The position numbers were made by a program, and so were the translations under genes. Shown here one piece after another: positions 1-64,000 of a stretch of DNA of 64,000 nt (position 1 is its first letter; every line of letters starts with the position of its first letter). The notes beneath the pieces are model-generated. The model saw only the letters and a list, made by a program, of their open reading frames with translations, was not told the origin of the DNA and did not search any database. This DNA comes from a virus. Taxonomy: Duplodnaviria > Caudoviricetes. The stretch lies in IMG/VR virus record IMGVR_UViG_3300042477_000769; one strand, given 5' to 3'.

Positions 1-32
1 ATTTAAATTTTGAAAAATTCTTTATTCAAGGG

Positions 33-998
33 GTGTTTTTAATTAAATGCAAAGGTTTTGAATTTATTCATGCTGCCTTATTTCATAAGGGAAATCAAAA
101 TGAAGACGAAGTAAGTTTCTTTGTTCTGGTTTCTGATAATAATTATGAAAATTATCTTTCTTTTAGAAATTCTTTTGAAGAGTGGATTGTTCAAAGAGAT
201 AGAAGTAATTTGCATATCAAGGTCATTGATGGGAATGATATTCCATATACTAAAGATTCTTCTTGGGAAGAATTATATTTACCCAATGAATTAAAAACAG
301 AAATAAAAGAATTAGTAGAAAACTTCTTATCTTCACAAGAGTTTTATCAAAAATCTAAAATTCCATGGAAACGCGGAATTCTGTTGTTTGGGCAACCAGG
401 TAATGGAAAAACTTCTATTATTAGAACCATCATGTCAGAATATAATTTTAAGCCGATTACTTTTATGCCCGGAGCCTCAGCCGAGGCGATGAGAGAGGCT
501 TTCTCTTATGCGGAAGAGCAAAGCCCTTCCCTTTTATATATTGAAGATTTAGATTCATTAATTGAATCTGGTTTAGATATTTCTACTTTTCTTAACTTAT
601 TAGATGGAATTTCAGCTAAAAATGGACTATTAGTGATTGCGACGGCTAATAATATTAATAAATTACAATCCAATATTACTAGTCGACCCTCAAGATTTGA
701 TAGAAAATTTGAGATTCCATTGCCAAATGAAAAAATGGCTTATATATATCTTAAAAGATGGTTTGGTAACCTCATCACTCCTAAAAAGTGTGAGGATTTA
801 GCTAATCAGGCAGTTAAATATGAATTATCTTATGCTTACTTAAAAGACTTATATGTATCTTCCATGTTCGAAGCTTTATCTCACAATCGAAAAAAACCTA
901 GTGCTAAAGATATTGATAATACTTTAGTACGGTTAGTAAAAGATAAAAATATGATGAATAATGGAACTACAATTAGTACGGATAAATATTTTAAATGA
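33..998 (+). CDS. AAA+ ATPase (FtsH/Cdc48-type AAA module, no protease domain); 5' partial, frame is open to the window edge
   Basis: Walker A GQPGNGKT, Walker B LLYIED, second region of homology SRPSRFDRKF; no stop codon in frame from position 3 to 33. Confidence 0.9.
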   Translation: MFLIKCKGFEFIHAALFHKGNQNEDEVSFFVLVSDNNYENYLSFRNSFEEWIVQRDRSNLHIKVIDGNDIPYTKDSSWEELYLPNELKTEIKELVENFLSSQEFYQKSKIPWKRGILLFGQPGNGKTSIIRTIMSEYNFKPITFMPGASAEAMREAFSYAEEQSPSLLYIEDLDSLIESGLDISTFLNLLDGISAKNGLLVIATANNINKLQSNITSRPSRFDRKFEIPLPNEKMAYIYLKRWFGNLITPKKCEDLANQAVKYELSYAYLKDLYVSSMFEALSHNRKKPSAKDIDNTLVRLVKDKNMMNNGTTISTDKYFK

Positions 999-1021
999 AG
1001 GTTAAAACGGGTTATTGATAT

Positions 1022-1384
1022 ATGAAAGATAATAATAAAAATAACAGGAGAAATTCCTCGAAAAAGGCATCGAAAGGGGGTGAATCTAGCCAGATCTTAG
1101 TCAACGATCAATTCGCACACATTGAAGCTGTGCAAGCTCAACCTTTAGAGGTTAAAGTTTATAATAATAACTTTGATAAAGCGCTTAAAGCTTTCCGAGC
1201 CTTAGTTCAAAAAGAAAGAGTACTCTCCGATTTTAAAGAAAAACAAACTTACGAAAAGCCCTCTGATAGACGTCGGAGAAAACGTAATGAAGCCAAAAGA
1301 AAGAAACATGAGTCAACTTTCAAAAATACTACTAAAAGTAGTAAATATCGGCCTCAAAAAAACTCTGACTCTAATCAAAGTTAG
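1022..1384 (+). CDS. rpsU: 30S ribosomal protein bS21 with N- and C-terminal extensions
   Basis: Core EVKVYNNNFDKALKAFRALVQKERVLSDFKEKQTYEKPSDRRRRKRNEAKRK matches the bS21 pattern (V..n..dkAL..F..........y.EKPS.rRrrk). Confidence 0.85.
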   Translation: MKDNNKNNRRNSSKKASKGGESSQILVNDQFAHIEAVQAQPLEVKVYNNNFDKALKAFRALVQKERVLSDFKEKQTYEKPSDRRRRKRNEAKRKKHESTFKNTTKSSKYRPQKNSDSNQS

Positions 1385-1389
1385 GTAAT

Positions 1390-2028
1390 ATGTCAAACAT
1401 TGGAAAAATTAAGGTTTATAAAAATAAAGCTAGAGAAGTTCCTGAAAAGTTTATAGCTTATGTTCCTCAATATCAAGCATTAGGTATTGAGCCTCATGAA
1501 TATAAATCCCCCAATATGGGGACAGAAACATATCTAACGGTTAAAAAAACAACATCAGAACAAAAACCCCCTGTCATGGTAAGACAACCCTATGCAGAAG
1601 CAGTGCCTTCTCCAGTAGGGAGAGGTCGCGGTCCGTTGCCTAACATTGGAAACAATGTGGAGCAATCCTGGTCAGGAGTGGATGAAGAATTAATAGATGA
1701 TGTTTCTTTAGACCCTAATCATCCAATGATAGACAATAATGAATACGTTTCTAATAAGGCGTTAGGACTGCCGCCTTCATTAGAATCTCCTGCTAAGCCA
1801 GCTGAACATAATTCTCCATTAATGGAAACTCTTCAAGATTTAGAAGAAGATAATTATATTTTATTTTTGAAAAATTCACCTTTATGCTCAGGACCATTAG
1901 AGTATGTGCAAGAACAAACTACTGCTTTAGTGTTTGGAGAACATGAATCTTTCAAAAATACTCTTTTTTCATTAGATGATATTTTAGTATTCAAACGAAT
2001 AAAATTAAAAGTCGGAGTATTTCTCTAA
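1390..2028 (+). CDS. hypothetical protein
   Basis: 212-aa ORF, tightly packed in the operon. Confidence 0.7.
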   Translation: MSNIGKIKVYKNKAREVPEKFIAYVPQYQALGIEPHEYKSPNMGTETYLTVKKTTSEQKPPVMVRQPYAEAVPSPVGRGRGPLPNIGNNVEQSWSGVDEELIDDVSLDPNHPMIDNNEYVSNKALGLPPSLESPAKPAEHNSPLMETLQDLEEDNYILFLKNSPLCSGPLEYVQEQTTALVFGEHESFKNTLFSLDDILVFKRIKLKVGVFL

Positions 2029-2041
2029 TATCCGATCAGAG

Positions 2042-2833
2042 GTGAATGTGGAACAACGCAAAGCGTCAGAAGTTCTTCTAGAATTAGAAGCTAAAGTGAA
2101 TGCTATTCTAGATATTATTAGAACTCAAGATTTAAATAATAAGATTATTTCTAATAAATTGAACTCTACTATTCAATTATTAGAGAAATTAAATTCTGCA
2201 CCACCTGCACCTCCTAAAATTGAAGCAATTAATACTTTACCCACATCCACACACACACCTGCGCCTACGTCTTTTTCTGAGCGTGAAATACCTATTTCGG
2301 CCGAAAATAAAATCTCGGTAGAAGAGGCGCCTAAAGGTTTTAGAAGAAATTCTCGACCAGAAACTTTTGCTGGTGATGATTCTTTCTTACCAGAAAATAA
2401 TAAATATCCAGTACAAGTGCCCAAAATGTCCAACCAGCCTCCTCCAGGGAGGGCCGTAGAAGAAGTATCTGTTCCTAAAAAAACAGTTAAAAACTCTAAA
2501 AATTTATCAGAAAATACTACAGAATCAGTAGTATTAAATTCAGAAAATTTAAATGCAGTTCCAGTCTCTCAACGAGTAGTTAATGCTCATGGGAAATCAT
2601 TATTTTTAGCAGATGTGGAAGTTATTGACTTAAAAAGCATGCAATCAGTTTCTAAGACTAGAACTAATGGTACAGGAAAATGGTCAGCCTCTTTGCCTGT
2701 AGGGAATTATAGAGTTTTTATTAGAAAATTAGATTCTGCTACTAAAGAAAAATTGGAAGTAAAACAAGATATTGTAGTAGATGGTCAACAATCTCCATTA
2801 GAATTATCAGTAATTATTATTAAATCTCAGTAA
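2042..2833 (+). CDS. hypothetical protein: N-terminal coiled coil, Pro-rich linker, C-terminal carboxypeptidase-regulatory-like beta-sandwich
   Basis: C-terminal KTRTNGTGKWSASLPVGNYRVFI resembles the T..dG.f...l..G.Y.v pattern of prealbumin-like/SdrD-B folds. Confidence 0.55.
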   Translation: MNVEQRKASEVLLELEAKVNAILDIIRTQDLNNKIISNKLNSTIQLLEKLNSAPPAPPKIEAINTLPTSTHTPAPTSFSEREIPISAENKISVEEAPKGFRRNSRPETFAGDDSFLPENNKYPVQVPKMSNQPPPGRAVEEVSVPKKTVKNSKNLSENTTESVVLNSENLNAVPVSQRVVNAHGKSLFLADVEVIDLKSMQSVSKTRTNGTGKWSASLPVGNYRVFIRKLDSATKEKLEVKQDIVVDGQQSPLELSVIIIKSQ

Positions 2834-2839
2834 ACTGCT

Positions 2840-2865
2840 ACTGCCTTTATGGCAGTGACTTTTTT
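2840..2865 (+). terminator. possible intrinsic terminator
   Basis: ACTGCC-tttat-GGCAGT stem followed by gacTTTTTT, just after the stop at 2833. Confidence 0.45.
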
Positions 2866-2914
2866 AGGCCATAGATAAGGCTATGGGTATTCTGGCGAAG
2901 AAGTTATAAACTAT

Positions 2915-3181
2915 ATGGAATCTTTAATTGAATCCTTAATTAATCTTTCGGAAGAAGAACAACAAAACTTTCCATTTAAAGTGGGTGATCATTGTATAAT
3001 TAATGACTGTAAGCTATTTCACCCAGGCTTAGTAAATCAGAAGGCTATTGTAGTAAAAATTGGAAAATTACCATTTGATTTTATTAAAGTTGCTAGAATA
3101 ATAGCGGAACAACATACAGTTCCAGGCTATACTAGTTGTTTTGAGTGGGATATTGTTCCAGAGTTATTAACTCATATTTAG
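2915..3181 (+). CDS. hypothetical protein
   Basis: 88-aa ORF; FKVGD motif suggests an SH3-like barrel. Confidence 0.55.
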   Translation: MESLIESLINLSEEEQQNFPFKVGDHCIINDCKLFHPGLVNQKAIVVKIGKLPFDFIKVARIIAEQHTVPGYTSCFEWDIVPELLTHI

Positions 3182-3192
3182 TAAAGGCTATT

Positions 3193-3840
3193 ATGCAAAA
3201 ATTTAAAGTTATTGTAGCTGATCCGCCATGGTCTTTTAAAGATACATTAAAAATGTCTGATGTTAAAAGAAGCGCGGAAGCTAATTATCAGATCATGTCA
3301 TTACATAATATAAAAACTTTACCGATTCATGAGTTAATAGATTCGGAAGGAGCTATTTTAGCGTTATGGGTACCCTCTTCCTTGTTAAAGGAAGGATTAG
3401 AAACTATGGAAGCTTGGGGGTTTCAACAAAAGCAAACTTATATTTGGGTAAAAACAAAAAAGCATCCTTTTAAAGATTTTTTAAAATCAAAAGATAAATT
3501 AACAGATTTAATGAAGGTGCCGTTATCCATTATTAATGGATTATTAGCTTTTGGTATGGGTCGCTTATTTAGGCAAACTCATGAAATTTGCTTAGTTGGC
3601 ACTAGTAACAATAAAATATACCAACAATTACAGAATAAATCTCAACGCTCTGTTAGTTTAGCTCCTAATTTAAAACATTCAGCTAAGCCGGAAGCTTTGC
3701 AAGATTCATTAGAGATGATGTTTCCTAATGCTAATAAATTAGAATTATTCGCTCGACGTCAACGCCCTAATTGGACATGTCTTGGTAATGAAGTATGTCA
3801 AGGAGAAGATATTCGAGATTCCTTAATTAAATTAAAATAA
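3193..3840 (+). CDS. MT-A70 family N6-adenine methyltransferase
   Basis: VIVADPPW catalytic motif, LALWV, WGF..KQTYIWVK, HSAKP, LELFARR; start moved to ATG at 3193 to avoid a long overlap. Confidence 0.9.
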   Translation: MQKFKVIVADPPWSFKDTLKMSDVKRSAEANYQIMSLHNIKTLPIHELIDSEGAILALWVPSSLLKEGLETMEAWGFQQKQTYIWVKTKKHPFKDFLKSKDKLTDLMKVPLSIINGLLAFGMGRLFRQTHEICLVGTSNNKIYQQLQNKSQRSVSLAPNLKHSAKPEALQDSLEMMFPNANKLELFARRQRPNWTCLGNEVCQGEDIRDSLIKLK

Positions 3841-3852
3841 TTGGCTTGACCT

Positions 3853-5110
3853 GTCAATTACCACCAGCACAAGGCTGGTGGCTTGTAAGTAGCATCGCTG
3901 CTCCTACCATAGGCTGATTGACTTCAGCCCCATGGGACAGCTGATAGCTATCCCATGCTCGTCTGCTAATATTTCTACTAGCATTTAAGTCTGCATTTAG
4001 TTTAAAACTACATCCTTGACAACAAAAACTAACCTGAGTCTTCCTGTTTTTCTTATCAACATAACCGCATTTACTGCACTGTTGACTCGTATAAGCAGGA
4101 TTAACATGTACTACTTGTATGCCTTTAGCTTGACCTTTATAAATCAGAAATTGTTCTAATTGATAATAATTCCAACTATTCAAGGCTGATCTCTGAGGTT
4201 TTCTAACTTTTTGCCGTCTAATACCATTTAATTTTTCTAGTACTAGAGTGTCACCTGGATTTAAACTACTGATAATCTGTTTACTAATTTGATGGTTAAT
4301 GTCTGCTTTAAACCGTTTTTCTTTACCTGAAAGGTATTTAAGATGCCTTTTAGCAGATTGACTTCCACTTTGTTGTAATTTTCTTCTTAATGTTTTGTAC
4401 TTGTGACATATTGACTTAAGTTTACTTCCACAATAAAACTTATTATCTGAGGTAACCGCTAACTTTTTGATACCGCGATCAACTCCTAAAAATTTACCAT
4501 TAACCTTTATCTCTTCTTTCTCTTTCTCAAAAGAAACATGTAGGTAAACTTGGCCTTTTCTAATCAGAAGATCGGAGCTGGTGTATTTCCAATCAGTAAA
4601 GTAATGCTGATAATATCTAGGAATATCTAGCTTAATTTTCTTTCTACCAGAAAGCGTTAAAATAGATACTATTCCTTTGCGAATAGAATAGTTATTACAA
4701 TCTAGTCGAATCGCAGTTAATTTAGACTGCGGACATTTGCTATACTTATTTTTACTCTTAATACTTTTAAGAGCTTCTGCGGCTTTAGTTCTAGCAGAAA
4801 TAGCTAATTGAGACGGTAAGTTAAAGTTAGTTCGACACTCTTGGTAGGTTAATTTATGCAGTTTAATAGAGTTGGTTATTTTTTTTTGATACCCTACTTG
4901 ACACACCAGGTTAAAAGCAGCGGTATAAGCTTGCAGTGAAGGTAGAATTTCTTCTACCTTGACATCAAGTTTTAATTTGACCGTTCTATTTAACCTCATA
5001 TATAGTGATATATCTATTAATATAGAAAGTTTTATGTAAACGAAAATTTATTTAGATAACAGAAAGGGGATGCAATTCCTCCCACAGCACAAGGCTGAGG
5101 GTGTCCTTGC
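3853..5110 (-). mobile_element. IS200/IS605-family element carrying tnpB only (IS1341-like, non-autonomous)
   Basis: Subterminal hairpins with the same loop at both ends: CCACCAGC-acaag-GCTGGTGG (3861-3881) and CCCACAGC-acaag-GCTGAGGG (5081-5101); only large gene on the minus strand; exact ends inferred. Confidence 0.85.
3854..4999 (-). CDS. tnpB: TnpB RNA-guided endonuclease
   Basis: RuvC-I LGVDRG, RuvC-II LVLEKL, zinc finger CSKC/CQGC, RuvC-III NADLNASRNI; 381 aa. Confidence 0.95.
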   Translation of the reverse strand: MRLNRTVKLKLDVKVEEILPSLQAYTAAFNLVCQVGYQKKITNSIKLHKLTYQECRTNFNLPSQLAISARTKAAEALKSIKSKNKYSKCPQSKLTAIRLDCNNYSIRKGIVSILTLSGRKKIKLDIPRYYQHYFTDWKYTSSDLLIRKGQVYLHVSFEKEKEEIKVNGKFLGVDRGIKKLAVTSDNKFYCGSKLKSICHKYKTLRRKLQQSGSQSAKRHLKYLSGKEKRFKADINHQISKQIISSLNPGDTLVLEKLNGIRRQKVRKPQRSALNSWNYYQLEQFLIYKGQAKGIQVVHVNPAYTSQQCSKCGYVDKKNRKTQVSFCCQGCSFKLNADLNASRNISRRAWDSYQLSHGAEVNQPMVGAAMLLTSHQPCAGGN

Positions 5111-5119
5111 CTAAAGATC

Positions 5120-5632
5120 ATGAGTAAAAAAACGTTACTATTAAATGCTTCGTATGAAGTATTATGTTTTATTCCAGAAAGAAAAGTTTGTAAACTTATC
5201 ATTAAAGATAAAGTGGAAGTTATTTCTGACTGGGATGATTATATCATTTGGGGTAAAGGAAAAGTTAGACACCCATCTATTTTACGATTAAAAACACATA
5301 TTAGAAGAAACTTTTTTAATTCTAATTTTAGTCGTAAAGCTCTGATTAAAAGAGATAAAAGTACTTGCCAATATTGTAGTAAAAAATTACCTGCGTCTCA
5401 AATAACTATTGACCATGTCCTTCCTCGGGCGCAAGGTGGTATTACTTCATTTACTAATTGTGTAGTATGTTGTCATACATGCAACAATAAAAAGGCTGAT
5501 AAAACTCCAGAACAAGCTAATATGGTGCTTTTAAAAAAGCCAACTCACCCTTCTTTTGCGACACATAATTATGTGTCAGACCCTCAAGAATATTGGCACC
5601 ATGATTGGGATGATTTCTTAGGATATAGCTGA
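5120..5632 (+). CDS. HNH endonuclease (McrA/HNH_5-like)
   Basis: RDKSTCQYC...TIDHVLPRAQGG..SFTNCVVCCHTCNNKK. Confidence 0.9.
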   Translation: MSKKTLLLNASYEVLCFIPERKVCKLIIKDKVEVISDWDDYIIWGKGKVRHPSILRLKTHIRRNFFNSNFSRKALIKRDKSTCQYCSKKLPASQITIDHVLPRAQGGITSFTNCVVCCHTCNNKKADKTPEQANMVLLKKPTHPSFATHNYVSDPQEYWHHDWDDFLGYS

Positions 5633-5691
5633 AAAATTTAGATCATGCAATAATCCTATATACCTATACACCTAGATATATAGGATAAACT

Positions 5692-5937
5692 ATGATTAAA
5701 GAAAACTGTAATTGCATTGTGTGTGCTAAAGAGTTTGATCCAAACTTATTACATAGTGTCGCATTATCTGCGATTAACGCTACTAATTTTAAAGTTTGCC
5801 AAGCCTGCTTGGATAGTTCTGATCCTGCTGAAGATTATCAACAGGTTAGAGAAATTGTCTTTTCATATTTAAAATATGCGACTGCTAAAAATTTGTTTAG
5901 TGATGTCCATTCTATTCTGGAATCTAGAAAAAAATAA
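5692..5937 (+). CDS. small CxxC zinc-ribbon protein
   Basis: CIVC and CQAC pairs. Confidence 0.6.
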   Translation: MIKENCNCIVCAKEFDPNLLHSVALSAINATNFKVCQACLDSSDPAEDYQQVREIVFSYLKYATAKNLFSDVHSILESRKK

Positions 5938-6096
5938 TTAGAAAATATCGATAATAATAACAGACGTGTTTTCTTTATTTTCTTTGGGAGGTGGAGGGAC
6001 TAAGGGCTGTTCCATTTCAATATATAATGGAAGAGGTTCAAAGTTATCTTTCTTTTTCTTTTCTTTTTTATGAATAAATGGATAAAAAGGGCTCAT
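5938..6096 (-). CDS. 52-aa hypothetical protein missed by the ORF track (MSPFYPFIHKKEKKKKDNFEPLPLYIEMEQPLVPPPPKENKENTSVIIIDIF)
   Basis: Minus-strand ATG at 6096 preceded by GAGGTGG; fills the whole intergenic gap; TAA at 5938-5940. Confidence 0.7.
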   Translation of the reverse strand: MSPFYPFIHKKEKKKKDNFEPLPLYIEMEQPLVPPPPKENKENTSVIIIDIF

Positions 6097-6143
6097 TATG
6101 CCACCTCTAATAATATGCCGGAATAAGCATAAAGGAAAAAAAT

Positions 6144-6347
6144 ATGTTATGTTCTAGCTGTGCTAAATTAGCTTATATCCCGACTCAAAAAAAATGTATT
6201 CGTTGTCAAGGCGCTGTCGCCATTAGTATAGCTATTTTATGTGATTTTTGCTCAAATACTGAAAAAAAATGTGCAGTATGCATTAAAAAAATAATAACCG
6301 AAGCTGAAAGACAAGCTAAACGTGGCTGTAATTGTGGTGGAAAGTAG
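6144..6347 (+). CDS. Cys-rich small protein
   Basis: Four CxxC pairs plus CNC in 67 aa; AAAGGA upstream. Confidence 0.65.
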   Translation: MLCSSCAKLAYIPTQKKCIRCQGAVAISIAILCDFCSNTEKKCAVCIKKIITEAERQAKRGCNCGGK

Positions 6348-6362
6348 TTATATAGGAAAGTA

Positions 6363-6797
6363 ATGATTATTACCAATAATGAAGATGCTTTGCGCGTTAC
6401 TTGCGAAGAAGTAAAATTAGAAGAAGTTAATGAATTAATTTCTACTTTGGAAAATGAACTAAGCTATGCCAATAACTTAGGAAAAGGCGGAATTGGATTG
6501 GCGGCCCCTCAAATTGGAATAGCTAAAAAAATTGCTATTATTAGATTGCCCAATATGTCGTTAAATTTAATTAACTGTCATATTGATCAAGGTTATGATT
6601 TGTCCCTCTTTAAAGAAGAGGGCTGTTTGTCTTTTCCAGGACGAGTAGAAAATACGATGAGATTTCAAGAGGTTCATATTTCAAATAATTTAACCTATCC
6701 ATATAAATTTATCGCTCAAGGATTAATTTCTGTCGTATGTCAACATGAGTTAGATCATCTAGGATCTACTTTATTTATGGATCGTAAAGCCAAATAA
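6363..6797 (+). CDS. def: peptide deformylase
   Basis: All three motifs present: GIGLAAPQIG, EGCLS, QHELDH. Confidence 0.95.
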   Translation: MIITNNEDALRVTCEEVKLEEVNELISTLENELSYANNLGKGGIGLAAPQIGIAKKIAIIRLPNMSLNLINCHIDQGYDLSLFKEEGCLSFPGRVENTMRFQEVHISNNLTYPYKFIAQGLISVVCQHELDHLGSTLFMDRKAK

Positions 6798-6819
6798 ATT
6801 ATTAGCAGTTAGGATAATT

Positions 6820-7065
6820 ATGGATAAAAAAAATATGGTAGAATTAACTAATGACATGTTAATTGCTGATCTACTGATGAGAGTTAAGTGCATAGAAAAT
6901 CTCCTAATAGCTAAAGGAGTCTTTTCTAAAGAAGAATTACTCGCAGAAATGGAAGTAGTTGCTAAACAGATTGCTAAATCTGTATTAGAAAAAGCTGGCG
7001 TTTCTAATGAAAATGTAGAAAATTTATTACAAGTTTTTTCTCAAAATAAACCTACTGGAAATTAG
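6820..7065 (+). CDS. hypothetical protein
   Basis: 81-aa ORF, AGGA upstream. Confidence 0.65.
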   Translation: MDKKNMVELTNDMLIADLLMRVKCIENLLIAKGVFSKEELLAEMEVVAKQIAKSVLEKAGVSNENVENLLQVFSQNKPTGN

Positions 7066-7066
7066 T

Positions 7067-7384
7067 ATGTTTTTTCTTCTTGAAGAAAATGACTTTAAAA
7101 TCCAAAATGGAAGACAAGCCTTGTATTTTTATTCTACTTGGATGCCGTTTCATAAGAAAATGAATTCCATGATTTCAAAAATAGAACAAAAATATAAAGA
7201 TATTTCCTTTTGCGCTATAGATGTAGATCTGTTTAAGTCTCTGACTAAAAGATTTAGCGTAACCTCTATTCCAACTGTGATAATTCTTGTCAATGGTATC
7301 GAGAAAAAAAGGATTACCGGAATAGTAATGACAAGTGCTTTTAAAAGTATGTTTGCTGATATATGTAATACTAATATGGAGTAA
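7067..7384 (+). CDS. thioredoxin-fold protein lacking CxxC
   Basis: LYFYSTW.., IDVD, cis-Pro loop VTSIPT, KRITG; the WCxxC position reads WMPFH. Confidence 0.75.
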   Translation: MFFLLEENDFKIQNGRQALYFYSTWMPFHKKMNSMISKIEQKYKDISFCAIDVDLFKSLTKRFSVTSIPTVIILVNGIEKKRITGIVMTSAFKSMFADICNTNME

Positions 7385-7386
7385 TT

Positions 7387-7713
7387 ATGAATAAAAAGAA
7401 AATTGTTAGAGAACCAACCTTAGCCGAATTAGCCGCTCAACAACAACAAGAGAATGATGCTGATATGGCTTCTAAAATGGAAAATACTGTAGCTGGAGAA
7501 ATTTGGAATGAAATTAAAGATTTAAAAATTGAAATGTTCTCATTACCCAATCAATTTGTGCATATGCACTGTCATCCAGTAATGATTGAGCCCTCTAAAT
7601 TGTATTTAACTGTTAATTCTTCTGCCGTGCTGCCCTCATTAGAGGTGGCAGTGGGCAGTAAATTTACTGCCGATTTAGAAGGTAAATTTGTGACGGTAGC
7701 TCGAAATAAATGA
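7387..7713 (+). CDS. hypothetical protein
   Basis: 108-aa ORF, GGAG upstream. Confidence 0.65.
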   Translation: MNKKKIVREPTLAELAAQQQQENDADMASKMENTVAGEIWNEIKDLKIEMFSLPNQFVHMHCHPVMIEPSKLYLTVNSSAVLPSLEVAVGSKFTADLEGKFVTVARNK

Positions 7714-7719
7714 GGCCTT

Positions 7720-8157
7720 ATGTCATTTGACGATCATGATGAACAGCCATCACTCCAATCACAAAAGATTGGACTTAAAAAAGTTAGCACTCAACAGTCT
7801 ATTTTTGACTCTATTCCTAAAAAACCGAGTCAAGAAGAGTTTACACAAGGAGTGCAAAGAGTGCAGGAAAAAGCATCGGCATCTAAACGCCGAGCAGCGG
7901 ATTTAGCAGTCAAATTTTATAATATGATGTCAGATAAGACTTTACCGCAAAATAAGAATCAATTCCAAAAAGATTTGGAAATTGAATTATTGAAAGATAT
8001 GGTGAACTTTGCTTCGGACATTAATACTGATCCGAATGAAAAAGAAGGCATGGGATCTATCAGTTTAATTGCATTAATGTTGAAAAACGCCATCTCTCAA
8101 AGAGATAGAATAAATAACTTGGAATTTCTAATTTCTAAATTAGAAAAAAACAAATAA
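7720..8157 (+). CDS. hypothetical protein
   Basis: 145-aa ORF, GAGG upstream. Confidence 0.65.
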   Translation: MSFDDHDEQPSLQSQKIGLKKVSTQQSIFDSIPKKPSQEEFTQGVQRVQEKASASKRRAADLAVKFYNMMSDKTLPQNKNQFQKDLEIELLKDMVNFASDINTDPNEKEGMGSISLIALMLKNAISQRDRINNLEFLISKLEKNK

Positions 8158-8195
8158 TTATTTAAGATAAGGGCGGACTTGACATTATTTGACTA

Positions 8196-8393
8196 ATGGA
8201 TAAATTACCCATGATTACTAAAGAATACCTATTATCTCTAATTTCTGAAGAAAAAGAAAAATTTAGTAAATATTCTCAATCATGCACAAATTATCAAATA
8301 ATCATCGATCCACTGGCTACAGCCAGACATCAGGGCAAATTGGAAATACTTCAGCTTTTACTTCTCAAGGAGAAAGTTTTATCCAAAACTTAA
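8196..8393 (+). CDS. hypothetical protein
   Basis: 65-aa ORF overlapping the next ORF; the true start of one of the two is uncertain. Confidence 0.45.
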   Translation: MDKLPMITKEYLLSLISEEKEKFSKYSQSCTNYQIIIDPLATARHQGKLEILQLLLLKEKVLSKT

Positions 8394-8914
8394 TCATTCA
8401 AGCTAACTCTATTCCTCTAAATAATTTATTTAATTTCTATAAAATATCCATTAATCCAGTTACTAAAATGACGGTATGTCCTTTTAAATCCCATAAGGGA
8501 GGAAGAGAACAGACGCCGTCATTTAAATATTATGCCCATTCTAATTCCTTTAATTGTTTTGGGTGTAAAATTGGTGGAGGAGGCTGCCAATTAGTAATGA
8601 ATTTAGAAAATTGTTCTAAAATTCAGGCAGCAGAAAAAATTATGGCTAGGTGGGGAGAGGACTGCACTAATGATGGTGATGTTTTTAACGCCTATTCCTA
8701 TCAAAATCAAGAAGAAAGATTTAAATTATTATTGAAATTTTCTCAAATTATGAGAGACTTCTATTCGGTATATCAAACGCCATGCGCTCTAGCGCATATG
8801 GAACAAGCCTGTCAAAAATTTGATTCTTTATTCTTTAAAAGAAATTTAAGCGATGAAGCAATCACTCGAATAATTGAACAGATGCAGATTCATTTGTCTT
8901 ATTTCAAACCTTAA
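8282..8914 (+). CDS. stand-alone CHC2 zinc-finger protein (DnaG zinc-binding domain) with helical tail
   Basis: CPFKSH...QTPSF......FNCFGCKIGG; no Toprim domain. Confidence 0.85.
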   Translation: MHKLSNNHRSTGYSQTSGQIGNTSAFTSQGESFIQNLIIQANSIPLNNLFNFYKISINPVTKMTVCPFKSHKGGREQTPSFKYYAHSNSFNCFGCKIGGGGCQLVMNLENCSKIQAAEKIMARWGEDCTNDGDVFNAYSYQNQEERFKLLLKFSQIMRDFYSVYQTPCALAHMEQACQKFDSLFFKRNLSDEAITRIIEQMQIHLSYFKP

Positions 8915-8915
8915 A

Positions 8916-8950
8916 GTGAACTACCACTACCATAAAAGTAGTGGCTTCTT
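8916..8950. mobile_element. solo IS200/IS605-type end (hairpin remnant)
   Basis: GTGAACTACCACTAC-cataaaa-GTAGTGGCTT parallels the element end at 3853 (GTCAATTACCAC...GTGGCTT). Confidence 0.5.
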
Positions 8951-8962
8951 AGGAAGAGAATT

Positions 8963-10147
8963 ATGTCGGTTATTATCTTGGGAGATACCCATCTGGGTAG
9001 ATCTTTATCTATTGGAAAAGTAGGAATTGGCGCCACCCTTAATAGTAGAGTGGCGGATCAATTAAACCTATTAGATTGGACTTTAGATTTAGCAGTGGAA
9101 AAATGTTCCAGTGATATTATTATTACTGGAGACATTTTTGAAGAACCTCGGCCTAATCCACAATTAATCACTATGTTTATTGCCTGGTTAAAAAAATGCC
9201 AGGCATACCATATTCATGTTCATATTATCATGGGAAATCATGATTTATATCGAAGTGGAAACGTATTTGTGTCATCGCTAGATATCATTAGCGAAATGGA
9301 TTTAGAATATGTTTCAGTATATAAAGAGATTAATACTATTATCATCGGCTCAAATGCTTATACTTTAGTTCCTTTTCGCGATCGTAAATCTTTTATTACT
9401 GATTCTAATACTGATGCTTTAGCTATTTTACAAAATACTATTAGTTATGAATTAGCTTCTATTCCCATTACTTATACTAAAATTCTCATAGGCCATTTAG
9501 CCATCGAGGGCTCCATTCCGATTGGCGATGAAATTGATGACTTAACCAATGAGTTATTTTGTCCAGTAACCATGTTCAACGGTTATGATTATGTTTGGAT
9601 GGGGCATGTTCATAAGCCCCAAGTCATGAAAAAAAGTAATCCATATGTAGCTCATATTGGCAGCATGGATATCTCTAACTTTGGAGAAACTGACCATAAA
9701 AAACATGTAGTCATTATCGAAGATTCAAACTACTCAATCGAGTATTTACCGACTCGACCCTTAAAGAAAATTACTATTTCCGTTCCTAAAGAAACGGAAA
9801 ATACCACTGAGTTCATTTTAGAATCACTAAAAAATGAAGTAGATTTTAGTAAATCTATCGTTAAATTAGAGATTTCATTATTGGATTCTGAATTAAAGTC
9901 GGTCAATAAGTCAGAAATTGAGACATATATTATGTCTCAAGGCGCTTTTAATGTCGCTAACATTTCAGAATCAAAAAAATTGAATCTCATTAAAAGAGAT
10001 ATCAATAATAATATTGATACCAAAATGGATGTTGTTTCTGCTATTAAAACGTACGCGCACACATACGTAGACGCGTCAAAAAAAGATTCTTTTATTCAAT
10101 TAGCCATGGATATTTATAACGAATACCGAGCCGAGGGAAAAGAGTGA
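8963..10147 (+). CDS. sbcD: SbcD/Mre11-like metallophosphoesterase nuclease
   Basis: GDTHLG, TGDIFE, MGNHD, GHL, GHVH motifs; overlaps the SbcC gene. Confidence 0.93.
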   Translation: MSVIILGDTHLGRSLSIGKVGIGATLNSRVADQLNLLDWTLDLAVEKCSSDIIITGDIFEEPRPNPQLITMFIAWLKKCQAYHIHVHIIMGNHDLYRSGNVFVSSLDIISEMDLEYVSVYKEINTIIIGSNAYTLVPFRDRKSFITDSNTDALAILQNTISYELASIPITYTKILIGHLAIEGSIPIGDEIDDLTNELFCPVTMFNGYDYVWMGHVHKPQVMKKSNPYVAHIGSMDISNFGETDHKKHVVIIEDSNYSIEYLPTRPLKKITISVPKETENTTEFILESLKNEVDFSKSIVKLEISLLDSELKSVNKSEIETYIMSQGAFNVANISESKKLNLIKRDINNNIDTKMDVVSAIKTYAHTYVDASKKDSFIQLAMDIYNEYRAEGKE

Positions 10148-12390
10148 AACCACTAAGATTATATATTGAAAATTTCATGTGTCATGATAAGAGCTATATT
10201 GATTTTACTCAATTTAGCTCCGCCCTTATTATCGGAAATAAAGAACAAAATGAACTCCATGCTAATGGAGTGGGGAAAACAACAATCTTTAAAGCTATTG
10301 AGTATGTATTATTTAACCAGTCAGATGTGACTTTAGAGCACATTATTCGTGACGATACTGATTATTGTCATGTTATTATTGATTTTCTTATTAAAGATCA
10401 AGAATTTAGAATTTCTAGAAAAAGAACTAGAAAAGGAAATTCCGATGTTTCGCTCTTAGAAAAAAATGCTACTCCTAGCCTCCATATGGAAGCTTATCAT
10501 TTAGAAGGCGACAAATTACCCAATCCTAATTTAGATAAAGAGACTCTTAAAAAATATTGGAAAGATTTATCTGGTTCTCGTGCCGGAGACACCGAGAAAG
10601 AAGTAGCTAAATTAATAAAAATAAATCCTAAATCTTTTAGAAGTACGATTCATTTTTTACAGAATGATGTGTCTGGATTATCTACCGCAACGCCAGAAAA
10701 AAGAAAAGGTATTCTTAAAGATGCTTTTAATTTATTAATTTATTCGAAATTAGAAAAGATTGCTAAAGAACAAAGCAATCTTCTTTCTAAAGAAATCGAT
10801 AAAAATAATACTTTATTAAGTACTTTAGGAAATCCAGAGCAAGATATCAATACTATTACTGGGCAATTAGCTCAGTCATCTACTTTGTTAGTAGAGAAGC
10901 AATCAAATTTATCTCAAATTGAAGAAGTAATATCTCAATGTAATAATAATATCACTTCTTGGTTATCTGCTTGTTCTAATTTAGAAAATAAATGTGCCGA
11001 TTTGATTGCTCAAGAAAAATTAGCCACTCAAACTAAAAATAAATTAGAGATTTCGGTCAAAGAATATCAATCCAAAAAAAGCAATTCTGCCAAAATAGCC
11101 AAAGAATTATTATCTGAAATTGAAGATTTAAAAGCAACACAATTAAAATTAATTGCTTTAGATTATTCTCAGATAGAAATTTTATCAGCCAAAATTGTTG
11201 AAGCAAATCAACAAATTACTGAACACAATATTAGTATTAAAAATTATCTGGAAAAGATAGAAGATTATCGAATTCCTTTACCAGAAGGAAATATCTGTAA
11301 AAGCTGTCGCAAACCAATGTCGGTAACAGAAAAAGAAGAACATCAACAACATATTAATCAAGAATTATTGTTATGCCAAAAACAAATACAAGAAAGTAAA
11401 GCGATTATTAATAATTTTAATAAACAAATCTCTTCTTATCAACAACAAATTAATAGCTTAACTACAGCTAAAAAACAATTAGAAAATTTAAATGAGAGAA
11501 TATCTTCCAAAAATAAAGAAGTGTCTGATAAGAAAGCTCTTTATGATGAATACAGTGTTTTTCTTAAAAAATTCTCACTAGAATTAGAAGAAAAAAATGA
11601 AGAGTTAAGTAAAATAAATCAAGAACTAGCTAACTCTAGTATGGATGAAGTTAAATCTTTACAAAATAAAATAGAGTTAGAAAAGCAAAAAATTAAAGGA
11701 CTACAGGATCAAATAGGCTCTTTGAATAAAGAGATTACTCATTACAGTAATAGTCGGGCCGTGTTACAGCACACTTTAGAACAAAGAAATAAAGATAAAA
11801 TCTTATATCAAGAATTAACTACTAAGCAAGAAGAATTAAATAAAAAATTTAGTGTATATCCATTAGTAGTTCAAGGTTTTTCTTCTATTGGAATACCTAA
11901 TTTAATTATTCAAAATATTTTAAATGATTTGCAGGCAGAAACTAATAATTTATTGGCGCAATTGAAACCAGGAGGAAAAGAAATTCAACTTTCTTTTTCT
12001 ATTGAGAAAAAAATAGAAAAAACTGGAGATCAAGCTGACACCCTAGATATTAATTATGTTATTAATGGGAAAAATAGATACTATGAACAATTATCAGGCG
12101 CTCAGCAAATTGCCGTCATGTTTAGTCTAAAATTAGGATTATCATTCCTGCTTCAAAAAATGATTGGTGCTGATATTAGAATGCTGCTATTAGATGAAAT
12201 TGATCAGTCTCTAGATAAGGCCAGTGTGGATGAATATGCTAACATTATTAAATTCTTTCAAAAAGATTTTACTATCTTGATCATTACTCATAATGATCGC
12301 TTAAAGGATAAGTTTTCCCATGCTATTTTGGTAGAACAGGATATTAATATGATTTCTACTGCTCGTGTAGTTTCTTCTTGGCAAGGTTGA
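10144..12390 (+). CDS. sbcC: SbcC/Rad50-like SMC ATPase
   Basis: Walker A NGVGKT, long coiled coil with CKSC zinc hook, signature LSGAQ, Walker B LLLDE, ITH. Confidence 0.93.
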   Translation: MKPLRLYIENFMCHDKSYIDFTQFSSALIIGNKEQNELHANGVGKTTIFKAIEYVLFNQSDVTLEHIIRDDTDYCHVIIDFLIKDQEFRISRKRTRKGNSDVSLLEKNATPSLHMEAYHLEGDKLPNPNLDKETLKKYWKDLSGSRAGDTEKEVAKLIKINPKSFRSTIHFLQNDVSGLSTATPEKRKGILKDAFNLLIYSKLEKIAKEQSNLLSKEIDKNNTLLSTLGNPEQDINTITGQLAQSSTLLVEKQSNLSQIEEVISQCNNNITSWLSACSNLENKCADLIAQEKLATQTKNKLEISVKEYQSKKSNSAKIAKELLSEIEDLKATQLKLIALDYSQIEILSAKIVEANQQITEHNISIKNYLEKIEDYRIPLPEGNICKSCRKPMSVTEKEEHQQHINQELLLCQKQIQESKAIINNFNKQISSYQQQINSLTTAKKQLENLNERISSKNKEVSDKKALYDEYSVFLKKFSLELEEKNEELSKINQELANSSMDEVKSLQNKIELEKQKIKGLQDQIGSLNKEITHYSNSRAVLQHTLEQRNKDKILYQELTTKQEELNKKFSVYPLVVQGFSSIGIPNLIIQNILNDLQAETNNLLAQLKPGGKEIQLSFSIEKKIEKTGDQADTLDINYVINGKNRYYEQLSGAQQIAVMFSLKLGLSFLLQKMIGADIRMLLLDEIDQSLDKASVDEYANIIKFFQKDFTILIITHNDRLKDKFSHAILVEQDINMISTARVVSSWQG

Positions 12391-12391
12391 T

Positions 12392-12973
12392 ATGTATAAA
12401 ATTGCTATTTGTGGAAAAGCTAATACTGGTAAAAATACTTTAAGCCAAATGTTTAAAGAATACATGGGTAGTCATCATAAAGTCATGACCATGGCTTTTG
12501 CGGACCCTATTAAACATATTATTAAAACTATGTTTCCACAAGTACCAAGAAAACACTTATTTGGCTCTTCTAAGCATCGCAATCAAATTATTCCAGGAGC
12601 CATTAAAGATGGTAACCCTCTAACTATTAGACAAGCTTTAATTGATATTGGTACTGGCTTAGGTCGTTCTTACCAAGAATCATTATGGATTAATAATTTT
12701 CACCTTCGGCTGAATAAAATAATTAAAAAAAATTACCAGATGGTCATTGTGACCGATGTGAGATTTGTTAATGAGTTTAAATACTTACAAAGCGAAGGTT
12801 TTTATTTAATAAAATTAACACGAGATAATGAAACTAAAATTAATCATATTAGTGAAACCAATCAAGATTTGATTCCTGGAGAAGAATTTAATAATATTAT
12901 TATTAATAATGGTTCTCTAGAAGAATTGTCGCAAAAAGTTAAAGAGATCATGGAGACTATAGTAAATAAATGA
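12392..12973 (+). CDS. deoxynucleoside monophosphate kinase
   Basis: GKANTGKNT P-loop, AFADPIK, IRQALIDIG, VTDVRFVNE, HISE. Confidence 0.88.
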   Translation: MYKIAICGKANTGKNTLSQMFKEYMGSHHKVMTMAFADPIKHIIKTMFPQVPRKHLFGSSKHRNQIIPGAIKDGNPLTIRQALIDIGTGLGRSYQESLWINNFHLRLNKIIKKNYQMVIVTDVRFVNEFKYLQSEGFYLIKLTRDNETKINHISETNQDLIPGEEFNNIIINNGSLEELSQKVKEIMETIVNK

Positions 12974-12997
12974 CCATATTATGGTATATTCTGTAAG

Positions 12998-13327
12998 ATG
13001 AGCTTTGAACCATTTAAAGAAGATTTAGTACCAAAATTTATGGCTAGTGGAGAGCATAAATTTTATAAATCTATTTTGGTGATGGCATTATATAAATTAA
13101 TGGTTATGGAGCAGGGAAGTTATGAGGGCACTCCTCCTCATATTGAGTATATGAATTTTTGTGACAAATTTATTATTTTATATCGTCGAGAAGGAAATGA
13201 AGTTTATTTAAATATTGCTAAGATGTTTCGTAAAGCGGCCCATAAAATATACCGAATCATGTTGAAAAGAAAACTAACTACTCATAACTCTAAATTTTTA
13301 ACCTTGGTTGAATATGGCCGTAATTAG
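12998..13327 (+). CDS. hypothetical protein
   Basis: 109-aa ORF. Confidence 0.6.
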   Translation: MSFEPFKEDLVPKFMASGEHKFYKSILVMALYKLMVMEQGSYEGTPPHIEYMNFCDKFIILYRREGNEVYLNIAKMFRKAAHKIYRIMLKRKLTTHNSKFLTLVEYGRN

Positions 13328-14306
13328 CATTACTCTCGAAGAATCAGTTGAGCAAATAGTTTCTGGAATTCCTAGAACTATTGCTATTACCACTAATATT
13401 GCTTCCTCCATTTTTTATACGTTAGATGGTAGTACTCCCAATTTATATTCTAATATTTATACTAGTCCAATTACTATGCCTACTAGTAACTTAACAGTTA
13501 CACTAAAAGTTTTAGCTACTAATGGCATAGATACTAGCTCTATTATTACTGAAACATATGTAACTAATTTAGTAGAGAATACTAATGCTAGATTGCCTCG
13601 TTCAGGAACTACGGCTAATGCTGGCGAGAATATTCCTAGTTTATATCCTTACGGGAATACCCCTATTCAGCCTAATGCTAATTTTGAAAATCCCGCAGAT
13701 GCCGGTATTACCGTCGATAATCCGGCCTTACCAGCTACTTCTACTGGATTTGATGGTGCTGGTAATCCTAATGCTTTTACTAATGAGCCTTTTAATACTA
13801 CTAATTATAGTATCAAGTATTCAACTACCGATTGGCAAAATAAACCCGGTTATGGCATTGGCACTTTGCCAGGACAAGTAACTATCGATATTAAGCCTCA
13901 ACCCCCAGAAACTACGAATCAAAATAGTAATACTTTTGATCCTAAAGCTTTCGTTGTCTTTCAAGATGCAGCAACTGAAGACCCTAATCTGCCGCCGTCT
14001 ATTAATAGAATGCATTTTTCATCTGAAGATTCTAATATCAATCGAGATGGAAATAATTTCTTTAATAGCGGATTAGATGCACCACCGACTAGTGGCACCT
14101 TTTTAAGGTCTCATTTTAATCCTAGAACTAATTCTATTACTTATTATTATTTAGATACGTGGAGTAATAAATGGATTATTTCCACGGCTCCGTTTAATCC
14201 AAATGGTGGATGGGATGGAAATATGGCCGGGATGGCGTTGTCGAGGCAGAGTGGGGCGGGGTTTGTATTTGAATGGCTCCCCTTCACTCGTCGAGTACTA
14301 TTCTAA
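13308..14306 (+). CDS. Fn3-associated/CHB_HEX_C-like domain protein, probably virion-associated
   Basis: IFYTLDGSTPN...Y..PI motif; Thr/Asn/Pro-rich remainder. Confidence 0.7.
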   Translation: MNMAVISITLEESVEQIVSGIPRTIAITTNIASSIFYTLDGSTPNLYSNIYTSPITMPTSNLTVTLKVLATNGIDTSSIITETYVTNLVENTNARLPRSGTTANAGENIPSLYPYGNTPIQPNANFENPADAGITVDNPALPATSTGFDGAGNPNAFTNEPFNTTNYSIKYSTTDWQNKPGYGIGTLPGQVTIDIKPQPPETTNQNSNTFDPKAFVVFQDAATEDPNLPPSINRMHFSSEDSNINRDGNNFFNSGLDAPPTSGTFLRSHFNPRTNSITYYYLDTWSNKWIISTAPFNPNGGWDGNMAGMALSRQSGAGFVFEWLPFTRRVLF

Positions 14307-14311
14307 ACCTT

Positions 14312-14974
14312 ATGCTGTGCAAACTCTGTGGACTAGACAAAGAACTAAATTCTAGCAATTTTCAACAGGGCACCAATAAAAGAAATGGCATTAACCATCA
14401 TTATTGGTATCGAACTTGTCGAGCGTGTAATCGAGATAAAATTCGAGATAAAAATAAAAGATTTAAAGAGAAAAATAGAAAAAAATTAGCAGATAAACAA
14501 AAATTATATCGTGCTTCTCGACAAGAACATTATTCTCAAATAGCCAAAATTTGGTATCAAAAAAACAAAGAAGACGTTAAAATCCGCATCAAAAATAATT
14601 TGAAATTAAGACGACAAACAGATCCTCTATTTCGTTTAAAATTTAACATCTCCGCCAATATTCGTGCCTGTATTAAAAAAAATTATCAACCGGTAAAGAA
14701 TTTTCTTCCATATTCTATTGCGGAACTGAAAAAACATTTAGAACAACAATTTGAACCCTGGATGAATTGGAATAATTATGGTACCTATTCTACTTCCTGG
14801 AATGATCAGGATCCCCAAACTTGGACTTGGCAAATAGATCATATTATTCCTCATAGCACATTTAATTACACTTCACTACAAGACCCTCTCTTTCAAGATT
14901 GTTGGGCTTTAAGTAATTTACGGCCATTAAGCTCTAAAGCCAATTTATATAAAAGCAATAAAATTATTAAATAA
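14312..14974 (+). CDS. HNH-type homing endonuclease (paralog 1)
   Basis: N-terminal CKLC/CRAC, basic helix, WQIDHIIP...CWALSNLRPL...N..KSN. Confidence 0.8.
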   Translation: MLCKLCGLDKELNSSNFQQGTNKRNGINHHYWYRTCRACNRDKIRDKNKRFKEKNRKKLADKQKLYRASRQEHYSQIAKIWYQKNKEDVKIRIKNNLKLRRQTDPLFRLKFNISANIRACIKKNYQPVKNFLPYSIAELKKHLEQQFEPWMNWNNYGTYSTSWNDQDPQTWTWQIDHIIPHSTFNYTSLQDPLFQDCWALSNLRPLSSKANLYKSNKIIK

Positions 14975-15004
14975 GCTGGCAGTTTAAAAAATATCCCAAA
15001 TTAA

Positions 15005-15033
15005 TTGACATTGTTGTTAGGTTATATAATAAT
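15005..15033 (+). promoter_or_regulatory. sigma70-like promoter
   Basis: TTGACA (15005-15010), 17-nt spacer, AATAAT (15028-15033), upstream of the 15060 gene. Confidence 0.5.
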
Positions 15034-15059
15034 GATAACATACAACAGAAAAAGATATT

Positions 15060-15845
15060 ATGACTGATAATTTCAGAGTTTCCGTATCTAAAACGAAAAC
15101 TTTTTTAGATTGTAAGGCTAAGTTTAAATTCTCTTATGTTGAGAAGCTGCCGAAAAAAGATTGGGATTTCCATATTTTTGGTAAATTCTGTCACATGGTA
15201 CTTGAAGAGTTTCATAAGGTTTATATTGAAGGTTCTGACGCTCCTTATCATGTAACCATGGGGCAATCATATAAGTTAGCCTTGAAAGAATTTCAGGAGA
15301 AAATGACACCTGAAATGAAAAAAGAATGTTGGGCCATTATTGATCAATATTTAAGAAAGATTTCGGCCGAAAAAAATAATGGACATCCCGCGAATGTCAT
15401 TGCGGTAGAAAAAAGATTTGAACTCCAAGTAGGAGAGACCATAGTTCTCAATGGTGCCATTGACAGAATCCAATTGGATAGTGATGGAATTATTCATGTG
15501 GCAGACTATAAAACCAGTAAAAGTACCAAATATTTGAAAGATGATTTCTTTCAATTAATGACTTATGCGTATGTCATCATGTCCGATGACCCAACTATAG
15601 AAAAAGTTAGAGCGTCTTATGTCATGTTGCGTCATGATTTTGAGTATATTACAACTGAATTCCATAAACCAGAAGTCATGGAAGTAGAAAAAAAGTATAT
15701 TGATTATGTCAATCAAATGATGACAGAGAAGGAATTTAAGGCGAATCCGAGTGCATTGTGCAGATTCTGCGATTACGCCTCCTTGTGCCCGGAAGGAAAA
15801 AAAATGCTCGAACCCTCCCTTCGGTATGGCGAAGTGGCATGGTAA
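15060..15845 (+). CDS. PD-(D/E)XK exonuclease, RecB/AddB/Cas4-like, probable Fe-S staple
   Basis: FGKFCH, GAIDRI, VADYKTS, FQLMTY; N-terminal Cys plus C-terminal CRFCDYASLC. Confidence 0.85.
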   Translation: MTDNFRVSVSKTKTFLDCKAKFKFSYVEKLPKKDWDFHIFGKFCHMVLEEFHKVYIEGSDAPYHVTMGQSYKLALKEFQEKMTPEMKKECWAIIDQYLRKISAEKNNGHPANVIAVEKRFELQVGETIVLNGAIDRIQLDSDGIIHVADYKTSKSTKYLKDDFFQLMTYAYVIMSDDPTIEKVRASYVMLRHDFEYITTEFHKPEVMEVEKKYIDYVNQMMTEKEFKANPSALCRFCDYASLCPEGKKMLEPSLRYGEVAW

Positions 15846-16561
15846 CGGAATATAAAAACTGTACCAAATGTAATCTTCAAAAGATATTTCCCGATGATTT
15901 TGCTAGTGGTAAATCTTTCTGTAAACAATGTAGAAATCTTTACTTAAAAAGTAAAAGAACACCTAAATTAAAAAGCAAACAATCTTCAGCAGAAAGACTG
16001 TTAAAAATAAAAGAATGGCAACGCAATAATCCGACCAGAAGACAATTAGCGATCCAAAAATACCACGCTTCTCATCTTACAGAAGAAAAGCGTTATTATC
16101 AAGATAATAAACATAAAATCCTAACTAGGATTAAAAATTGGAAATCTTCTAACAAGGAACATACTAATGCGTGGACTAGACACTATCGTCAACAACCTAT
16201 CATTAAACTAAGACACACAGTTTCTGTGTTAATTAGATTTTACTTAAAAGGAATTAAGTCTGGCTCTGTTATTAATCATCTGCCCTATTCTATCGAAGAA
16301 TTAAAACTTCATTTAGAACAACAATTCGAACCCTGGATGTCGTGGTCCAATTGGGGCGTTTATTGTCCCGAAAAATGGAACGATGATGATCCCTCTACTT
16401 GGACTTGGCAGTTAGACCACATTATCCCACATAGTAGCTTTATGTATACTTCCATGGAAGATTCGGCTTTTCAAGAATGTTGGGCCTTAAGTAATTTAAG
16501 GCCATTATCTGCTAAAAAAAATATTATAGAAGGCGCTAGAAAAATAAGTGTTATAGAATAA
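15839..16561 (+). CDS. HNH-type homing endonuclease (paralog 2)
   Basis: Same architecture and shared DNA blocks with 14312-14974; WQLDHIIP...CWALSNLRPL. Confidence 0.8.
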   Translation: MVTEYKNCTKCNLQKIFPDDFASGKSFCKQCRNLYLKSKRTPKLKSKQSSAERLLKIKEWQRNNPTRRQLAIQKYHASHLTEEKRYYQDNKHKILTRIKNWKSSNKEHTNAWTRHYRQQPIIKLRHTVSVLIRFYLKGIKSGSVINHLPYSIEELKLHLEQQFEPWMSWSNWGVYCPEKWNDDDPSTWTWQLDHIIPHSSFMYTSMEDSAFQECWALSNLRPLSAKKNIIEGARKISVIE

Positions 16562-16594
16562 ATGTTACCAGTTAATTTTAACTAAAGAGGAAAT

Positions 16595-17842
16595 ATGCAC
16601 ATTGAAGTAAGAGAAATTGAGCCGTGTAAATTATGCGTTCAGTATACTGCTGAACCGAGTGAAATATCAGATAAAAAAGAAGAGGTGGTTGCTCGCTTTA
16701 AAAAAGCGCCTGTCTCTGGATTTCGGACTGGAAAAGTTCCGACAGATGTTATCAAAATGCATTATCGTACCCAAATCGAAGATGCATTGAAAGTTGCTTT
16801 AGCTGAAGAGGCATATCATAATGCTTTATTCGAAAAAAAACTTCGACCTCATGGAGCACCGAAGCTAAATTCAGCTATTTTAGTAGATGGTAAATTTGTC
16901 TGTGAATTTGAAATGCATACTAAACCAGAATTTCAACTCATGACTTATGATGGTATGCAGATTCCTCGACCACATGAAGCCTTGACGGTGACGGAATTAA
17001 CTGAAAAAATGTTACAGGAATTACGAGTCAAATATGGCGATTCTGTACCCTATGCCGATAATGAATTTGTCCAAGTTGGAGATACTGTGATTGTAGATTA
17101 TGAAGGATCTATTAATGGTGAAGTATTGCCTCATTTGTCAGCCACTGGAGAAATGATTACAGTTGGCCATAGTAATTTGCCGCAATTTGATGACAATGTC
17201 TTAGGGATGTCTATTGGTGAAACTAGAGAATTTGATATTGTAGTACCGCAAAATAGCTTACCTTCTCTCAGTGGCAAAACTGTACATTTAAAAGTAACTC
17301 TTAATATGGGTTCTAAAAATGTACCTCATCCATTAGATGATACCTTGGGTCAAAAATTAGGCAAGAAAGACCTACAAGAATTAAGAATGGCCGTAGGCGC
17401 CACCGCGATGGCCACGGTAGAAAATAAAGTTAAGGAATCTATTAATGAAGCGGTAGCTATTAAATTAGTCGAGATGCATGAAATTAACGTTCCTAATTGG
17501 ATGGCTTTATCAGAAGCTCAATATTTAGTCCATGGTGCTAAATTAGATTGGAATGCTTTGAGAGATGAAGATAAAGATATGTATGTAGCCATGGCGGCTA
17601 AGAATGTTAAGCTATCTCTGATTCTAGATAGAATTAGAGATGATAACCCAGAGGCACAACTAACTGATCAGGAAGTATTTGATATGATTAAGAGAAATCT
17701 AATGCAATCTAATATGCAACAACCATTAGAGCAAGTAGTGCAGCAAATGCAAAAGAGCGGCTATTTACAAGTATTGTTTGCTCGAATTAGAGATGAGCAT
17801 GCGATGGATTTTGTGACTAAAAAAGTTCAACTTATTGATTGA
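16595..17842 (+). CDS. tig: trigger factor
   Basis: Ribosome-binding signature GFRTGKVP, FKBP-like GDTVIVDYEG..NGE, helical C domain; 415 aa. Confidence 0.92.
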   Translation: MHIEVREIEPCKLCVQYTAEPSEISDKKEEVVARFKKAPVSGFRTGKVPTDVIKMHYRTQIEDALKVALAEEAYHNALFEKKLRPHGAPKLNSAILVDGKFVCEFEMHTKPEFQLMTYDGMQIPRPHEALTVTELTEKMLQELRVKYGDSVPYADNEFVQVGDTVIVDYEGSINGEVLPHLSATGEMITVGHSNLPQFDDNVLGMSIGETREFDIVVPQNSLPSLSGKTVHLKVTLNMGSKNVPHPLDDTLGQKLGKKDLQELRMAVGATAMATVENKVKESINEAVAIKLVEMHEINVPNWMALSEAQYLVHGAKLDWNALRDEDKDMYVAMAAKNVKLSLILDRIRDDNPEAQLTDQEVFDMIKRNLMQSNMQQPLEQVVQQMQKSGYLQVLFARIRDEHAMDFVTKKVQLID

Positions 17843-18174
17843 GGAGATTAAATATGAGTAAGAAAAAAGATACCCAAGCCCCTAGTTCGTTTCCAGAAAA
17901 ATGGTTTAAAGTAGTTCAGGCAATGCCAGAATTTAAAGATATTGCTGATGCTGCGAGTATAGATGATTTAAAAAAAATTATCGTAGATTGTGAAGGCAAT
18001 ATCTATACTATTGACCAAGATAAAGAAAATAATAGCAAATTAATTGCGGCTCAAGAGTTGGTTAAAGAGTATAAAGCACCTTATACAGATGCTATTAAGG
18101 CTCAAACGGCTAAAATTAAATATGCATTATTCTTATTAGAAGGCAAAGGTGTCGACTTAGATAATAAGGATTGA
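17839..18174 (+). CDS. hypothetical helical protein
   Basis: ORF; likely ATG at about 17854 after GAGGAG. Confidence 0.65.
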   Translation: MRRLNMSKKKDTQAPSSFPEKWFKVVQAMPEFKDIADAASIDDLKKIIVDCEGNIYTIDQDKENNSKLIAAQELVKEYKAPYTDAIKAQTAKIKYALFLLEGKGVDLDNKD

Positions 18175-18175
18175 C

Positions 18176-18460
18176 GTGAAAGTAACTAAATTTAATATCC
18201 AATCCTGCTGTGGTAAAACCGCGATTATTTTTAAAACTGATAGGCCATTATCTAAAAATCATTTGGCTTTCTTGGTTTCTCAAGGTTTTAAAGAAACTCC
18301 ACATTTTACTGCCGCAGGAATACTTTATGTGGATAATTCGGACTTTATTTTGAACGGCCCGTTAGGTTCTGATAGACTAACAGTTAAGTGCAAGAGAAAT
18401 GAAGCTGAATGCACCCAAAAGATCAATAATTTGGAGGTGTTACTTCAGCAGGTGGAGTAA
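18176..18460 (+). CDS. hypothetical protein
   Basis: 94-aa ORF with GTG start after AAGGA. Confidence 0.6.
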   Translation: MKVTKFNIQSCCGKTAIIFKTDRPLSKNHLAFLVSQGFKETPHFTAAGILYVDNSDFILNGPLGSDRLTVKCKRNEAECTQKINNLEVLLQQVE

Positions 18461-18463
18461 ACC

Positions 18464-19126
18464 ATGGCTAGTAGCACTAATTCCATTGTTCATGTTAGAA
18501 AAAAGTTTCATTCCTTGCATGATTTAATATCTACTTCCTACCATGAGGCAGGCCATACTATTTATGGCTTACTTCATGGTATGAATGTTGAATCGGTGCA
18601 AGTCTTTGAAAATAAGAAAACCAAAAGAATTGATGGAATTACCTATTATAATCCTCCTGAATTAGACGAAATTCAGGATGAACAATTAAAATTGGCCCTG
18701 GCTGAAAGCGAGGTTTGCCTGTGTTATGCAGGATTAATATCCGAAAAAAAGCTATTTAAATCTATTTCTGGATTAGATTCTTTCCCTATGTTTCTAAAAA
18801 ATGGCTCCTCGACTGATATCGCTGAAGCCTTATCTATTATAATTAAATTTAATTTAGCCGAACCGGGTCTTAAAAGATACCAATATAAGAAGAAATTAAT
18901 TAAAAAAATTAATCAAGAGTTAACAGAACACTGGGATGCTGTGACGGCAGTGGCTCATTCCTTAAATAATAAAAAAAGAATCAACTTCTTTGAATTAAAA
19001 GAATTGTTAATTAAAAAAACTAACCATCGAGAATTTTGGAAGCAAAAGTTTAAAATTCAGGAAAAATTATATATAAATCGTACCGACCTTGACGAAATAA
19101 AAATAAAATCTATCTTGTTACCTTAA
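18464..19126 (+). CDS. stand-alone peptidase M41 (FtsH protease domain)-like zinc metalloprotease
   Basis: YHEAGH, ..YAGLISE (compare llGGraAE), GSSTD (compare GAsnD, third ligand). Confidence 0.75.
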   Translation: MASSTNSIVHVRKKFHSLHDLISTSYHEAGHTIYGLLHGMNVESVQVFENKKTKRIDGITYYNPPELDEIQDEQLKLALAESEVCLCYAGLISEKKLFKSISGLDSFPMFLKNGSSTDIAEALSIIIKFNLAEPGLKRYQYKKKLIKKINQELTEHWDAVTAVAHSLNNKKRINFFELKELLIKKTNHREFWKQKFKIQEKLYINRTDLDEIKIKSILLP

Positions 19127-19140
19127 CCGTATTCCCTGGT

Positions 19141-19200
19141 GCTGCATACGCCGACTATTCTTAGTCGGAATAACTCATTTGTGAGTTGATATGTATAGCC
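19141..19200 (+). promoter_or_regulatory. candidate structured RNA/DNA leader upstream of dnaE
   Basis: CCGACTA-ttct-TAGTCGG and AACTCA-tttg-TGAGTT hairpins enclosed by GCT(GC)ATAC/GTATAGC pairing. Confidence 0.4.
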
Positions 19201-19228
19201 TCATAATACTTACCTATAAAGATATAAT

Positions 19229-22200
19229 ATGACTGACTTTGTCTCGTTACATAATCAGACGGATTTCTCTATTCTTGATTCTTTAATGTCCCCCAAAGCA
19301 CTCTTTAATCGAGCCAAAGAATTGGGCCAATCTGCAGTCGCAGTCACAGATCACGGCACACTAGCCGGAGCCTGGGATTCCTTAAAAGCTTCCCGAGAGA
19401 CTGGCGTTAAACTTATTATGGGCTGTGAAATCTACTTTGTAGAAGATGCCCAAAATATTACCGATAAATTTAGACATTTAACCCTGTTAGCTAAAAATGC
19501 TAATGGTTATAAGAACTTACTCACTCTCAATAAAAAGGGCTTTGATCAGGGCTCTTTTATTGGCAAGAGAGTATATCCTATTGTCGATTGGAAGTTGTTA
19601 GAACAATGTTATAACGGGCTAATTTGTCTCACTGGTTGTGGCAATGGAATCATTAGCCAATTATTAATGAATAAAAAGTTTGATGAAGTAGAAACTACTG
19701 TCCTGAAACTGAAACAGTTATTTGGAGATAATTTAGGCATTGAAATTCTTCCCAATAATATGAAGCGGGGCTCTAATATTTATAATGATGAAATTGATCA
19801 ACAATTTCTCAATATGAAGCTGATTAATTTGGGCAAAACACACAATATTAAAATTGTGCCCACCTGCAATGCTCATTATGTGAAGAAAGAAGATCATGAT
19901 ATTCATGATGTTTTTCTAGCTATTGGTTCTCATCAACCAAAATATTCTAATTTTAGAATTAAATATAATGTACCAGATTTTTATCTTAAATCTGCCGAAG
20001 AAGTTAAAAACTTCTTTGCTAGAAATCATGGCGAAGAATTAGCAGAAGAATGGTGTAATAATACGGTATATTTCGCCAATTTATGCGAAACTCCAGATTG
20101 GATTGACCCTAAATACTCTAATCCTTCTGGAAAAGAATTACCGATCTTCCCGGTCAAAGATGAGACAGATTATCCTGAATTTGTACACTGGCTGGAACTT
20201 CAACCGCCAGAAGTTAAATTATTAGATATTGATAAACAATATTTGAGATTTAAATGTCAAGCCGCTTTTTCCTCTCGTATTAAGGATTTATCTCCTGATA
20301 ATATGGAAAACTATCAACAGCGCTTGTTAGAAGAGCTAGATGTTATTGAATATCATGGCTTTTCTAGCTACATGTTAATTGTGGCAGATTATATTAATTG
20401 GGCTCGTCGTAATGAGATTGCCGTAGGAGAAGGTCGAGGCTGCCTCACGGGTGATACCCAAGTCTTAACTACTCAAGGATTTAAATTAATCAAAGACCTG
20501 TCTGTGACAGATACTGTGTTTAGTCATACTGGAAATATGAAAACTATTTCTAAATTATTTAAATTTGACGTATCCAATGAAAAATTATTAAAGTTTAAAA
20601 CACAGCAATCGTTTACGGACCTCACCATGACTTCGGATCATAAGGTGCTAATTGCTAAATCTCAAGATTTAGATAAATATTATTTTTACCCACCTAAAAA
20701 AGTTAAAGGTAAAATTAAAAGCTTTAATCCCCACTTGGAATGGGTGCCGGCTCACCAAATAAAAGTAGGAGATTATTTCTTTACTCCTAAATTAAATCGT
20801 TCCATTGACAACTTATCAGATATTGATCTTGCTCAATACAGCGACTCAATCATAGAAAATGATTTTATTGTCAGCAAAATTTACTTTACTAGCCCCCTCT
20901 CTTTACGCGCTTTACATAAAGTATCTCCAATCAGCTTTGAAAGTTTGAGAAAAATCAAAAATAACAAACCTATTGCTGATACACAAATTAATTTACTTCA
21001 ACAATACCTGTCTTCTACTGGGTCGTCTCTTCAAGATTTTGTCAATCATAAAAACTATAAATATAGCCGAATTCAAAGATTTATTAAAATTGATAATGAT
21101 TTCGCTTATTTATTAGGCCGATGGATCGGTGATGGATCCTTTCATGGAAATAAAGGGATTTCTATCTGTTTTAATAGTAAAGATATCGTAGGTCGAGAAA
21201 AAATAAAATCCTATCTCACTAAACTAGGATTTTATGTCTGCCAAGAAAATAGAAAAAATAATAATACCTTATTAACTGTTTCTAATAAGGCTATGTATTC
21301 TTTATTTAAAGAATTATTTCCGAATTATCATAGTTCTCAAACTAAACATATGCCAAATATTTTTCGTTTATTTTCTGATGAACTAATTCGTCATCTGTTA
21401 TTAGGATTATTAGAATCAGATGGTTGTGTTAATAATTATGAAAAAATAAAAACTACTAGCCAAACTTTAGCTCTGCAAGTAAAAGAAGCGTTAAATTATT
21501 TATCACTCCCCTCCTCTATTTATACAGAAGAAAACCCGAAAAGATATCAAGTAGCTACCTCTACTGCTTTTACCATTGCTTTTAATGGAATTAAAACTAA
21601 ACCTAATCCACATATCCACCGAACAAATCAAGGTTTTTATAGTAAAGTAGTTAGTATAGTGGAAACTACTGCTGATTTTGTCTATGATTTTACTGTTCCA
21701 GATGATCATAGCTATCTTACTACCAGTGGAATAGTTCATAATAGTGTAGGAGGCTCTTTAATTGCTTTCTTACTAGGAATTCATCAAGCAGACCCGATTA
21801 AGTATGATCTGATTTTTGCTCGATTTCATAATAAGGAGAAGAGCAGCTTTCCGGATATAGACACCGACTTCGCCCCCTCAGGTCGCGAAAAAGTCCAAGC
21901 CTATGTTCGCCAAAAATATGGAGAGGAACACGTAGCCCACGTCTCTAACGTTAATACTATTACCCCCAAGGTGTATGTTCGCGATATTGCGAGAGCCTGC
22001 GAATTAGGCGGCTCCAGAGAAGAAGCCGTTCGGATTGGTAATGATGTTGCCGATTGCATTCCATCAGATATTCATTCCATTGATGATGCGTTAGCTAAAG
22101 TTCCATTATTTGCTGAATATTGTAAAAAATATCCAGAATTAGAAAAGTATAAAAGCATTTGCGGAAAATATCGAGCTTGGTCTACTCATGCCGGAGGAAT

Positions 22201-23215
22201 TATTATTTCTGCCCGACCACTAACCGGATTAATTCCCCTGAGACGAGATAAAGATGGTGCCCTAGCTATTGAATATGATAAAGATAAAGCAGAAGAAAAC
22301 GGTCTAGTTAAAATGGATACTTTAGGTCTCTCCACTTTAGATATTATTGGAGAAACTTATCGTATTATTAAAGAACGCGGCAAAGAAGTGCCTCCCGATC
22401 AATTAGATTATGATGTTCATGATGCTCCTTCTTATGATTTGATTGCTAATGGCGATACCTTTTGCGTCTTTCAATTAGGGACTAGTGCTGGTACCGTAGA
22501 CTTATGCCGTCGAATTAAACCAGATAGTATCAATGATTTAGCCAATATTAATGCCTTGGCCCGACCCTCCGCTCGTGAGATGAGAAATGATTTCATTAAA
22601 ACTAAAAATGGAGGTAAGCCGGTTGCTTTATTGCATTCTAAATTAGCTCGAGCTTTTAATAGTACTTATGGCTTCGGATTATATGAAGAATGTTTAATGT
22701 ATCTGGCTCAAGATATTGCTGGTTGGAGCTTGCACTCAGCTGATAGATTAAGAAAATTAACTAAAGAAAAAGGTAAGAATCCTAAAAAGGTCCAACAATG
22801 GAAAGCAGAATTTATTGCTGATTCTGTTAAAATGGGCGTTCAAGAATTAATTGCTCAACGTATATGGAGTGAGGTAATTGAGCCTTTCCAGGGATATGGG
22901 TTCAACCGTTCCTTGTCCCTTTTTGAAATGATTGATATATATTCTAATGATGGTAGATTTATAAAGTCTAAACCTATAGGAGAAGTAAAACCAGGAGAAT
23001 ATGTGCGTTCACGAGATGAAGCTACTCAAAAAGAGATTTTTGTCGAAGTAAAGGCGAATCATGATCATGGTATTTTACCTTTAGTAGAGGTAGAATTAGA
23101 AACCGGCGAAACAGTCAAATGTACTATGGATCATAAGTTTAGAATTCAAGAAAATAAAGAGATGGTGCCATTATGGCAAATCTTAAGAGACAATTTATCA
23201 ATAGTGTTAGGTTAA
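19229..23215 (+). CDS. dnaE: DNA polymerase III alpha (DnaE) N-terminal part, with one cis intein and a C-terminal split-intein N-half
   Basis: PHP (LHNQT, TDHG), GRG|SVGGSL, FPDIDTDF, KMDTLGL, LYEE, FQGYGFNR. Confidence 0.95.
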   Translation: MTDFVSLHNQTDFSILDSLMSPKALFNRAKELGQSAVAVTDHGTLAGAWDSLKASRETGVKLIMGCEIYFVEDAQNITDKFRHLTLLAKNANGYKNLLTLNKKGFDQGSFIGKRVYPIVDWKLLEQCYNGLICLTGCGNGIISQLLMNKKFDEVETTVLKLKQLFGDNLGIEILPNNMKRGSNIYNDEIDQQFLNMKLINLGKTHNIKIVPTCNAHYVKKEDHDIHDVFLAIGSHQPKYSNFRIKYNVPDFYLKSAEEVKNFFARNHGEELAEEWCNNTVYFANLCETPDWIDPKYSNPSGKELPIFPVKDETDYPEFVHWLELQPPEVKLLDIDKQYLRFKCQAAFSSRIKDLSPDNMENYQQRLLEELDVIEYHGFSSYMLIVADYINWARRNEIAVGEGRGCLTGDTQVLTTQGFKLIKDLSVTDTVFSHTGNMKTISKLFKFDVSNEKLLKFKTQQSFTDLTMTSDHKVLIAKSQDLDKYYFYPPKKVKGKIKSFNPHLEWVPAHQIKVGDYFFTPKLNRSIDNLSDIDLAQYSDSIIENDFIVSKIYFTSPLSLRALHKVSPISFESLRKIKNNKPIADTQINLLQQYLSSTGSSLQDFVNHKNYKYSRIQRFIKIDNDFAYLLGRWIGDGSFHGNKGISICFNSKDIVGREKIKSYLTKLGFYVCQENRKNNNTLLTVSNKAMYSLFKELFPNYHSSQTKHMPNIFRLFSDELIRHLLLGLLESDGCVNNYEKIKTTSQTLALQVKEALNYLSLPSSIYTEENPKRYQVATSTAFTIAFNGIKTKPNPHIHRTNQGFYSKVVSIVETTADFVYDFTVPDDHSYLTTSGIVHNSVGGSLIAFLLGIHQADPIKYDLIFARFHNKEKSSFPDIDTDFAPSGREKVQAYVRQKYGEEHVAHVSNVNTITPKVYVRDIARACELGGSREEAVRIGNDVADCIPSDIHSIDDALAKVPLFAEYCKKYPELEKYKSICGKYRAWSTHAGGIIISARPLTGLIPLRRDKDGALAIEYDKDKAEENGLVKMDTLGLSTLDIIGETYRIIKERGKEVPPDQLDYDVHDAPSYDLIANGDTFCVFQLGTSAGTVDLCRRIKPDSINDLANINALARPSAREMRNDFIKTKNGGKPVALLHSKLARAFNSTYGFGLYEECLMYLAQDIAGWSLHSADRLRKLTKEKGKNPKKVQQWKAEFIADSVKMGVQELIAQRIWSEVIEPFQGYGFNRSLSLFEMIDIYSNDGRFIKSKPIGEVKPGEYVRSRDEATQKEIFVEVKANHDHGILPLVEVELETGETVKCTMDHKFRIQENKEMVPLWQILRDNLSIVLG
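20441..21742 (+). other. cis intein with LAGLIDADG endonuclease (434 aa) in dnaE at GRG|S
   Basis: C1 CLTGDTQV, block B MTSDH, LLGRWIGDG and LLGLLESDG, C-terminal VYDFTV...GIVHN then Ser+1. Confidence 0.93.
22910..23212 (+). other. split intein N-fragment (101 aa), Ser1
   Basis: SLSLFEMI block A, block B KCTMDHKF, ends at the stop codon. Confidence 0.85.
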
Positions 23216-23216
23216 A

Positions 23217-24431
23217 ATGGGAAATGTCAGCAAACCAATAGATTATTATCTTCAAAAAATTCCAGAACCATTTAGATCAAATGTTTCTTTAATGGAAGAC
23301 TATCAAGGTAATAGAACTAAAATATCTTTTAATTTTTCATGTGGGTGTCAGATACAAGAACAATTTAAGGTTTTTCTTAAGAGGCCGCGATTTGATTTTT
23401 GCACCTCATGTGCTAAGAAAAATAGTCAAACTTATAGTTGTCAGTATTGCTGTCAAGAATTTACTGTGCAACGACATTTGGAAAATTGTCAGCAAAAATG
23501 CCAAAATAAATATGCACAACTCATTTTGGGTACAGATTATGTAATTTGCCAGATTTGTAATTTACATGCAAGAAGTCTAGGGGCACATGTTACTAAGAAG
23601 CACAATATATCTCATAAAGAATATCGTGAAAAATATGGAAGTTTAATTTGCACTGAGGCTTCTAAAAATTATAAAGAAAGCGGTCAATATAATAGAGAGT
23701 GGATTACTCGTGCTCATTTAAATGGCACAGATTTAACCGAATATAGAAAAAAGTTATCTACAGCTGTTAAAGAGGCAATAATGTCAAATCCGGAAGAACG
23801 AAAAAGACGTTCCGAGTTAATGGCTACTATTAATAAAACAGAGAATATGCGGATTAAATCTTCTAAATCGGCCAAAATAACCTCTGCTAAACCAGAAATT
23901 TTAGAAAAAAGAACTAAGCAATTACAAAAATGGAGAGAAGAAAACCCAGAGTTATTTTATAACCAATGTACCGCTCCAATGATTAAATCATTTCAAAGTA
24001 AACCAGAAAGAATATTATTTAATTATTTCTCGCAATTAAAACCTTTTAATTTTAAAAGAAACCAATTTATAAAATCTAAGTATTTTACTAATTTTTCTAA
24101 GAAGAAACAAGTAGATATAATTGATTTGGATAATAGAATTTATATAGAGTTTGATGGTAAAGTTCATTTTAAGCCTATTTTTGGCGATTCTGTTCTCTTA
24201 AAAACTAAATTAAGAGATCAAGAATTAGAAAAAGTTATTACATCTAACAATTGGATTCTAATTAGAATTAGCTACGATCAATTTGTTTATACTACTAAAA
24301 ATATTAATAAAATTAAACATGATGCATCTTATTTCAAACCAGAAAGCCTTCAACAAATAGAAGCAATACTTAAATCAAAGCAACCAGGTGTTTACAAAAT
24401 CGGAGAGGCATATAATAGCTCAAAATCATGA
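23217..24431 (+). CDS. free-standing Vsr/DUF559-like homing endonuclease between the split dnaE halves
   Basis: Zinc fingers (CQICNL..LGAHVTKKH), basic repeats, C-terminal QVDI......IEFDGKVHF...RDQ......ILIRIS; ATGA overlap with the next gene. Confidence 0.8.
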   Translation: MGNVSKPIDYYLQKIPEPFRSNVSLMEDYQGNRTKISFNFSCGCQIQEQFKVFLKRPRFDFCTSCAKKNSQTYSCQYCCQEFTVQRHLENCQQKCQNKYAQLILGTDYVICQICNLHARSLGAHVTKKHNISHKEYREKYGSLICTEASKNYKESGQYNREWITRAHLNGTDLTEYRKKLSTAVKEAIMSNPEERKRRSELMATINKTENMRIKSSKSAKITSAKPEILEKRTKQLQKWREENPELFYNQCTAPMIKSFQSKPERILFNYFSQLKPFNFKRNQFIKSKYFTNFSKKKQVDIIDLDNRIYIEFDGKVHFKPIFGDSVLLKTKLRDQELEKVITSNNWILIRISYDQFVYTTKNINKIKHDASYFKPESLQQIEAILKSKQPGVYKIGEAYNSSKS

Positions 24432-25666
24432 CTAATATTAAAACTATTAAATACATTGGCAATCATGCTACGTGTGATTTGGAAGTAGATCATCCGGATC
24501 ATCAATTCTACTTATCGAATGGAATGTTAACCTCAAACTCTCATGCGGTCTTATATTCCATGACCAGTTATAAGACTTCTTATTTAAAGGCCCATTATCC
24601 GGTTGAGTTTTTATTGGCTAATTTAATGGCCGAAGTAAAATCTAATGCTCCAGATGCAGGGAGTAATATCAATAAAATTAAGAAAGAATTAAAAGCACAC
24701 AAGGTTAAGATTTCTCCTCCGGATATTAATTCGTCTAATTTGACTTATACTATTTCTGAAGGTAATAAATTATTAACCGGTTTAGATTCTTTAAAATTCG
24801 TGGGAGACGATGCGATTAAAGATATTATTCAAAAACGTCCTTTCAAAAGCTTTTTTGATTTCATGCATCGAGTGGATTCCAAAAAAGTCAGAGCTAATAG
24901 TATTCAAGCCTTAGCGGCAGCTGGTGCCTTAGAAAAATTTGGTATCCCTAGAAAGCTTATTTTCTTATATTGTTCAGATTTTAGAAAGAAATTACAAGTT
25001 TGGTTAAAGAAACATGACCCTCAACAAGAAGAGTTTATTTATCCTTGGCCTTCGGAACCGGATTGGTCATTGTCAGAACAATATGCGTTAGAGCAATATT
25101 ATTTAGGAGAATCTTTTATTTGTAAAGCGCCTGAGGCGTATGGTAAGTTTTTCAAAAGCCCTCATCATGTTATTTATGAAATTAAAAAAGCTAACAACAA
25201 AACCAAGATTTCGCCCATTAAAGGAATAGTTAAAGATTTCTTCGAATTCAAAGTTAAAAAAGAGACAAGTAGTTATTATGGTCAATCTATGGTGAAAGCT
25301 ATTATTGAAGATAAAGAAGGAGACCAATGCTCTTGTACTATTTTTCCAGATCGTTGGCAATTAATACAGAAACGATTAAAAGAATTAAATAGCAAAGCTA
25401 TATTTGATGTTGGCTTGGCTTTAAGTTTTTCTGGCAGTGTTAATACTTATGAAGATGAAGTTGGCATTATTTTAGAAGAATTATTAGATATTTCTCCAAT
25501 TCCAGCTTTACCTACTGATTTAAAAGCCAAGCGAGTCAATTTAAAGGAAGCTAAATTAAAAAATAAAGAGCCGGTGACTGAGGCGAAAAATGTTTTGGAT
25601 GAAATTGAAGATTTATTATATGATGAGGGTCTAATTGATTTAGATACCGATCCGGATAACGATTAA
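24428..25666 (+). CDS. dnaE: DnaE C-terminal part preceded by a 37-aa split-intein C-fragment (24428-24538)
   Basis: MTNIKTIKYIG...TCDLEV...HQFYLSNGMLTSN|SHAVLYS..SYKTSYLKAHYPVEF; PPDINSS, HhH region, OB-fold tail. Confidence 0.93.
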   Translation: MTNIKTIKYIGNHATCDLEVDHPDHQFYLSNGMLTSNSHAVLYSMTSYKTSYLKAHYPVEFLLANLMAEVKSNAPDAGSNINKIKKELKAHKVKISPPDINSSNLTYTISEGNKLLTGLDSLKFVGDDAIKDIIQKRPFKSFFDFMHRVDSKKVRANSIQALAAAGALEKFGIPRKLIFLYCSDFRKKLQVWLKKHDPQQEEFIYPWPSEPDWSLSEQYALEQYYLGESFICKAPEAYGKFFKSPHHVIYEIKKANNKTKISPIKGIVKDFFEFKVKKETSSYYGQSMVKAIIEDKEGDQCSCTIFPDRWQLIQKRLKELNSKAIFDVGLALSFSGSVNTYEDEVGIILEELLDISPIPALPTDLKAKRVNLKEAKLKNKEPVTEAKNVLDEIEDLLYDEGLIDLDTDPDND

Positions 25667-25743
25667 TTATAATAATTGCGCGGTGATATATTACTCTAGT
25701 AATCCTAGAATAATTAGAGCGATCGTTGACCTAAGGAAAAATA

Positions 25744-26547
25744 ATGAAATGTATATCGTGTGAAATTGAAATCAATCCTAAATGGGCGCATGCTATTGAT
25801 GTTAATATTTGCCCCTTTTGTGGGCAACATATTATGGAGGAGCATTTAAAAAACTTATTTGGCTCATTGCGTCAAACCATGGAAAGTTTAGTTGCTTATC
25901 CAGAAGCATTAAATGACTGGATGTTATCTAATTACTCGTATATTAAAACGGATTCGGAAGACATCATTAAATATGTACCTAAAGATCTAATTAAAAACAG
26001 TCATTATCATGCGGCTTCTGATCGAAAAGACTCTCAAAAATTCACGGTTAAAGTGGCCACCGAGCAAGGAGAGGAAGAGGTCATGGTAGAGAAGATTCAG
26101 CCAGAAGAAAAAACCAATGACTTTTTTAAGAGAGCGGAAGTAATTAAGCATAATGTGTTGCCGGCCGAAAAAACTCAGCATTTAAAAGCTTTAGCTCAAC
26201 AAATTAAAAAGGCAGGATCTCAAGGACTAACGACTAGCAATCACAACATGGTATTATCTCCAGAATTAATGGAAAATGCTGATCCAGAGGCCATTGCAGA
26301 ATATCAGCAATTAGTTTCTAATAATATGATTGGGTCATCCATTACTTCTAATGATTTAGATAGTGATGATTTGCCGGGAGGCGATTTTATTTTGCAAGCT
26401 AATTTAATGGCAGCGGCTACCAAAAATGGTAATAATAGAGATGGTGCTAATGCTAAAGATTTAGCCGCTTTGCAAAAAATGCAAGCTGGATTATCAGAAT
26501 CCAGAAAAAATTTGCTAACTGGCGCGAAAGGGTCTTTTCGTCGATAA
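25744..26547 (+). CDS. hypothetical protein with N-terminal zinc ribbon
   Basis: CISC...CPFC. Confidence 0.7.
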   Translation: MKCISCEIEINPKWAHAIDVNICPFCGQHIMEEHLKNLFGSLRQTMESLVAYPEALNDWMLSNYSYIKTDSEDIIKYVPKDLIKNSHYHAASDRKDSQKFTVKVATEQGEEEVMVEKIQPEEKTNDFFKRAEVIKHNVLPAEKTQHLKALAQQIKKAGSQGLTTSNHNMVLSPELMENADPEAIAEYQQLVSNNMIGSSITSNDLDSDDLPGGDFILQANLMAAATKNGNNRDGANAKDLAALQKMQAGLSESRKNLLTGAKGSFRR

Positions 26548-26554
26548 TAGGTGA

Positions 26555-26923
26555 ATGATGTCAATTCATATTGTAAATAATAAAAAGTTAGAGATGACCG
26601 ATGATGAATGGGCCATGTATCAAAAGATTGTAAAATCTTATACTACTGCTACTAATAAAGGCGAAGATCTATTTATAGATCTATTTGAAACAGATGATAA
26701 TGGAATTATCATTTTTCTCAAACCTCCGTCTCGATTTAGAACCTCTTTTGAGGTATTCTTATTTTTGATGGCTTTATTTCAGCATCAACATTTAAGATTA
26801 ATGTATCAACAAGTAGGTGAAATCTCTCAGCAAATGAAAAATAAAATTCAAGAATTAAATCAATTGCAGGAAAAATTAGCTAAGAATCTACCTCATTCGT
26901 TAGAATTAGATTCTAGAAATTAA
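26555..26923 (+). CDS. hypothetical protein
   Basis: 122-aa ORF. Confidence 0.65.
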   Translation: MMSIHIVNNKKLEMTDDEWAMYQKIVKSYTTATNKGEDLFIDLFETDDNGIIIFLKPPSRFRTSFEVFLFLMALFQHQHLRLMYQQVGEISQQMKNKIQELNQLQEKLAKNLPHSLELDSRN

Positions 26924-26932
26924 GGGTTACAT

Positions 26933-27436
26933 ATGAGCCATACAGTAAGACTTGGTGATTTTTTAGGGACAGAATTAGAAGAAGATTTTATTAATTTTGA
27001 TTTTACCGAAATACAGAAAGTATTAACACATTTACAAGAGACAGATGCTTTGGACTTAGTTCATGCCGAGTTTTTACAACAGCAAGCGTTGCGAGGAGCG
27101 GATATTGTTTCTGAATATCTCGGCAAGATTATTAAAACAGTTGGATATTTAGAGGCTAAAGTTAATAGAACTAAAAATAAAGTCTCTTTAGAATATAAAG
27201 CTCCGGATGGAGAGCGAACTACTTTAGACATGAAAAAATGGGCCGGAGAGTCTTCTCTAGAGGTAGAAGAGGTTCAGATTAAATTAGCCAAAGCTAAAGC
27301 TTCTAAAATTGTATTGGAAAAAAAATATGATATTCTGATTAGAAGTCATCATCACTATAAAGATATTGCTCAGGGATTAAGAAGAACTGTCTTAGGATAT
27401 AATTCTACTACTAAAATTCCCGAAGGATATGAGTAG
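26933..27436 (+). CDS. coiled-coil protein, possibly a UvsY-like recombination mediator
   Basis: Size, helical pattern and position directly before the RecA/UvsX gene; function is an inference. Confidence 0.45.
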   Translation: MSHTVRLGDFLGTELEEDFINFDFTEIQKVLTHLQETDALDLVHAEFLQQQALRGADIVSEYLGKIIKTVGYLEAKVNRTKNKVSLEYKAPDGERTTLDMKKWAGESSLEVEEVQIKLAKAKASKIVLEKKYDILIRSHHHYKDIAQGLRRTVLGYNSTTKIPEGYE

Positions 27437-29324
27437 AATTGCTAAATTAACTGATGCTATCTTAGATGCTCGACTCCCATCTTCCATTAAAAGAATAGAT
27501 TCAGTCATTACTGCTAAAACAAAAATTACTTTTCAATGCGCACTATGTGATTATCAGTGGCTAGCTAAACCTGATAATATCTTGCATGGCAAAGGCTGCC
27601 CAGCCTGTGCCAAGTCGCTCCCTTTATCTAATGAAATTGTAGACCAACGTTTACTAGGTCGGCCGACGCAAAGAGTCGGAGACTATATTAATAGTCGAAC
27701 TAAAATCTGGTTTAGTTGCAAAAAGTGTCATTATCAATGGTTAACCACCCCACATACTATCTTAATTGATCAATGTGATTGCCCCAAATGTCACAAGTTA
27801 AGAAAAAACGAAACACTAATTAATGATCTATTGATTAACTTAAATATTAAGTTTGAAACTCAAAAAGATATTCGGGCTTTTAATAATCAAGAAGTTAACA
27901 AATATTATGTTGATTTTTATGTGCCAGAGTTGCGTTTAATTATTGAATATAATGGTCATCAGCATTATGCTCCCGTTCGTTTTGGTAATAGATCGCTAGC
28001 TAAGTCAACTCAAGCCTTTCAAAAACAACAAATTAGAGATAATTATCTTCGGTCTTTTTGCTTTAATAATAACCTGAATTTATTAGAAATTGATGGCCGA
28101 CGGTATTATTCAAATAAATTAACCACGTATTTAACAAAATTACTAACTGATATAGAAGGAAGCATGAAAAATTACGATTCTTTTTTTAAAACATACTCTG
28201 ACAACGAAGAACAATTAGACTTTAAAATGGCGCATGAAACGGTAGGAGAAAAGCTACCCGTTATTTCAACGGGATCATTTATTTTAGATGATGCTTTATC
28301 TTCTGGAGGATTGCCAGAAGGCAGACTCATTCAATACTATGGCGCTCCGGGTAGTGGTAAAACCTTATTAGCCATGTTAGCTATTAAGGAAGCTCAGCAA
28401 CAAAATCCTTCAGCAGACCAGGTATTTATTGATGCGGAACAGACGTTTTCGCCTACTTGGGCAGAATCTCTAGGATTAGATACTTCTCGTATTATTTTGA
28501 TTCAAGGCGATACGGCAGTCAATGGTCGTAAATGTTTTGAAATGTTATTAGGGGTACCGAAAGAAGATGTGAGAACGCATACCTTAAAAGGTCAGGCTAA
28601 AGATGGTTTGTTAGATAAGGTGGCGAATAAGGAGTTTGATATTAATTTGATTGTGCTGGACTCGTTGGGCTCTATTATTCCCCCCGGAGAAGACATCTCC
28701 GCCGTTGGCAAAATGAACATCTCCCTCCTAGCCCGCTTCTTAACCACCACCTTCCGCAAGCTATCTTTAGCTCTTTCTAAAACCAATTGCCCATTAATTA
28801 TCATTAATCATAAGAAAACCAGCATGGATCCTTATGGTTCCGATCATACTTTTTCTGGTGGCAATACTTATGCTCACTTCTTGAGTGCTAACGTCTATTT
28901 TGAACCTGTCAATCGGGCTGATGCTAAAATTTTAGATGAAAAAGAAAACAAAATTGGGCAAACCATTCGAGCTACGATCGAAAAGTCTAAATTTGGTCCT
29001 TGGCCACGCAAGTGTGAATTTAAAGTAGATTTTGGTATTGGAGTCATTGATAAGCATGAAGAAATTGCCACCTTAGCTTTAGATTATAATGTAGTGCAAA
29101 AACCCACTAGTGTGACTCATGAATATGGAGAGCGAAAATGGGTTGGTTTTGCTAAGTTTTGCGAAGCTATTCAATCTGATGGTGAGTTAGCGGCAGAATT
29201 ATTAGCTAAGATTAATCATGCTCGAGATTCTAAGTTAGAAACTAAGAGATTAGAGCAAGAAGCTAAAAAAGCCGAAAGTTTAGAGAAGGCTGGAAAATCG
29301 AAAAAAGGTAAAAAAGATGACTGA
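27429..29324 (+). CDS. recA: RecA/UvsX-like recombinase (from about 28164) fused in frame behind a 245-aa zinc-ribbon plus PD-(D/E)XK homing endonuclease
   Basis: RecA: STGS..LD.AL..GGLP.GR, GAPGSGKT, FIDAE, VLDSL, IINH, SGG; N-part: four CxxC and VDFY....IIEYNGHQHY. Confidence 0.9.
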   Translation: MSRIAKLTDAILDARLPSSIKRIDSVITAKTKITFQCALCDYQWLAKPDNILHGKGCPACAKSLPLSNEIVDQRLLGRPTQRVGDYINSRTKIWFSCKKCHYQWLTTPHTILIDQCDCPKCHKLRKNETLINDLLINLNIKFETQKDIRAFNNQEVNKYYVDFYVPELRLIIEYNGHQHYAPVRFGNRSLAKSTQAFQKQQIRDNYLRSFCFNNNLNLLEIDGRRYYSNKLTTYLTKLLTDIEGSMKNYDSFFKTYSDNEEQLDFKMAHETVGEKLPVISTGSFILDDALSSGGLPEGRLIQYYGAPGSGKTLLAMLAIKEAQQQNPSADQVFIDAEQTFSPTWAESLGLDTSRIILIQGDTAVNGRKCFEMLLGVPKEDVRTHTLKGQAKDGLLDKVANKEFDINLIVLDSLGSIIPPGEDISAVGKMNISLLARFLTTTFRKLSLALSKTNCPLIIINHKKTSMDPYGSDHTFSGGNTYAHFLSANVYFEPVNRADAKILDEKENKIGQTIRATIEKSKFGPWPRKCEFKVDFGIGVIDKHEEIATLALDYNVVQKPTSVTHEYGERKWVGFAKFCEAIQSDGELAAELLAKINHARDSKLETKRLEQEAKKAESLEKAGKSKKGKKDD

Positions 29325-29658
29325 TAAAGATTTTATGATTGGAACGGTAGGTTTGCCAACCATTAACAATATCACTAAAAAGCCATGTTATCTAGTTGAA
29401 TTATTAGATAACATGGGTAAACAGCCTAAAAAAATATACTTTTTATCATTAGATAAGCCAGAAACTTTGAATGGGTTTATTCAAGTAAAAGGAATTTATT
29501 CTTCTTTATTAGAAGAAGAGTTAGTGAAAAAATTTGGTGAAATTCTTTCAGTCACGCCGAAAGAGCAAATTTTAGAATTAATGATACCCTGGCATCGGGT
29601 ATATAGTATTCGAAGCTTGGTATTTAATGCCAATAAGCCGTCTAGTTTGATTAAATAA
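29317..29658 (+). CDS. hypothetical protein
   Basis: 113-aa ORF. Confidence 0.65.
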   Translation: MTDKDFMIGTVGLPTINNITKKPCYLVELLDNMGKQPKKIYFLSLDKPETLNGFIQVKGIYSSLLEEELVKKFGEILSVTPKEQILELMIPWHRVYSIRSLVFNANKPSSLIK

Positions 29659-29702
29659 TTTAATCGTTTGTGTATTGAAAATAGTAAAAGAAAGGGAATA
29701 AA

Positions 29703-29987
29703 ATGACATTTAATAGTAATAAAAGTTCGAAAAAATCCACCTCAGAAGAGATTGTTTTTAATCGAGTTAAGACTTTAGTTACCCGTAAGAAAAATTGGCT
29801 AGGAACGATGACTGAGTTAATGTTTGCCATTAATGGTAGCGCCTTAGTGACCAGAAATCCTGCTAACTTAAGAGTAGTGTTAAATAAAGTTGTAAATCGT
29901 TTACGTAATCAAAGAATTAGTGTGAAATTTTTCCGAGAAAAAGATCGTACTAGAACTCGATTTGTACAGTTTACCATGAATAAATGA
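29703..29987 (+). CDS. hypothetical basic protein, possible winged helix
   Basis: 94 aa, Arg/Lys-rich; AAGGGA upstream. Confidence 0.55.
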   Translation: MTFNSNKSSKKSTSEEIVFNRVKTLVTRKKNWLGTMTELMFAINGSALVTRNPANLRVVLNKVVNRLRNQRISVKFFREKDRTRTRFVQFTMNK

Positions 29988-30079
29988 TAGTAGTCACACG
30001 ATACTAAAATAATTGTTAATATAAAAGTACATAGTGTACAATAGATAAATAACAGTAGATAAAAAAGTAGGAGATACAT

Positions 30080-30790
30080 ATGACAACCTTTGGTGAAATT
30101 AGCTGGAATGATGACGTCTTTGGCGGCGATAATAAAAAAAATGTCAATAGTAAAGATTTATTCCTTCGACTAGAGGAAGGATCTAACGAAATTAGATTAA
30201 TTACTCAACCATTTCAATATTTAGTACACAAATATAAGAAAGAAGGAGATCCTGGATTTGGACAGAAGATTTCTTGTTCAGCTATCCATGGCAGCTGTCC
30301 CCTTTGTGAATTAGGTGATAAGGCCAAACCCAGATGGTTTCTGGGAGTAATTTCCAGAAAAACTGGAACTTATAAAATCTTAGATATTTCTTTTGCTGTC
30401 TTTTCTCAAATTCGTAAGTTAGCGCGCAATACTCAACGATGGGGAGATCCGACCAAATATGATATTGATATTGTGGTAGATAAAAATGGCGGAGCAACTG
30501 GATATTATTCAGTGCAACCTATTTCTAAAGAGGCTTTGTCGGCGGCAGATCAACAAATTAAAGACAATGTTGATTTAGATGATTTGAAACGCCGAGCCAC
30601 TCCATTAATGCCAGATGCCGTTCAAAAGAGAATGGATAAAATCAATGGCGTTGGTGAATTTGCCACCGCAGGAGCGCCTGCGATGAAAAAGGCGGGAGCT
30701 AAACCGGTAGCTAAACCAGCAGTCGTCAGCATGACCGATGACGAAGATATGGATGATGCATTTCCGGCCTATAATAGTGATGCAGAATGA
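30080..30790 (+). CDS. single-stranded DNA-binding protein (gp32-like)
   Basis: FLRLEEGSNEIRLI, H...C....CPLC zinc site, YDIDI, acidic tail DDEDMDDAF; AGGAG RBS. Confidence 0.75.
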   Translation: MTTFGEISWNDDVFGGDNKKNVNSKDLFLRLEEGSNEIRLITQPFQYLVHKYKKEGDPGFGQKISCSAIHGSCPLCELGDKAKPRWFLGVISRKTGTYKILDISFAVFSQIRKLARNTQRWGDPTKYDIDIVVDKNGGATGYYSVQPISKEALSAADQQIKDNVDLDDLKRRATPLMPDAVQKRMDKINGVGEFATAGAPAMKKAGAKPVAKPAVVSMTDDEDMDDAFPAYNSDAE

Positions 30791-30812
30791 CCTAAAAAAT
30801 AGGTAGTAATTT

Positions 30813-30842
30813 AAAAGGGCAAGTAGTAACTTGCCCTTTTTT
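30813..30842. terminator. intrinsic terminator, possibly bidirectional
   Basis: AAAAGGGCAAGT-agta-ACTTGCCCTTTT-TT, perfect 12-bp stem. Confidence 0.85.
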
Positions 30843-30853
30843 ATTGGATAAAA

Positions 30854-31429
30854 GTGAGAAATATGACTCGGATTTTAGGGATAGATTGTTCTTCTACGAC
30901 CATTGGTTATGGAGTGTTAGATATTGATGCTAATAATAACATTAGTTTAGTAGCGGTCTCCTATCTTAAACCGAATAAAAAAGGCTCGATTATTGAAAGA
31001 ATTGTTTCGACTAGAGATGAGATTCAAAAAATAATGAATAAATACCAGCCCGATTTAATTGGCATTGAAGATATTATACAATTTATGCAAGGCAAGAGTA
31101 CGGCGAAAACGATTATTACATTGACTACTTTTAATCGTATGATTGGGCTGTGCGCCTTCGATTTTTTAAAAAAGAGCCCGAGCTTATTTAATGTAATGAC
31201 CATCCGTCACGGATTAAAATTAAATAAAACGCTGCCAAAAAAAGAAGATATTCCGGAGCTTGTGGCCCACCATTTAAAGATTACATTTCCTTACGAGCGC
31301 TCGGCCAAAGGTAAAAAAAAGGGCGCCATCAAAATTGAAAATTTTGACATGGCTGACGGTTTGGCGGTAGCGCTATATTATGCATTTATAGTAACTGGAA
31401 AAATTAAAAGAAAAAATAAGGTATTATGA
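30854..31429 (+). CDS. ruvC: RuvC-like Holliday junction resolvase
   Basis: ILGIDCS..TIGYG, IGIED, DMADGLAVA. Confidence 0.85.
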   Translation: MRNMTRILGIDCSSTTIGYGVLDIDANNNISLVAVSYLKPNKKGSIIERIVSTRDEIQKIMNKYQPDLIGIEDIIQFMQGKSTAKTIITLTTFNRMIGLCAFDFLKKSPSLFNVMTIRHGLKLNKTLPKKEDIPELVAHHLKITFPYERSAKGKKKGAIKIENFDMADGLAVALYYAFIVTGKIKRKNKVL

Positions 31430-32370
31430 AATTAAGTGAAGCTTATAATATTCTGGGAGTACAGCCCAATGCCGACCCTGAAGCCGTGAAGAAGCAATAT
31501 AAGAAATTAACTCGAGAATTTCATCCGGACATTAACAAGGAAGCCGGAGCCGAGGAAAAGTTTAAAAAAATAAATGAAGCTTACCAAGTGGTCACCTCGG
31601 GCAAAGAAGAGGGCGCGCAAATTCCTTGGCAAGGCTTTAATCCATTTGCGAATATGGATCCTTTTGGAATGAATCAACAAGTTATTCATCCGGCAGATCC
31701 TGTATCTTTGCATATTAATATTTCTTTTAAAGATTCTATTTTAGGATGCAAGAAAGAACTAAAGTTTAATAGAAAAATTAAATGTACTGAGTGTCAAGGT
31801 AATGGTAAGACTGTCATCCCCAGTAATTGTACGGAATGTCAAGGTAAAGGGAGAAAAGTAGTAACTCAAGGTCATATGACTTTTGTTACTACTTGTAATA
31901 AATGTTATGGCAAAGTAGAGACTAAAAATTGTGTGAAATGTAATTCACAAGGAACTTTGACCACTGATACGGCTATTAGTGTTAATGTTCCAGGCGGTAT
32001 CCAAAATGGAAATATCTTAAGATTAAGTCATATGGGTAATTTCATTACTACTTTTGGCCCATTGGATCAATATAGTGATGCTCATTTATCGGTGTCAGTA
32101 GAAGCCGATCCGGAGTTATCATTACATGGGACAGATGTAGTTTGTACAGTTTCTATTCCATTAGTCCAGGCTATTACTGGCACTACTAAAACAGTTAGAA
32201 CTATTTTAGGATCTCAAGAGGTAATGGTGCCGGCTAAATCTAAACATAAAGATGAAATCATTCTTACTAAATTAGGGGTCAATGGAGTCGGCAATCAAAA
32301 GGTAGTATTACATGTAGACTATCCAGAATTCACTGATAGTATGATTCAAGCTTTACAGGAGGTTGTGTGA
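31426..32370 (+). CDS. dnaJ: DnaJ chaperone (J domain, zinc finger, C-terminal domain)
   Basis: YKKL..EFHPD.N, F..INEAY, CTECQGNG/CTECQGKG repeats, VPGG..NG..LRL. Confidence 0.92.
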   Translation: MKLSEAYNILGVQPNADPEAVKKQYKKLTREFHPDINKEAGAEEKFKKINEAYQVVTSGKEEGAQIPWQGFNPFANMDPFGMNQQVIHPADPVSLHINISFKDSILGCKKELKFNRKIKCTECQGNGKTVIPSNCTECQGKGRKVVTQGHMTFVTTCNKCYGKVETKNCVKCNSQGTLTTDTAISVNVPGGIQNGNILRLSHMGNFITTFGPLDQYSDAHLSVSVEADPELSLHGTDVVCTVSIPLVQAITGTTKTVRTILGSQEVMVPAKSKHKDEIILTKLGVNGVGNQKVVLHVDYPEFTDSMIQALQEVV

Positions 32371-32693
32371 AAGTTTCTGCGATGTGTCCTGTGTGTCAAA
32401 AAGCGCAAGAGCCTTATTTGGATCCGCGTAGTAATAAAGTATATTGTTCTTTATGCGATGCAGAAATTAAAAATATTTCACATTTTGCTAAGATTCAAAT
32501 GCAAACGACTAAACAAATAAGAATTCCGACTAAGGGAATTTCTGTTAAATGCAATAAATGTAAAAATGATAGTCGGCCTCAAATAGTAGAGGCTAAAGTA
32601 GTGTGTGGAACTTGTGCCGGACCCTTAGATAATTTAACTCCTATTTTTAAAGAAATGTTAAAAGAGCTCTTGAAAAAAGAAGAGAATGATTAA
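32367..32693 (+). CDS. double zinc-ribbon protein
   Basis: Four CxxC pairs. Confidence 0.65.
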   Translation: MKVSAMCPVCQKAQEPYLDPRSNKVYCSLCDAEIKNISHFAKIQMQTTKQIRIPTKGISVKCNKCKNDSRPQIVEAKVVCGTCAGPLDNLTPIFKEMLKELLKKEEND

Positions 32694-33294
32694 TTCTATG
32701 CAAGAAATTAAGATAGATTATTTTGGCACTAAACATTATTATTGGAATGGTCAGCGACATCGAGAAGATGGCCCTGCCGTAGAATATGCTGATGGAACTA
32801 AGATGTGGTTTATTCATGGTTTGAAGCATCGAGAAGATAGACCAGCTGTAGAGCATGCTAATGGAGATAAAGAATGGTGGCTTCATGGCCAAAGACATCG
32901 AGTAGGTCATCCAGCTTATGAGGGTGCTGATGGATCTAAACAATGGTGGCTTCATGGAAAACGGCATCGAGAAGATGGCCCGGCTCTAGAATGTGTTAAT
33001 GGAACTAAAGAGTGGCGGATTCATGATCAACTCCATCGAGCAGATGGCCCAGCCCATGAAGGCGCTGATGGAATGAAAAAATGGTGTCTTCATGGTCAAT
33101 TCCATCGAGAAGATGGTCCTGCATTAGAACATGCTGATGGATCCAAATTTTGGTTTATTCATGGCCAACAACATAGAGAAAATGGCCCTGCTATAGAATA
33201 CTCTAATGGAGCAAAACAATTTTGGTTACAAAATTCTTTAATTCTTTCAGAAGAAGAATATTGGAGAATACTTAAGTTGAAAGCATTATGGTGA
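32686..33294 (+). CDS. HREDGPA-repeat protein 1 (7 units)
   Basis: MQEIK...YWRILKLKALW; alternative start at about 32698. Confidence 0.9.
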   Translation: MINSMQEIKIDYFGTKHYYWNGQRHREDGPAVEYADGTKMWFIHGLKHREDRPAVEHANGDKEWWLHGQRHRVGHPAYEGADGSKQWWLHGKRHREDGPALECVNGTKEWRIHDQLHRADGPAHEGADGMKKWCLHGQFHREDGPALEHADGSKFWFIHGQQHRENGPAIEYSNGAKQFWLQNSLILSEEEYWRILKLKALW

Positions 33295-33297
33295 AAT

Positions 33298-33546
33298 ATG
33301 CAAGAAATTAAAAATTATAAAGATGGCACTTCCAAATATTATTGGAATGGCCGATTACATCGAGAAGATGGTCCAGCGATAGAATGGTCTCATGGCACTA
33401 AAGAATGGTATCTTCATGGAAAATGTCATCGAGAAGATGGTCCAGCAATAGAGTGGACTAATGGAGATAAATATTGGTACCTTCAAGGTAAACAATATTC
33501 GGAGCAAGAATATTGGAGACGAGTTAAACTAAAAGCTTTATGGTGA
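33298..33546 (+). CDS. HREDGPA-repeat protein 2 (2 units)
   Basis: MQEIK...YWRRVKLKALW. Confidence 0.9.
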   Translation: MQEIKNYKDGTSKYYWNGRLHREDGPAIEWSHGTKEWYLHGKCHREDGPAIEWTNGDKYWYLQGKQYSEQEYWRRVKLKALW

Positions 33547-33550
33547 AGTT

Positions 33551-34003
33551 ATGCAAAAAATTAAAGAAGATCACTGGGGAAAATATTATTATTGGAATGG
33601 TCTCTTCCATCGAGAAGATGGTCCAGCAGCAGAATTCTACAATGGAGATAAAGATTGGTATTATTATGGTCAACGTCATCGAGAAAATGGACCAGCCAGA
33701 GAATTTGCTCATGGCCATAAAGAATGGTGGCTTCATGGTCAACGTCATCGGGAAGATGGTCCAGCCAGAGAATATTATGATGGGTCTAAAGAATGGTATC
33801 TTCATGGAAAATGTCATCGAGAAGATGGTCCAGCGGCAGAATATTCTAATGGAGACAAATTATGGTATTTTAAAGATCAGCTTCATCGAGAAAATGGTCC
33901 AGCTATAGAATGTGAAGATGGTGCTAAAAGCTGGTATCTTCAAGATAAAGAATATTCAGAAGAAGAATATTGGAGAGTAGTGAAATTAAAAGCTTTATGG
34001 TAA
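33551..34003 (+). CDS. HREDGPA-repeat protein 3 (5 units)
   Basis: MQKIK...YWRVVKLKALW. Confidence 0.9.
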   Translation: MQKIKEDHWGKYYYWNGLFHREDGPAAEFYNGDKDWYYYGQRHRENGPAREFAHGHKEWWLHGQRHREDGPAREYYDGSKEWYLHGKCHREDGPAAEYSNGDKLWYFKDQLHRENGPAIECEDGAKSWYLQDKEYSEEEYWRVVKLKALW

Positions 34004-34012
34004 ATAGTTATT

Positions 34013-34771
34013 ATGTTTAATAAAATTATTGATGCTTGCAAATATTTGCTGACTAGCTTTCCAGAAGCTCAAACTAGCAAAGAATATCTAGATTCAAGAA
34101 TCTCCGCTAGTAGTCAAGAACTATTTGATTTTGGATTTTTCCCCAATTTAGATAATTTGCCCGTATTAATTGATTTGGTCGGAGAAGCTGAACTAATTAA
34201 TAGTAATTTGCTGTATTCCAAAATTATTGAAGATTCTGGAGGGATTAGGTCTCTTAATTTTTGTTATTTTGAACATTATCCTATTATTATGCCGTTTAAA
34301 GATCCATATGGGGAAATAGTTGGTATTGTGGGTCGAACCTTATTAAGCGAATCAGAATATAAAAACTTAGGTATACCTAAATACAAGAATACTAAGAACT
34401 TTAAAAAAGGCAATTTTTTATTCGGCTTATATGAAAATAAAGAACATATTATTAAAAATAATAGCGTTTATTTGGTAGAGGGTCAATTTGATGTAATTAA
34501 AGCAAGAGAAAAAGGCTTTAATAATATGGTAGCCTTAGGGACTTCTAGTATGACAGATTATCAATTCTCTGTTTTAAGTCGTTATACCGATAATATATTT
34601 TTATTATTGGATAATGATGAGGCCGGAGAAAAGGGTCGTAAATTTATTACCCATAAATATGGCAAATATGCAAATATTCAAAACTTTTACTTGCCTGATC
34701 AGTACAAGGATGTAGATGATTATTTTTCATTATCTCAAGAAGATACCTTATCGTTTGCAGTTAAAGTGTGA
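34013..34771 (+). CDS. dnaG: DnaG primase catalytic core (Toprim), no zinc-binding domain
   Basis: IIMPF....GEIVGIVGR, PKYKN, K...LFGL, LVEGQFDV, VALGTS, LDNDEAG. Confidence 0.9.
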   Translation: MFNKIIDACKYLLTSFPEAQTSKEYLDSRISASSQELFDFGFFPNLDNLPVLIDLVGEAELINSNLLYSKIIEDSGGIRSLNFCYFEHYPIIMPFKDPYGEIVGIVGRTLLSESEYKNLGIPKYKNTKNFKKGNFLFGLYENKEHIIKNNSVYLVEGQFDVIKAREKGFNNMVALGTSSMTDYQFSVLSRYTDNIFLLLDNDEAGEKGRKFITHKYGKYANIQNFYLPDQYKDVDDYFSLSQEDTLSFAVKV

Positions 34772-34783
34772 AATGGTTAACTT

Positions 34784-35302
34784 ATGCAAAAAATATTAAA
34801 AAGAAAAGGAATTATAGAATATATTTCTTACGGCAAACGTCATCGAGAAGATGGCCCGGCAGCAATATGGTTTAATGGAGATAAATCCTGGTATCTTCAT
34901 GGTCATCTTCATCGAATAGATGGCCCGGCATTAGAATGGACTAATGGACATCAAGAATGGTGGCTTCATGATCAACGCCATCGAGACGATGGGCCTGCAA
35001 TTGAGTATTTAAATGGAGATAAAGAATGGTGGATTCATGGAAAGCGCCATCGAGAAGGCGCTCCAGCCATAGAAAGTTTCAGTGAGAAACGATGGTATCT
35101 TCATGGTCATCTTCATCGAGAAGATGGTCCAGCGATAGAGTTGCCTAATGGACGTAAAGAGTGGCATCTTCATGATCAATGCCATCGAGAAGATGGTCCG
35201 GCAATAGAAGATGCTTATGGAAATAAATGGTGGTACTTTCAAGGTAAAAATTATACAGAAAAAGAATATTGGAGAGTACTTAAATTGAAAGCTTTATGGT
35301 AA
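34784..35302 (+). CDS. HREDGPA-repeat protein 4 (6 units)
   Basis: MQKILK...YWRVLKLKALW. Confidence 0.9.
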   Translation: MQKILKRKGIIEYISYGKRHREDGPAAIWFNGDKSWYLHGHLHRIDGPALEWTNGHQEWWLHDQRHRDDGPAIEYLNGDKEWWIHGKRHREGAPAIESFSEKRWYLHGHLHREDGPAIELPNGRKEWHLHDQCHREDGPAIEDAYGNKWWYFQGKNYTEKEYWRVLKLKALW

Positions 35303-35305
35303 AGT

Positions 35306-35692
35306 ATGCAAGAAATTAAAAAAGAGATATGTGGCGCTAAAAAATATTATTGGAAGTATCAGCTACATCGAGAAGATGGGCCAGCCATAGAATGGCATGA
35401 TGGATCTAAAGAATGGTGGATTCATGGTCAACTTCATCGAGAAGATGGTCCGGCAGTAGAATATACTAATGGAGAGAAATTTTGGTATCTTTATGGTAAA
35501 TGCCATCGAGAAGATGGACCTGCCGTAGAATGGTTTAATGGAAATAAATATTGGTTTTTTCATGGTCAACGTCATCGAGAAGATGGCCCAGCTATAGAGC
35601 ATTCTGATGGATTGAAAGCTTTTTATCTTCAAGGAAAAGACTATTCAGAAGAAGAATATTGGCGATTAGTTAAATTAAAAGGTTTGTGGTAA
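35306..35692 (+). CDS. HREDGPA-repeat protein 5 (4 units)
   Basis: MQEIK...YWRLVKLKGLW. Confidence 0.9.
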   Translation: MQEIKKEICGAKKYYWKYQLHREDGPAIEWHDGSKEWWIHGQLHREDGPAVEYTNGEKFWYLYGKCHREDGPAVEWFNGNKYWFFHGQRHREDGPAIEHSDGLKAFYLQGKDYSEEEYWRLVKLKGLW

Positions 35693-35696
35693 CACA

Positions 35697-36083
35697 ATGC
35701 AAGAAATTAAGATAGATATATTTGGTACCAAAAAATATTATTGGAATGGTCGATTGCATCGAGAAGATGGGCCAGCGATAGAATATTCTGATGGAACTAC
35801 AGTGTGGTTTCTTCATAATAAGAAACATCGAGAAGATGGTCCGGCAGTAGAAACTATTGATGGAGATATGGGTTGGTATCGTTATGGAGAATTACATCGA
35901 GAAAAAGAGCCCGCCATTATATTAAATAATGGGGAGAAATCTTGGTGGCTTCATGATCAACGGCACAGAGAGGATGGGCCCGCCGTAGAATTTGCTAATG
36001 GAGAAAAAGAGTGGTTTCTTCAAGGCACAGAATATTTAGAAGAAGAATATTGGCGCTTAGTTAAACTAAAGGGTTTGTGGTAA
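35697..36083 (+). CDS. HREDGPA-repeat protein 6 (4 units)
   Basis: MQEIK...YWRLVKLKGLW. Confidence 0.9.
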   Translation: MQEIKIDIFGTKKYYWNGRLHREDGPAIEYSDGTTVWFLHNKKHREDGPAVETIDGDMGWYRYGELHREKEPAIILNNGEKSWWLHDQRHREDGPAVEFANGEKEWFLQGTEYLEEEYWRLVKLKGLW

Positions 36084-36087
36084 TAAT

Positions 36088-36474
36088 ATGCAAAAAATTA
36101 AGATAGATAAAGATGGTAATAAAAGATATTATTGGAATAATAAGTTACATCGAGAAGATGGTCCGGCCATAGAATGGTTTAATGGACGTAAAGATTGGTA
36201 CCTTCATGGTCAACGACATCGAGAAGCGGGACCAGCAGTAGAATATGAGAATGGAGATAAAGAATGGTTTATCCATGGAAAATATCATCGAGAAGATGGC
36301 CCAGCCAGAGAATTTTTTTGGGGAGGTAAAGAATGGTTTCTTCACGGTCAACTCCATCGAGAAGATGGACCAGCCATAGAATATGCTAGTGGAGAAAAAT
36401 ATTGGTACCTTCAAGGCAAAGAATATACAGAAGAAGAGTATTGGCGAGTGGTTAAATTAAAAGCTTTGTGGTAA
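36088..36474 (+). CDS. HREDGPA-repeat protein 7 (4 units)
   Basis: MQKIK...YWRVVKLKALW. Confidence 0.9.
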   Translation: MQKIKIDKDGNKRYYWNNKLHREDGPAIEWFNGRKDWYLHGQRHREAGPAVEYENGDKEWFIHGKYHREDGPAREFFWGGKEWFLHGQLHREDGPAIEYASGEKYWYLQGKEYTEEEYWRVVKLKALW

Positions 36475-36477
36475 AGT

Positions 36478-36798
36478 ATGCAAGAAATAAAAATAAATGA
36501 ACGTGGGACTAAAAGATACTATTGGAATGATGAATTACATCGAGAAGATGGTCCGGCCATAGAGAGGAGTAATGGAGATAAAGAATGGTGGATTCATGGC
36601 AAAAGACATCGAGAAAATGGTCCCGCTATAGAATATATTAATGGATATAAAGAATGGTATCTTCATGGTCAATGTCATCGAGAAGATGGTCCAGCCATAG
36701 AATATGCCGATGGTTATCAAGAATTTTGGCTAAATAACCGCTTTATTTCTTCAAAAGAAGAATATTGGCGGTTAGTTAAGTTGAAAGCTCTATGGTAA
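36478..36798 (+). CDS. HREDGPA-repeat protein 8 (3 units)
   Basis: MQEIK...YWRLVKLKALW. Confidence 0.9.
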   Translation: MQEIKINERGTKRYYWNDELHREDGPAIERSNGDKEWWIHGKRHRENGPAIEYINGYKEWYLHGQCHREDGPAIEYADGYQEFWLNNRFISSKEEYWRLVKLKALW

Positions 36799-36811
36799 CA
36801 TCCAAATTTCT

Positions 36812-37636
36812 ATGCTTTTTATTTACAAAATTACCAATTTAATAAATGGAAAAATTTACATTGGGCAAACTATTAATCCCTCTCGAAGATGGTCACAGCA
36901 TAAATCTAATGCTAAACTCCAAAAAGGTAAGCAAATTATTACCGCCGCCATCCGTAAATATGGGCCAGACTCCTTCTCTTTCCAAATAATTGCCACCTGC
37001 CTCTCCCAAGACCAAGCTAATTGTTCAGAAGAACTGATCATCCAACAAGAAAATAGCCGTCATCCCAATATTGGATACAATGTGGACAAAGGTGGTATGC
37101 TGCAATCTCAAGATCCAATTATTGCGGCTAAAATTAGTCACAGCCTTAAAAAATATTATCAATCTCACGATAATTGGAATAAAGGAGGCACCCTCTCTCC
37201 TGAATGGAAAGAAAAAATATCCCAATCTCATGTAGGGAAAACTGGAACCAATACTGGAAAAACACTCCCCAATAATTGGAAATTAAAAATTTCTCAATCT
37301 CAAGCCGGTCAACCTAAACTTTCCAAAAGAAAATTTCCGCCTCAAATAGAACAAGAAATCTGTCAATTATATATTAATAATAATTCTGCCTACTCATTAG
37401 CTAAACAATTCCAATGTCACCGGACTGTCATTACCGATATTTTAATTCGTCATCATATTACTTTAAGAGTTGCTTCCAATAATAAGAGAAAGAAATTATT
37501 CTCTGCAGAGCAAGAACTAGAGATATGTCAAGAGTATCAGCAAAAAATATATTCCAGAACTGACCTGGCTATCAAATATAAGTGTAGCAAAACAACTATT
37601 AGGGATATATTAATAAGACATAGTGTTCAACTGTAA
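36812..37636 (+). CDS. GIY-YIG homing endonuclease
   Basis: FIYKITNLINGKIYIGQT, RRW..H, GYN; NUMOD3-like and HTH tails. Confidence 0.9.
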   Translation: MLFIYKITNLINGKIYIGQTINPSRRWSQHKSNAKLQKGKQIITAAIRKYGPDSFSFQIIATCLSQDQANCSEELIIQQENSRHPNIGYNVDKGGMLQSQDPIIAAKISHSLKKYYQSHDNWNKGGTLSPEWKEKISQSHVGKTGTNTGKTLPNNWKLKISQSQAGQPKLSKRKFPPQIEQEICQLYINNNSAYSLAKQFQCHRTVITDILIRHHITLRVASNNKRKKLFSAEQELEICQEYQQKIYSRTDLAIKYKCSKTTIRDILIRHSVQL

Positions 37637-37641
37637 ATGAG

Positions 37642-38088
37642 GTGATGATGGAACCGAGAAAAAACCGAAGCGATAAGTACCAATGGATACTCCTCGAAAC
37701 CGCCTGCTCCAACGAAATGCTCGAATCCTTCTGCAACGAAGACAGCATCTCGTCTCGCTTAAACCCCTTTCAATATAATGAAAATCTAATTGATTTAGAA
37801 GATCAATTGAAGAAAGAATTTTGGAGAGTGGTAGAAACTTTGTTAACTCCTCGTCAACGTCAGGTGATTCGATTGTATGCTGATGGTTATACCCAGATGG
37901 AAATTGCTAAGATGTTAAATGTTAATCAAAGTTCAATTACGAAATCGCTGAACGGTAACGTGGATTATAAGAACGGGAAAAAGATCTACGGTGGCGCGAG
38001 AAAGAAAATCCGCAAAATCATCGAAAACGACACCAAGATCAAAGAAATCTTACAGAAAATCGCCGAATGTCGAGATGAAAAATGGTAA
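37642..38088 (+). CDS. sigma70 region-4-like HTH protein
   Basis: LTPRQRQVIRLYADGYTQMEIAKMLNVNQSSITKSL. Confidence 0.75.
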   Translation: MMMEPRKNRSDKYQWILLETACSNEMLESFCNEDSISSRLNPFQYNENLIDLEDQLKKEFWRVVETLLTPRQRQVIRLYADGYTQMEIAKMLNVNQSSITKSLNGNVDYKNGKKIYGGARKKIRKIIENDTKIKEILQKIAECRDEKW

Positions 38089-38094
38089 GTCACT

Positions 38095-38934
38095 GTGACA
38101 CTTTGCTCTCAATGCCAAATGCCTCAAACTCAATTTGTGCCCAAGACAAAATGGTGTGCCACCTGTCATCAAAACTATAAAAAGAGAAAATATCAAGAAA
38201 ATTTATCAGCCAGTAGATACTATACTAACCAAAGAAGAGCGGCAAGAATTCAATGGTTTCAACAACTTAAAGCCAATATTCCTTGTACGGATTGTGGAAA
38301 AATATATGATCCCGTTTGTTTAGATTATGATCACGTACCAGGTCGAGGCATTAAATATAAAAATGTGTCTCGGATGGTGTTAGATAATAGTCCGAAAGAA
38401 AAGATCTTAGAAGAAATCAAGAAATGTGAATTGGTTTGCGTGTTATGTCATAATGCGCGGACCTTTTGTCGTTTAAAAACGGCCACTGCTTATAAACCAC
38501 ATCAACAAAGAAATATTAATATAATTAATCAGTTCAAAGAACAACCGTGCGTTTACTGTGGTCAACAATACCCTAGCTATAATATGCAAATGGATCATAT
38601 CAATCCAGCACACAAGTTATCTAATATATCACAGTTGAAAAGTAGTAAAGTAGAAATTTTGCATCAAGAATTGGCTAAATGCCAGGTGTTATGTGCTGTA
38701 TGTCATCGGCTTAAATCGATTATTGAACAAAAGGCCGGAAAATATTTACTTGCCAAATCTAAAATTGCTAAAAAGAGGTTATATTTTGATGGATATGTCA
38801 AAGAGTGCGGTCGATGCCGGCAACTAAAAGAACTTAGCTGTTTTAGAAAACATCAGCACACTACTTCTGGCTATAACACTTATTGTATAAGCTGTTTTAA
38901 TGAGTACCGACGACAACGAAGAGCCAACCTGTAA
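38095..38934 (+). CDS. tandem double-HNH endonuclease
   Basis: CTDC..LDYDH...KCELVCVLCH and CVYC..MQMDH...KCQVLCAVCH. Confidence 0.8.
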   Translation: MTLCSQCQMPQTQFVPKTKWCATCHQNYKKRKYQENLSASRYYTNQRRAARIQWFQQLKANIPCTDCGKIYDPVCLDYDHVPGRGIKYKNVSRMVLDNSPKEKILEEIKKCELVCVLCHNARTFCRLKTATAYKPHQQRNINIINQFKEQPCVYCGQQYPSYNMQMDHINPAHKLSNISQLKSSKVEILHQELAKCQVLCAVCHRLKSIIEQKAGKYLLAKSKIAKKRLYFDGYVKECGRCRQLKELSCFRKHQHTTSGYNTYCISCFNEYRRQRRANL

Positions 38935-39778
38935 AATCTATTTGTTAACTAATGTAATCAATAATAAGATTTATATTGGTCAAACTTGGAATTCAGTTCA
39001 CTCTCGAATGGGTAAAAAAGGATCAAAATATAGGAACTCTCCTTATTTGTATAAGGCTATTGTCAAATATGGGGCCCAAAATTTCAAATATGAAATCTTG
39101 GTTAAGTGTTATGATCAAGAGACAGCGGATTATTTAGAAGAATATTATATTAAGCAATATCGAAGTCAAGATTCTCATATTGGTTATAATTTGAAAGAAG
39201 GCGGTCGAGGAGGTAAGCATTCGTTGGAAACCAAAGAAAAGATCTCTCAATCCGTAAAGAAACAATTGGCCAATTTAACTCCAGAAGAGTTATTAGAGAG
39301 AACGGCCAAAATATCTAGTTATTGGTCTGGAAAGCAGCGAGGCCCACAAACAGAGCAATGGAAACAAGAAAATTCTGCTAAAATTAAAGCTTGGCATGCA
39401 GAACATCCACACCCTATGTTGGGGAAGAGTCATTCAGCGGAAGCAAAAGCAAAAATTAAGCGGAGTAGTTTGGGCAGAAAGTGTTCTCCGGAAGCTATTC
39501 AAAAGCGAGTGGCAAAATTAAAGATAGATCAAGAATTAGAATTATCTATTATTATGGCGTATCAGAGTGGGGATCTTATTTCTGAAATTGAAAAAGAATA
39601 TGGGGTAAGAGTATCAACTATTTACCGAGTGCTGAAGAGGAACGCTATTCCGTTAAGGGGATGTGATCAGAGTTGGGTCGGTAAGAGTCATACTCCAGAA
39701 ACCTTGGAAAAGATGTCGAGAGCGAGGAAGAAGTATTGGGAGCGCCAACGAGTGATGGGGACAATTAATCAAGAATAA
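38900..39778 (+). CDS. GIY-YIG homing endonuclease
   Basis: KIYLLTNVINNKIYIGQT, GYNL..GG, NUMOD3 repeats (KHSLETKEKIS, SHSAEAKAKI, SHTPETLEKMS). Confidence 0.9.
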   Translation: MSTDDNEEPTCKIYLLTNVINNKIYIGQTWNSVHSRMGKKGSKYRNSPYLYKAIVKYGAQNFKYEILVKCYDQETADYLEEYYIKQYRSQDSHIGYNLKEGGRGGKHSLETKEKISQSVKKQLANLTPEELLERTAKISSYWSGKQRGPQTEQWKQENSAKIKAWHAEHPHPMLGKSHSAEAKAKIKRSSLGRKCSPEAIQKRVAKLKIDQELELSIIMAYQSGDLISEIEKEYGVRVSTIYRVLKRNAIPLRGCDQSWVGKSHTPETLEKMSRARKKYWERQRVMGTINQE

Positions 39779-39818
39779 TATCAATATTTGTTTATCTATA
39801 ATAGGCGTATTTTATTTA

Positions 39819-40289
39819 ATGGGAGACGTAATGTCAAAATTTAGTATAGATTATTCAAGTTTAGAGAATAAAATTTATAAGAAAGCTTATAGATTGAGCG
39901 AAGTAAAAGATAAACTTGAAACTGTGGCCTTTGACATTGTTAGATTCAAGGAAGGCGATAAGGGCGCTGATTTATGGCAAGTCCAGAGTGCAGATGATGG
40001 CGAGTATATTGTGGCTTTATATCAACCAGAAGAGGACGTAAAAACGGCTTCTTGGGATGTGGTATTGAGTAAAACGGCAGGTACTTTACATGTTTCTTAT
40101 AACGGGGATCCGATTGTCAAGGTAGCAGCTAGTAAATTGGGGATTCCGGCAGCTGAGTTAGATAAGGTTCAAAGTTATTTGCCAAATAAATTGGCTACTA
40201 ATAAAAAATTAGTACAAGCATTATTGAATGAATTGCCAGAATCAACTAAAAAAGAGGTATTAAGTAAGTACCCAGAAATGTTAGCTTAA
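39819..40289 (+). CDS. hypothetical protein (start of putative head module)
   Basis: 156-aa ORF. Confidence 0.7.
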   Translation: MGDVMSKFSIDYSSLENKIYKKAYRLSEVKDKLETVAFDIVRFKEGDKGADLWQVQSADDGEYIVALYQPEEDVKTASWDVVLSKTAGTLHVSYNGDPIVKVAASKLGIPAAELDKVQSYLPNKLATNKKLVQALLNELPESTKKEVLSKYPEMLA

Positions 40290-40305
40290 CCTTACCATAT
40301 AGGCG

Positions 40306-41913
40306 TTGAAAATGAGCGTTGATAAATTACATAAATTAGTGAGTTCTCTAAATACATCATTATTTAATAATGAGAGACTTGCCACACCTGTATTAGCTAT
40401 TAAATTAGCGCAAGCTAATGCCGCTTATCCGGAAGACCAAACCATTGGGGCGATGCATCGGATTATTGGTAAAATGGTAGATAATGAGAACGTGTTTATT
40501 AGCAAGGGAGAGTTAAAAGCTCTAGCTAATAAATTATATTCTCGTAATACTAAATTTGCCGAACTTTTTCAAGAAGAATTAGGATTAACTTCTCCGATTG
40601 CCGAGCCAAAATATTTTCCACGAGATGAATCAACAGCCGAAGTTCGTTATGAGGTACAAGACCAGGTATTAGCTAGTGCGTTAGATAGTGTCTTTAATAA
40701 TGCGCCATTAAAGATGTATTCTAAGAAATTAGCTTCACAAGCCTTACATTCAGTGGCCTCTAGTTTAGATGCTTGGAATTTAACACCTACTTCTTTAATG
40801 GTCGATGAGGGTAATGAAAAGTTTTTAGTGATTAAAGCTAATTATGAGACTCCTAAAGGGATGACCAGTTTATTTATTCCGGTAGAAACAGTAAAGGATC
40901 AAGTATTAGAAGCTTCGGTATTTATGGGTAATGTTGGCCCGCAAGAGTTAAATCATAGTGCTATTAAATCATATTTAACGACTCAAGCCGGGACTAAATT
41001 AAAAATTAATGGATCTCAGATTTTATCGATTCTGACTACTGCTGCTTCAGAAAACAGAGAAATTAGCGATGCAGAAATTGCGTTAACTAAATTAACTGCC
41101 TCTCGTCAAGGAGAGTCTCAATTTTTTGATAATTCGATTGTGGGACAAAAAGTGGCCGAAGCAGGACGTAAAGATATTGAATTTGCTAAATCAGATGAAT
41201 TTATGTCATTTGAGAAGCAATTTACTACTCCTCAAGGCCAAGCTATTTGGCAATTTGGGGAAGAAAAAGTTAAAATTGCTCGAGAACATATTATTAGAGA
41301 GTTAAAGAGTTATGGTCATAAGAACCCACAAGTAGTTATTGCCAAGAGCGATAATAACTCTATTTTTTACCATGTCTCATTAGATGTGGGTCGGGTTGGA
41401 TTTACGGTTCCGGTAAAAATTGCCTCGGGTAAAATTATGAAACCATCTATTATGTTATGTAATGGGGCGGTGAAATCATTTAATCAAGAGAGTATTAACG
41501 AATTATATGTCAAAAATACCAGCGATTATCGTGCCGCTGCGGGCGCCTCAACTTTCTCTGGCTTAAAGCCCAGTGAAGTATTAGATAATTTGCGTACGGC
41601 CTTAGCTGAAACGAATTACGCTAAAGCCGAAGATGCGTTAAATGTCTTAGCTCATAGTGGAGATACCAAAGCATATGCTACTGGATTTAGCGTTTATATG
41701 AGCGCGTTAGCTAATAAAAATAATGAGCCTGTGCATAAATGCGCTCATGCCATTCACAATAAAACCAGTGAGCATCCCATTTGCAGTCAGACCGGATTAC
41801 CGACTCATAAAGTTTACCAAGACAAAGATGGAAATTGCCGACCGATGTATCGTAGGGGCATGGCTGAGACCTATGAAGGCGCAATTTTTAACAACTACAA
41901 AATTTTTGGATGA
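40306..41913 (+). CDS. hypothetical protein, putative virion component
   Basis: 535-aa ORF with two similar F.V...Y.TP.G..S..VPV-type beta units; C-terminal C/H cluster. Confidence 0.7.
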   Translation: MKMSVDKLHKLVSSLNTSLFNNERLATPVLAIKLAQANAAYPEDQTIGAMHRIIGKMVDNENVFISKGELKALANKLYSRNTKFAELFQEELGLTSPIAEPKYFPRDESTAEVRYEVQDQVLASALDSVFNNAPLKMYSKKLASQALHSVASSLDAWNLTPTSLMVDEGNEKFLVIKANYETPKGMTSLFIPVETVKDQVLEASVFMGNVGPQELNHSAIKSYLTTQAGTKLKINGSQILSILTTAASENREISDAEIALTKLTASRQGESQFFDNSIVGQKVAEAGRKDIEFAKSDEFMSFEKQFTTPQGQAIWQFGEEKVKIAREHIIRELKSYGHKNPQVVIAKSDNNSIFYHVSLDVGRVGFTVPVKIASGKIMKPSIMLCNGAVKSFNQESINELYVKNTSDYRAAAGASTFSGLKPSEVLDNLRTALAETNYAKAEDALNVLAHSGDTKAYATGFSVYMSALANKNNEPVHKCAHAIHNKTSEHPICSQTGLPTHKVYQDKDGNCRPMYRRGMAETYEGAIFNNYKIFG

Positions 41914-42686
41914 TTATGAGAATAGTGAGACTGGCTAATTTATTAGAATTAAAGTATAATTTTACCTCTCAAGCCGGCCTTGCTGACATTATGGGGCAGG
42001 TAAAATCCGATTTAATTTCTGCCTATAATTTATATGTTAATAGTCAAACGGCGAAAGAGCCGGTCTTAGCTATGGTGGCTCAAATGGGAGAACCATTTAC
42101 GGTATCGTTTGTTCACAATATGAATAAAATGATTGCTAATTTGGATGTATTAGCAGAATCTCCGGCGTTATTATTTAATAGTATTAATAAGATGTTAGGG
42201 GCAATTCAAGAAGTAAAAGATGATAAAGACAAAACGGTACGTAATTTTATTCATGATTCTATTCGAGTCACGAAGCAATCGGAAAAAAATTATCGAGAAT
42301 TAGTTAAATCTAAATTTGAAACTATGTTATATCGTTTGTCGCATATTTTAGAAAAGCAAGCGAAGACTTTGAAAGTCTTTTTACCTAAAGAGGTAGAATT
42401 AGCTGGTGGTGGAGTGTTACCAGAAAGAAAAGAGTTAAGTAAAGATAAGTTACGAATGTTTTTAATGACTCCGGCTGCTCAAAAATATGGTTTACATTCG
42501 TTAGATATCTTAGAAAAAGTATTATCAGATCCAGAGTTAAAAGAAAAATTAACTACTTTAATCAATGCAGTTGATCGTGGGCATGTTCCAGCAGATGGTC
42601 CAGAAATTGCAGAAGCCACTCAAGAAATAATGGACTGGTTTAAAAGCAAACAAACTAATGCCAAACAATTTGAAGATGTGGAATGA
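41910..42686 (+). CDS. hypothetical helical protein
   Basis: 258-aa ORF. Confidence 0.7.
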   Translation: MIMRIVRLANLLELKYNFTSQAGLADIMGQVKSDLISAYNLYVNSQTAKEPVLAMVAQMGEPFTVSFVHNMNKMIANLDVLAESPALLFNSINKMLGAIQEVKDDKDKTVRNFIHDSIRVTKQSEKNYRELVKSKFETMLYRLSHILEKQAKTLKVFLPKEVELAGGGVLPERKELSKDKLRMFLMTPAAQKYGLHSLDILEKVLSDPELKEKLTTLINAVDRGHVPADGPEIAEATQEIMDWFKSKQTNAKQFEDVE

Positions 42687-42695
42687 GGAGCTATT

Positions 42696-43409
42696 ATGAG
42701 AGTTGCTGAAATATTACAGGCGATGGCGGCTTGGTTAGAGAGCCCAGATAATGAGGCATTATTATTATCTGAATATCATGAAGATAGCATGAAAATTGTG
42801 GCAGAAAATTGCATTTTGGCGGCAGCTTTGCTGAAAAATGCGGCAGAACAAGTCAATGAAATTGAGCCTCCCGCAGAATCCAAGATTACTCCAGAAGCTA
42901 TTGAGCAAACGGCCGCGTTAGCTGCTATGTTTGATGCTTCGGGCGATCCAGAATTAAAAAAACAAGCTTCAGTTTTAGATGAGTTATTATTATCTATTGC
43001 GGCTCCACCTCATGCATATGCCGAGAGAAAAGATTTACAAGACCAACGGTTAGTAGAATTAAAGAAAAAATATGAGAATCCAACTCAAGAATTAAATGAA
43101 ACCAATAAAACGGCTGATGCTGAGAAAATAATTGATAAAAGCAATATGACCAAAACTTATAAAGTGTTGGAAGCTCCCTTAAGCACTCGTTATTGCCCAG
43201 ATCATCCAGGAGTGCAAATTGCCAGAGTGGGAGAGCATATGTGGCAATGTGAGCTAGATAAAAAATCTTATAATTTTGAGACTGGATTTGAATTAACTAA
43301 TGGTGCTCAAGTTCCAGGAGGCGATGTAGCTAATCAAACTCAAGTCTTAGAAATTCCGTATCATGCCATCTTCGATAGTCGCGAAGATCGACTTGGCTAT
43401 AATAAATAA
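42696..43409 (+). CDS. hypothetical protein with C-terminal zinc ribbon
   Basis: CPDH...WQC; GAGGAG RBS. Confidence 0.7.
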   Translation: MRVAEILQAMAAWLESPDNEALLLSEYHEDSMKIVAENCILAAALLKNAAEQVNEIEPPAESKITPEAIEQTAALAAMFDASGDPELKKQASVLDELLLSIAAPPHAYAERKDLQDQRLVELKKKYENPTQELNETNKTADAEKIIDKSNMTKTYKVLEAPLSTRYCPDHPGVQIARVGEHMWQCELDKKSYNFETGFELTNGAQVPGGDVANQTQVLEIPYHAIFDSREDRLGYNK

Positions 43410-43432
43410 TATAATTATCATTTAAGATATAG

Positions 43433-43463
43433 ATGGTCGTGAAAACTTCACGGCCATTTTTTT
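43433..43463 (+). terminator. intrinsic terminator
   Basis: ATGGTCGTGAA-aac-TTCACGGCCAT stem (one G-U pair) followed by a T-run. Confidence 0.8.
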
Positions 43464-43501
43464 ATGTGTATAAATTTGGCGATAAAATCATATTATTCTA
43501 G

Positions 43502-44260
43502 ATGAATAAGCCGGCTTATAAAAAAATATTAGAACATCCAGATAAGGATGAAATTATTTCGAAATTGGTCATTGGTATTTCTGCCAGTGATATTCATGAA
43601 TGGTTAAAAATTAAGTATAGTGCTGTGAGTGAAGCTAAATTAGTCTTATCAGAAAAACACATTAAATCTTTTAATGATAATTATTTAGATTTTTATAATG
43701 ATATGTTGCAAGACGTTGCGGCTACTAAAACTGGTATGACTAATAAACCAGAAGATGAATTAAAATTAGCGGTCAGAAATAATCCAACTTATAAAGACGC
43801 GTTACTAAAAGTAGCTAATAATGAGTTAGATATTGAACGAATTATGGCCACGATGGCGATTAATGTAGAAACTCGAATGGCTCAAGTATTTGATGAGATG
43901 ATGGAAGATCCTCGCAATATTAATACCAAAGTGGATCGATTATTTGCAGAATACGCTGATATTTTAGGTAATTTATTAGATAAATATCATAAATGGAAAG
44001 AAAAACCAGCAGCTGATCAAGTGATTCAGCATAATGTTACTTTACAGGTTGTAGATCAGCATATTTCAGTATTTCATGATGTAATTAAAGAGGTGTTGTC
44101 TCAAATGGATTTAGAGACCTCCATGTACTTTATGGAAGTGTTTGCAGAAAAAATGGCAAAATTAAAACAACCGACCCATGAAGCTGGACCCAGTCAAGAA
44201 ATGAAATTAGCTGAAGCAAAACTATTAAATGAAACTATTAACCAAAAAGTTAATCAATGA
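43502..44260 (+). CDS. hypothetical helical protein, possible small terminase-like
   Basis: N-terminal HTH-like HPDKDEIISKL...SDIHEWL; function is an inference. Confidence 0.55.
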   Translation: MNKPAYKKILEHPDKDEIISKLVIGISASDIHEWLKIKYSAVSEAKLVLSEKHIKSFNDNYLDFYNDMLQDVAATKTGMTNKPEDELKLAVRNNPTYKDALLKVANNELDIERIMATMAINVETRMAQVFDEMMEDPRNINTKVDRLFAEYADILGNLLDKYHKWKEKPAADQVIQHNVTLQVVDQHISVFHDVIKEVLSQMDLETSMYFMEVFAEKMAKLKQPTHEAGPSQEMKLAEAKLLNETINQKVNQ

Positions 44261-46074
44261 AAACCCTGTTATCTACCTCAACATTAGATCTTCATCCTTA
44301 CCAAGATGAAGAATTAGAGCTTTCAGACGAAATGAAAGTAAAATTAGAAAAATTAATGGAATTTTTTGATGAGTATTCTATTGATTATGATAAATTCAAG
44401 TTAGATAATATTCCTACCTTAGATTTTGGTAAGAAGGATGCTTATCCTAATAATCGAGATTATTTTAATATTCCGGGTCAACATAATACTCAGAAGTGGC
44501 TAGAAACGGTAAAAAATATTTATCGAAGTGAACAACAAGGTGAAAATAGAGTGCAAGCTATTCGTCGGGCCACCAATGGTTGGCATATTATGGAAACCTT
44601 TGATTTTCTTAATTGGGTGAAGTTTTATGAGTCTGGAGATCATATGAAGTATAAATTTGCCAAATTGTGGTATGAAAATGATGATTTGGGTCCGGGTTAT
44701 TTCTTACAAATTAAACAAGATGAATCGGTTCCTGAAAAACACACCTCCGGTCAAGATATTGATTTTGCTCGAGAAACTGCCGTTTCAGATACTCAAAAAC
44801 GACAAACAATTGAAAAACAGCGTAATAAAATAATTGGTCGATTAGATTCTGCAGAAAAATTACTACGTTCTCCAGAAGGCAATATTTTCTCTGGCAAAGA
44901 ATTCCAATCTTTATTGGAAGCCATTTATGAATTAAAGAAAAAAATTCAAATGATTAATAAGGTTAGCACCTCTACTAAATTATATGAAGATATGATTATT
45001 AGAGAAGCTAATGTGTTAAATAAACGTGGATTTTATCAAGCTGCTAATTTATTAGCCTCTTATGCTCAAACTCCGGCCGCCTCGGGAGAATCGGCGACTG
45101 GTACACCCTCCGGAACAGAGGTAGTAGCTCCAGCTTCTGCAGGAGATCCTGCTGGAGCCGGTCATCCAGGAGCCCCAGGAGGATTACCTTCTACTGGACC
45201 CGGCATGGCTCCAGGAACCAGTGCGTCTGGGACAGTAAATACACCACCAGCTATTGAAGAATTTTTATCTGGTTTAAATAATGGGCAATACGCTCCTAAA
45301 GATAAGCAATTATCAGAAGACTCTTTAGAGGTAGAAGATAATTTAGAAGTTAATGAAGAAGAGTTATTAGTCACTGAAGCTCAACTTGCTACTCCTAAAT
45401 TAGAAGTGGATGAGCCAATTACTACTTCTCCAGCCCCGGCTCCTTTGGATCCTGCTCCAGTGGCCGCGCCTACCACTCCAGAGGCAGATCCAGATAAACC
45501 AGTCACTAAAGAAGAGTTAGAAATTTCAGAAGAGGATATTGAAAGAGCTAAACATAGAAAATTAACTCCTAATTTTGACACTAAAGTTAATGAAGTATTC
45601 TCTAATATTACTATTGCTGATGTAGTAGTTAAATTAGAAGATTTAGCTAAAATCTTCAAAATTAGAGAAGTGCCTCGTCAATTAGGCATTGTAGATATGA
45701 TGTTAGATAGTTTAGGATTAGCCTCTTTCTTCCCCTCCTTATCAGAAGCTACTAATAAAGCTTTAGAATCTAATAATTATATTTCTACTCGTTTAGAAGA
45801 TATTTTATCTAAATTACATGGAGCCATGGCTACCAAAGAAATTGATTTGACGGGAGAAGAACCCCCTTCCAATCCAGAAGTAGATAAAATTAAAGAAAAA
45901 TTAAAGCAAGATGAGAATAAAGATAAAGCCAGAAAACAAATGAGAAAACAACAGGAAATGTCGGAATTAGAAAATAAATCTAAAGAAACTCCTGAAATAG
46001 AAATCGAAGAAGATTTATCGGTCCCTCCTGCTCCAGTAGCACCCGTGACACCACCACCCGCCGTCAAACCATAA
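44257..46074 (+). CDS. hypothetical acidic, Pro-rich protein
   Basis: 605 aa with Pro/Gly and Glu-rich low-complexity linkers. Confidence 0.75.
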   Translation: MKTLLSTSTLDLHPYQDEELELSDEMKVKLEKLMEFFDEYSIDYDKFKLDNIPTLDFGKKDAYPNNRDYFNIPGQHNTQKWLETVKNIYRSEQQGENRVQAIRRATNGWHIMETFDFLNWVKFYESGDHMKYKFAKLWYENDDLGPGYFLQIKQDESVPEKHTSGQDIDFARETAVSDTQKRQTIEKQRNKIIGRLDSAEKLLRSPEGNIFSGKEFQSLLEAIYELKKKIQMINKVSTSTKLYEDMIIREANVLNKRGFYQAANLLASYAQTPAASGESATGTPSGTEVVAPASAGDPAGAGHPGAPGGLPSTGPGMAPGTSASGTVNTPPAIEEFLSGLNNGQYAPKDKQLSEDSLEVEDNLEVNEEELLVTEAQLATPKLEVDEPITTSPAPAPLDPAPVAAPTTPEADPDKPVTKEELEISEEDIERAKHRKLTPNFDTKVNEVFSNITIADVVVKLEDLAKIFKIREVPRQLGIVDMMLDSLGLASFFPSLSEATNKALESNNYISTRLEDILSKLHGAMATKEIDLTGEEPPSNPEVDKIKEKLKQDENKDKARKQMRKQQEMSELENKSKETPEIEIEEDLSVPPAPVAPVTPPPAVKP

Positions 46075-46075
46075 C

Positions 46076-48427
46076 ATGAAATTACGTAATTTATTAGATC
46101 AAATGCAATCTATATCTAATAAAATCGGCTCGTCTCAGCCGATGATCTGTGGAGGTACGCCTCGGGATCAGTATATGGAAAGATTAGATCATATTGCTGA
46201 TCTAGATATTACTACTGGAGATAAAAAAGTACAATTTTTAGCGCAAGAATTTGGTAATGCATTAGCTAAACAATATGATGTCACGACTAAAATTCATGAA
46301 GATGGTCACGGAACTATTTATTTAGGTGATTTTAAAATTGATTTTTCTTCCAATTTTAATATTCCTAATATTGATAATATTTTGATTAAACAAGGTATTA
46401 CTAAGCCAACTAGTATGCAAAAAGAAATGTTTAGTCGAGATTTTACTTGTAATTCATTATTATTATCCTTAGATCTAAAAAATGTCATCGATCCTACTTA
46501 TCACGGATTACAAGATATTGATCAGAAAATAATTAGAACTTGTTTATCTCCAGAAATTACTTTATTAACTAATAAAAATAGAGTGGTTCGTGCTATTTAT
46601 TTGGCCTCCAAATTAGATTTTAATATTGATCCCAATATTATCAGCTATGTGGCGGCACATCCAGAGTCAGTAAAAATCTCGACTCCTAAATCTTTAACAG
46701 AAAAACTAAATTCTGCTTTTGAATTTAATCCGGAACGTGCCGCTTTTTATCTGACTCAGATGAATTTGTGGAATTATGTTCCTATTACTCCTGTTATGAG
46801 ACCATTTTTTATGAAAAAAAATACCACCGTTTCTTATATTTTATCTAAATATGCTGCCATTTCATCCGTGTCAGAAGCCAAACAATTGTTTGGTTTATTG
46901 GAAAATTTTACAGAAGAAGATGTAAAAAAGAAATATAAAGAATTAGTGGTGAAAAATTATCCCGATGTTAATCCTGTTAATGGTCATGAGAAAATGTTAG
47001 ATATTACTCAAGCTAAAGAAATACTATTAAAAAGCCTGACTACTCCAGAGCCTGTATTATTAAAGGAAGAAGAACCATGGAGACATTCTTATCATACGCC
47101 TGTCTCTGAATATATGGATGATGAAAAATGGGAATATTATACCAATCCAGAAATATTTAAACAATATCAAAAAGATTTTGAAGCTGAGCAAAATTATCAT
47201 CAATATGATGAGGATAGTTCAAGATTAAGAGAACAAGCAGAAGAAGATAGAATTTATAATCTCAGAGATAATATCGTCTCTATTTTAGAAAAAGTTAACC
47301 CGAATAAATTAGTAGAAGATTTTGGAGTGGATCTCGATGCCACTTCAATAAAAGAACTAGGTTTAGGTAATTTAGCCTCAAATCAAGATGGAATAGAATT
47401 AAGTGATTTAATTTCAGCGGCTATTCTCGAGATCATCTATTATGACCATCCTAAATATTTACCTAAATTATTAGAATTAGATTATTTTAAAAATGCAGTT
47501 CGTTCAAATAATTATATGAACAAGAACATGTCAGACTTGCTAAACAAGATAGATAATGAAAATATTAATAAATTATTTTTGACCAGTAAACTTTCTCTTA
47601 AAGATTTATCTAATTATCGAGATGAGCAGGGTATTATTGATGTGTTATTAAATAATCAAAATAAAGTAGTTACTGATTTATTGCAAGCTAAAAATCCACT
47701 AGATATGGTAGTTTGGTTTAGCGCTCCAGTGTTAAAAAATGTTTCTTACATCTTGCTAGACCAAGAACAAACTAAGCCGATAGTAAAATTATTAGATTTG
47801 GTTAAGAGACAATTAAACCAAAAAATAAAAACAGCTTATTTTCAAGGTGGGGGAGGAGTCAACGAACCCACTCCGAAAAAACGAAAATATAAAATAGATC
47901 CGGCCGAAGTAGTCCAGCCGAGATTTGAAGAGCCGTTTTATCGTAATTATGATCTATATAATGTTCCTGGTAAATATGGTCCGGGCACTAGAAAAAATCC
48001 TAAAAACTTAAAAGGCAAATATAAAGCTAAAAAAACTGCTCGAACTAAAGTCTTATCTAATCTCTTAAAAGTAGCCATTGACTTTCCTTCTGATAACCAA
48101 GTTAATCCAGAATTAATTACTGGTCAGCAAAATAACTTAATGGAATATCTTAATCCGGCCGGAGGATATTTAGATAAATATCTTCCTGATAATGATTTGG
48201 AAGATAAAGACCCCACCAAATTAAACTTTGGTCGAGATTATGCCGATCAACCCACAGGGCCTAAAATCGATAATATTGAAAAATTATTAGAACAATATTT
48301 GCCGACTGATTTGTATGGATTACCAGATGGAGTCGATGTCACAGAAGAAGAATTAGACCAACCTAATGATATTAATCCATTTTATGGTACCTTAGGCCCT
48401 AATAGTTTGATTCATCAACGCTACTAA
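46076..48427 (+). CDS. class II tRNA-nucleotidyltransferase/poly(A) polymerase-like domain fused to a J-like domain (YPD) and a long tail
   Basis: CGGTPRD...DLDITT, SRDFTCNSL, DP...G..DI...IIR, NRVVRAI; VKKKYKELVVKNYPDVN. Confidence 0.8.
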   Translation: MKLRNLLDQMQSISNKIGSSQPMICGGTPRDQYMERLDHIADLDITTGDKKVQFLAQEFGNALAKQYDVTTKIHEDGHGTIYLGDFKIDFSSNFNIPNIDNILIKQGITKPTSMQKEMFSRDFTCNSLLLSLDLKNVIDPTYHGLQDIDQKIIRTCLSPEITLLTNKNRVVRAIYLASKLDFNIDPNIISYVAAHPESVKISTPKSLTEKLNSAFEFNPERAAFYLTQMNLWNYVPITPVMRPFFMKKNTTVSYILSKYAAISSVSEAKQLFGLLENFTEEDVKKKYKELVVKNYPDVNPVNGHEKMLDITQAKEILLKSLTTPEPVLLKEEEPWRHSYHTPVSEYMDDEKWEYYTNPEIFKQYQKDFEAEQNYHQYDEDSSRLREQAEEDRIYNLRDNIVSILEKVNPNKLVEDFGVDLDATSIKELGLGNLASNQDGIELSDLISAAILEIIYYDHPKYLPKLLELDYFKNAVRSNNYMNKNMSDLLNKIDNENINKLFLTSKLSLKDLSNYRDEQGIIDVLLNNQNKVVTDLLQAKNPLDMVVWFSAPVLKNVSYILLDQEQTKPIVKLLDLVKRQLNQKIKTAYFQGGGGVNEPTPKKRKYKIDPAEVVQPRFEEPFYRNYDLYNVPGKYGPGTRKNPKNLKGKYKAKKTARTKVLSNLLKVAIDFPSDNQVNPELITGQQNNLMEYLNPAGGYLDKYLPDNDLEDKDPTKLNFGRDYADQPTGPKIDNIEKLLEQYLPTDLYGLPDGVDVTEEELDQPNDINPFYGTLGPNSLIHQRY

Positions 48428-48442
48428 TGTTATAGATCCAGG

Positions 48443-49552
48443 ATGAGTCAACGGTCCTCTTTAATGGCTTGGACTCAAGCCGCTCTCGCTAAACATCATA
48501 ATTACTATGATTATTCTGCGGCAGTGTACCGTGGCAGTGATAGTAAAATTACTATTATTTGTCCGATTCATGGTAAATTTGAACAAACTGCCGGATCACA
48601 TTTAAAAGGTCATGGTTGTTCAGTCTGCTCGTATCAACAACGAGGCCGGCAAAAATCTTTGACCTTATCTCAATTTGTAGAAAAATCTCAATTAATCCAT
48701 GGAGTTACTTATGATTATTCATTAGTAACATTTGTTAATATTTTAACAAAAGTTAAGATAATTTGTTCTATTCACGGAGAATTTGAAATTCTACCCAAAT
48801 TCCATTTAGCCGGCCATGGATGTCAGCAATGCGGAAAAATAAATAAATCTAATAAACTGCGAGCTTCTACTCAAGATTTTATTGAAAAAAGTGAGAAAAT
48901 ACATGATCATAAATATGATTATCATCAAGTAAATTATATAACTTCTAAGCATAAAGTAACTATTACTTGTCCACTTCACGGTAATTTTAATCAAGTAGCT
49001 GGAGATCATTTAGCTGGTTATGGTTGCCCGAAATGTTCCAAATTATACCGTCCGACTACTGCAGAATTTATTGCCAGCGCACAATTAATTCATCAATTCA
49101 AATATGATTATAGTTTAGTCAATTATCAATCCAGTAAAATTAAAATTCCCATTATTTGTTCCGTCCATGGGACTTTTTGGCAAACACCTCATGCTCATAT
49201 TATTGGCAAATGTGGATGCCCTAATTGTAGTAATTGGAGTTCTAAAAAAGAACAAGCTTGGATTCAATCCTTAAATAATCCGAATCTTAAACTTCAACAA
49301 ACTATCAAAATTAATAATCGAATCTTTAAGGTGGATGGGTTTGATCCTGCTACTAATACTATTTACGAATTTTACGGAGATTTTTGGCACGGCAATCCTC
49401 AAGTCTATTCAGCTGAAGCGGTAAATTCCATTAATAAAAAGAAATTTGGAGAGCTGTATTTAGCTACGTTGGAGAAAGAAAATATATTGAAAAATCATTA
49501 CCATTTAGTCCATATTTGGGAATATGATTGGGATTTGTTAACAAAAACCTGA
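48443..49552 (+). CDS. homing-endonuclease-like protein: four YDYS..CP.HG.F...H..G.GC repeats plus C-terminal PD-(D/E)XK/Vsr-like domain
   Basis: KVDGFDP...IYEFYGDFWHGNP. Confidence 0.8.
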   Translation: MSQRSSLMAWTQAALAKHHNYYDYSAAVYRGSDSKITIICPIHGKFEQTAGSHLKGHGCSVCSYQQRGRQKSLTLSQFVEKSQLIHGVTYDYSLVTFVNILTKVKIICSIHGEFEILPKFHLAGHGCQQCGKINKSNKLRASTQDFIEKSEKIHDHKYDYHQVNYITSKHKVTITCPLHGNFNQVAGDHLAGYGCPKCSKLYRPTTAEFIASAQLIHQFKYDYSLVNYQSSKIKIPIICSVHGTFWQTPHAHIIGKCGCPNCSNWSSKKEQAWIQSLNNPNLKLQQTIKINNRIFKVDGFDPATNTIYEFYGDFWHGNPQVYSAEAVNSINKKKFGELYLATLEKENILKNHYHLVHIWEYDWDLLTKT

Positions 49553-49593
49553 ATAATTTAACATATTAAAAGATAATCAATTGAGGTACATAA

Positions 49594-50487
49594 ATGTTAA
49601 AATCTATCGCTCAAGAATTAGTAATTGTTGATCCTCCTTCGCAGGAACCGCCGTTAATGTTAGAAATGAGCGATTCCTCACCAGAAGATGGTCTGGATCC
49701 GGTAGAAGTATATGATAATTCTATAACTAATCTTCATATTGTCATGGAATTACCTGGAGCCCCACCTGGCACTCAAGACCCTGAACCAGTCTTAGAGGTC
49801 TCGGAAGAAGAACCAGAAGAAAAACTATCTGAGAAAGAATCAGATGAAAATGATGCTAAAGCAGCTAAAAATGAAAAATGGAACTGGGCTAAACATGGGC
49901 CTACGGGATTTATTGCTTGGGTCAAGGAGCGATGTGATGATGTGCCGAAACATTCGGGTTATGATTCGGCCGGTTTAGAGCGCGCTATTGCCTACCTAGA
50001 GCGGCTCGATAGCGAAGTCTCCAAAGCCATGCGCCTCGACATTGATGGAGAATTAGACGCCAATCAAGTAGAAAAAGTGAGAGCGGTCATTGATAACGGG
50101 ACAGAGCGCTTATTAGATCGTTTAGATAAAGTAAAAAAGAATAAGAAAAAGAGTCGTAAAAAGAAAGCCGATGTCACGGATAGTTTGGTGAAAGAGGCTC
50201 AAAAAATTACTGGAGTGCAAGGCGTATTTGTGACGGTACCCTTGCTAATTTCTAGAATAGCTAGAGTATGTATTAATGGTATGGTCTCTGGTGGCCATGA
50301 TATTGAAGATTTATATGAGCGACAAGTTAAGTTCTATAAATTAAATGATCGTGAACAAGCAGAAGTAATGCAACTATTATCTGATATGGGTTATGCTTTA
50401 AAGCAAGACCGTGGATTTATGCCAGAAGATGATTTACATATTGACGATAGTAGCAATATGGATTTTGCCGCTAACTATAAGGGTTAA
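49594..50487 (+). CDS. hypothetical acidic protein, putative head protein
   Basis: 297-aa ORF. Confidence 0.7.
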   Translation: MLKSIAQELVIVDPPSQEPPLMLEMSDSSPEDGLDPVEVYDNSITNLHIVMELPGAPPGTQDPEPVLEVSEEEPEEKLSEKESDENDAKAAKNEKWNWAKHGPTGFIAWVKERCDDVPKHSGYDSAGLERAIAYLERLDSEVSKAMRLDIDGELDANQVEKVRAVIDNGTERLLDRLDKVKKNKKKSRKKKADVTDSLVKEAQKITGVQGVFVTVPLLISRIARVCINGMVSGGHDIEDLYERQVKFYKLNDREQAEVMQLLSDMGYALKQDRGFMPEDDLHIDDSSNMDFAANYKG

Positions 50488-50489
50488 TT

Positions 50490-51437
50490 ATGCCTCGCTA
50501 TACTCGACACCAATCTATCATTTCCCGCCATTCGGATGAATCAATTTCAGATGAGATGTGGTTACATAAAGTAAAGAATAATTTACAAAAGGGAGCGGTA
50601 CAACCTCGAAGCCAAGATTCCCTATTTGATCAAATTAATTCTATTATGAATGGAAATGCTAAGTCAAAATATTCTTCAGTCGAAGCGGCAGTAGAAGATA
50701 TGAAGGCTCGAAGTGGATTAACTGAGTATTTAAAGAAATCTAGCGATCACAGCAAAATCAAACAAGCCTCGGCTGAAATGGACCAATTACATAGTCAGAT
50801 CAAATCAGCTGCTGCTTCGGAAGATTGGTATCAAGTTGGTTATTTAATGGGTAAATTAGATAGTCATCAAGGACAAGTATTAACGGCCGTTGAATCGTTA
50901 AAAAACATTAAAAAGTTTGAAGACCCAGAATTGAATAAGATTCAACCTCCGATGAATAAATGGTTAGCTTATACTATGGGATATAGTACGGGGACTAATA
51001 AAAACGAAGAAGAGTTTAAGACTGACATGAAGCATACCATGTCAGTTATTAACCGTATTAATTTAAAGAAAAAAGCTTTAGATAATAATGCGGTGATGGA
51101 TAAGAATACTGATGATACACCAATAGTAATTAAAAAGTATCCGACGATCATGAATACTATTCAAAATTATATTCGTGATACCAAGGGAAATTTACCTGTA
51201 CCGGCTATTTTAGATAAAATTAGATCTATTCATCAAGCTGATTGTTCCGATGGTGCCGATTGGGAAGATGAGAAATTAATTAGATTAGTGAGTCGTCTTA
51301 ATTTAGAAGCTAAGAAGAGTAATCCTGATAATTATATGAATTATACTAATTTGGGCTCTCATGATAATAGTTCTAATTCAGAGATTGATCCGGCTAATAC
51401 TGATGCATTTTTTGGATTAAATCCCGCCAAAATGTAA
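50490..51437 (+). CDS. hypothetical protein, putative head protein
   Basis: 315-aa ORF. Confidence 0.7.
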   Translation: MPRYTRHQSIISRHSDESISDEMWLHKVKNNLQKGAVQPRSQDSLFDQINSIMNGNAKSKYSSVEAAVEDMKARSGLTEYLKKSSDHSKIKQASAEMDQLHSQIKSAAASEDWYQVGYLMGKLDSHQGQVLTAVESLKNIKKFEDPELNKIQPPMNKWLAYTMGYSTGTNKNEEEFKTDMKHTMSVINRINLKKKALDNNAVMDKNTDDTPIVIKKYPTIMNTIQNYIRDTKGNLPVPAILDKIRSIHQADCSDGADWEDEKLIRLVSRLNLEAKKSNPDNYMNYTNLGSHDNSSNSEIDPANTDAFFGLNPAKM

Positions 51438-51438
51438 C

Positions 51439-52152
51439 ATGGGCAAGCCAAAATCCAACACGGCAGAATTTATTGCTAAAAGCAATAAAAAACATCGTCA
51501 TTTTTATGATTATCAACAAGTGGATTATATTACTCAACATATTCCAGTCGTTATCAAGTGTCCTATTCACGGATTTTTTACTCAAAAACCAAAAGCACAT
51601 TTACGGTATGGATGTAATAAGTGTGCCCAAGAAGTAAGATTAAAATCAATTCGAAAAACTAGTGAAGAGATATTATCTCAGTGTTTCTTAGTGCATCAAG
51701 ATCGATATGATTATTCTAAGATGCAATTTCTTTCGACTCGCCAAAAAGTAGAAATAATTTGCAAAATCCATGGGCCGTTTTGGCAGACGATGCATGATCA
51801 TTTGGCCGGCAAAGGCTGTGCTAAATGCATTAATAAAGTATCCAAAAACGAAACTCGATGGTTAGATTTAATGAGCATCGACCCAAAATTTAGAAATTAT
51901 AAAATTAACTTAAGCAAGTCATATTATGTCGATGGATATGATCCAATGACTAAAACTATTTACGAGTTCAATGGTGATTATTGGCATGGTAATCCTAGTA
52001 AATTTTGTCCGGATAAAATTAATAATCATACTAAATGTAGTTTTGGTCAATTATATCAACAAACTTTAGCTAAAGAAGTAGAGTTTAAAAAACATGGCTA
52101 TAAAGTTATATCTATTTGGGAAGTTGATTTTGTGAATATTTATGGCCGATGA
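51439..52152 (+). CDS. homing-endonuclease-like protein, paralog of 48443-49552 (two zinc repeats)
   Basis: YVDGYDP...IYEFNGDYWHGNP. Confidence 0.8.
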   Translation: MGKPKSNTAEFIAKSNKKHRHFYDYQQVDYITQHIPVVIKCPIHGFFTQKPKAHLRYGCNKCAQEVRLKSIRKTSEEILSQCFLVHQDRYDYSKMQFLSTRQKVEIICKIHGPFWQTMHDHLAGKGCAKCINKVSKNETRWLDLMSIDPKFRNYKINLSKSYYVDGYDPMTKTIYEFNGDYWHGNPSKFCPDKINNHTKCSFGQLYQQTLAKEVEFKKHGYKVISIWEVDFVNIYGR

Positions 52153-54472
52153 TAGTTTATTTTTAAAATTAAAGAATCAATTGATGATGTTAGATCCGGT
52201 AGTCTTTGTGGAATCTAACCTGACATTAGATGGCAAGCCTTTTAGATTGCGAGGGAATGGATATCGACCCTTTGCGGAGATTTATCGGTATATTGGGATT
52301 AAGGCGTTGGAGCCAAATTCGAAGCCGATCATTATCGTGAAAGGTAGACAAGTGGGCGCCACCACCATGGCCTCCGCCCTAGAAATGTACTTCATGGGCT
52401 CCGGCATTTTTGGCACCGGCAGCAAGCCTCCGGTTCGAATTATTCATGCCTTTCCCCAATTAGAATTAGCGGCAGCCTACTCTAAAACCAAATTAAATCA
52501 AATTATTTCTTCTTCGGTCCCATTACCATCAGATCCCAATAATAAGTCATTAAAGCCCAAAGCTTATATGCAATCGTTATTGGATCAATCTACTTCCACT
52601 AATGATTCGTTACATTTTAAGCAATTTGTAGGTGGTAATCATTTATGGATTGAGTCTGTGGGTTTAGATGGTGATAGAGTAATGGGACGCAGTGCGGATA
52701 TTATCTTCTTTGATGAATGTTTTCCGTATAATCAAAAAATAGCAACTAATCAAGGTAAAAAATCTATTGGTCAATTATATGATTTATTTACCAATAATCA
52801 AAATGTTCCATTAGTTTTAACTTTTAATTTAGAAAATGAAAATTTTGAATACAAAAAAATTGTTAATGTCTTTAATCGTGGAGATAAAAAATTAGTTAAT
52901 ATTAAATTAAGTGGAAGAAAAATTTCATGTACTGATAATCATCGGTTTCTGACTGAATTTGGCTGGAAAGAAATAAAAGATATTCCTATTGGAACATTAA
53001 TTAAAAGCTACGATGATACTTATAAAAAAGTTAGTTGGTTAGTTTTAGATAGCATTGAATATTCGAATGAGACAAAAACAGTCTATGATATTGAAGTAGA
53101 AGATAATCATAATTTTATTTTGGCGCCAAATAAAAATGGAAAGCATCAAGGTGGTCCGATAGTTCATAATTGCCAGAAAACTACTAGTATTGCCATTGGA
53201 AATTCTCTTAAAACTTTAACAACAGCCAAATATGGTAAACCGTCTAAAGGAGTTCAAGTTTATTTTGGAACTCCTAGAAGAAAAGGCTCTGATTTCCATA
53301 AAATGTGGCAAACTTCTTCTCAACAATATTATTATTTAGGATGTGGAAAATGTAAAGAATATTTTCCTCTATATACTCCTGGATCAGATGATTGGAAGAA
53401 TATTTGGATTTATGGATTTATGGTTAAATGCCCACATTGTGGTCATGAGCAAAATAAATTAGAAGCGGCAGAAAGAGGTAAATGGACTGCCTTACGAGAC
53501 CCAGATGATCCGGATTGCAAAATGGTTGGGTTCCATATCAATCAATTATACATGCCTATGTTTAGTCGAGAAGATATGGATAATGAAATGCCGGGGAATC
53601 ATCCTATTAATACTGAACGTGTCTTCATGAACGAAGTTATGGGAGAATTCTTTCAAGGAGATTCTAGTCCCATTACTCCAGAAGAAATTAAAGAGAAATG
53701 TGGAGATGACCGTAAATTTAGTGCTCGTATTGCTCCTTCTCGAAATGGTACCGATCAACAAATCGTAGTCTTAGGTATCGATTATGGTGCTAGAGCAGAC
53801 GTAGAACAATTAGCCGATATTGAAAATTCTAAATCTAAAGGTCAATCCTATAGTACAGCAGTGGTGTTATCGGCTAAAGGCCCAGGATTATTACATATTG
53901 AATTTGCCACTAAATTTAAAAGAAACGATCCGGAAAGCAAAAAGGGTCTGATTGAACAAATTATTAGACAATATGGTGTGAATTTAGCGATTGGTGATAT
54001 TGGATATTCTAATGATTTTTCTCAAACGTTACATCAAATTTATGGGGACAAATATATTGTCTCTCGTGCTCATCCAAAAGTCAATAATCATATCAAATAT
54101 AGTATAGATGCTTTTCCCAAAGAATTAGTCTTTGAAAGAGATTATTATATTGGAGAATTATATGAACAATTAAAGAATGGGATGATTAAGTTTCCTTTTG
54201 GAGACTATGAAAAAATTGCTTGGTTAATTGATCATTGTTGTAGTATGGAAATTAAGCCCTCTATTTCTCGAATGGGGGCGGATCCTCAAATCCATTATGT
54301 CAAGGGCGGAACTCCCAATGACGGATTTATGGCCTTATTGAATGCCTATTTGGCATATAAATTTATCATTACTAAGGGATTTACTAATAATAATCCTATT
54401 TTGCAAAAATCTAATTTTTCTAATATGAATAAGCCATTAGTAACTGGTGGTTATATTTCTCGTAAATTCTGA
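52142..54472 (+). CDS. terL: terminase large subunit with a mini-intein
   Basis: Walker A KGRQVGATT, Walker B IFFDE|CQ, FGTP coupling motif, CGKC/CPHC insert, nuclease LGIDYG. Confidence 0.88.
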   Translation: MADDSLFLKLKNQLMMLDPVVFVESNLTLDGKPFRLRGNGYRPFAEIYRYIGIKALEPNSKPIIIVKGRQVGATTMASALEMYFMGSGIFGTGSKPPVRIIHAFPQLELAAAYSKTKLNQIISSSVPLPSDPNNKSLKPKAYMQSLLDQSTSTNDSLHFKQFVGGNHLWIESVGLDGDRVMGRSADIIFFDECFPYNQKIATNQGKKSIGQLYDLFTNNQNVPLVLTFNLENENFEYKKIVNVFNRGDKKLVNIKLSGRKISCTDNHRFLTEFGWKEIKDIPIGTLIKSYDDTYKKVSWLVLDSIEYSNETKTVYDIEVEDNHNFILAPNKNGKHQGGPIVHNCQKTTSIAIGNSLKTLTTAKYGKPSKGVQVYFGTPRRKGSDFHKMWQTSSQQYYYLGCGKCKEYFPLYTPGSDDWKNIWIYGFMVKCPHCGHEQNKLEAAERGKWTALRDPDDPDCKMVGFHINQLYMPMFSREDMDNEMPGNHPINTERVFMNEVMGEFFQGDSSPITPEEIKEKCGDDRKFSARIAPSRNGTDQQIVVLGIDYGARADVEQLADIENSKSKGQSYSTAVVLSAKGPGLLHIEFATKFKRNDPESKKGLIEQIIRQYGVNLAIGDIGYSNDFSQTLHQIYGDKYIVSRAHPKVNNHIKYSIDAFPKELVFERDYYIGELYEQLKNGMIKFPFGDYEKIAWLIDHCCSMEIKPSISRMGADPQIHYVKGGTPNDGFMALLNAYLAYKFIITKGFTNNNPILQKSNFSNMNKPLVTGGYISRKF
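52718..53170 (+). other. mini-intein (151 aa, no endonuclease) at Walker B DE|C
   Basis: CFPYNQKI, CTDNHRF, VYDIEVEDNHNF, IVHN then Cys+1. Confidence 0.93.
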
Positions 54473-54527
54473 TTATTGCTAAGAATTGATATATATCATA
54501 TTGTTGCATAGTATAAAATGAGGATAC

Positions 54528-57500
54528 ATGGCTAAAAATAAATTAACACGTTGGGATGGCCCTTCTAAATCGGAGCAATATTTAGCATCTCGATCTGATG
54601 TACCGCAAGTTAGCGCTTTGATGGCAAAATCAGTGTCACAGTTTAGACGAGATGGAATCTCAAATGAAGTCAATCAAGGATTTTTTCGTGATGGTTCGGG
54701 CCCGTCAGCCTCAGAAGATGGTAGTACGGTTAATGGAAGGGTAGTATCTTCAGTTGGTCAAAATAAATTTGCTCAAGTAGTTAGCTCTTCTGGAGGAAAC
54801 TATCGTGGTGGTAACGGAGATACTGTTAAACAATCTCCAGAAGTTTATTCTCCATTATGGTTGAATTCTAATTTAAACTTACCACGAGATAGAGCCACTA
54901 TTAATGCTTGGTGTCGCAGCTTTTATGCACTAAATCCCTTTGTCCATAATGCTATTAATTTGCATAGCACTTATCCTATTAGTAAATTAAATATTACTTG
55001 TCCCAATAAAGAAATTGAAAGATTCTTCAATGATATGATTGAAGAAATTGATTTAATGAATGTCTGCGTTCAAATTGCCCAAGAATATTGGTTATTGGGA
55101 GAGTCTTTCGTCTATTCAGAATTAGATGAAAGTCGTGGCAAATGGAGCCGGTTATTAATTCAAAATCCAGATTATATGATTGTCAAACGTACTGTAGTGG
55201 CGAATGAGCCCATCATTATGTTACGCCCGGATGAAAATTTAAAGAAAATTATCTTTTCTAATCGACCTACTGATATTGAGCAAAGAAAACAATTAAATAG
55301 TCACATTATTAATTCCGTTAAACGTGGCGAGAATATTCCTTTAGATAATTTTCATGTCTCTCATTTGGCGAGAAGAATTAGTCCGTATGAAATCCGAGGG
55401 ACGGGGTTGCCGGTGTGTATTTTCCGGCAGCTGATGTTGTTTGATAAGTTACGCGAGTGCTACTCCGCTGACACCGAAGTTCTCACCAATCAAGGTTTTA
55501 AAAAAATCACCGACCTTTTACAAGTCAATAATACAGTCAATCATAAACTAGCTCGTATTAAACTAGCCTTAGTAGATGATAATAACCAAGTTAATTATGA
55601 TTATCCTGAAAATTTATCTATTGAGCAATATTCTGGTCAAATATTTTCGGTGACTGGTAAAAAAGTAGATTTAGCAGTTTTACCAACTAGTTGGTTAGAT
55701 GTAGCTAAAACTGATAATAACTTTCAAAAGGTGATGGCCTCTTCTTTATTAGAAAAGAAATCCTATTATCAATTTAATTCTCAAGTCCAATTTAATAATA
55801 CTGACCATCCGGCCACCGTGGTAGTCAATGGCAAGCATATTCCAACCGAATTATACTTAAAAGTATTAGGCTATTTGGTCTCCGAAGGATGCATTTATGC
55901 TAATGATCAAAATAATAGACATGATGCGTCTATCTCGGTCAGTCAATTAACTTCTAGTGATTGTTATCAAGAGATGAGAGAGTCTTTTGATGTATTTGCC
56001 CAATTATTAAATAAAAAGGCTAATCATACTGTTAAAGTAATTGGTTCTGGATATTCTGCTCATACTCCCAAAGAAAAATGGCAAGTAGTGATTCATGGCA
56101 AAGATCTCGTTGACCATTTTAAAAAAGAAATTGGTACTAATCAAAATACCTTATCGGCTCATAAATGTTTGCCTCGATGGGTATTAAATTTAACTCCCGA
56201 ATTAATGAATACATTATTGCAGGCATTAGTTAAAGGAGATGGCTCAGAACGAGTAGCAAATAAGTCGACTAGTTTTAAATATTCTACCATTTCTAAGCAA
56301 TTAGCTGATGATGTATATGAATTAGTATTTAAATTAGGGTTTGCGCCGAATCTGTGTATTTCTACTGCGACTAAAACCAATAACAAATCAGTGACAGAAT
56401 ATATTGTCATGTGGTCGACTACTGAGTATGGCAATCATCCATATGTCTGTTCTTTTGATCACAAGAATAAATTTGGTGGTGCGACTATTGCTCTTAATGA
56501 GTATACTGGTAAATTATGGAATATTGCGACCAATAAAAAAGTTATTTCTAGAAGAAATGGTAAAATCACAGTCCAATATGCTAATTCTTATGATGAGCAC
56601 ACTGAAATTTTAACAGAAGAAGGCTTTAAATATTTACACCAATTAGAGAAAGATAATTACATTAATGGCATCATTGTCAATGAGGATCAATCATTATCGT
56701 TATTAACTTTGAAAGATGATATTAAAATTGCTTGTGTTAATCCTAAGACTCAAGCCATGGAATATCATACGCCTATTGAAATGCATATGTCTCACTATGA
56801 TGGAGATATGATTCATTTTCAAGGTAAAAAAGTAGATTGCTTAGTTACTCCCAATCACAAAATGTGGGTCAATCCAATTATTAACAATCAAGAAATGGGA
56901 TATGCTAAAATTCCAGCTCGAGAATTATCCGTTGGACATTCTTATAAATTTAATAATGTTATTGATTGGGCCGGTAATAATGTAGAGTCGGTAACAGTCA
57001 TTGATAAACAAGTTCCGATTGAGGTATATTTAAAATTTATTGGCAATGTGATTAGTGAGGGTTGTGTTGATAGTAGTTTGAATAAAAAAACCAATCAACA
57101 TAGAAATAGGGTGGTAGTTACTCAATTAACGCAATCTTTATATTATCGCAATATGAGAGAGAATATTGAAAATTTTGCTCAGATTTTCGATAAAAAAGTA
57201 TCTACCTCCATTAAAGTTAAAGGCGGAGGCTTCTCGGCTCATTGTCCCAAAGAACAATGGAGCGGAACTATTTATTATAATTTGCTCAATAAGTACTTAA
57301 TTGAGACTATTGGGATCGATGGTAAGTGTGATTCTAAAAACAAACGAATTCCTAGATTTGTTTTAGATTTATCTCCAGATAAATTGCAAATTATTTTAGA
57401 CGCTTTATTGGATGGTGATGGTTCTAGAAAGAAATTAAATAACTCGCAATCGTCTTATAAGTATTCTACTGCCTCTAAACAATTAGCAGATGATGTTTAT

Positions 57501-58601
57501 GAGTTAGTTTATAAATTAGGATATGTGCCTATTTTACAAGCTTTCAAGAGAAAGACTTGTACTGAATATGTAATTCGATGGTCTGATACTAATAAAGGGT
57601 TAACACCTAAAATTAATGGTAGCGGTAAAAATCAAAAAGGCGCTTCTTTTAACAAAGTAAATTATCATGGTTTGGTGTGGTGTTTTGAGGTACCGACGGG
57701 ATTGTTTGTGACGAGAAGAAATGGGAAGGTGACGGTGCAGGGGAATTCGAAGTACGCCCAGGCGGATAATATGGTAAACCCCCTCACCCTGGTCAAAATC
57801 GGCACCGACGCTGCCGACGGCCTTCACCCCACCTTTGCCGACCTAGAAGCCTGGCGCAATGTCTTTGAGCAAGCTCAATATGATAAGGATTTTAAGATTT
57901 TTACTCATTCTGGCGTAGCGGTAGAACGAGTGGGTTATGGTCAAGGCATTTATGACATTTCTGGAGATATTACCCAAATTATTAAAGAGATTTATGTTGG
58001 GTTACAAGTACCGCCGGTATTAATGGATGGTGGCGCGGATACCACTTATGCTAATGGTAGTGTGGCCTTGGATGTATTAAAGCAACGCTATATGCAATTC
58101 CGAAACATGCTATCTACTTGGTTAAAGAGAAAAATCTTCGCTCCTATTTCTAAGATCCAGGGATTTTATGATTATTCTCATGGAGAAAAGCAATTAATTG
58201 TGCCCGAAGTAGATTGGAATCATATGGCATTATTTGATGCTGGTGATTATATTAATACTTTGTTAACCTTAACGCAAGGCGAAGGAGACGCTAAACGTGC
58301 GTCATTGCATACGCTGTATCGTTCTTTGGGTCTAGAGTTTGAAGATGAAATTAGAAAGATGAGAAAAGAATCGATTCAAAGTGCGATCGCTGTAAAAGAG
58401 AAAGAGTCTTTAGCGGCTATGGATTTGAATGCCTTACGAGCCTTGGATGAAGAGGATGAAATTCCAGAAATAGAAAAAGATCCTAATGAGGCTGGTGGTA
58501 GTGAGGGAGCTTTACCAGGACAAGATGCTGGTGGAGGACTTCCTGGATTAGAGAAGGGTTCGGGAGAAGAACCTCCAGTCCCACCTCCACCTGGAGCGTA
58601 A
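54528..58601 (+). CDS. portal protein interrupted by two tandem inteins (mature about 594 aa)
   Basis: Directly after terL; F...NPFVHNAINL, IAQEYWLLGE, HLARRISPYEIRGT, IYVGLQVP, acidic Pro/Gly tail typical of myovirus portals. Confidence 0.8.
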   Translation: MAKNKLTRWDGPSKSEQYLASRSDVPQVSALMAKSVSQFRRDGISNEVNQGFFRDGSGPSASEDGSTVNGRVVSSVGQNKFAQVVSSSGGNYRGGNGDTVKQSPEVYSPLWLNSNLNLPRDRATINAWCRSFYALNPFVHNAINLHSTYPISKLNITCPNKEIERFFNDMIEEIDLMNVCVQIAQEYWLLGESFVYSELDESRGKWSRLLIQNPDYMIVKRTVVANEPIIMLRPDENLKKIIFSNRPTDIEQRKQLNSHIINSVKRGENIPLDNFHVSHLARRISPYEIRGTGLPVCIFRQLMLFDKLRECYSADTEVLTNQGFKKITDLLQVNNTVNHKLARIKLALVDDNNQVNYDYPENLSIEQYSGQIFSVTGKKVDLAVLPTSWLDVAKTDNNFQKVMASSLLEKKSYYQFNSQVQFNNTDHPATVVVNGKHIPTELYLKVLGYLVSEGCIYANDQNNRHDASISVSQLTSSDCYQEMRESFDVFAQLLNKKANHTVKVIGSGYSAHTPKEKWQVVIHGKDLVDHFKKEIGTNQNTLSAHKCLPRWVLNLTPELMNTLLQALVKGDGSERVANKSTSFKYSTISKQLADDVYELVFKLGFAPNLCISTATKTNNKSVTEYIVMWSTTEYGNHPYVCSFDHKNKFGGATIALNEYTGKLWNIATNKKVISRRNGKITVQYANSYDEHTEILTEEGFKYLHQLEKDNYINGIIVNEDQSLSLLTLKDDIKIACVNPKTQAMEYHTPIEMHMSHYDGDMIHFQGKKVDCLVTPNHKMWVNPIINNQEMGYAKIPARELSVGHSYKFNNVIDWAGNNVESVTVIDKQVPIEVYLKFIGNVISEGCVDSSLNKKTNQHRNRVVVTQLTQSLYYRNMRENIENFAQIFDKKVSTSIKVKGGGFSAHCPKEQWSGTIYYNLLNKYLIETIGIDGKCDSKNKRIPRFVLDLSPDKLQIILDALLDGDGSRKKLNNSQSSYKYSTASKQLADDVYELVYKLGYVPILQAFKRKTCTEYVIRWSDTNKGLTPKINGSGKNQKGASFNKVNYHGLVWCFEVPTGLFVTRRNGKVTVQGNSKYAQADNMVNPLTLVKIGTDAADGLHPTFADLEAWRNVFEQAQYDKDFKIFTHSGVAVERVGYGQGIYDISGDITQIIKEIYVGLQVPPVLMDGGADTTYANGSVALDVLKQRYMQFRNMLSTWLKRKIFAPISKIQGFYDYSHGEKQLIVPEVDWNHMALFDAGDYINTLLTLTQGEGDAKRASLHTLYRSLGLEFEDEIRKMRKESIQSAIAVKEKESLAAMDLNALRALDEEDEIPEIEKDPNEAGGSEGALPGQDAGGGLPGLEKGSGEEPPVPPPPGA
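55458..56585 (+). other. portal intein A (376 aa, LAGLIDADG), Cys1, degenerate block B
   Basis: CYSADTEVLT; VLGYLVSEG and LQALVKGDG; ends SRRNGKITVQYAN. Confidence 0.85.
56586..57746 (+). other. portal intein B (387 aa, LAGLIDADG), Ser1
   Basis: SYDEHTEILT; LVTPNHKMWV; FIGNVISEG and LDALLDGDG; VWCFEVPTGLFVTRRNGKVTVQGN then Ser+1. Confidence 0.9.
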
Positions 58602-58662
58602 TCCTAGCAATATTTGGATATAAAGGTGCATTCTATAAATCAGATGCCGCTAAAGGATTATT

Positions 58663-59901
58663 ATGGAAAAAATTGCTCAAAAAAGAAGCATTTTAAATAA
58701 AATAAGAGAAAAAACCAATCTTAGTGGGATTGCGACAGAAAATTTCTTTAATCCAGAATTTAAAAAAGTAATGGATAGTTTACGATTAAAGGATGATACC
58801 ATTCGTTCTATTGTAGCGGGCGAAGTAATTGGTGATGGAGACGCTGGAGAAGATTCGGTGGCTCTTAAAACTTTAATTAAATCCATGAATTCTAATATTA
58901 AAAAACGCGAATATATGTCCGCTATCGCTGATTTAGGTAGATTTCATAAAAAGTCCGCTAAAATAATAGACATTATTAATGAATTAAATTTGGATGTCAG
59001 TGCGGTTCATCAAGAATTCTTGTTTAAAGAATTAGGAGATGAGCAAAAAAAATATTTGCAAGAAATTAAAAATCGTTTTGCTAGTACTAATATGACTAGT
59101 ATTAAAACAGCTGGTTTTTTTGATTTATTTTTTGGAACCGAACGAGATCGAGCTTTAGCTGCGTGGGAAAAAAGATATCCTAAACAAATAGGAAAATTGA
59201 AAAAAGATACTGCTGCGATGACAGATAAGTCTGAAACTTTATTAGATTCTATGCTTTCTGCTCTTAAAGTAATGGCCTCTGCCAGGTCGGTGAGAGATAT
59301 TGATAATTATCTCAAAGGAACAGATAAAATAGTAAAAGCATTTAATAATTATGATAAATCTTTTAGAGATTTTTATTTGGCTAATGTCAAAGGATTTTTG
59401 GATAAAGTAGATTTATCTATTCCGGTTCCGCCCACCAAAGTTAAAGAATTAGAGCAACAACCCGTGCCAGCAGAAGCGATGCCTTCTTTAGTTGATAAGC
59501 CTGCTACTATTCCGGCTAAACCTTCTCCTACTGCTTTTGACAATACAGATACCGTGGAAAATAAATCTACAGTAACTACTACTTTGCCAATGAAAGCTGA
59601 AGAGTCGCCGTTATCTACTTGGCAATCTCCAGTAAATTCAGAAGCTGATACTATGCAAGCTCCACCGCCATCTTTTTCTTTAGAAGAAGATGAAGATCCA
59701 GAGTTTAAAAGCGATCAAATAGCTAAAGAACTATGGGGTAAAACCTCTCATCAAAAATTTCTTCATTGCTTAGAAGCCTTAGCTAATGAAGACCCGATGA
59801 TTGTCAAATCCTATATTAAGAAATATGCGACTTTAATACAAAAAACTCAGCCTACTCTTGCTAGCAATTTATTTAAATTAGCTAATACTTCTCGGAGATA
59901 A
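58663..59901 (+). CDS. hypothetical protein, putative head protein
   Basis: 412 aa with two related helical units (KKREYMSAIADL / RSVRDIDNY) and a Pro-rich linker. Confidence 0.7.
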   Translation: MEKIAQKRSILNKIREKTNLSGIATENFFNPEFKKVMDSLRLKDDTIRSIVAGEVIGDGDAGEDSVALKTLIKSMNSNIKKREYMSAIADLGRFHKKSAKIIDIINELNLDVSAVHQEFLFKELGDEQKKYLQEIKNRFASTNMTSIKTAGFFDLFFGTERDRALAAWEKRYPKQIGKLKKDTAAMTDKSETLLDSMLSALKVMASARSVRDIDNYLKGTDKIVKAFNNYDKSFRDFYLANVKGFLDKVDLSIPVPPTKVKELEQQPVPAEAMPSLVDKPATIPAKPSPTAFDNTDTVENKSTVTTTLPMKAEESPLSTWQSPVNSEADTMQAPPPSFSLEEDEDPEFKSDQIAKELWGKTSHQKFLHCLEALANEDPMIVKSYIKKYATLIQKTQPTLASNLFKLANTSRR

Positions 59902-59903
59902 TT

Positions 59904-60899
59904 ATGGGTCAAAGAGTAAAAAGAGTTAGAACTACTGTGTCTGATTCTGAATTAGCTAATACCATGGTAAAAGCGTGGGAAGAACTTTTTAGAACAACTC
60001 CTTCTAAAGAGCAAATTAACATGCTTATGGCTCATAATGCTTTAGAAACGGGTCACCGTAAAAGCATGTGGAATTATAATATTGGAAATATTACTACGGA
60101 TGGTAAGGGTAGTTTTAATTATTTTGATGATTTAACCACTGATGAACAAATTAAACCCGGAAAATGGGAAAAAAGAAATCTTAAATATCGAGCTTATCCT
60201 AATTTATTAGAAGGAGTTAAAGATTATTTAAAATTATTAAGCAATGCTAAATATGCTAATGCCTGGAAACATATTCTGAATCCAGATATTGCTGCCTTTT
60301 CTAAAGGATTAAAAGAATCTAGATATTATACTGCTAATGAAGCTCCCTATACTAAATATTTAACGACTATTTATAATCAATTAGCTAAAAAAGATTTACC
60401 TCTTGAAACATCCACTAAGAATGTATCTAATAAAGATTTTCAATATTATGAAGATGAATTATCCTCTGTCTTAAATCAATATCTGCAAATGGTGGCGGCG
60501 AGCGAAAAAAGCAATAAACAATTATATAAGAAATATTTGCCGCACCATAATTTTTCTATAAAAATAACTTCTAATAATATTTGTGACTCCTCCGAGTATG
60601 CTAGAGTATTATCGGCCGTTTTAGAAGAAGAATTATTAGCTTCAACTGCGATTTATCATCAAGATAATCAGGTAGAGGTAGAGTGTAAAATAATGGGACC
60701 GAAACCTCAATGTTTTCAAGCGGTGGCTCAAATAAATGAATTATTAACTGATACTTTTAAACAAGCTACCCAAAAAATTGGGTCTCCGTATATTTCAGCT
60801 CAAGTAATTAACAAACGTGCTGCGCATCAGCTATTAGATCCCGCTGTAGCTTATGAGTATCACTTGCAATTTTTATCAAAATTTAAGGAATATCCATGA
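59904..60899 (+). CDS. GH73/FlgJ-like glucosaminidase domain plus C-terminal domain
   Basis: ALETG...NYNIGNI...YRAYPNLLEGVKDYLKLL...Y...F...L....YYTA. Confidence 0.7.
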   Translation: MGQRVKRVRTTVSDSELANTMVKAWEELFRTTPSKEQINMLMAHNALETGHRKSMWNYNIGNITTDGKGSFNYFDDLTTDEQIKPGKWEKRNLKYRAYPNLLEGVKDYLKLLSNAKYANAWKHILNPDIAAFSKGLKESRYYTANEAPYTKYLTTIYNQLAKKDLPLETSTKNVSNKDFQYYEDELSSVLNQYLQMVAASEKSNKQLYKKYLPHHNFSIKITSNNICDSSEYARVLSAVLEEELLASTAIYHQDNQVEVECKIMGPKPQCFQAVAQINELLTDTFKQATQKIGSPYISAQVINKRAAHQLLDPAVAYEYHLQFLSKFKEYP

Positions 60900-61315
60900 T
60901 TACTGAAGAATTGGTTCTTGAAACTATAGCCGAATGTAGCAAGGATAAATCCAAAACTATGGCAGAATTTATTGCCACTTTGTTTAAGGACCAATTTGTG
61001 GAAATTTATTTGGGCGATTCTTATGAAGAAGTCAGCACTGAACAAATTTCTACAGCTTATCCGGCAGTATTTTGTGGAAAAGTAGTGGCTGCTTATAGAG
61101 AATGTTTAGTATTAAGTTCTGTATATACTAATAAATCAACTAAATCTTTAGAGTTAGGTAATTTGGTTTTTATTAGTGAGCGAGCTATTCGTGGTTTAAA
61201 TGCCATTGATGGTAAAGGCGTGATGGAAGATATGTTTTTACGAAGTAGTGAATCTTTAGATATCAAGTCTCAATTTATTGATGGTTTGCCACGACCTGTT
61301 AAAAGTAAAAAATAA
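60896..61315 (+). CDS. hypothetical protein, possible Sm-like fold
   Basis: VEIYLG...FCGKVVAAYRECLVL...VFISERAIRGL. Confidence 0.55.
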   Translation: MITEELVLETIAECSKDKSKTMAEFIATLFKDQFVEIYLGDSYEEVSTEQISTAYPAVFCGKVVAAYRECLVLSSVYTNKSTKSLELGNLVFISERAIRGLNAIDGKGVMEDMFLRSSESLDIKSQFIDGLPRPVKSKK

Positions 61316-62043
61316 TGTCTACTGTTAAACAGCTCTTATCTTTGGCCTCTGACTATGCAGACCACTGCCAATGGATAGCTACGGCTAAAATAAAAAAACT
61401 ACCCAATGGTCAATATCGAGTATTATCAGAAAAAGGTAAAAATTTAGGAACCAGTGACACCAAAGAGAAAGCAGAAAAAAGATTACGTCAAATAGAGTTT
61501 TTTAAACATCAAGACCAACATCATGCTGAATCCATGATTGATTTAACCCAAGCTACTGATTTTTCTTTCTCTGCTATTATGAGAGAGTTAAGACAACATG
61601 GTTCAGCTGAACAAGTTAATTATTTTTTAAAATTATTTCATCAAGAGTTTAATCAAGCCTATCGAAAAGAATTGCAACAACCAGAAAAGGTGGCGCTACA
61701 AAACTCATTAACTAAATTTAATAAAAAACATAAAATTAAGGTTAAAGGTAAATTAGTTAAAGCGGCAGCGGTGAGTGAGTTAGGAGACCCGGCTAAAGTA
61801 GGTAAATATTTATCTGATATTGTTAAATTCACTATTAACAAAATACCTCCAGATAAAAGATCTAAAGCTTTAGATAGTTTACGAAAGAAATTTTATGGAT
61901 TAAATGCTAATGAAATAGCGCAAAAGAATCTACCACCTACTTCAGGAATTGGGCAATCTATTACTTTCGTCAAACACGTCTTATTTAATCATAATCCTCA
62001 TTATATTCGTGAAGTTCTCAATAATTTAGTGAGAAACTTATGA
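61315..62043 (+). CDS. hypothetical protein, putative head protein
   Basis: Small basic domain IKKLPNGQYRVLSEKGKNLGTSDTKEKAEKRLRQIEFFK, then helical domains. Confidence 0.7.
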   Translation: MSTVKQLLSLASDYADHCQWIATAKIKKLPNGQYRVLSEKGKNLGTSDTKEKAEKRLRQIEFFKHQDQHHAESMIDLTQATDFSFSAIMRELRQHGSAEQVNYFLKLFHQEFNQAYRKELQQPEKVALQNSLTKFNKKHKIKVKGKLVKAAAVSELGDPAKVGKYLSDIVKFTINKIPPDKRSKALDSLRKKFYGLNANEIAQKNLPPTSGIGQSITFVKHVLFNHNPHYIREVLNNLVRNL

Positions 62044-62795
62044 TTCAAAGATTTAAACAAGTCACTCCTCAGTTATTTCGAGGCAGCGCGCCCCATCCTT
62101 TAGAAGTAATTGAATTAAAAAACAAATTTGATATTAACAAAATTGTTAGTTTGGATCGTAAATCGGGTGAAAAAATTGCTCATATTACTAATAAACTGGG
62201 TATTGACCACATTATCTTACCATTAGAATTAGATAATTTTTTACCTAGTTTATTAAATTTTTTACGATATGATTTAAAAGAATTATTATTAACTAATGGG
62301 CCCACTTTTGTTCATTGTTATGCAGGTAAAGATCGTACGGGATTAGCGGTAGCGTTAGTAGAATGTAAATATTTAGGTAAAAAACCAGAACAAGCATTAG
62401 CTGAGGCTAAAAAATTAGATTTTGGCAAAAATGTTGATCCTAAAGTGATTAAAATATTTGAAAAATTAATTACTTCTTGTCGACCTGTCTCTGATATCAA
62501 TGAGGCAGATATTGTGTCTAATCAAAGAGAATACATAGGTGATTCTAAAGATTCTTTCTTAGATCAAGCTCACCAAGGTTCTTTTGCCCCTCATATTGTG
62601 GATACGAGACAACAGCCAATTGATCCGGTTTATAATTTTATTATGGATCAACCACAAACCCGTCAAAATTATCATCAACCAGTTATTCCTGGTACTTCTA
62701 ATAATGTGATTCCTCAAGTCGGAGTTTATAATAATGATGCTGGAATGCGTGGAGCAGGACCGACAGATAACAATGGTGGATTCATCTACGACTAA
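62040..62795 (+). CDS. Cys-based tyrosine/dual-specificity phosphatase
   Basis: LFRGSAP, HCYAGKDRTG (CX5R). Confidence 0.92.
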   Translation: MIQRFKQVTPQLFRGSAPHPLEVIELKNKFDINKIVSLDRKSGEKIAHITNKLGIDHIILPLELDNFLPSLLNFLRYDLKELLLTNGPTFVHCYAGKDRTGLAVALVECKYLGKKPEQALAEAKKLDFGKNVDPKVIKIFEKLITSCRPVSDINEADIVSNQREYIGDSKDSFLDQAHQGSFAPHIVDTRQQPIDPVYNFIMDQPQTRQNYHQPVIPGTSNNVIPQVGVYNNDAGMRGAGPTDNNGGFIYD

Positions 62796-62831
62796 ATTAG
62801 GCATAAATCAAGATATATAATAACGGAAATT

Positions 62832-63479
62832 ATGAAAATAACTAAAGCTTATGCAGTATCTATGACTTATGAAGTCTCTGATGAAGAAAAGCATCAGGCA
62901 GAGAAAGCTTTAATATTTTTTAACCATGCTATTAAAGTATTAGAGATTGCTAAAGATCATTTAAATATTATGAAGACTCCGTTCAAAGATAATCCCGAAA
63001 TAGAGTCGACAGAAATAATGAAAGTTCGAGCTGCGATGCGAAGATTTAGAGATAAATCTATTGAAAATTTTAATGATTTCAAACGAGAAGGCTTTAAATG
63101 TGTTAATATCATGCAATCTTTTGAATCAGATACTCAGATTGTTAAATTAATTAAATCTTTTATTGCTTCTGTAGATGAATTAGAAGATAAAGTAAATAAA
63201 TTTTCTGGATTATTTGATGATTTAGAGTCTAAATCTTTTTCTAAAGATGTGGTGGGTGCAATTGAAGCGGTGCAAGATAAATGTGAAGAGATTGAAGAAA
63301 TAATTGATGATCGAATCAAAACTCATATTCAAACTAATATTTTAGCTACTAGCTGGATTGATAGTGTGAGTAACAATTATGAGTTAAAAATTGAAAAGAA
63401 AACTCCATTAATTATGGAGCTGTTCAATAAAAGACAAGATCAATTAAATGACGCAATTGTTAACAAAAGAATAAATTGA
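62832..63479 (+). CDS. hypothetical coiled-coil protein
   Basis: 215-aa ORF. Confidence 0.7.
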   Translation: MKITKAYAVSMTYEVSDEEKHQAEKALIFFNHAIKVLEIAKDHLNIMKTPFKDNPEIESTEIMKVRAAMRRFRDKSIENFNDFKREGFKCVNIMQSFESDTQIVKLIKSFIASVDELEDKVNKFSGLFDDLESKSFSKDVVGAIEAVQDKCEEIEEIIDDRIKTHIQTNILATSWIDSVSNNYELKIEKKTPLIMELFNKRQDQLNDAIVNKRIN

Positions 63480-63519
63480 TAGTAATATTGCTATATTGTA
63501 GTAAATAAGTGGAGTAACA

Positions 63520-63666
63520 ATGGGTTTTATTAAACGTGGCGATGGCAAAATACTTTCTGTAGTAGAGCCAGAAGCTGTACCAGAAGAACAAAAAAAAGTG
63601 GCTCAAGATTTAGTTAAAAAAGAAAAAGAGACTAAAGAATCCACTACTAAAAAAATAGAACAGTGA
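63520..63666 (+). CDS. 48-aa hypothetical protein missed by the ORF track (MGFIKRGDGKILSVVEPEAV...)
   Basis: GGAG at 63511-63514, ATG 63520, TGA 63664-63666. Confidence 0.65.
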   Translation: MGFIKRGDGKILSVVEPEAVPEEQKKVAQDLVKKEKETKESTTKKIEQ

Positions 63667-63669
63667 GAT

Positions 63670-64000
63670 ATGCTGAAGACTTGTTGTATGTGTAAAATAG
63701 CTCAAGACACTGATAATTTTTGTCAACACAAAAATAGACCAGATAATTTATCTGATCAGTGCCGACACTGTGCTAAATTATATCGACAACAACATCAAGC
63801 AGATAAAAAGAAATATCCTTCTTCTTCTCTGGAGTATAAAAAAGAATATCGCCATCAAAATAAAGAACGCGCCAACTATTTGCGTCGCTTAAATAGAAAA
63901 AATAATCCAGAGAAACATCGACAATTAGCCAAGTTAAGATATCAAAAAAATAAGCAAAGTATTAGAGAACATCAGAAAAAATATTATTTATCTCATAAAA
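63670..64000 (+). CDS. probable HNH homing endonuclease, 3' truncated by the window edge
   Basis: MLKTCCMCK...NF......SDQCRHC plus basic helix, like the N-termini of 14312 and 15839. Confidence 0.6.
   Translation, partial: MLKTCCMCKIAQDTDNFCQHKNRPDNLSDQCRHCAKLYRQQHQADKKKYPSSSLEYKKEYRHQNKERANYLRRLNRKNNPEKHRQLAKLRYQKNKQSIREHQKKYYLSHK

What the first reader, a model, noticed from the sequence alone, without database searches (positions are those of the whole stretch)
55458..57746. Two paralogous inteins fused back-to-back in the portal, sharing one Ser as +1 of the first and residue 1 of the second
Seen: after DKLRE comes intein A (CYSADTEVLT ... RRNGKITVQYAN, 376 aa), then with no extein intein B (SYDEHTEILT ... 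RRNGKVTVQGN, 387 aa), then SKYAQ. Both carry LAGLIDADG domains and are clear paralogs (KYSTISKQLADDVYELVFKLG vs KYSTASKQLADDVYELVYKLG). A keeps Cys1 and a terminal Asn but has lost the block-B His (LPTS vs TPNH in B) and has a decayed block F. B has an intact block B/F/G but starts with Ser. Established: splicing needs a residue-1 nucleophile, the block-B TxxH, a terminal Asn and a +1 Cys/Ser/Thr. Inference: either a sequential relay (each excision creates the junction the other needs, and both orders give LRE-SKYAQ) or one composite 763-aa intein using A's Cys1 and B's catalytic residues. An essential portal depends on this. I know of no described zero-spacer tandem intein, but could not check the literature.
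Basis: partly seen in the sequence, partly recalled or inferred. Interest (0 to 1): 0.92.

Follow-up and report, generated by a model that had tools for sequence, protein, structure and literature searches.

The report
Two fused inteins acting as one
The portal gene of a lake-water giant phage is interrupted by two self-splicing protein elements (inteins) joined end to end with nothing between them, and comparison with relatives indicates that they have decayed in complementary ways, so that they can only cut themselves out together as one 763-residue unit, an arrangement I found no description of.

Summary
The 1357-aa portal ORF (54528-58601) carries a 763-aa insert between LRE and SKYAQ. It consists of two paralogous LAGLIDADG inteins (A 376 aa, B 387 aa, 37% identical) with no spacer. 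About 60 close relatives have the empty site LRE|SKYAQ, and about 100 carry one intein there.

It is not an assembly artefact. Contigs from two further lake-water runs bridge the A/B joint without a difference, and five other metagenomic portals have the same tandem.

The "shared Ser" relay is not supported as the general mechanism. In those relatives the joint reads N|A, N|A, G|S, G|I and N|EY.

All 103 single inteins keep Cys1, the block B His, the block F Trp-Cys and (102/103) the terminal Asn. In the tandems, A keeps only Cys1 and B keeps everything except residue 1.

Segment-wise conservation and two AlphaFold models (window and a relative) agree on one topology. A's first ~25 residues complete B's Hint fold. 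B's first ~23 residues complete A's decayed Hint fold.

Best reading: one composite, strand-swapped intein. The A units form one clade but sit in at least four portal lineages, so the element appears mobile.

It is a new variant of a known kind. Splicing itself is untested.

The parts
54528..58601 (+). Portal protein gene with the insert (1357 aa precursor; predicted mature portal 594 aa)
   Evidence: ORF; PHROG 16240 portal on both exteins; 35% identity to the phage G portal
54528..55457 (+). N-extein (310 aa), ends ...MLFDKLRE
   Evidence: Gapless alignment to intein-free portals
55458..55532 (+). A residues 1-25 (block A, Cys1, strands 1-2). Proposed N-terminal strands of the ACTIVE Hint domain
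   Evidence: Cys1 5/5 in A units and 103/103 in singles. Within-clade identity 66% versus 41-49% for the rest of A's Hint. Mini-inteins and Npu IntN align from model residue 14-16
55533..55553 (+). Hinge of A (residues 26-32), at the site of a ~20-aa deletion relative to single inteins
   Evidence: pLDDT <50 at model residues 41-47; deletion seen in the alignment
55554..56585 (+). A body: decayed Hint lobes (block B LPTS at 55671-55694; block F/G LWNIA...QYAN at 56505-56585) around an intact LAGLIDADG endonuclease (motifs at 55854-55895 and 56205-56243)
   Evidence: Loss of block B Thr/His and block F Cys. Endonuclease as conserved as in single inteins, 67% versus 70%. Pfam LAGLIDADG_3
56583..56588 (+). 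A/B joint, Asn376-Ser377 (AAT TCT), zero spacer. Proposed never to be cleaved
   Evidence: Joint is N|A, N|A, G|S, N|EY, G|I in the five other tandems. Bridged by independent contigs
56586..56651 (+). B residues 1-22 (block A without a conserved nucleophile). Proposed to complete A's decayed Hint domain
   Evidence: Residue 1 is S/A/A/S/Y/I. Within-group identity 52% versus 66% in singles. The permuted Npu intein 5ol6_A aligns to model 62-414. This segment is B-lineage while the rest of B is P0011-like
56652..56663 (+). Hinge of B (residues 23-26), at the site of a ~7-aa deletion shared by all B units
   Evidence: pLDDT <50 at model residues 414-417; shared deletion
56664..57746 (+). B body: intact Hint lobes (block B TPNH within 56835-56870; block F VWCFE within 57669-57713; block G ...VQGN 57714-57746) around a LAGLIDADG endonuclease (57027-57065, 57387-57425)
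   Evidence: All residues invariant in 103 singles are kept in 5/5 B units. Pfam hit. I-DmoI aligns to model 526-730, Z 15.3
57747..57749 (+). +1 Ser of the C-extein (TCG)
   Evidence: S (or C) in all homologues, including empty alleles
57747..58601 (+). C-extein (284 aa) and stop codon

Best explanation
The 763-aa insert is one composite intein made of two fused paralogues that have degenerated in complementary ways and are excised together in a single splicing event.

Proposed working parts: A's N-terminal ~25 residues (block A with Cys1) are strand-swapped into B's Hint domain. There they sit next to B's block B Thr-x-x-His, B's block F Trp-Cys, B's terminal Asn and the +1 Ser. That site performs the usual acyl shift at Glu310-Cys311, transesterification to Ser1074 and Asn1073 cyclisation. 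The result is ...LRE-SKYAQ... and one free 763-aa product.

Reciprocally, B's first ~23 residues complete A's decayed Hint body. The N- and C-terminal junctions of that second Hint unit are the same peptide bond (Asn376-Ser377). It therefore has nothing to splice, and its catalytic residues were free to decay.

Both LAGLIDADG endonucleases remain conserved, and the element has moved between portal alleles.

Shown: the architecture, its recurrence, the pattern of conservation and the predicted topology. Inferred: that splicing happens, its chemistry, and that the swap exists in the real protein.
For: (1) An unspliced intein at this site is not tolerated. All 103 single inteins at the site keep Cys1, the block B His, block F Trp-Cys, Thr376 and Arg377, and 102/103 keep the terminal Asn.

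(2) Complementary decay in the tandems. A units have Cys1 in 5/5. They have the block B His in 1/5 full-length units (LPTS, LPSS, LPSS, SFDS, LPEH), plus DPDH in the N-truncated sixth tandem, P0118. They have the F:4 Cys in 0/6. Their C-termini are YAN three times, then GQG, NCN and GDG. B units have residue 1 as S, A, A, S, Y or I, and every other invariant residue in 5/5. Neither unit can be removed alone in at least four of the six tandems.

(3) Segment-wise identity within groups.
- A clade: strands 1-2 66%, N-lobe rest 41%, endonuclease 67%, C-lobe 49%.
- Sister singles: 77/70/70/75%.
- B units: 52/66/60/72%.
- Neighbouring singles: 66/63/60/71%.
The relaxed parts are exactly A's Hint body plus B's first strands.

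(4) AlphaFold2 model of the window insert with 15-aa flanks, pLDDT 87.5.
- Mini-inteins superpose from A's residue 1 to B's last residue. gp41-1 aligns 125/127 aa at rmsd 2.2, AceL NrdHF 151/154 aa at rmsd 2.3 with Z 19.3, both over model range 14..778-781.
- The Npu DnaE N-fragment alone (4lx3_A, 99/101 aa, rmsd 2.5) spans model 14..518, that is A's start plus B's N-lobe.
- A circularly permuted Npu intein (5ol6_A) spans 62..414, that is A's body plus B's first strands.
- The same ranges recur in a second model of relative P0005: 14..533 and 62..424.

(5) The low-confidence hinges (model 41-47 and 414-417) coincide with deletions of ~20 aa in A and ~7 aa in B relative to singles. Loop shortening is known to drive splice-active domain swapping in the Npu DnaE intein (Aranko 2013, as described in PMC8175363).

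(6) The window's B is a recombinant whose breakpoint lies at the proposed module boundary. Residues 1-22 are like other B units (68% aa, 70-76% nt). Residues 46-387 are like the single intein of P0011 (65% aa, 68% nt, versus 46%/58% to P0004's B).

(7) The five full-length A units form one clade (SH-aLRT 99), but their carriers need at least 4 changes on the extein tree and sit among empty alleles. The composite has therefore spread and survived in several phage lineages.

(8) The stretch is present in 21 lake and freshwater runs from 20 studies, dated 2020-2024. This points to a persisting phage population.
Against: - There is no protein-level evidence. Nothing shows that the portal is spliced or what is released.
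- The topology rests on AlphaFold2 (pTM 0.56-0.57). Both models used essentially the same alignment, in which only five rows cover A. I could read only first and last aligned residues, not contacts. A prediction bias that joins an extein-flanked Cys1 to a terminal Asn cannot be excluded.
- Cys1 conservation in A rests on five related sequences, so its statistical weight is weak.
- The family's invariant block F Cys opens a class-3-like route in which residue 1 is dispensable.
- In the window itself the joint Asn|Ser is chemically competent, so a relay is not excluded for this particular copy.
- The six tandems are all metagenomic, and their viability is inferred.
Confidence: 0.62

Rival explanations
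1. Sequential relay of two independent inteins. A and B each splice on their own. Ser377 serves as +1 for A or as residue 1 for B, and either order yields LRE-SKYAQ.
For: In the window A has Cys1 and a terminal Asn, the joint is Asn|Ser, and B ends GN|S. A few inteins are known to work without the block B His (my recollection of the Tko CDC21-1 intein; not checked here).
Against: In the other tandems the joint is N|A (twice), G|S, G|I and N|EY. So A lacks a +1 nucleophile or a terminal Asn in at least four of five relatives. A lacks the block F Cys in 6/6 tandems and the block B His in 4/6, both invariant in 103 singles. A's Hint lobes evolve much faster than those of singles. Both AlphaFold models place the joint outside the active site.
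Confidence: 0.1
2. B alone splices by a class-3-like route. Its invariant block F Cys attacks the bond before B's residue 1, so no residue-1 nucleophile is needed. A stays in the mature portal as a tolerated inserted domain, or is removed by a protease.
For: Cys at block F position 4 is invariant in the family. B's residue 1 is free to vary, as in class 3 inteins. The best mini-intein match to the model is a class 3 intein (6zgq_B, Z 19.3).
Against: The WCT triplet that defines class 3 is not met. The Trp lies 3, not 2, residues after the His, and block G position 5 is Gln/His, not Thr. Single inteins keep Cys1 in 103/103. No single intein at this site is ever catalytically decayed, which argues that a retained intein is not tolerated. 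A keeps Cys1 in 5/5 and its first strands are conserved. The models put A's Cys1, not B's residue 1, at the canonical position.
Confidence: 0.12
3. Composite intein without a strand swap. Both Hint domains fold from their own segments. Because an intein's two ends lie side by side, A's Cys1 sits close enough to B's active site for the acyl group to pass to B's block F Cys or to the +1 Ser.
For: The same complementary decay as in the best explanation. In alignment A1, on which the first AlphaFold model was built, all single inteins align to the B half including B's first strands. Their co-variation should therefore favour an unswapped B.
Against: Both models give the swapped topology anyway. 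B's first strands are relaxed and A's are conserved. Both units have shortened hinges. The recombination breakpoint lies after B's first strands.
Confidence: 0.13
4. Not functional: an assembly chimera, or a dead portal gene in a defective phage.
For: All data are metagenomic and no genome is held for the window.
Against: Independent contigs bridge the joint with no differences. There are six intact ORFs of 1000-1800 aa with the same architecture. The stretch is present in runs of 20 studies over 2020-2024. Both endonucleases, A's first strands and B's Hint are under purifying selection.
Confidence: 0.02

Closest known systems
Domain-swapped Npu DnaE intein dimers that perform intein-mediated protein alternative splicing (iPAS; Aranko et al. 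2013 Nat Chem Biol, PDB 4KLS, as described in PMC8175363)
   Same: [quoted passage not shown] The swapped unit is splice-active, and the swap is induced by loop shortening.
   Different: That system is engineered, intermolecular and symmetric, and swaps whole lobes at the endonuclease-insertion loop. Here the system is natural and intramolecular (one chain). Only the first ~25 residues are exchanged, and one of the two Hint units is catalytically dead with zero-length exteins.
Genes with several neighbouring inteins, e.g. haloarchaeal MCM-a/MCM-d 'double inteins' (PMC10643990) and this portal family's own site a + site b doubles
   Same: Several homing-endonuclease inteins in one essential gene. 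Paralogous inteins at nearby sites, with site b about 42 residues downstream of site a in relatives.
   Different: Those inteins are separated by extein residues, each keeps a full catalytic set, and each splices by itself. Here there is no spacer and neither unit is complete.
Atypical split inteins with a very short N-fragment (AceL-TerL, VidaL, engineered Cat; PDB 6vgw and 6dsl appear in the hit lists)
   Same: The first ~15-25 residues of the Hint fold (block A with residue 1) are separable from the rest and dock back to form the active site.
   Different: Those are two polypeptides from two genes. Here the short N-segment is tethered to the rest through a ~390-aa inserted pseudo-intein.
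Circularly permuted inteins (SICLOPPS constructs, PDB 5ol6)
   Same: The inserted module (A body + B's first strands) has the order of a permuted Hint domain with its natural termini joined, and it superposes on 5ol6_A.
   Different: SICLOPPS is engineered and active, cyclising its extein. The natural module is catalytically decayed and has no extein.
LAGLIDADG inteins of phage portal, terminase and nucleotidyltransferase genes (Kelley 2016, PMC5050341; Gosselin 2025, bioRxiv 10.1101/2025.01.02.630785)
   Same: Same kind of element and host gene class. The window's units hit such inteins at 23-27% identity.
   Different: Neither survey text that I searched mentions tandem or nested inteins. 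Their 'non-canonical' cases concern the endonuclease, not the splicing domain.
Class 3 inteins (WCT triplet; Tori 2010, PMC2807308)
   Same: Invariant Cys at block F position 4; Ser at +1; phage setting.
   Different: Trp and Thr of the triplet are not in place, and single members of this family all keep Cys1.

Membership tests
Intein (the insert as a whole) | In-frame insertion absent from close homologues, with host sequence continuous across it | tested here: met
   About 60 empty alleles read LRE|SKYAQ. Phage G and Phabba portals bridge the site without a gap. PHROG profile positions are continuous across it.
Intein (the insert as a whole) | Residue-1 nucleophile, block B T-x-x-H, terminal Asn and a +1 Ser/Cys/Thr in one unit | tested here: met
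   Cys311 (from A), TPNH (B 88-91), Asn1073 (B) and Ser1074. They are met only when A and B are taken together.
Intein (the insert as a whole) | Hint fold that brings both splice junctions together | tested here: met
   Prediction only. Mini-inteins superpose over model residues 14..778-781 at rmsd 2.2-2.5, Z 14-19, and likewise in relative P0005.
Intein (the insert as a whole) | Protein splicing actually occurs | not testable with these tools
   Needs expression or proteomics.
Class 1 intein, unit A on its own | Block B Thr/His, block F position 4 residue, terminal Asn followed by a nucleophile | tested here: not met
   LPTS instead of TPNH, and Asn instead of the family's invariant Cys. In relatives the terminal residue is Gly twice and the next residue is Ala, Ile or Glu.
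Class 1 intein, unit B on its own | Conserved Cys/Ser/Thr at residue 1 | tested here: not met
   Ser in the window, but S/A/A/S/Y/I across the six tandems, against Cys in 103/103 singles.
Class 3 intein | WCT triplet: Trp two residues after the block B His, Cys at block F position 4, Thr at block G position 5 (PMC2807308) | tested here: not met
   Only the Cys is present. Trp is three residues after His (TPNHKMW), and G:5 is Gln or His.
LAGLIDADG homing endonuclease (both units) | Two LAGLIDADG motifs with acidic residues; the fold | tested here: met
   Pfam PF14528 in A (E 4.5e-09) and B (E 7.8e-07). Motifs ...SEGC and ...GDGS in both. I-DmoI superposes on B's endonuclease (Z 15.3) and on A's in the P0005 model (Z 14.6). 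Cleavage activity is not testable here.
Portal protein | Homology of both exteins to portal families; position next to the terminase gene | tested here: met
   PHROG 16240/2833; phage G portal; the upstream ORF has the GpA_ATPase terminase domain.

The most novel reading that the evidence does not exclude
The module 'A body + first strands of B' is a parasite of inteins. It is a catalytically dead, circularly permuted intein that keeps its own homing endonuclease, lives inside the first loop of a working intein, and depends on that host intein for its removal from the protein. It moves between different resident inteins as well as between portal alleles. That would explain why the five full-length A units form one clade while B bodies come from at least two intein lineages, with the breakpoint at the module boundary.
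Probability: 0.2. Interest if true: 0.92.

Novelty: new variant of a known kind. Interest (0 to 1): 0.82.

Why it matters
Inteins are treated as autonomous units, each with one Hint domain, one set of catalytic residues and one excision. Here two copies appear to have become mutually dependent parts of a single splicing machine, through a strand exchange previously seen only in engineered inteins.

If confirmed, it would be the first natural case of several things:
- a zero-spacer tandem intein;
- subfunctionalisation between intein paralogues;
- an intramolecular domain swap needed for protein splicing.

It would show that a ~390-residue folded insert is tolerated after the first ~25 residues of an intein. 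That is directly useful for designing conditional or caged inteins and new split sites.

It also offers a natural system for asking how selfish elements stack up at one site of an essential gene. The site exists in empty, single, tandem and tandem-plus-site-b alleles within one phage family. A related case may exist in a terminase gene elsewhere (an unchecked note from this scan).

Tried and rejected
- Class 3 assignment: rejected, because the WCT triplet is not met.
- Whole-lobe swap (A's N-lobe with B's C-lobe, as in the Npu iPAS dimer): rejected. A's block B is decayed while B's is conserved, and the Npu N-fragment aligns to model 14..518, not 14..~130.
- The idea that the window's A residues 1-25 also come from a P0011-like intein, which would show that the inner module moved on its own: not supported. 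Identity is 75% aa but only 61% nt to P0011, against 62% aa and 68% nt to P0004. One crossover inside B is enough.
- Search for further zero-spacer tandems among 298 fetched proteins, including the 150 best representatives matching unit A out of 1.84 billion: only the six portal cases. The motif used is family-specific, so other families were not really tested.
- Sequence search of unit B against PDB: no hit.
- Megablast of the gene against GenBank phages: no hit.
- No whole genome is held for the window, so a second intein-free portal copy could not be looked for.
Topology was read only from alignment ranges.
- Complex prediction was not used, because docking of a homologous strand would not discriminate between the models.
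- dN/dS was not computed, because synonymous sites are saturated at 56-76% nt identity. Segment-wise protein identity was used instead.

Full report
**1. What is there**

The ORF 54528-58601 (+) encodes 1357 aa. Its two ends are a portal protein. PHROG 16240 matches residues 107-292 to profile positions 76-262, and C-terminal residues 10-143 to profile positions 290-421. The profile is therefore continuous across the insert.

The nearest named relatives are the portals of Bacillus phage G (35% identity) and Mycobacterium phage Phabba. Both bridge the site without a gap, as ...DKLRE|AQNAIA....

Between LRE and SKYAQ lie 763 aa (55458-57746). These are unit A (376 aa) and unit B (387 aa). They are 37% identical end to end (E 2e-72), and each has a Pfam LAGLIDADG_3 domain.

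The window has 34% GC, nearly all its ORFs of 100 aa or more lie on one strand, and it carries other phage genes. Relatives in IMG/VR sit on contigs of up to 480 kb. This is a large phage from lake water.

**2. The junction and the artefact question**

Of 80 IMG/VR loci with a closely related portal (75-89% identity in the N-extein):
- about 60 have the empty site MLFDKLRE|SKYAQADN;
- seven have one intein there;
- four have an intein only at a second site (site b) about 42 residues downstream;
- two have the tandem.

The 801 bases around the A/B joint occur in 21 lake or freshwater runs from 20 studies (2020-2024), 11 of them holding half or more of the sampled words. Contigs of two runs that are not the likely source bridge position 56586 with no difference (X5 56440-56797, X6 56348-56845). 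These are contigs, not raw reads. Together with five independent assemblies of the same architecture (below), a chimera is excluded.

**3. The family**

A search of 5.8 billion proteins gave about 100 portals with a single ~400-aa intein at the same site (CY[SD]xDTEVLT...TRRNGKITIQGN|SKY). It also gave many with a second paralogous intein at site b, and four more zero-spacer tandems: P0003, P0004, P0005 (which also has a site-b intein, 1794 aa) and P0019. A sixth tandem, the N-truncated P0118, turned up later.

Among 298 fetched proteins these six are the only back-to-back cases. That set includes the 150 best of 1978 representatives matching unit A.

**4. The joint is not a splice site in the relatives**

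The joint reads:
- QYAN|S in the window;
- QYAN|A in P0003 and P0004;
- QGQG|S in P0005;
- QNCN|EY in P0019;
- QGDG|I in P0118.

A relay needs a nucleophile after A and an Asn at A's end. At least four of the five relatives lack one or the other.

**5. Complementary decay**

In 103 single inteins, Cys1, the block B His, the block F Trp-Cys, Thr376 and Arg377 are invariant, and the terminal Asn is present in 102. This shows that an intein stuck at this site is not tolerated.

The five full-length A units keep Cys1 in all five. They have lost the block B Thr (5/5) and His (4/5), the block F Cys (5/5) and most of block F. P0118's truncated A keeps the His (DPDH) and has also lost the block F Cys.

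B units have lost only residue 1 and keep every other invariant residue.

The decayed states differ between lineages: LPTS/LPSS/SFDS/LPEH/DPDH in block B, and YAN/GQG/NCN/GDG at A's end. The loss of constraint is therefore old and ongoing.

A cannot leave by itself, and the site does not tolerate a resident intein. So A must leave with B, using A's Cys1 and B's machinery.

**6. Which parts are under constraint**

Mean pairwise identity within groups:

| Group | Strands 1-2 | Rest of N-lobe | Endonuclease | C-lobe |
|---|---|---|---|---|
| A clade | 66% | 41% | 67% | 49% |
| Sister single inteins | 77% | 70% | 70% | 75% |
| B units | 52% | 66% | 60% | 72% |
| Neighbouring singles | 63-66% range (66%) | 63% | 60% | 71% |

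The relaxed parts are A's Hint body and B's first strands. The constrained parts are A's first strands, B's Hint body and both endonucleases.

**7. Predicted structure**

AlphaFold2 was run on the insert with 15-aa flanks, using 63 aligned sequences. Mean pLDDT was 87.5 and pTM 0.57.

- Every mini-intein superposes from model residue 13-16 (A's Cys1 is residue 16) to 778-781 (B's Asn is residue 778). Examples: gp41-1, 125 of 127 residues at rmsd 2.2; AceL NrdHF, 151 of 154 at rmsd 2.3, Z 19.3.
- The isolated N-fragment of the Npu DnaE split intein (4lx3_A, 99 of 101 residues, rmsd 2.5) spans 14..518. So the N-lobe of that Hint unit starts with A's first strands and continues in B's N-lobe, which holds TPNH at model 479-482.
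- A circularly permuted Npu intein (5ol6_A) spans 62..414. That is A's body plus B's first ~23 residues.
- The two stretches of low confidence, 41-47 and 414-417, are the crossovers.

A second model, of the P0005 tandem (pLDDT 88.0), gives the same ranges: 14..533 and 62..424.

This predicted topology is the one that places all conserved catalytic residues in one site and all decayed ones in the other.

In the alignment used, all single inteins aligned to the B half, including B's first strands. The alignment itself therefore did not favour the swap.

**8. Hinges and precedent**

Relative to single inteins, all A units lack ~20 residues and all B units ~7 residues just after the first ~22-25 residues. 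That is exactly at the predicted crossovers.

Shortening of a loop turns the Npu DnaE intein into a domain-swapped dimer. [quoted passage not shown] The present case would be a natural, intramolecular and asymmetric counterpart.

**9. History**

On a tree of 146 intein units, the five full-length A units form one clade (SH-aLRT 99) nested among single inteins of site a. The B units of the five relatives fall in a different clade of single inteins. The window's B groups with yet another clade, that of P0011/14/15/16 (support 99).

The window's B is a recombinant. Its first ~22 residues carry the B-lineage signature, including the shared deletion (68% aa and 70-76% nt to P0003/P0004 B, against 45%/56% to P0011). 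Residues 46-387 are P0011-like, including a shared 4-residue gap (65%/68% against 46%/58%). The breakpoint is at the proposed module boundary, as expected if B's first strands must stay with A's body.

On an extein tree of 170 portals, the five tandem carriers need at least four changes of state and lie among empty alleles. The window's exteins are 94% identical to an empty allele. The composite has therefore been transferred between portal alleles, presumably by homing. That fits the conserved endonucleases and implies it works after transfer.

**10. Comparison with what is known**

The family is not class 3. Of the defining Trp-Cys-Thr triplet only the Cys is in place.

Neighbouring inteins in one gene are known, for example haloarchaeal MCM (PMC10643990), but they are separated by extein and are autonomous.

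Surveys of phage inteins list portal inteins but no tandem or nested ones.

Eight full-text searches found no natural case. They used terms such as tandem, nested, adjacent, consecutive, back-to-back, fused or duplicated inteins, and intein domain swapping. The library is open-access only, so absence is not proof.

Within this scan, one unchecked first-reader note reports back-to-back inteins in a terminase gene of another genome. Another notes the two-site arrangement in a related portal.

**11. Verdict**

The relay idea is not supported as the general mechanism. The composite idea is supported by five lines of evidence:
- residue conservation;
- segment-wise rates;
- predicted topology in two proteins;
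- hinge deletions;
- the recombination breakpoint.

What is missing is any protein-level evidence. My confidence is about 0.75 that the insert is removed as one unit. It is about 0.6 that this works through the N-terminal strand swap.

Noticed in passing
window 57852-57887 (site b; junction after 57869): Relatives carry a second, paralogous LAGLIDADG intein about 42 residues downstream of site a, as ...FE|C...GN|SAQYDK. The window's site b is empty and reads FE|QAQYDK. Most empty alleles read FE|EAQYDK. The +1 Ser therefore seems to arrive with the intein at site b, unlike site a, where empty alleles already have Ser.
   Followed up: partly
L060 / P0005 (1794 aa): One relative's portal carries three intein units: the zero-spacer tandem at site a plus a site-b intein.
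   Followed up: partly
window 19229-23215 (+): The DNA polymerase III alpha gene (PHP, NTPase and finger domains) is interrupted by a Hint + LAGLIDADG intein at about residues 400-840.
   Followed up: no
window 52142-54472 (+): The terminase large subunit (GpA_ATPase) carries an intein splicing domain at about residues 206-343 with no endonuclease hit, so it is probably a mini-intein. P0004's contig has a 631-aa terminase without it.
   Followed up: no
window 27429-29324 (+): A RecA-like ORF of 631 aa has a treble-clef zinc finger (DUF4379) and a DUF559 (Vsr-like endonuclease) domain fused in front of the RecA core. This may be a homing-endonuclease fusion or an unrecognised insertion.
   Followed up: no
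window 35306-36474 (+): Three consecutive 128-aa ORFs are paralogues of one another, 62-67% identical.
   Followed up: no
window 46076-48427 (+): A 783-aa ORF combines a CCA-adding/poly(A) polymerase head domain with a DnaJ domain.
   Followed up: no
window 57695, 57746, 57758: Run X1 holds a second contig variant across the B/C-extein junction. The change at 57746 is AAT to AAC in the terminal Asn codon, which is synonymous. Two strains probably co-occur.
   Followed up: no
H1, Escherichia virus TH47 (MT446416.1) 348950-350002: Both A and B match a single intein-like region of this 352-kb phage at 27% identity, in an unannotated record.
   Followed up: no
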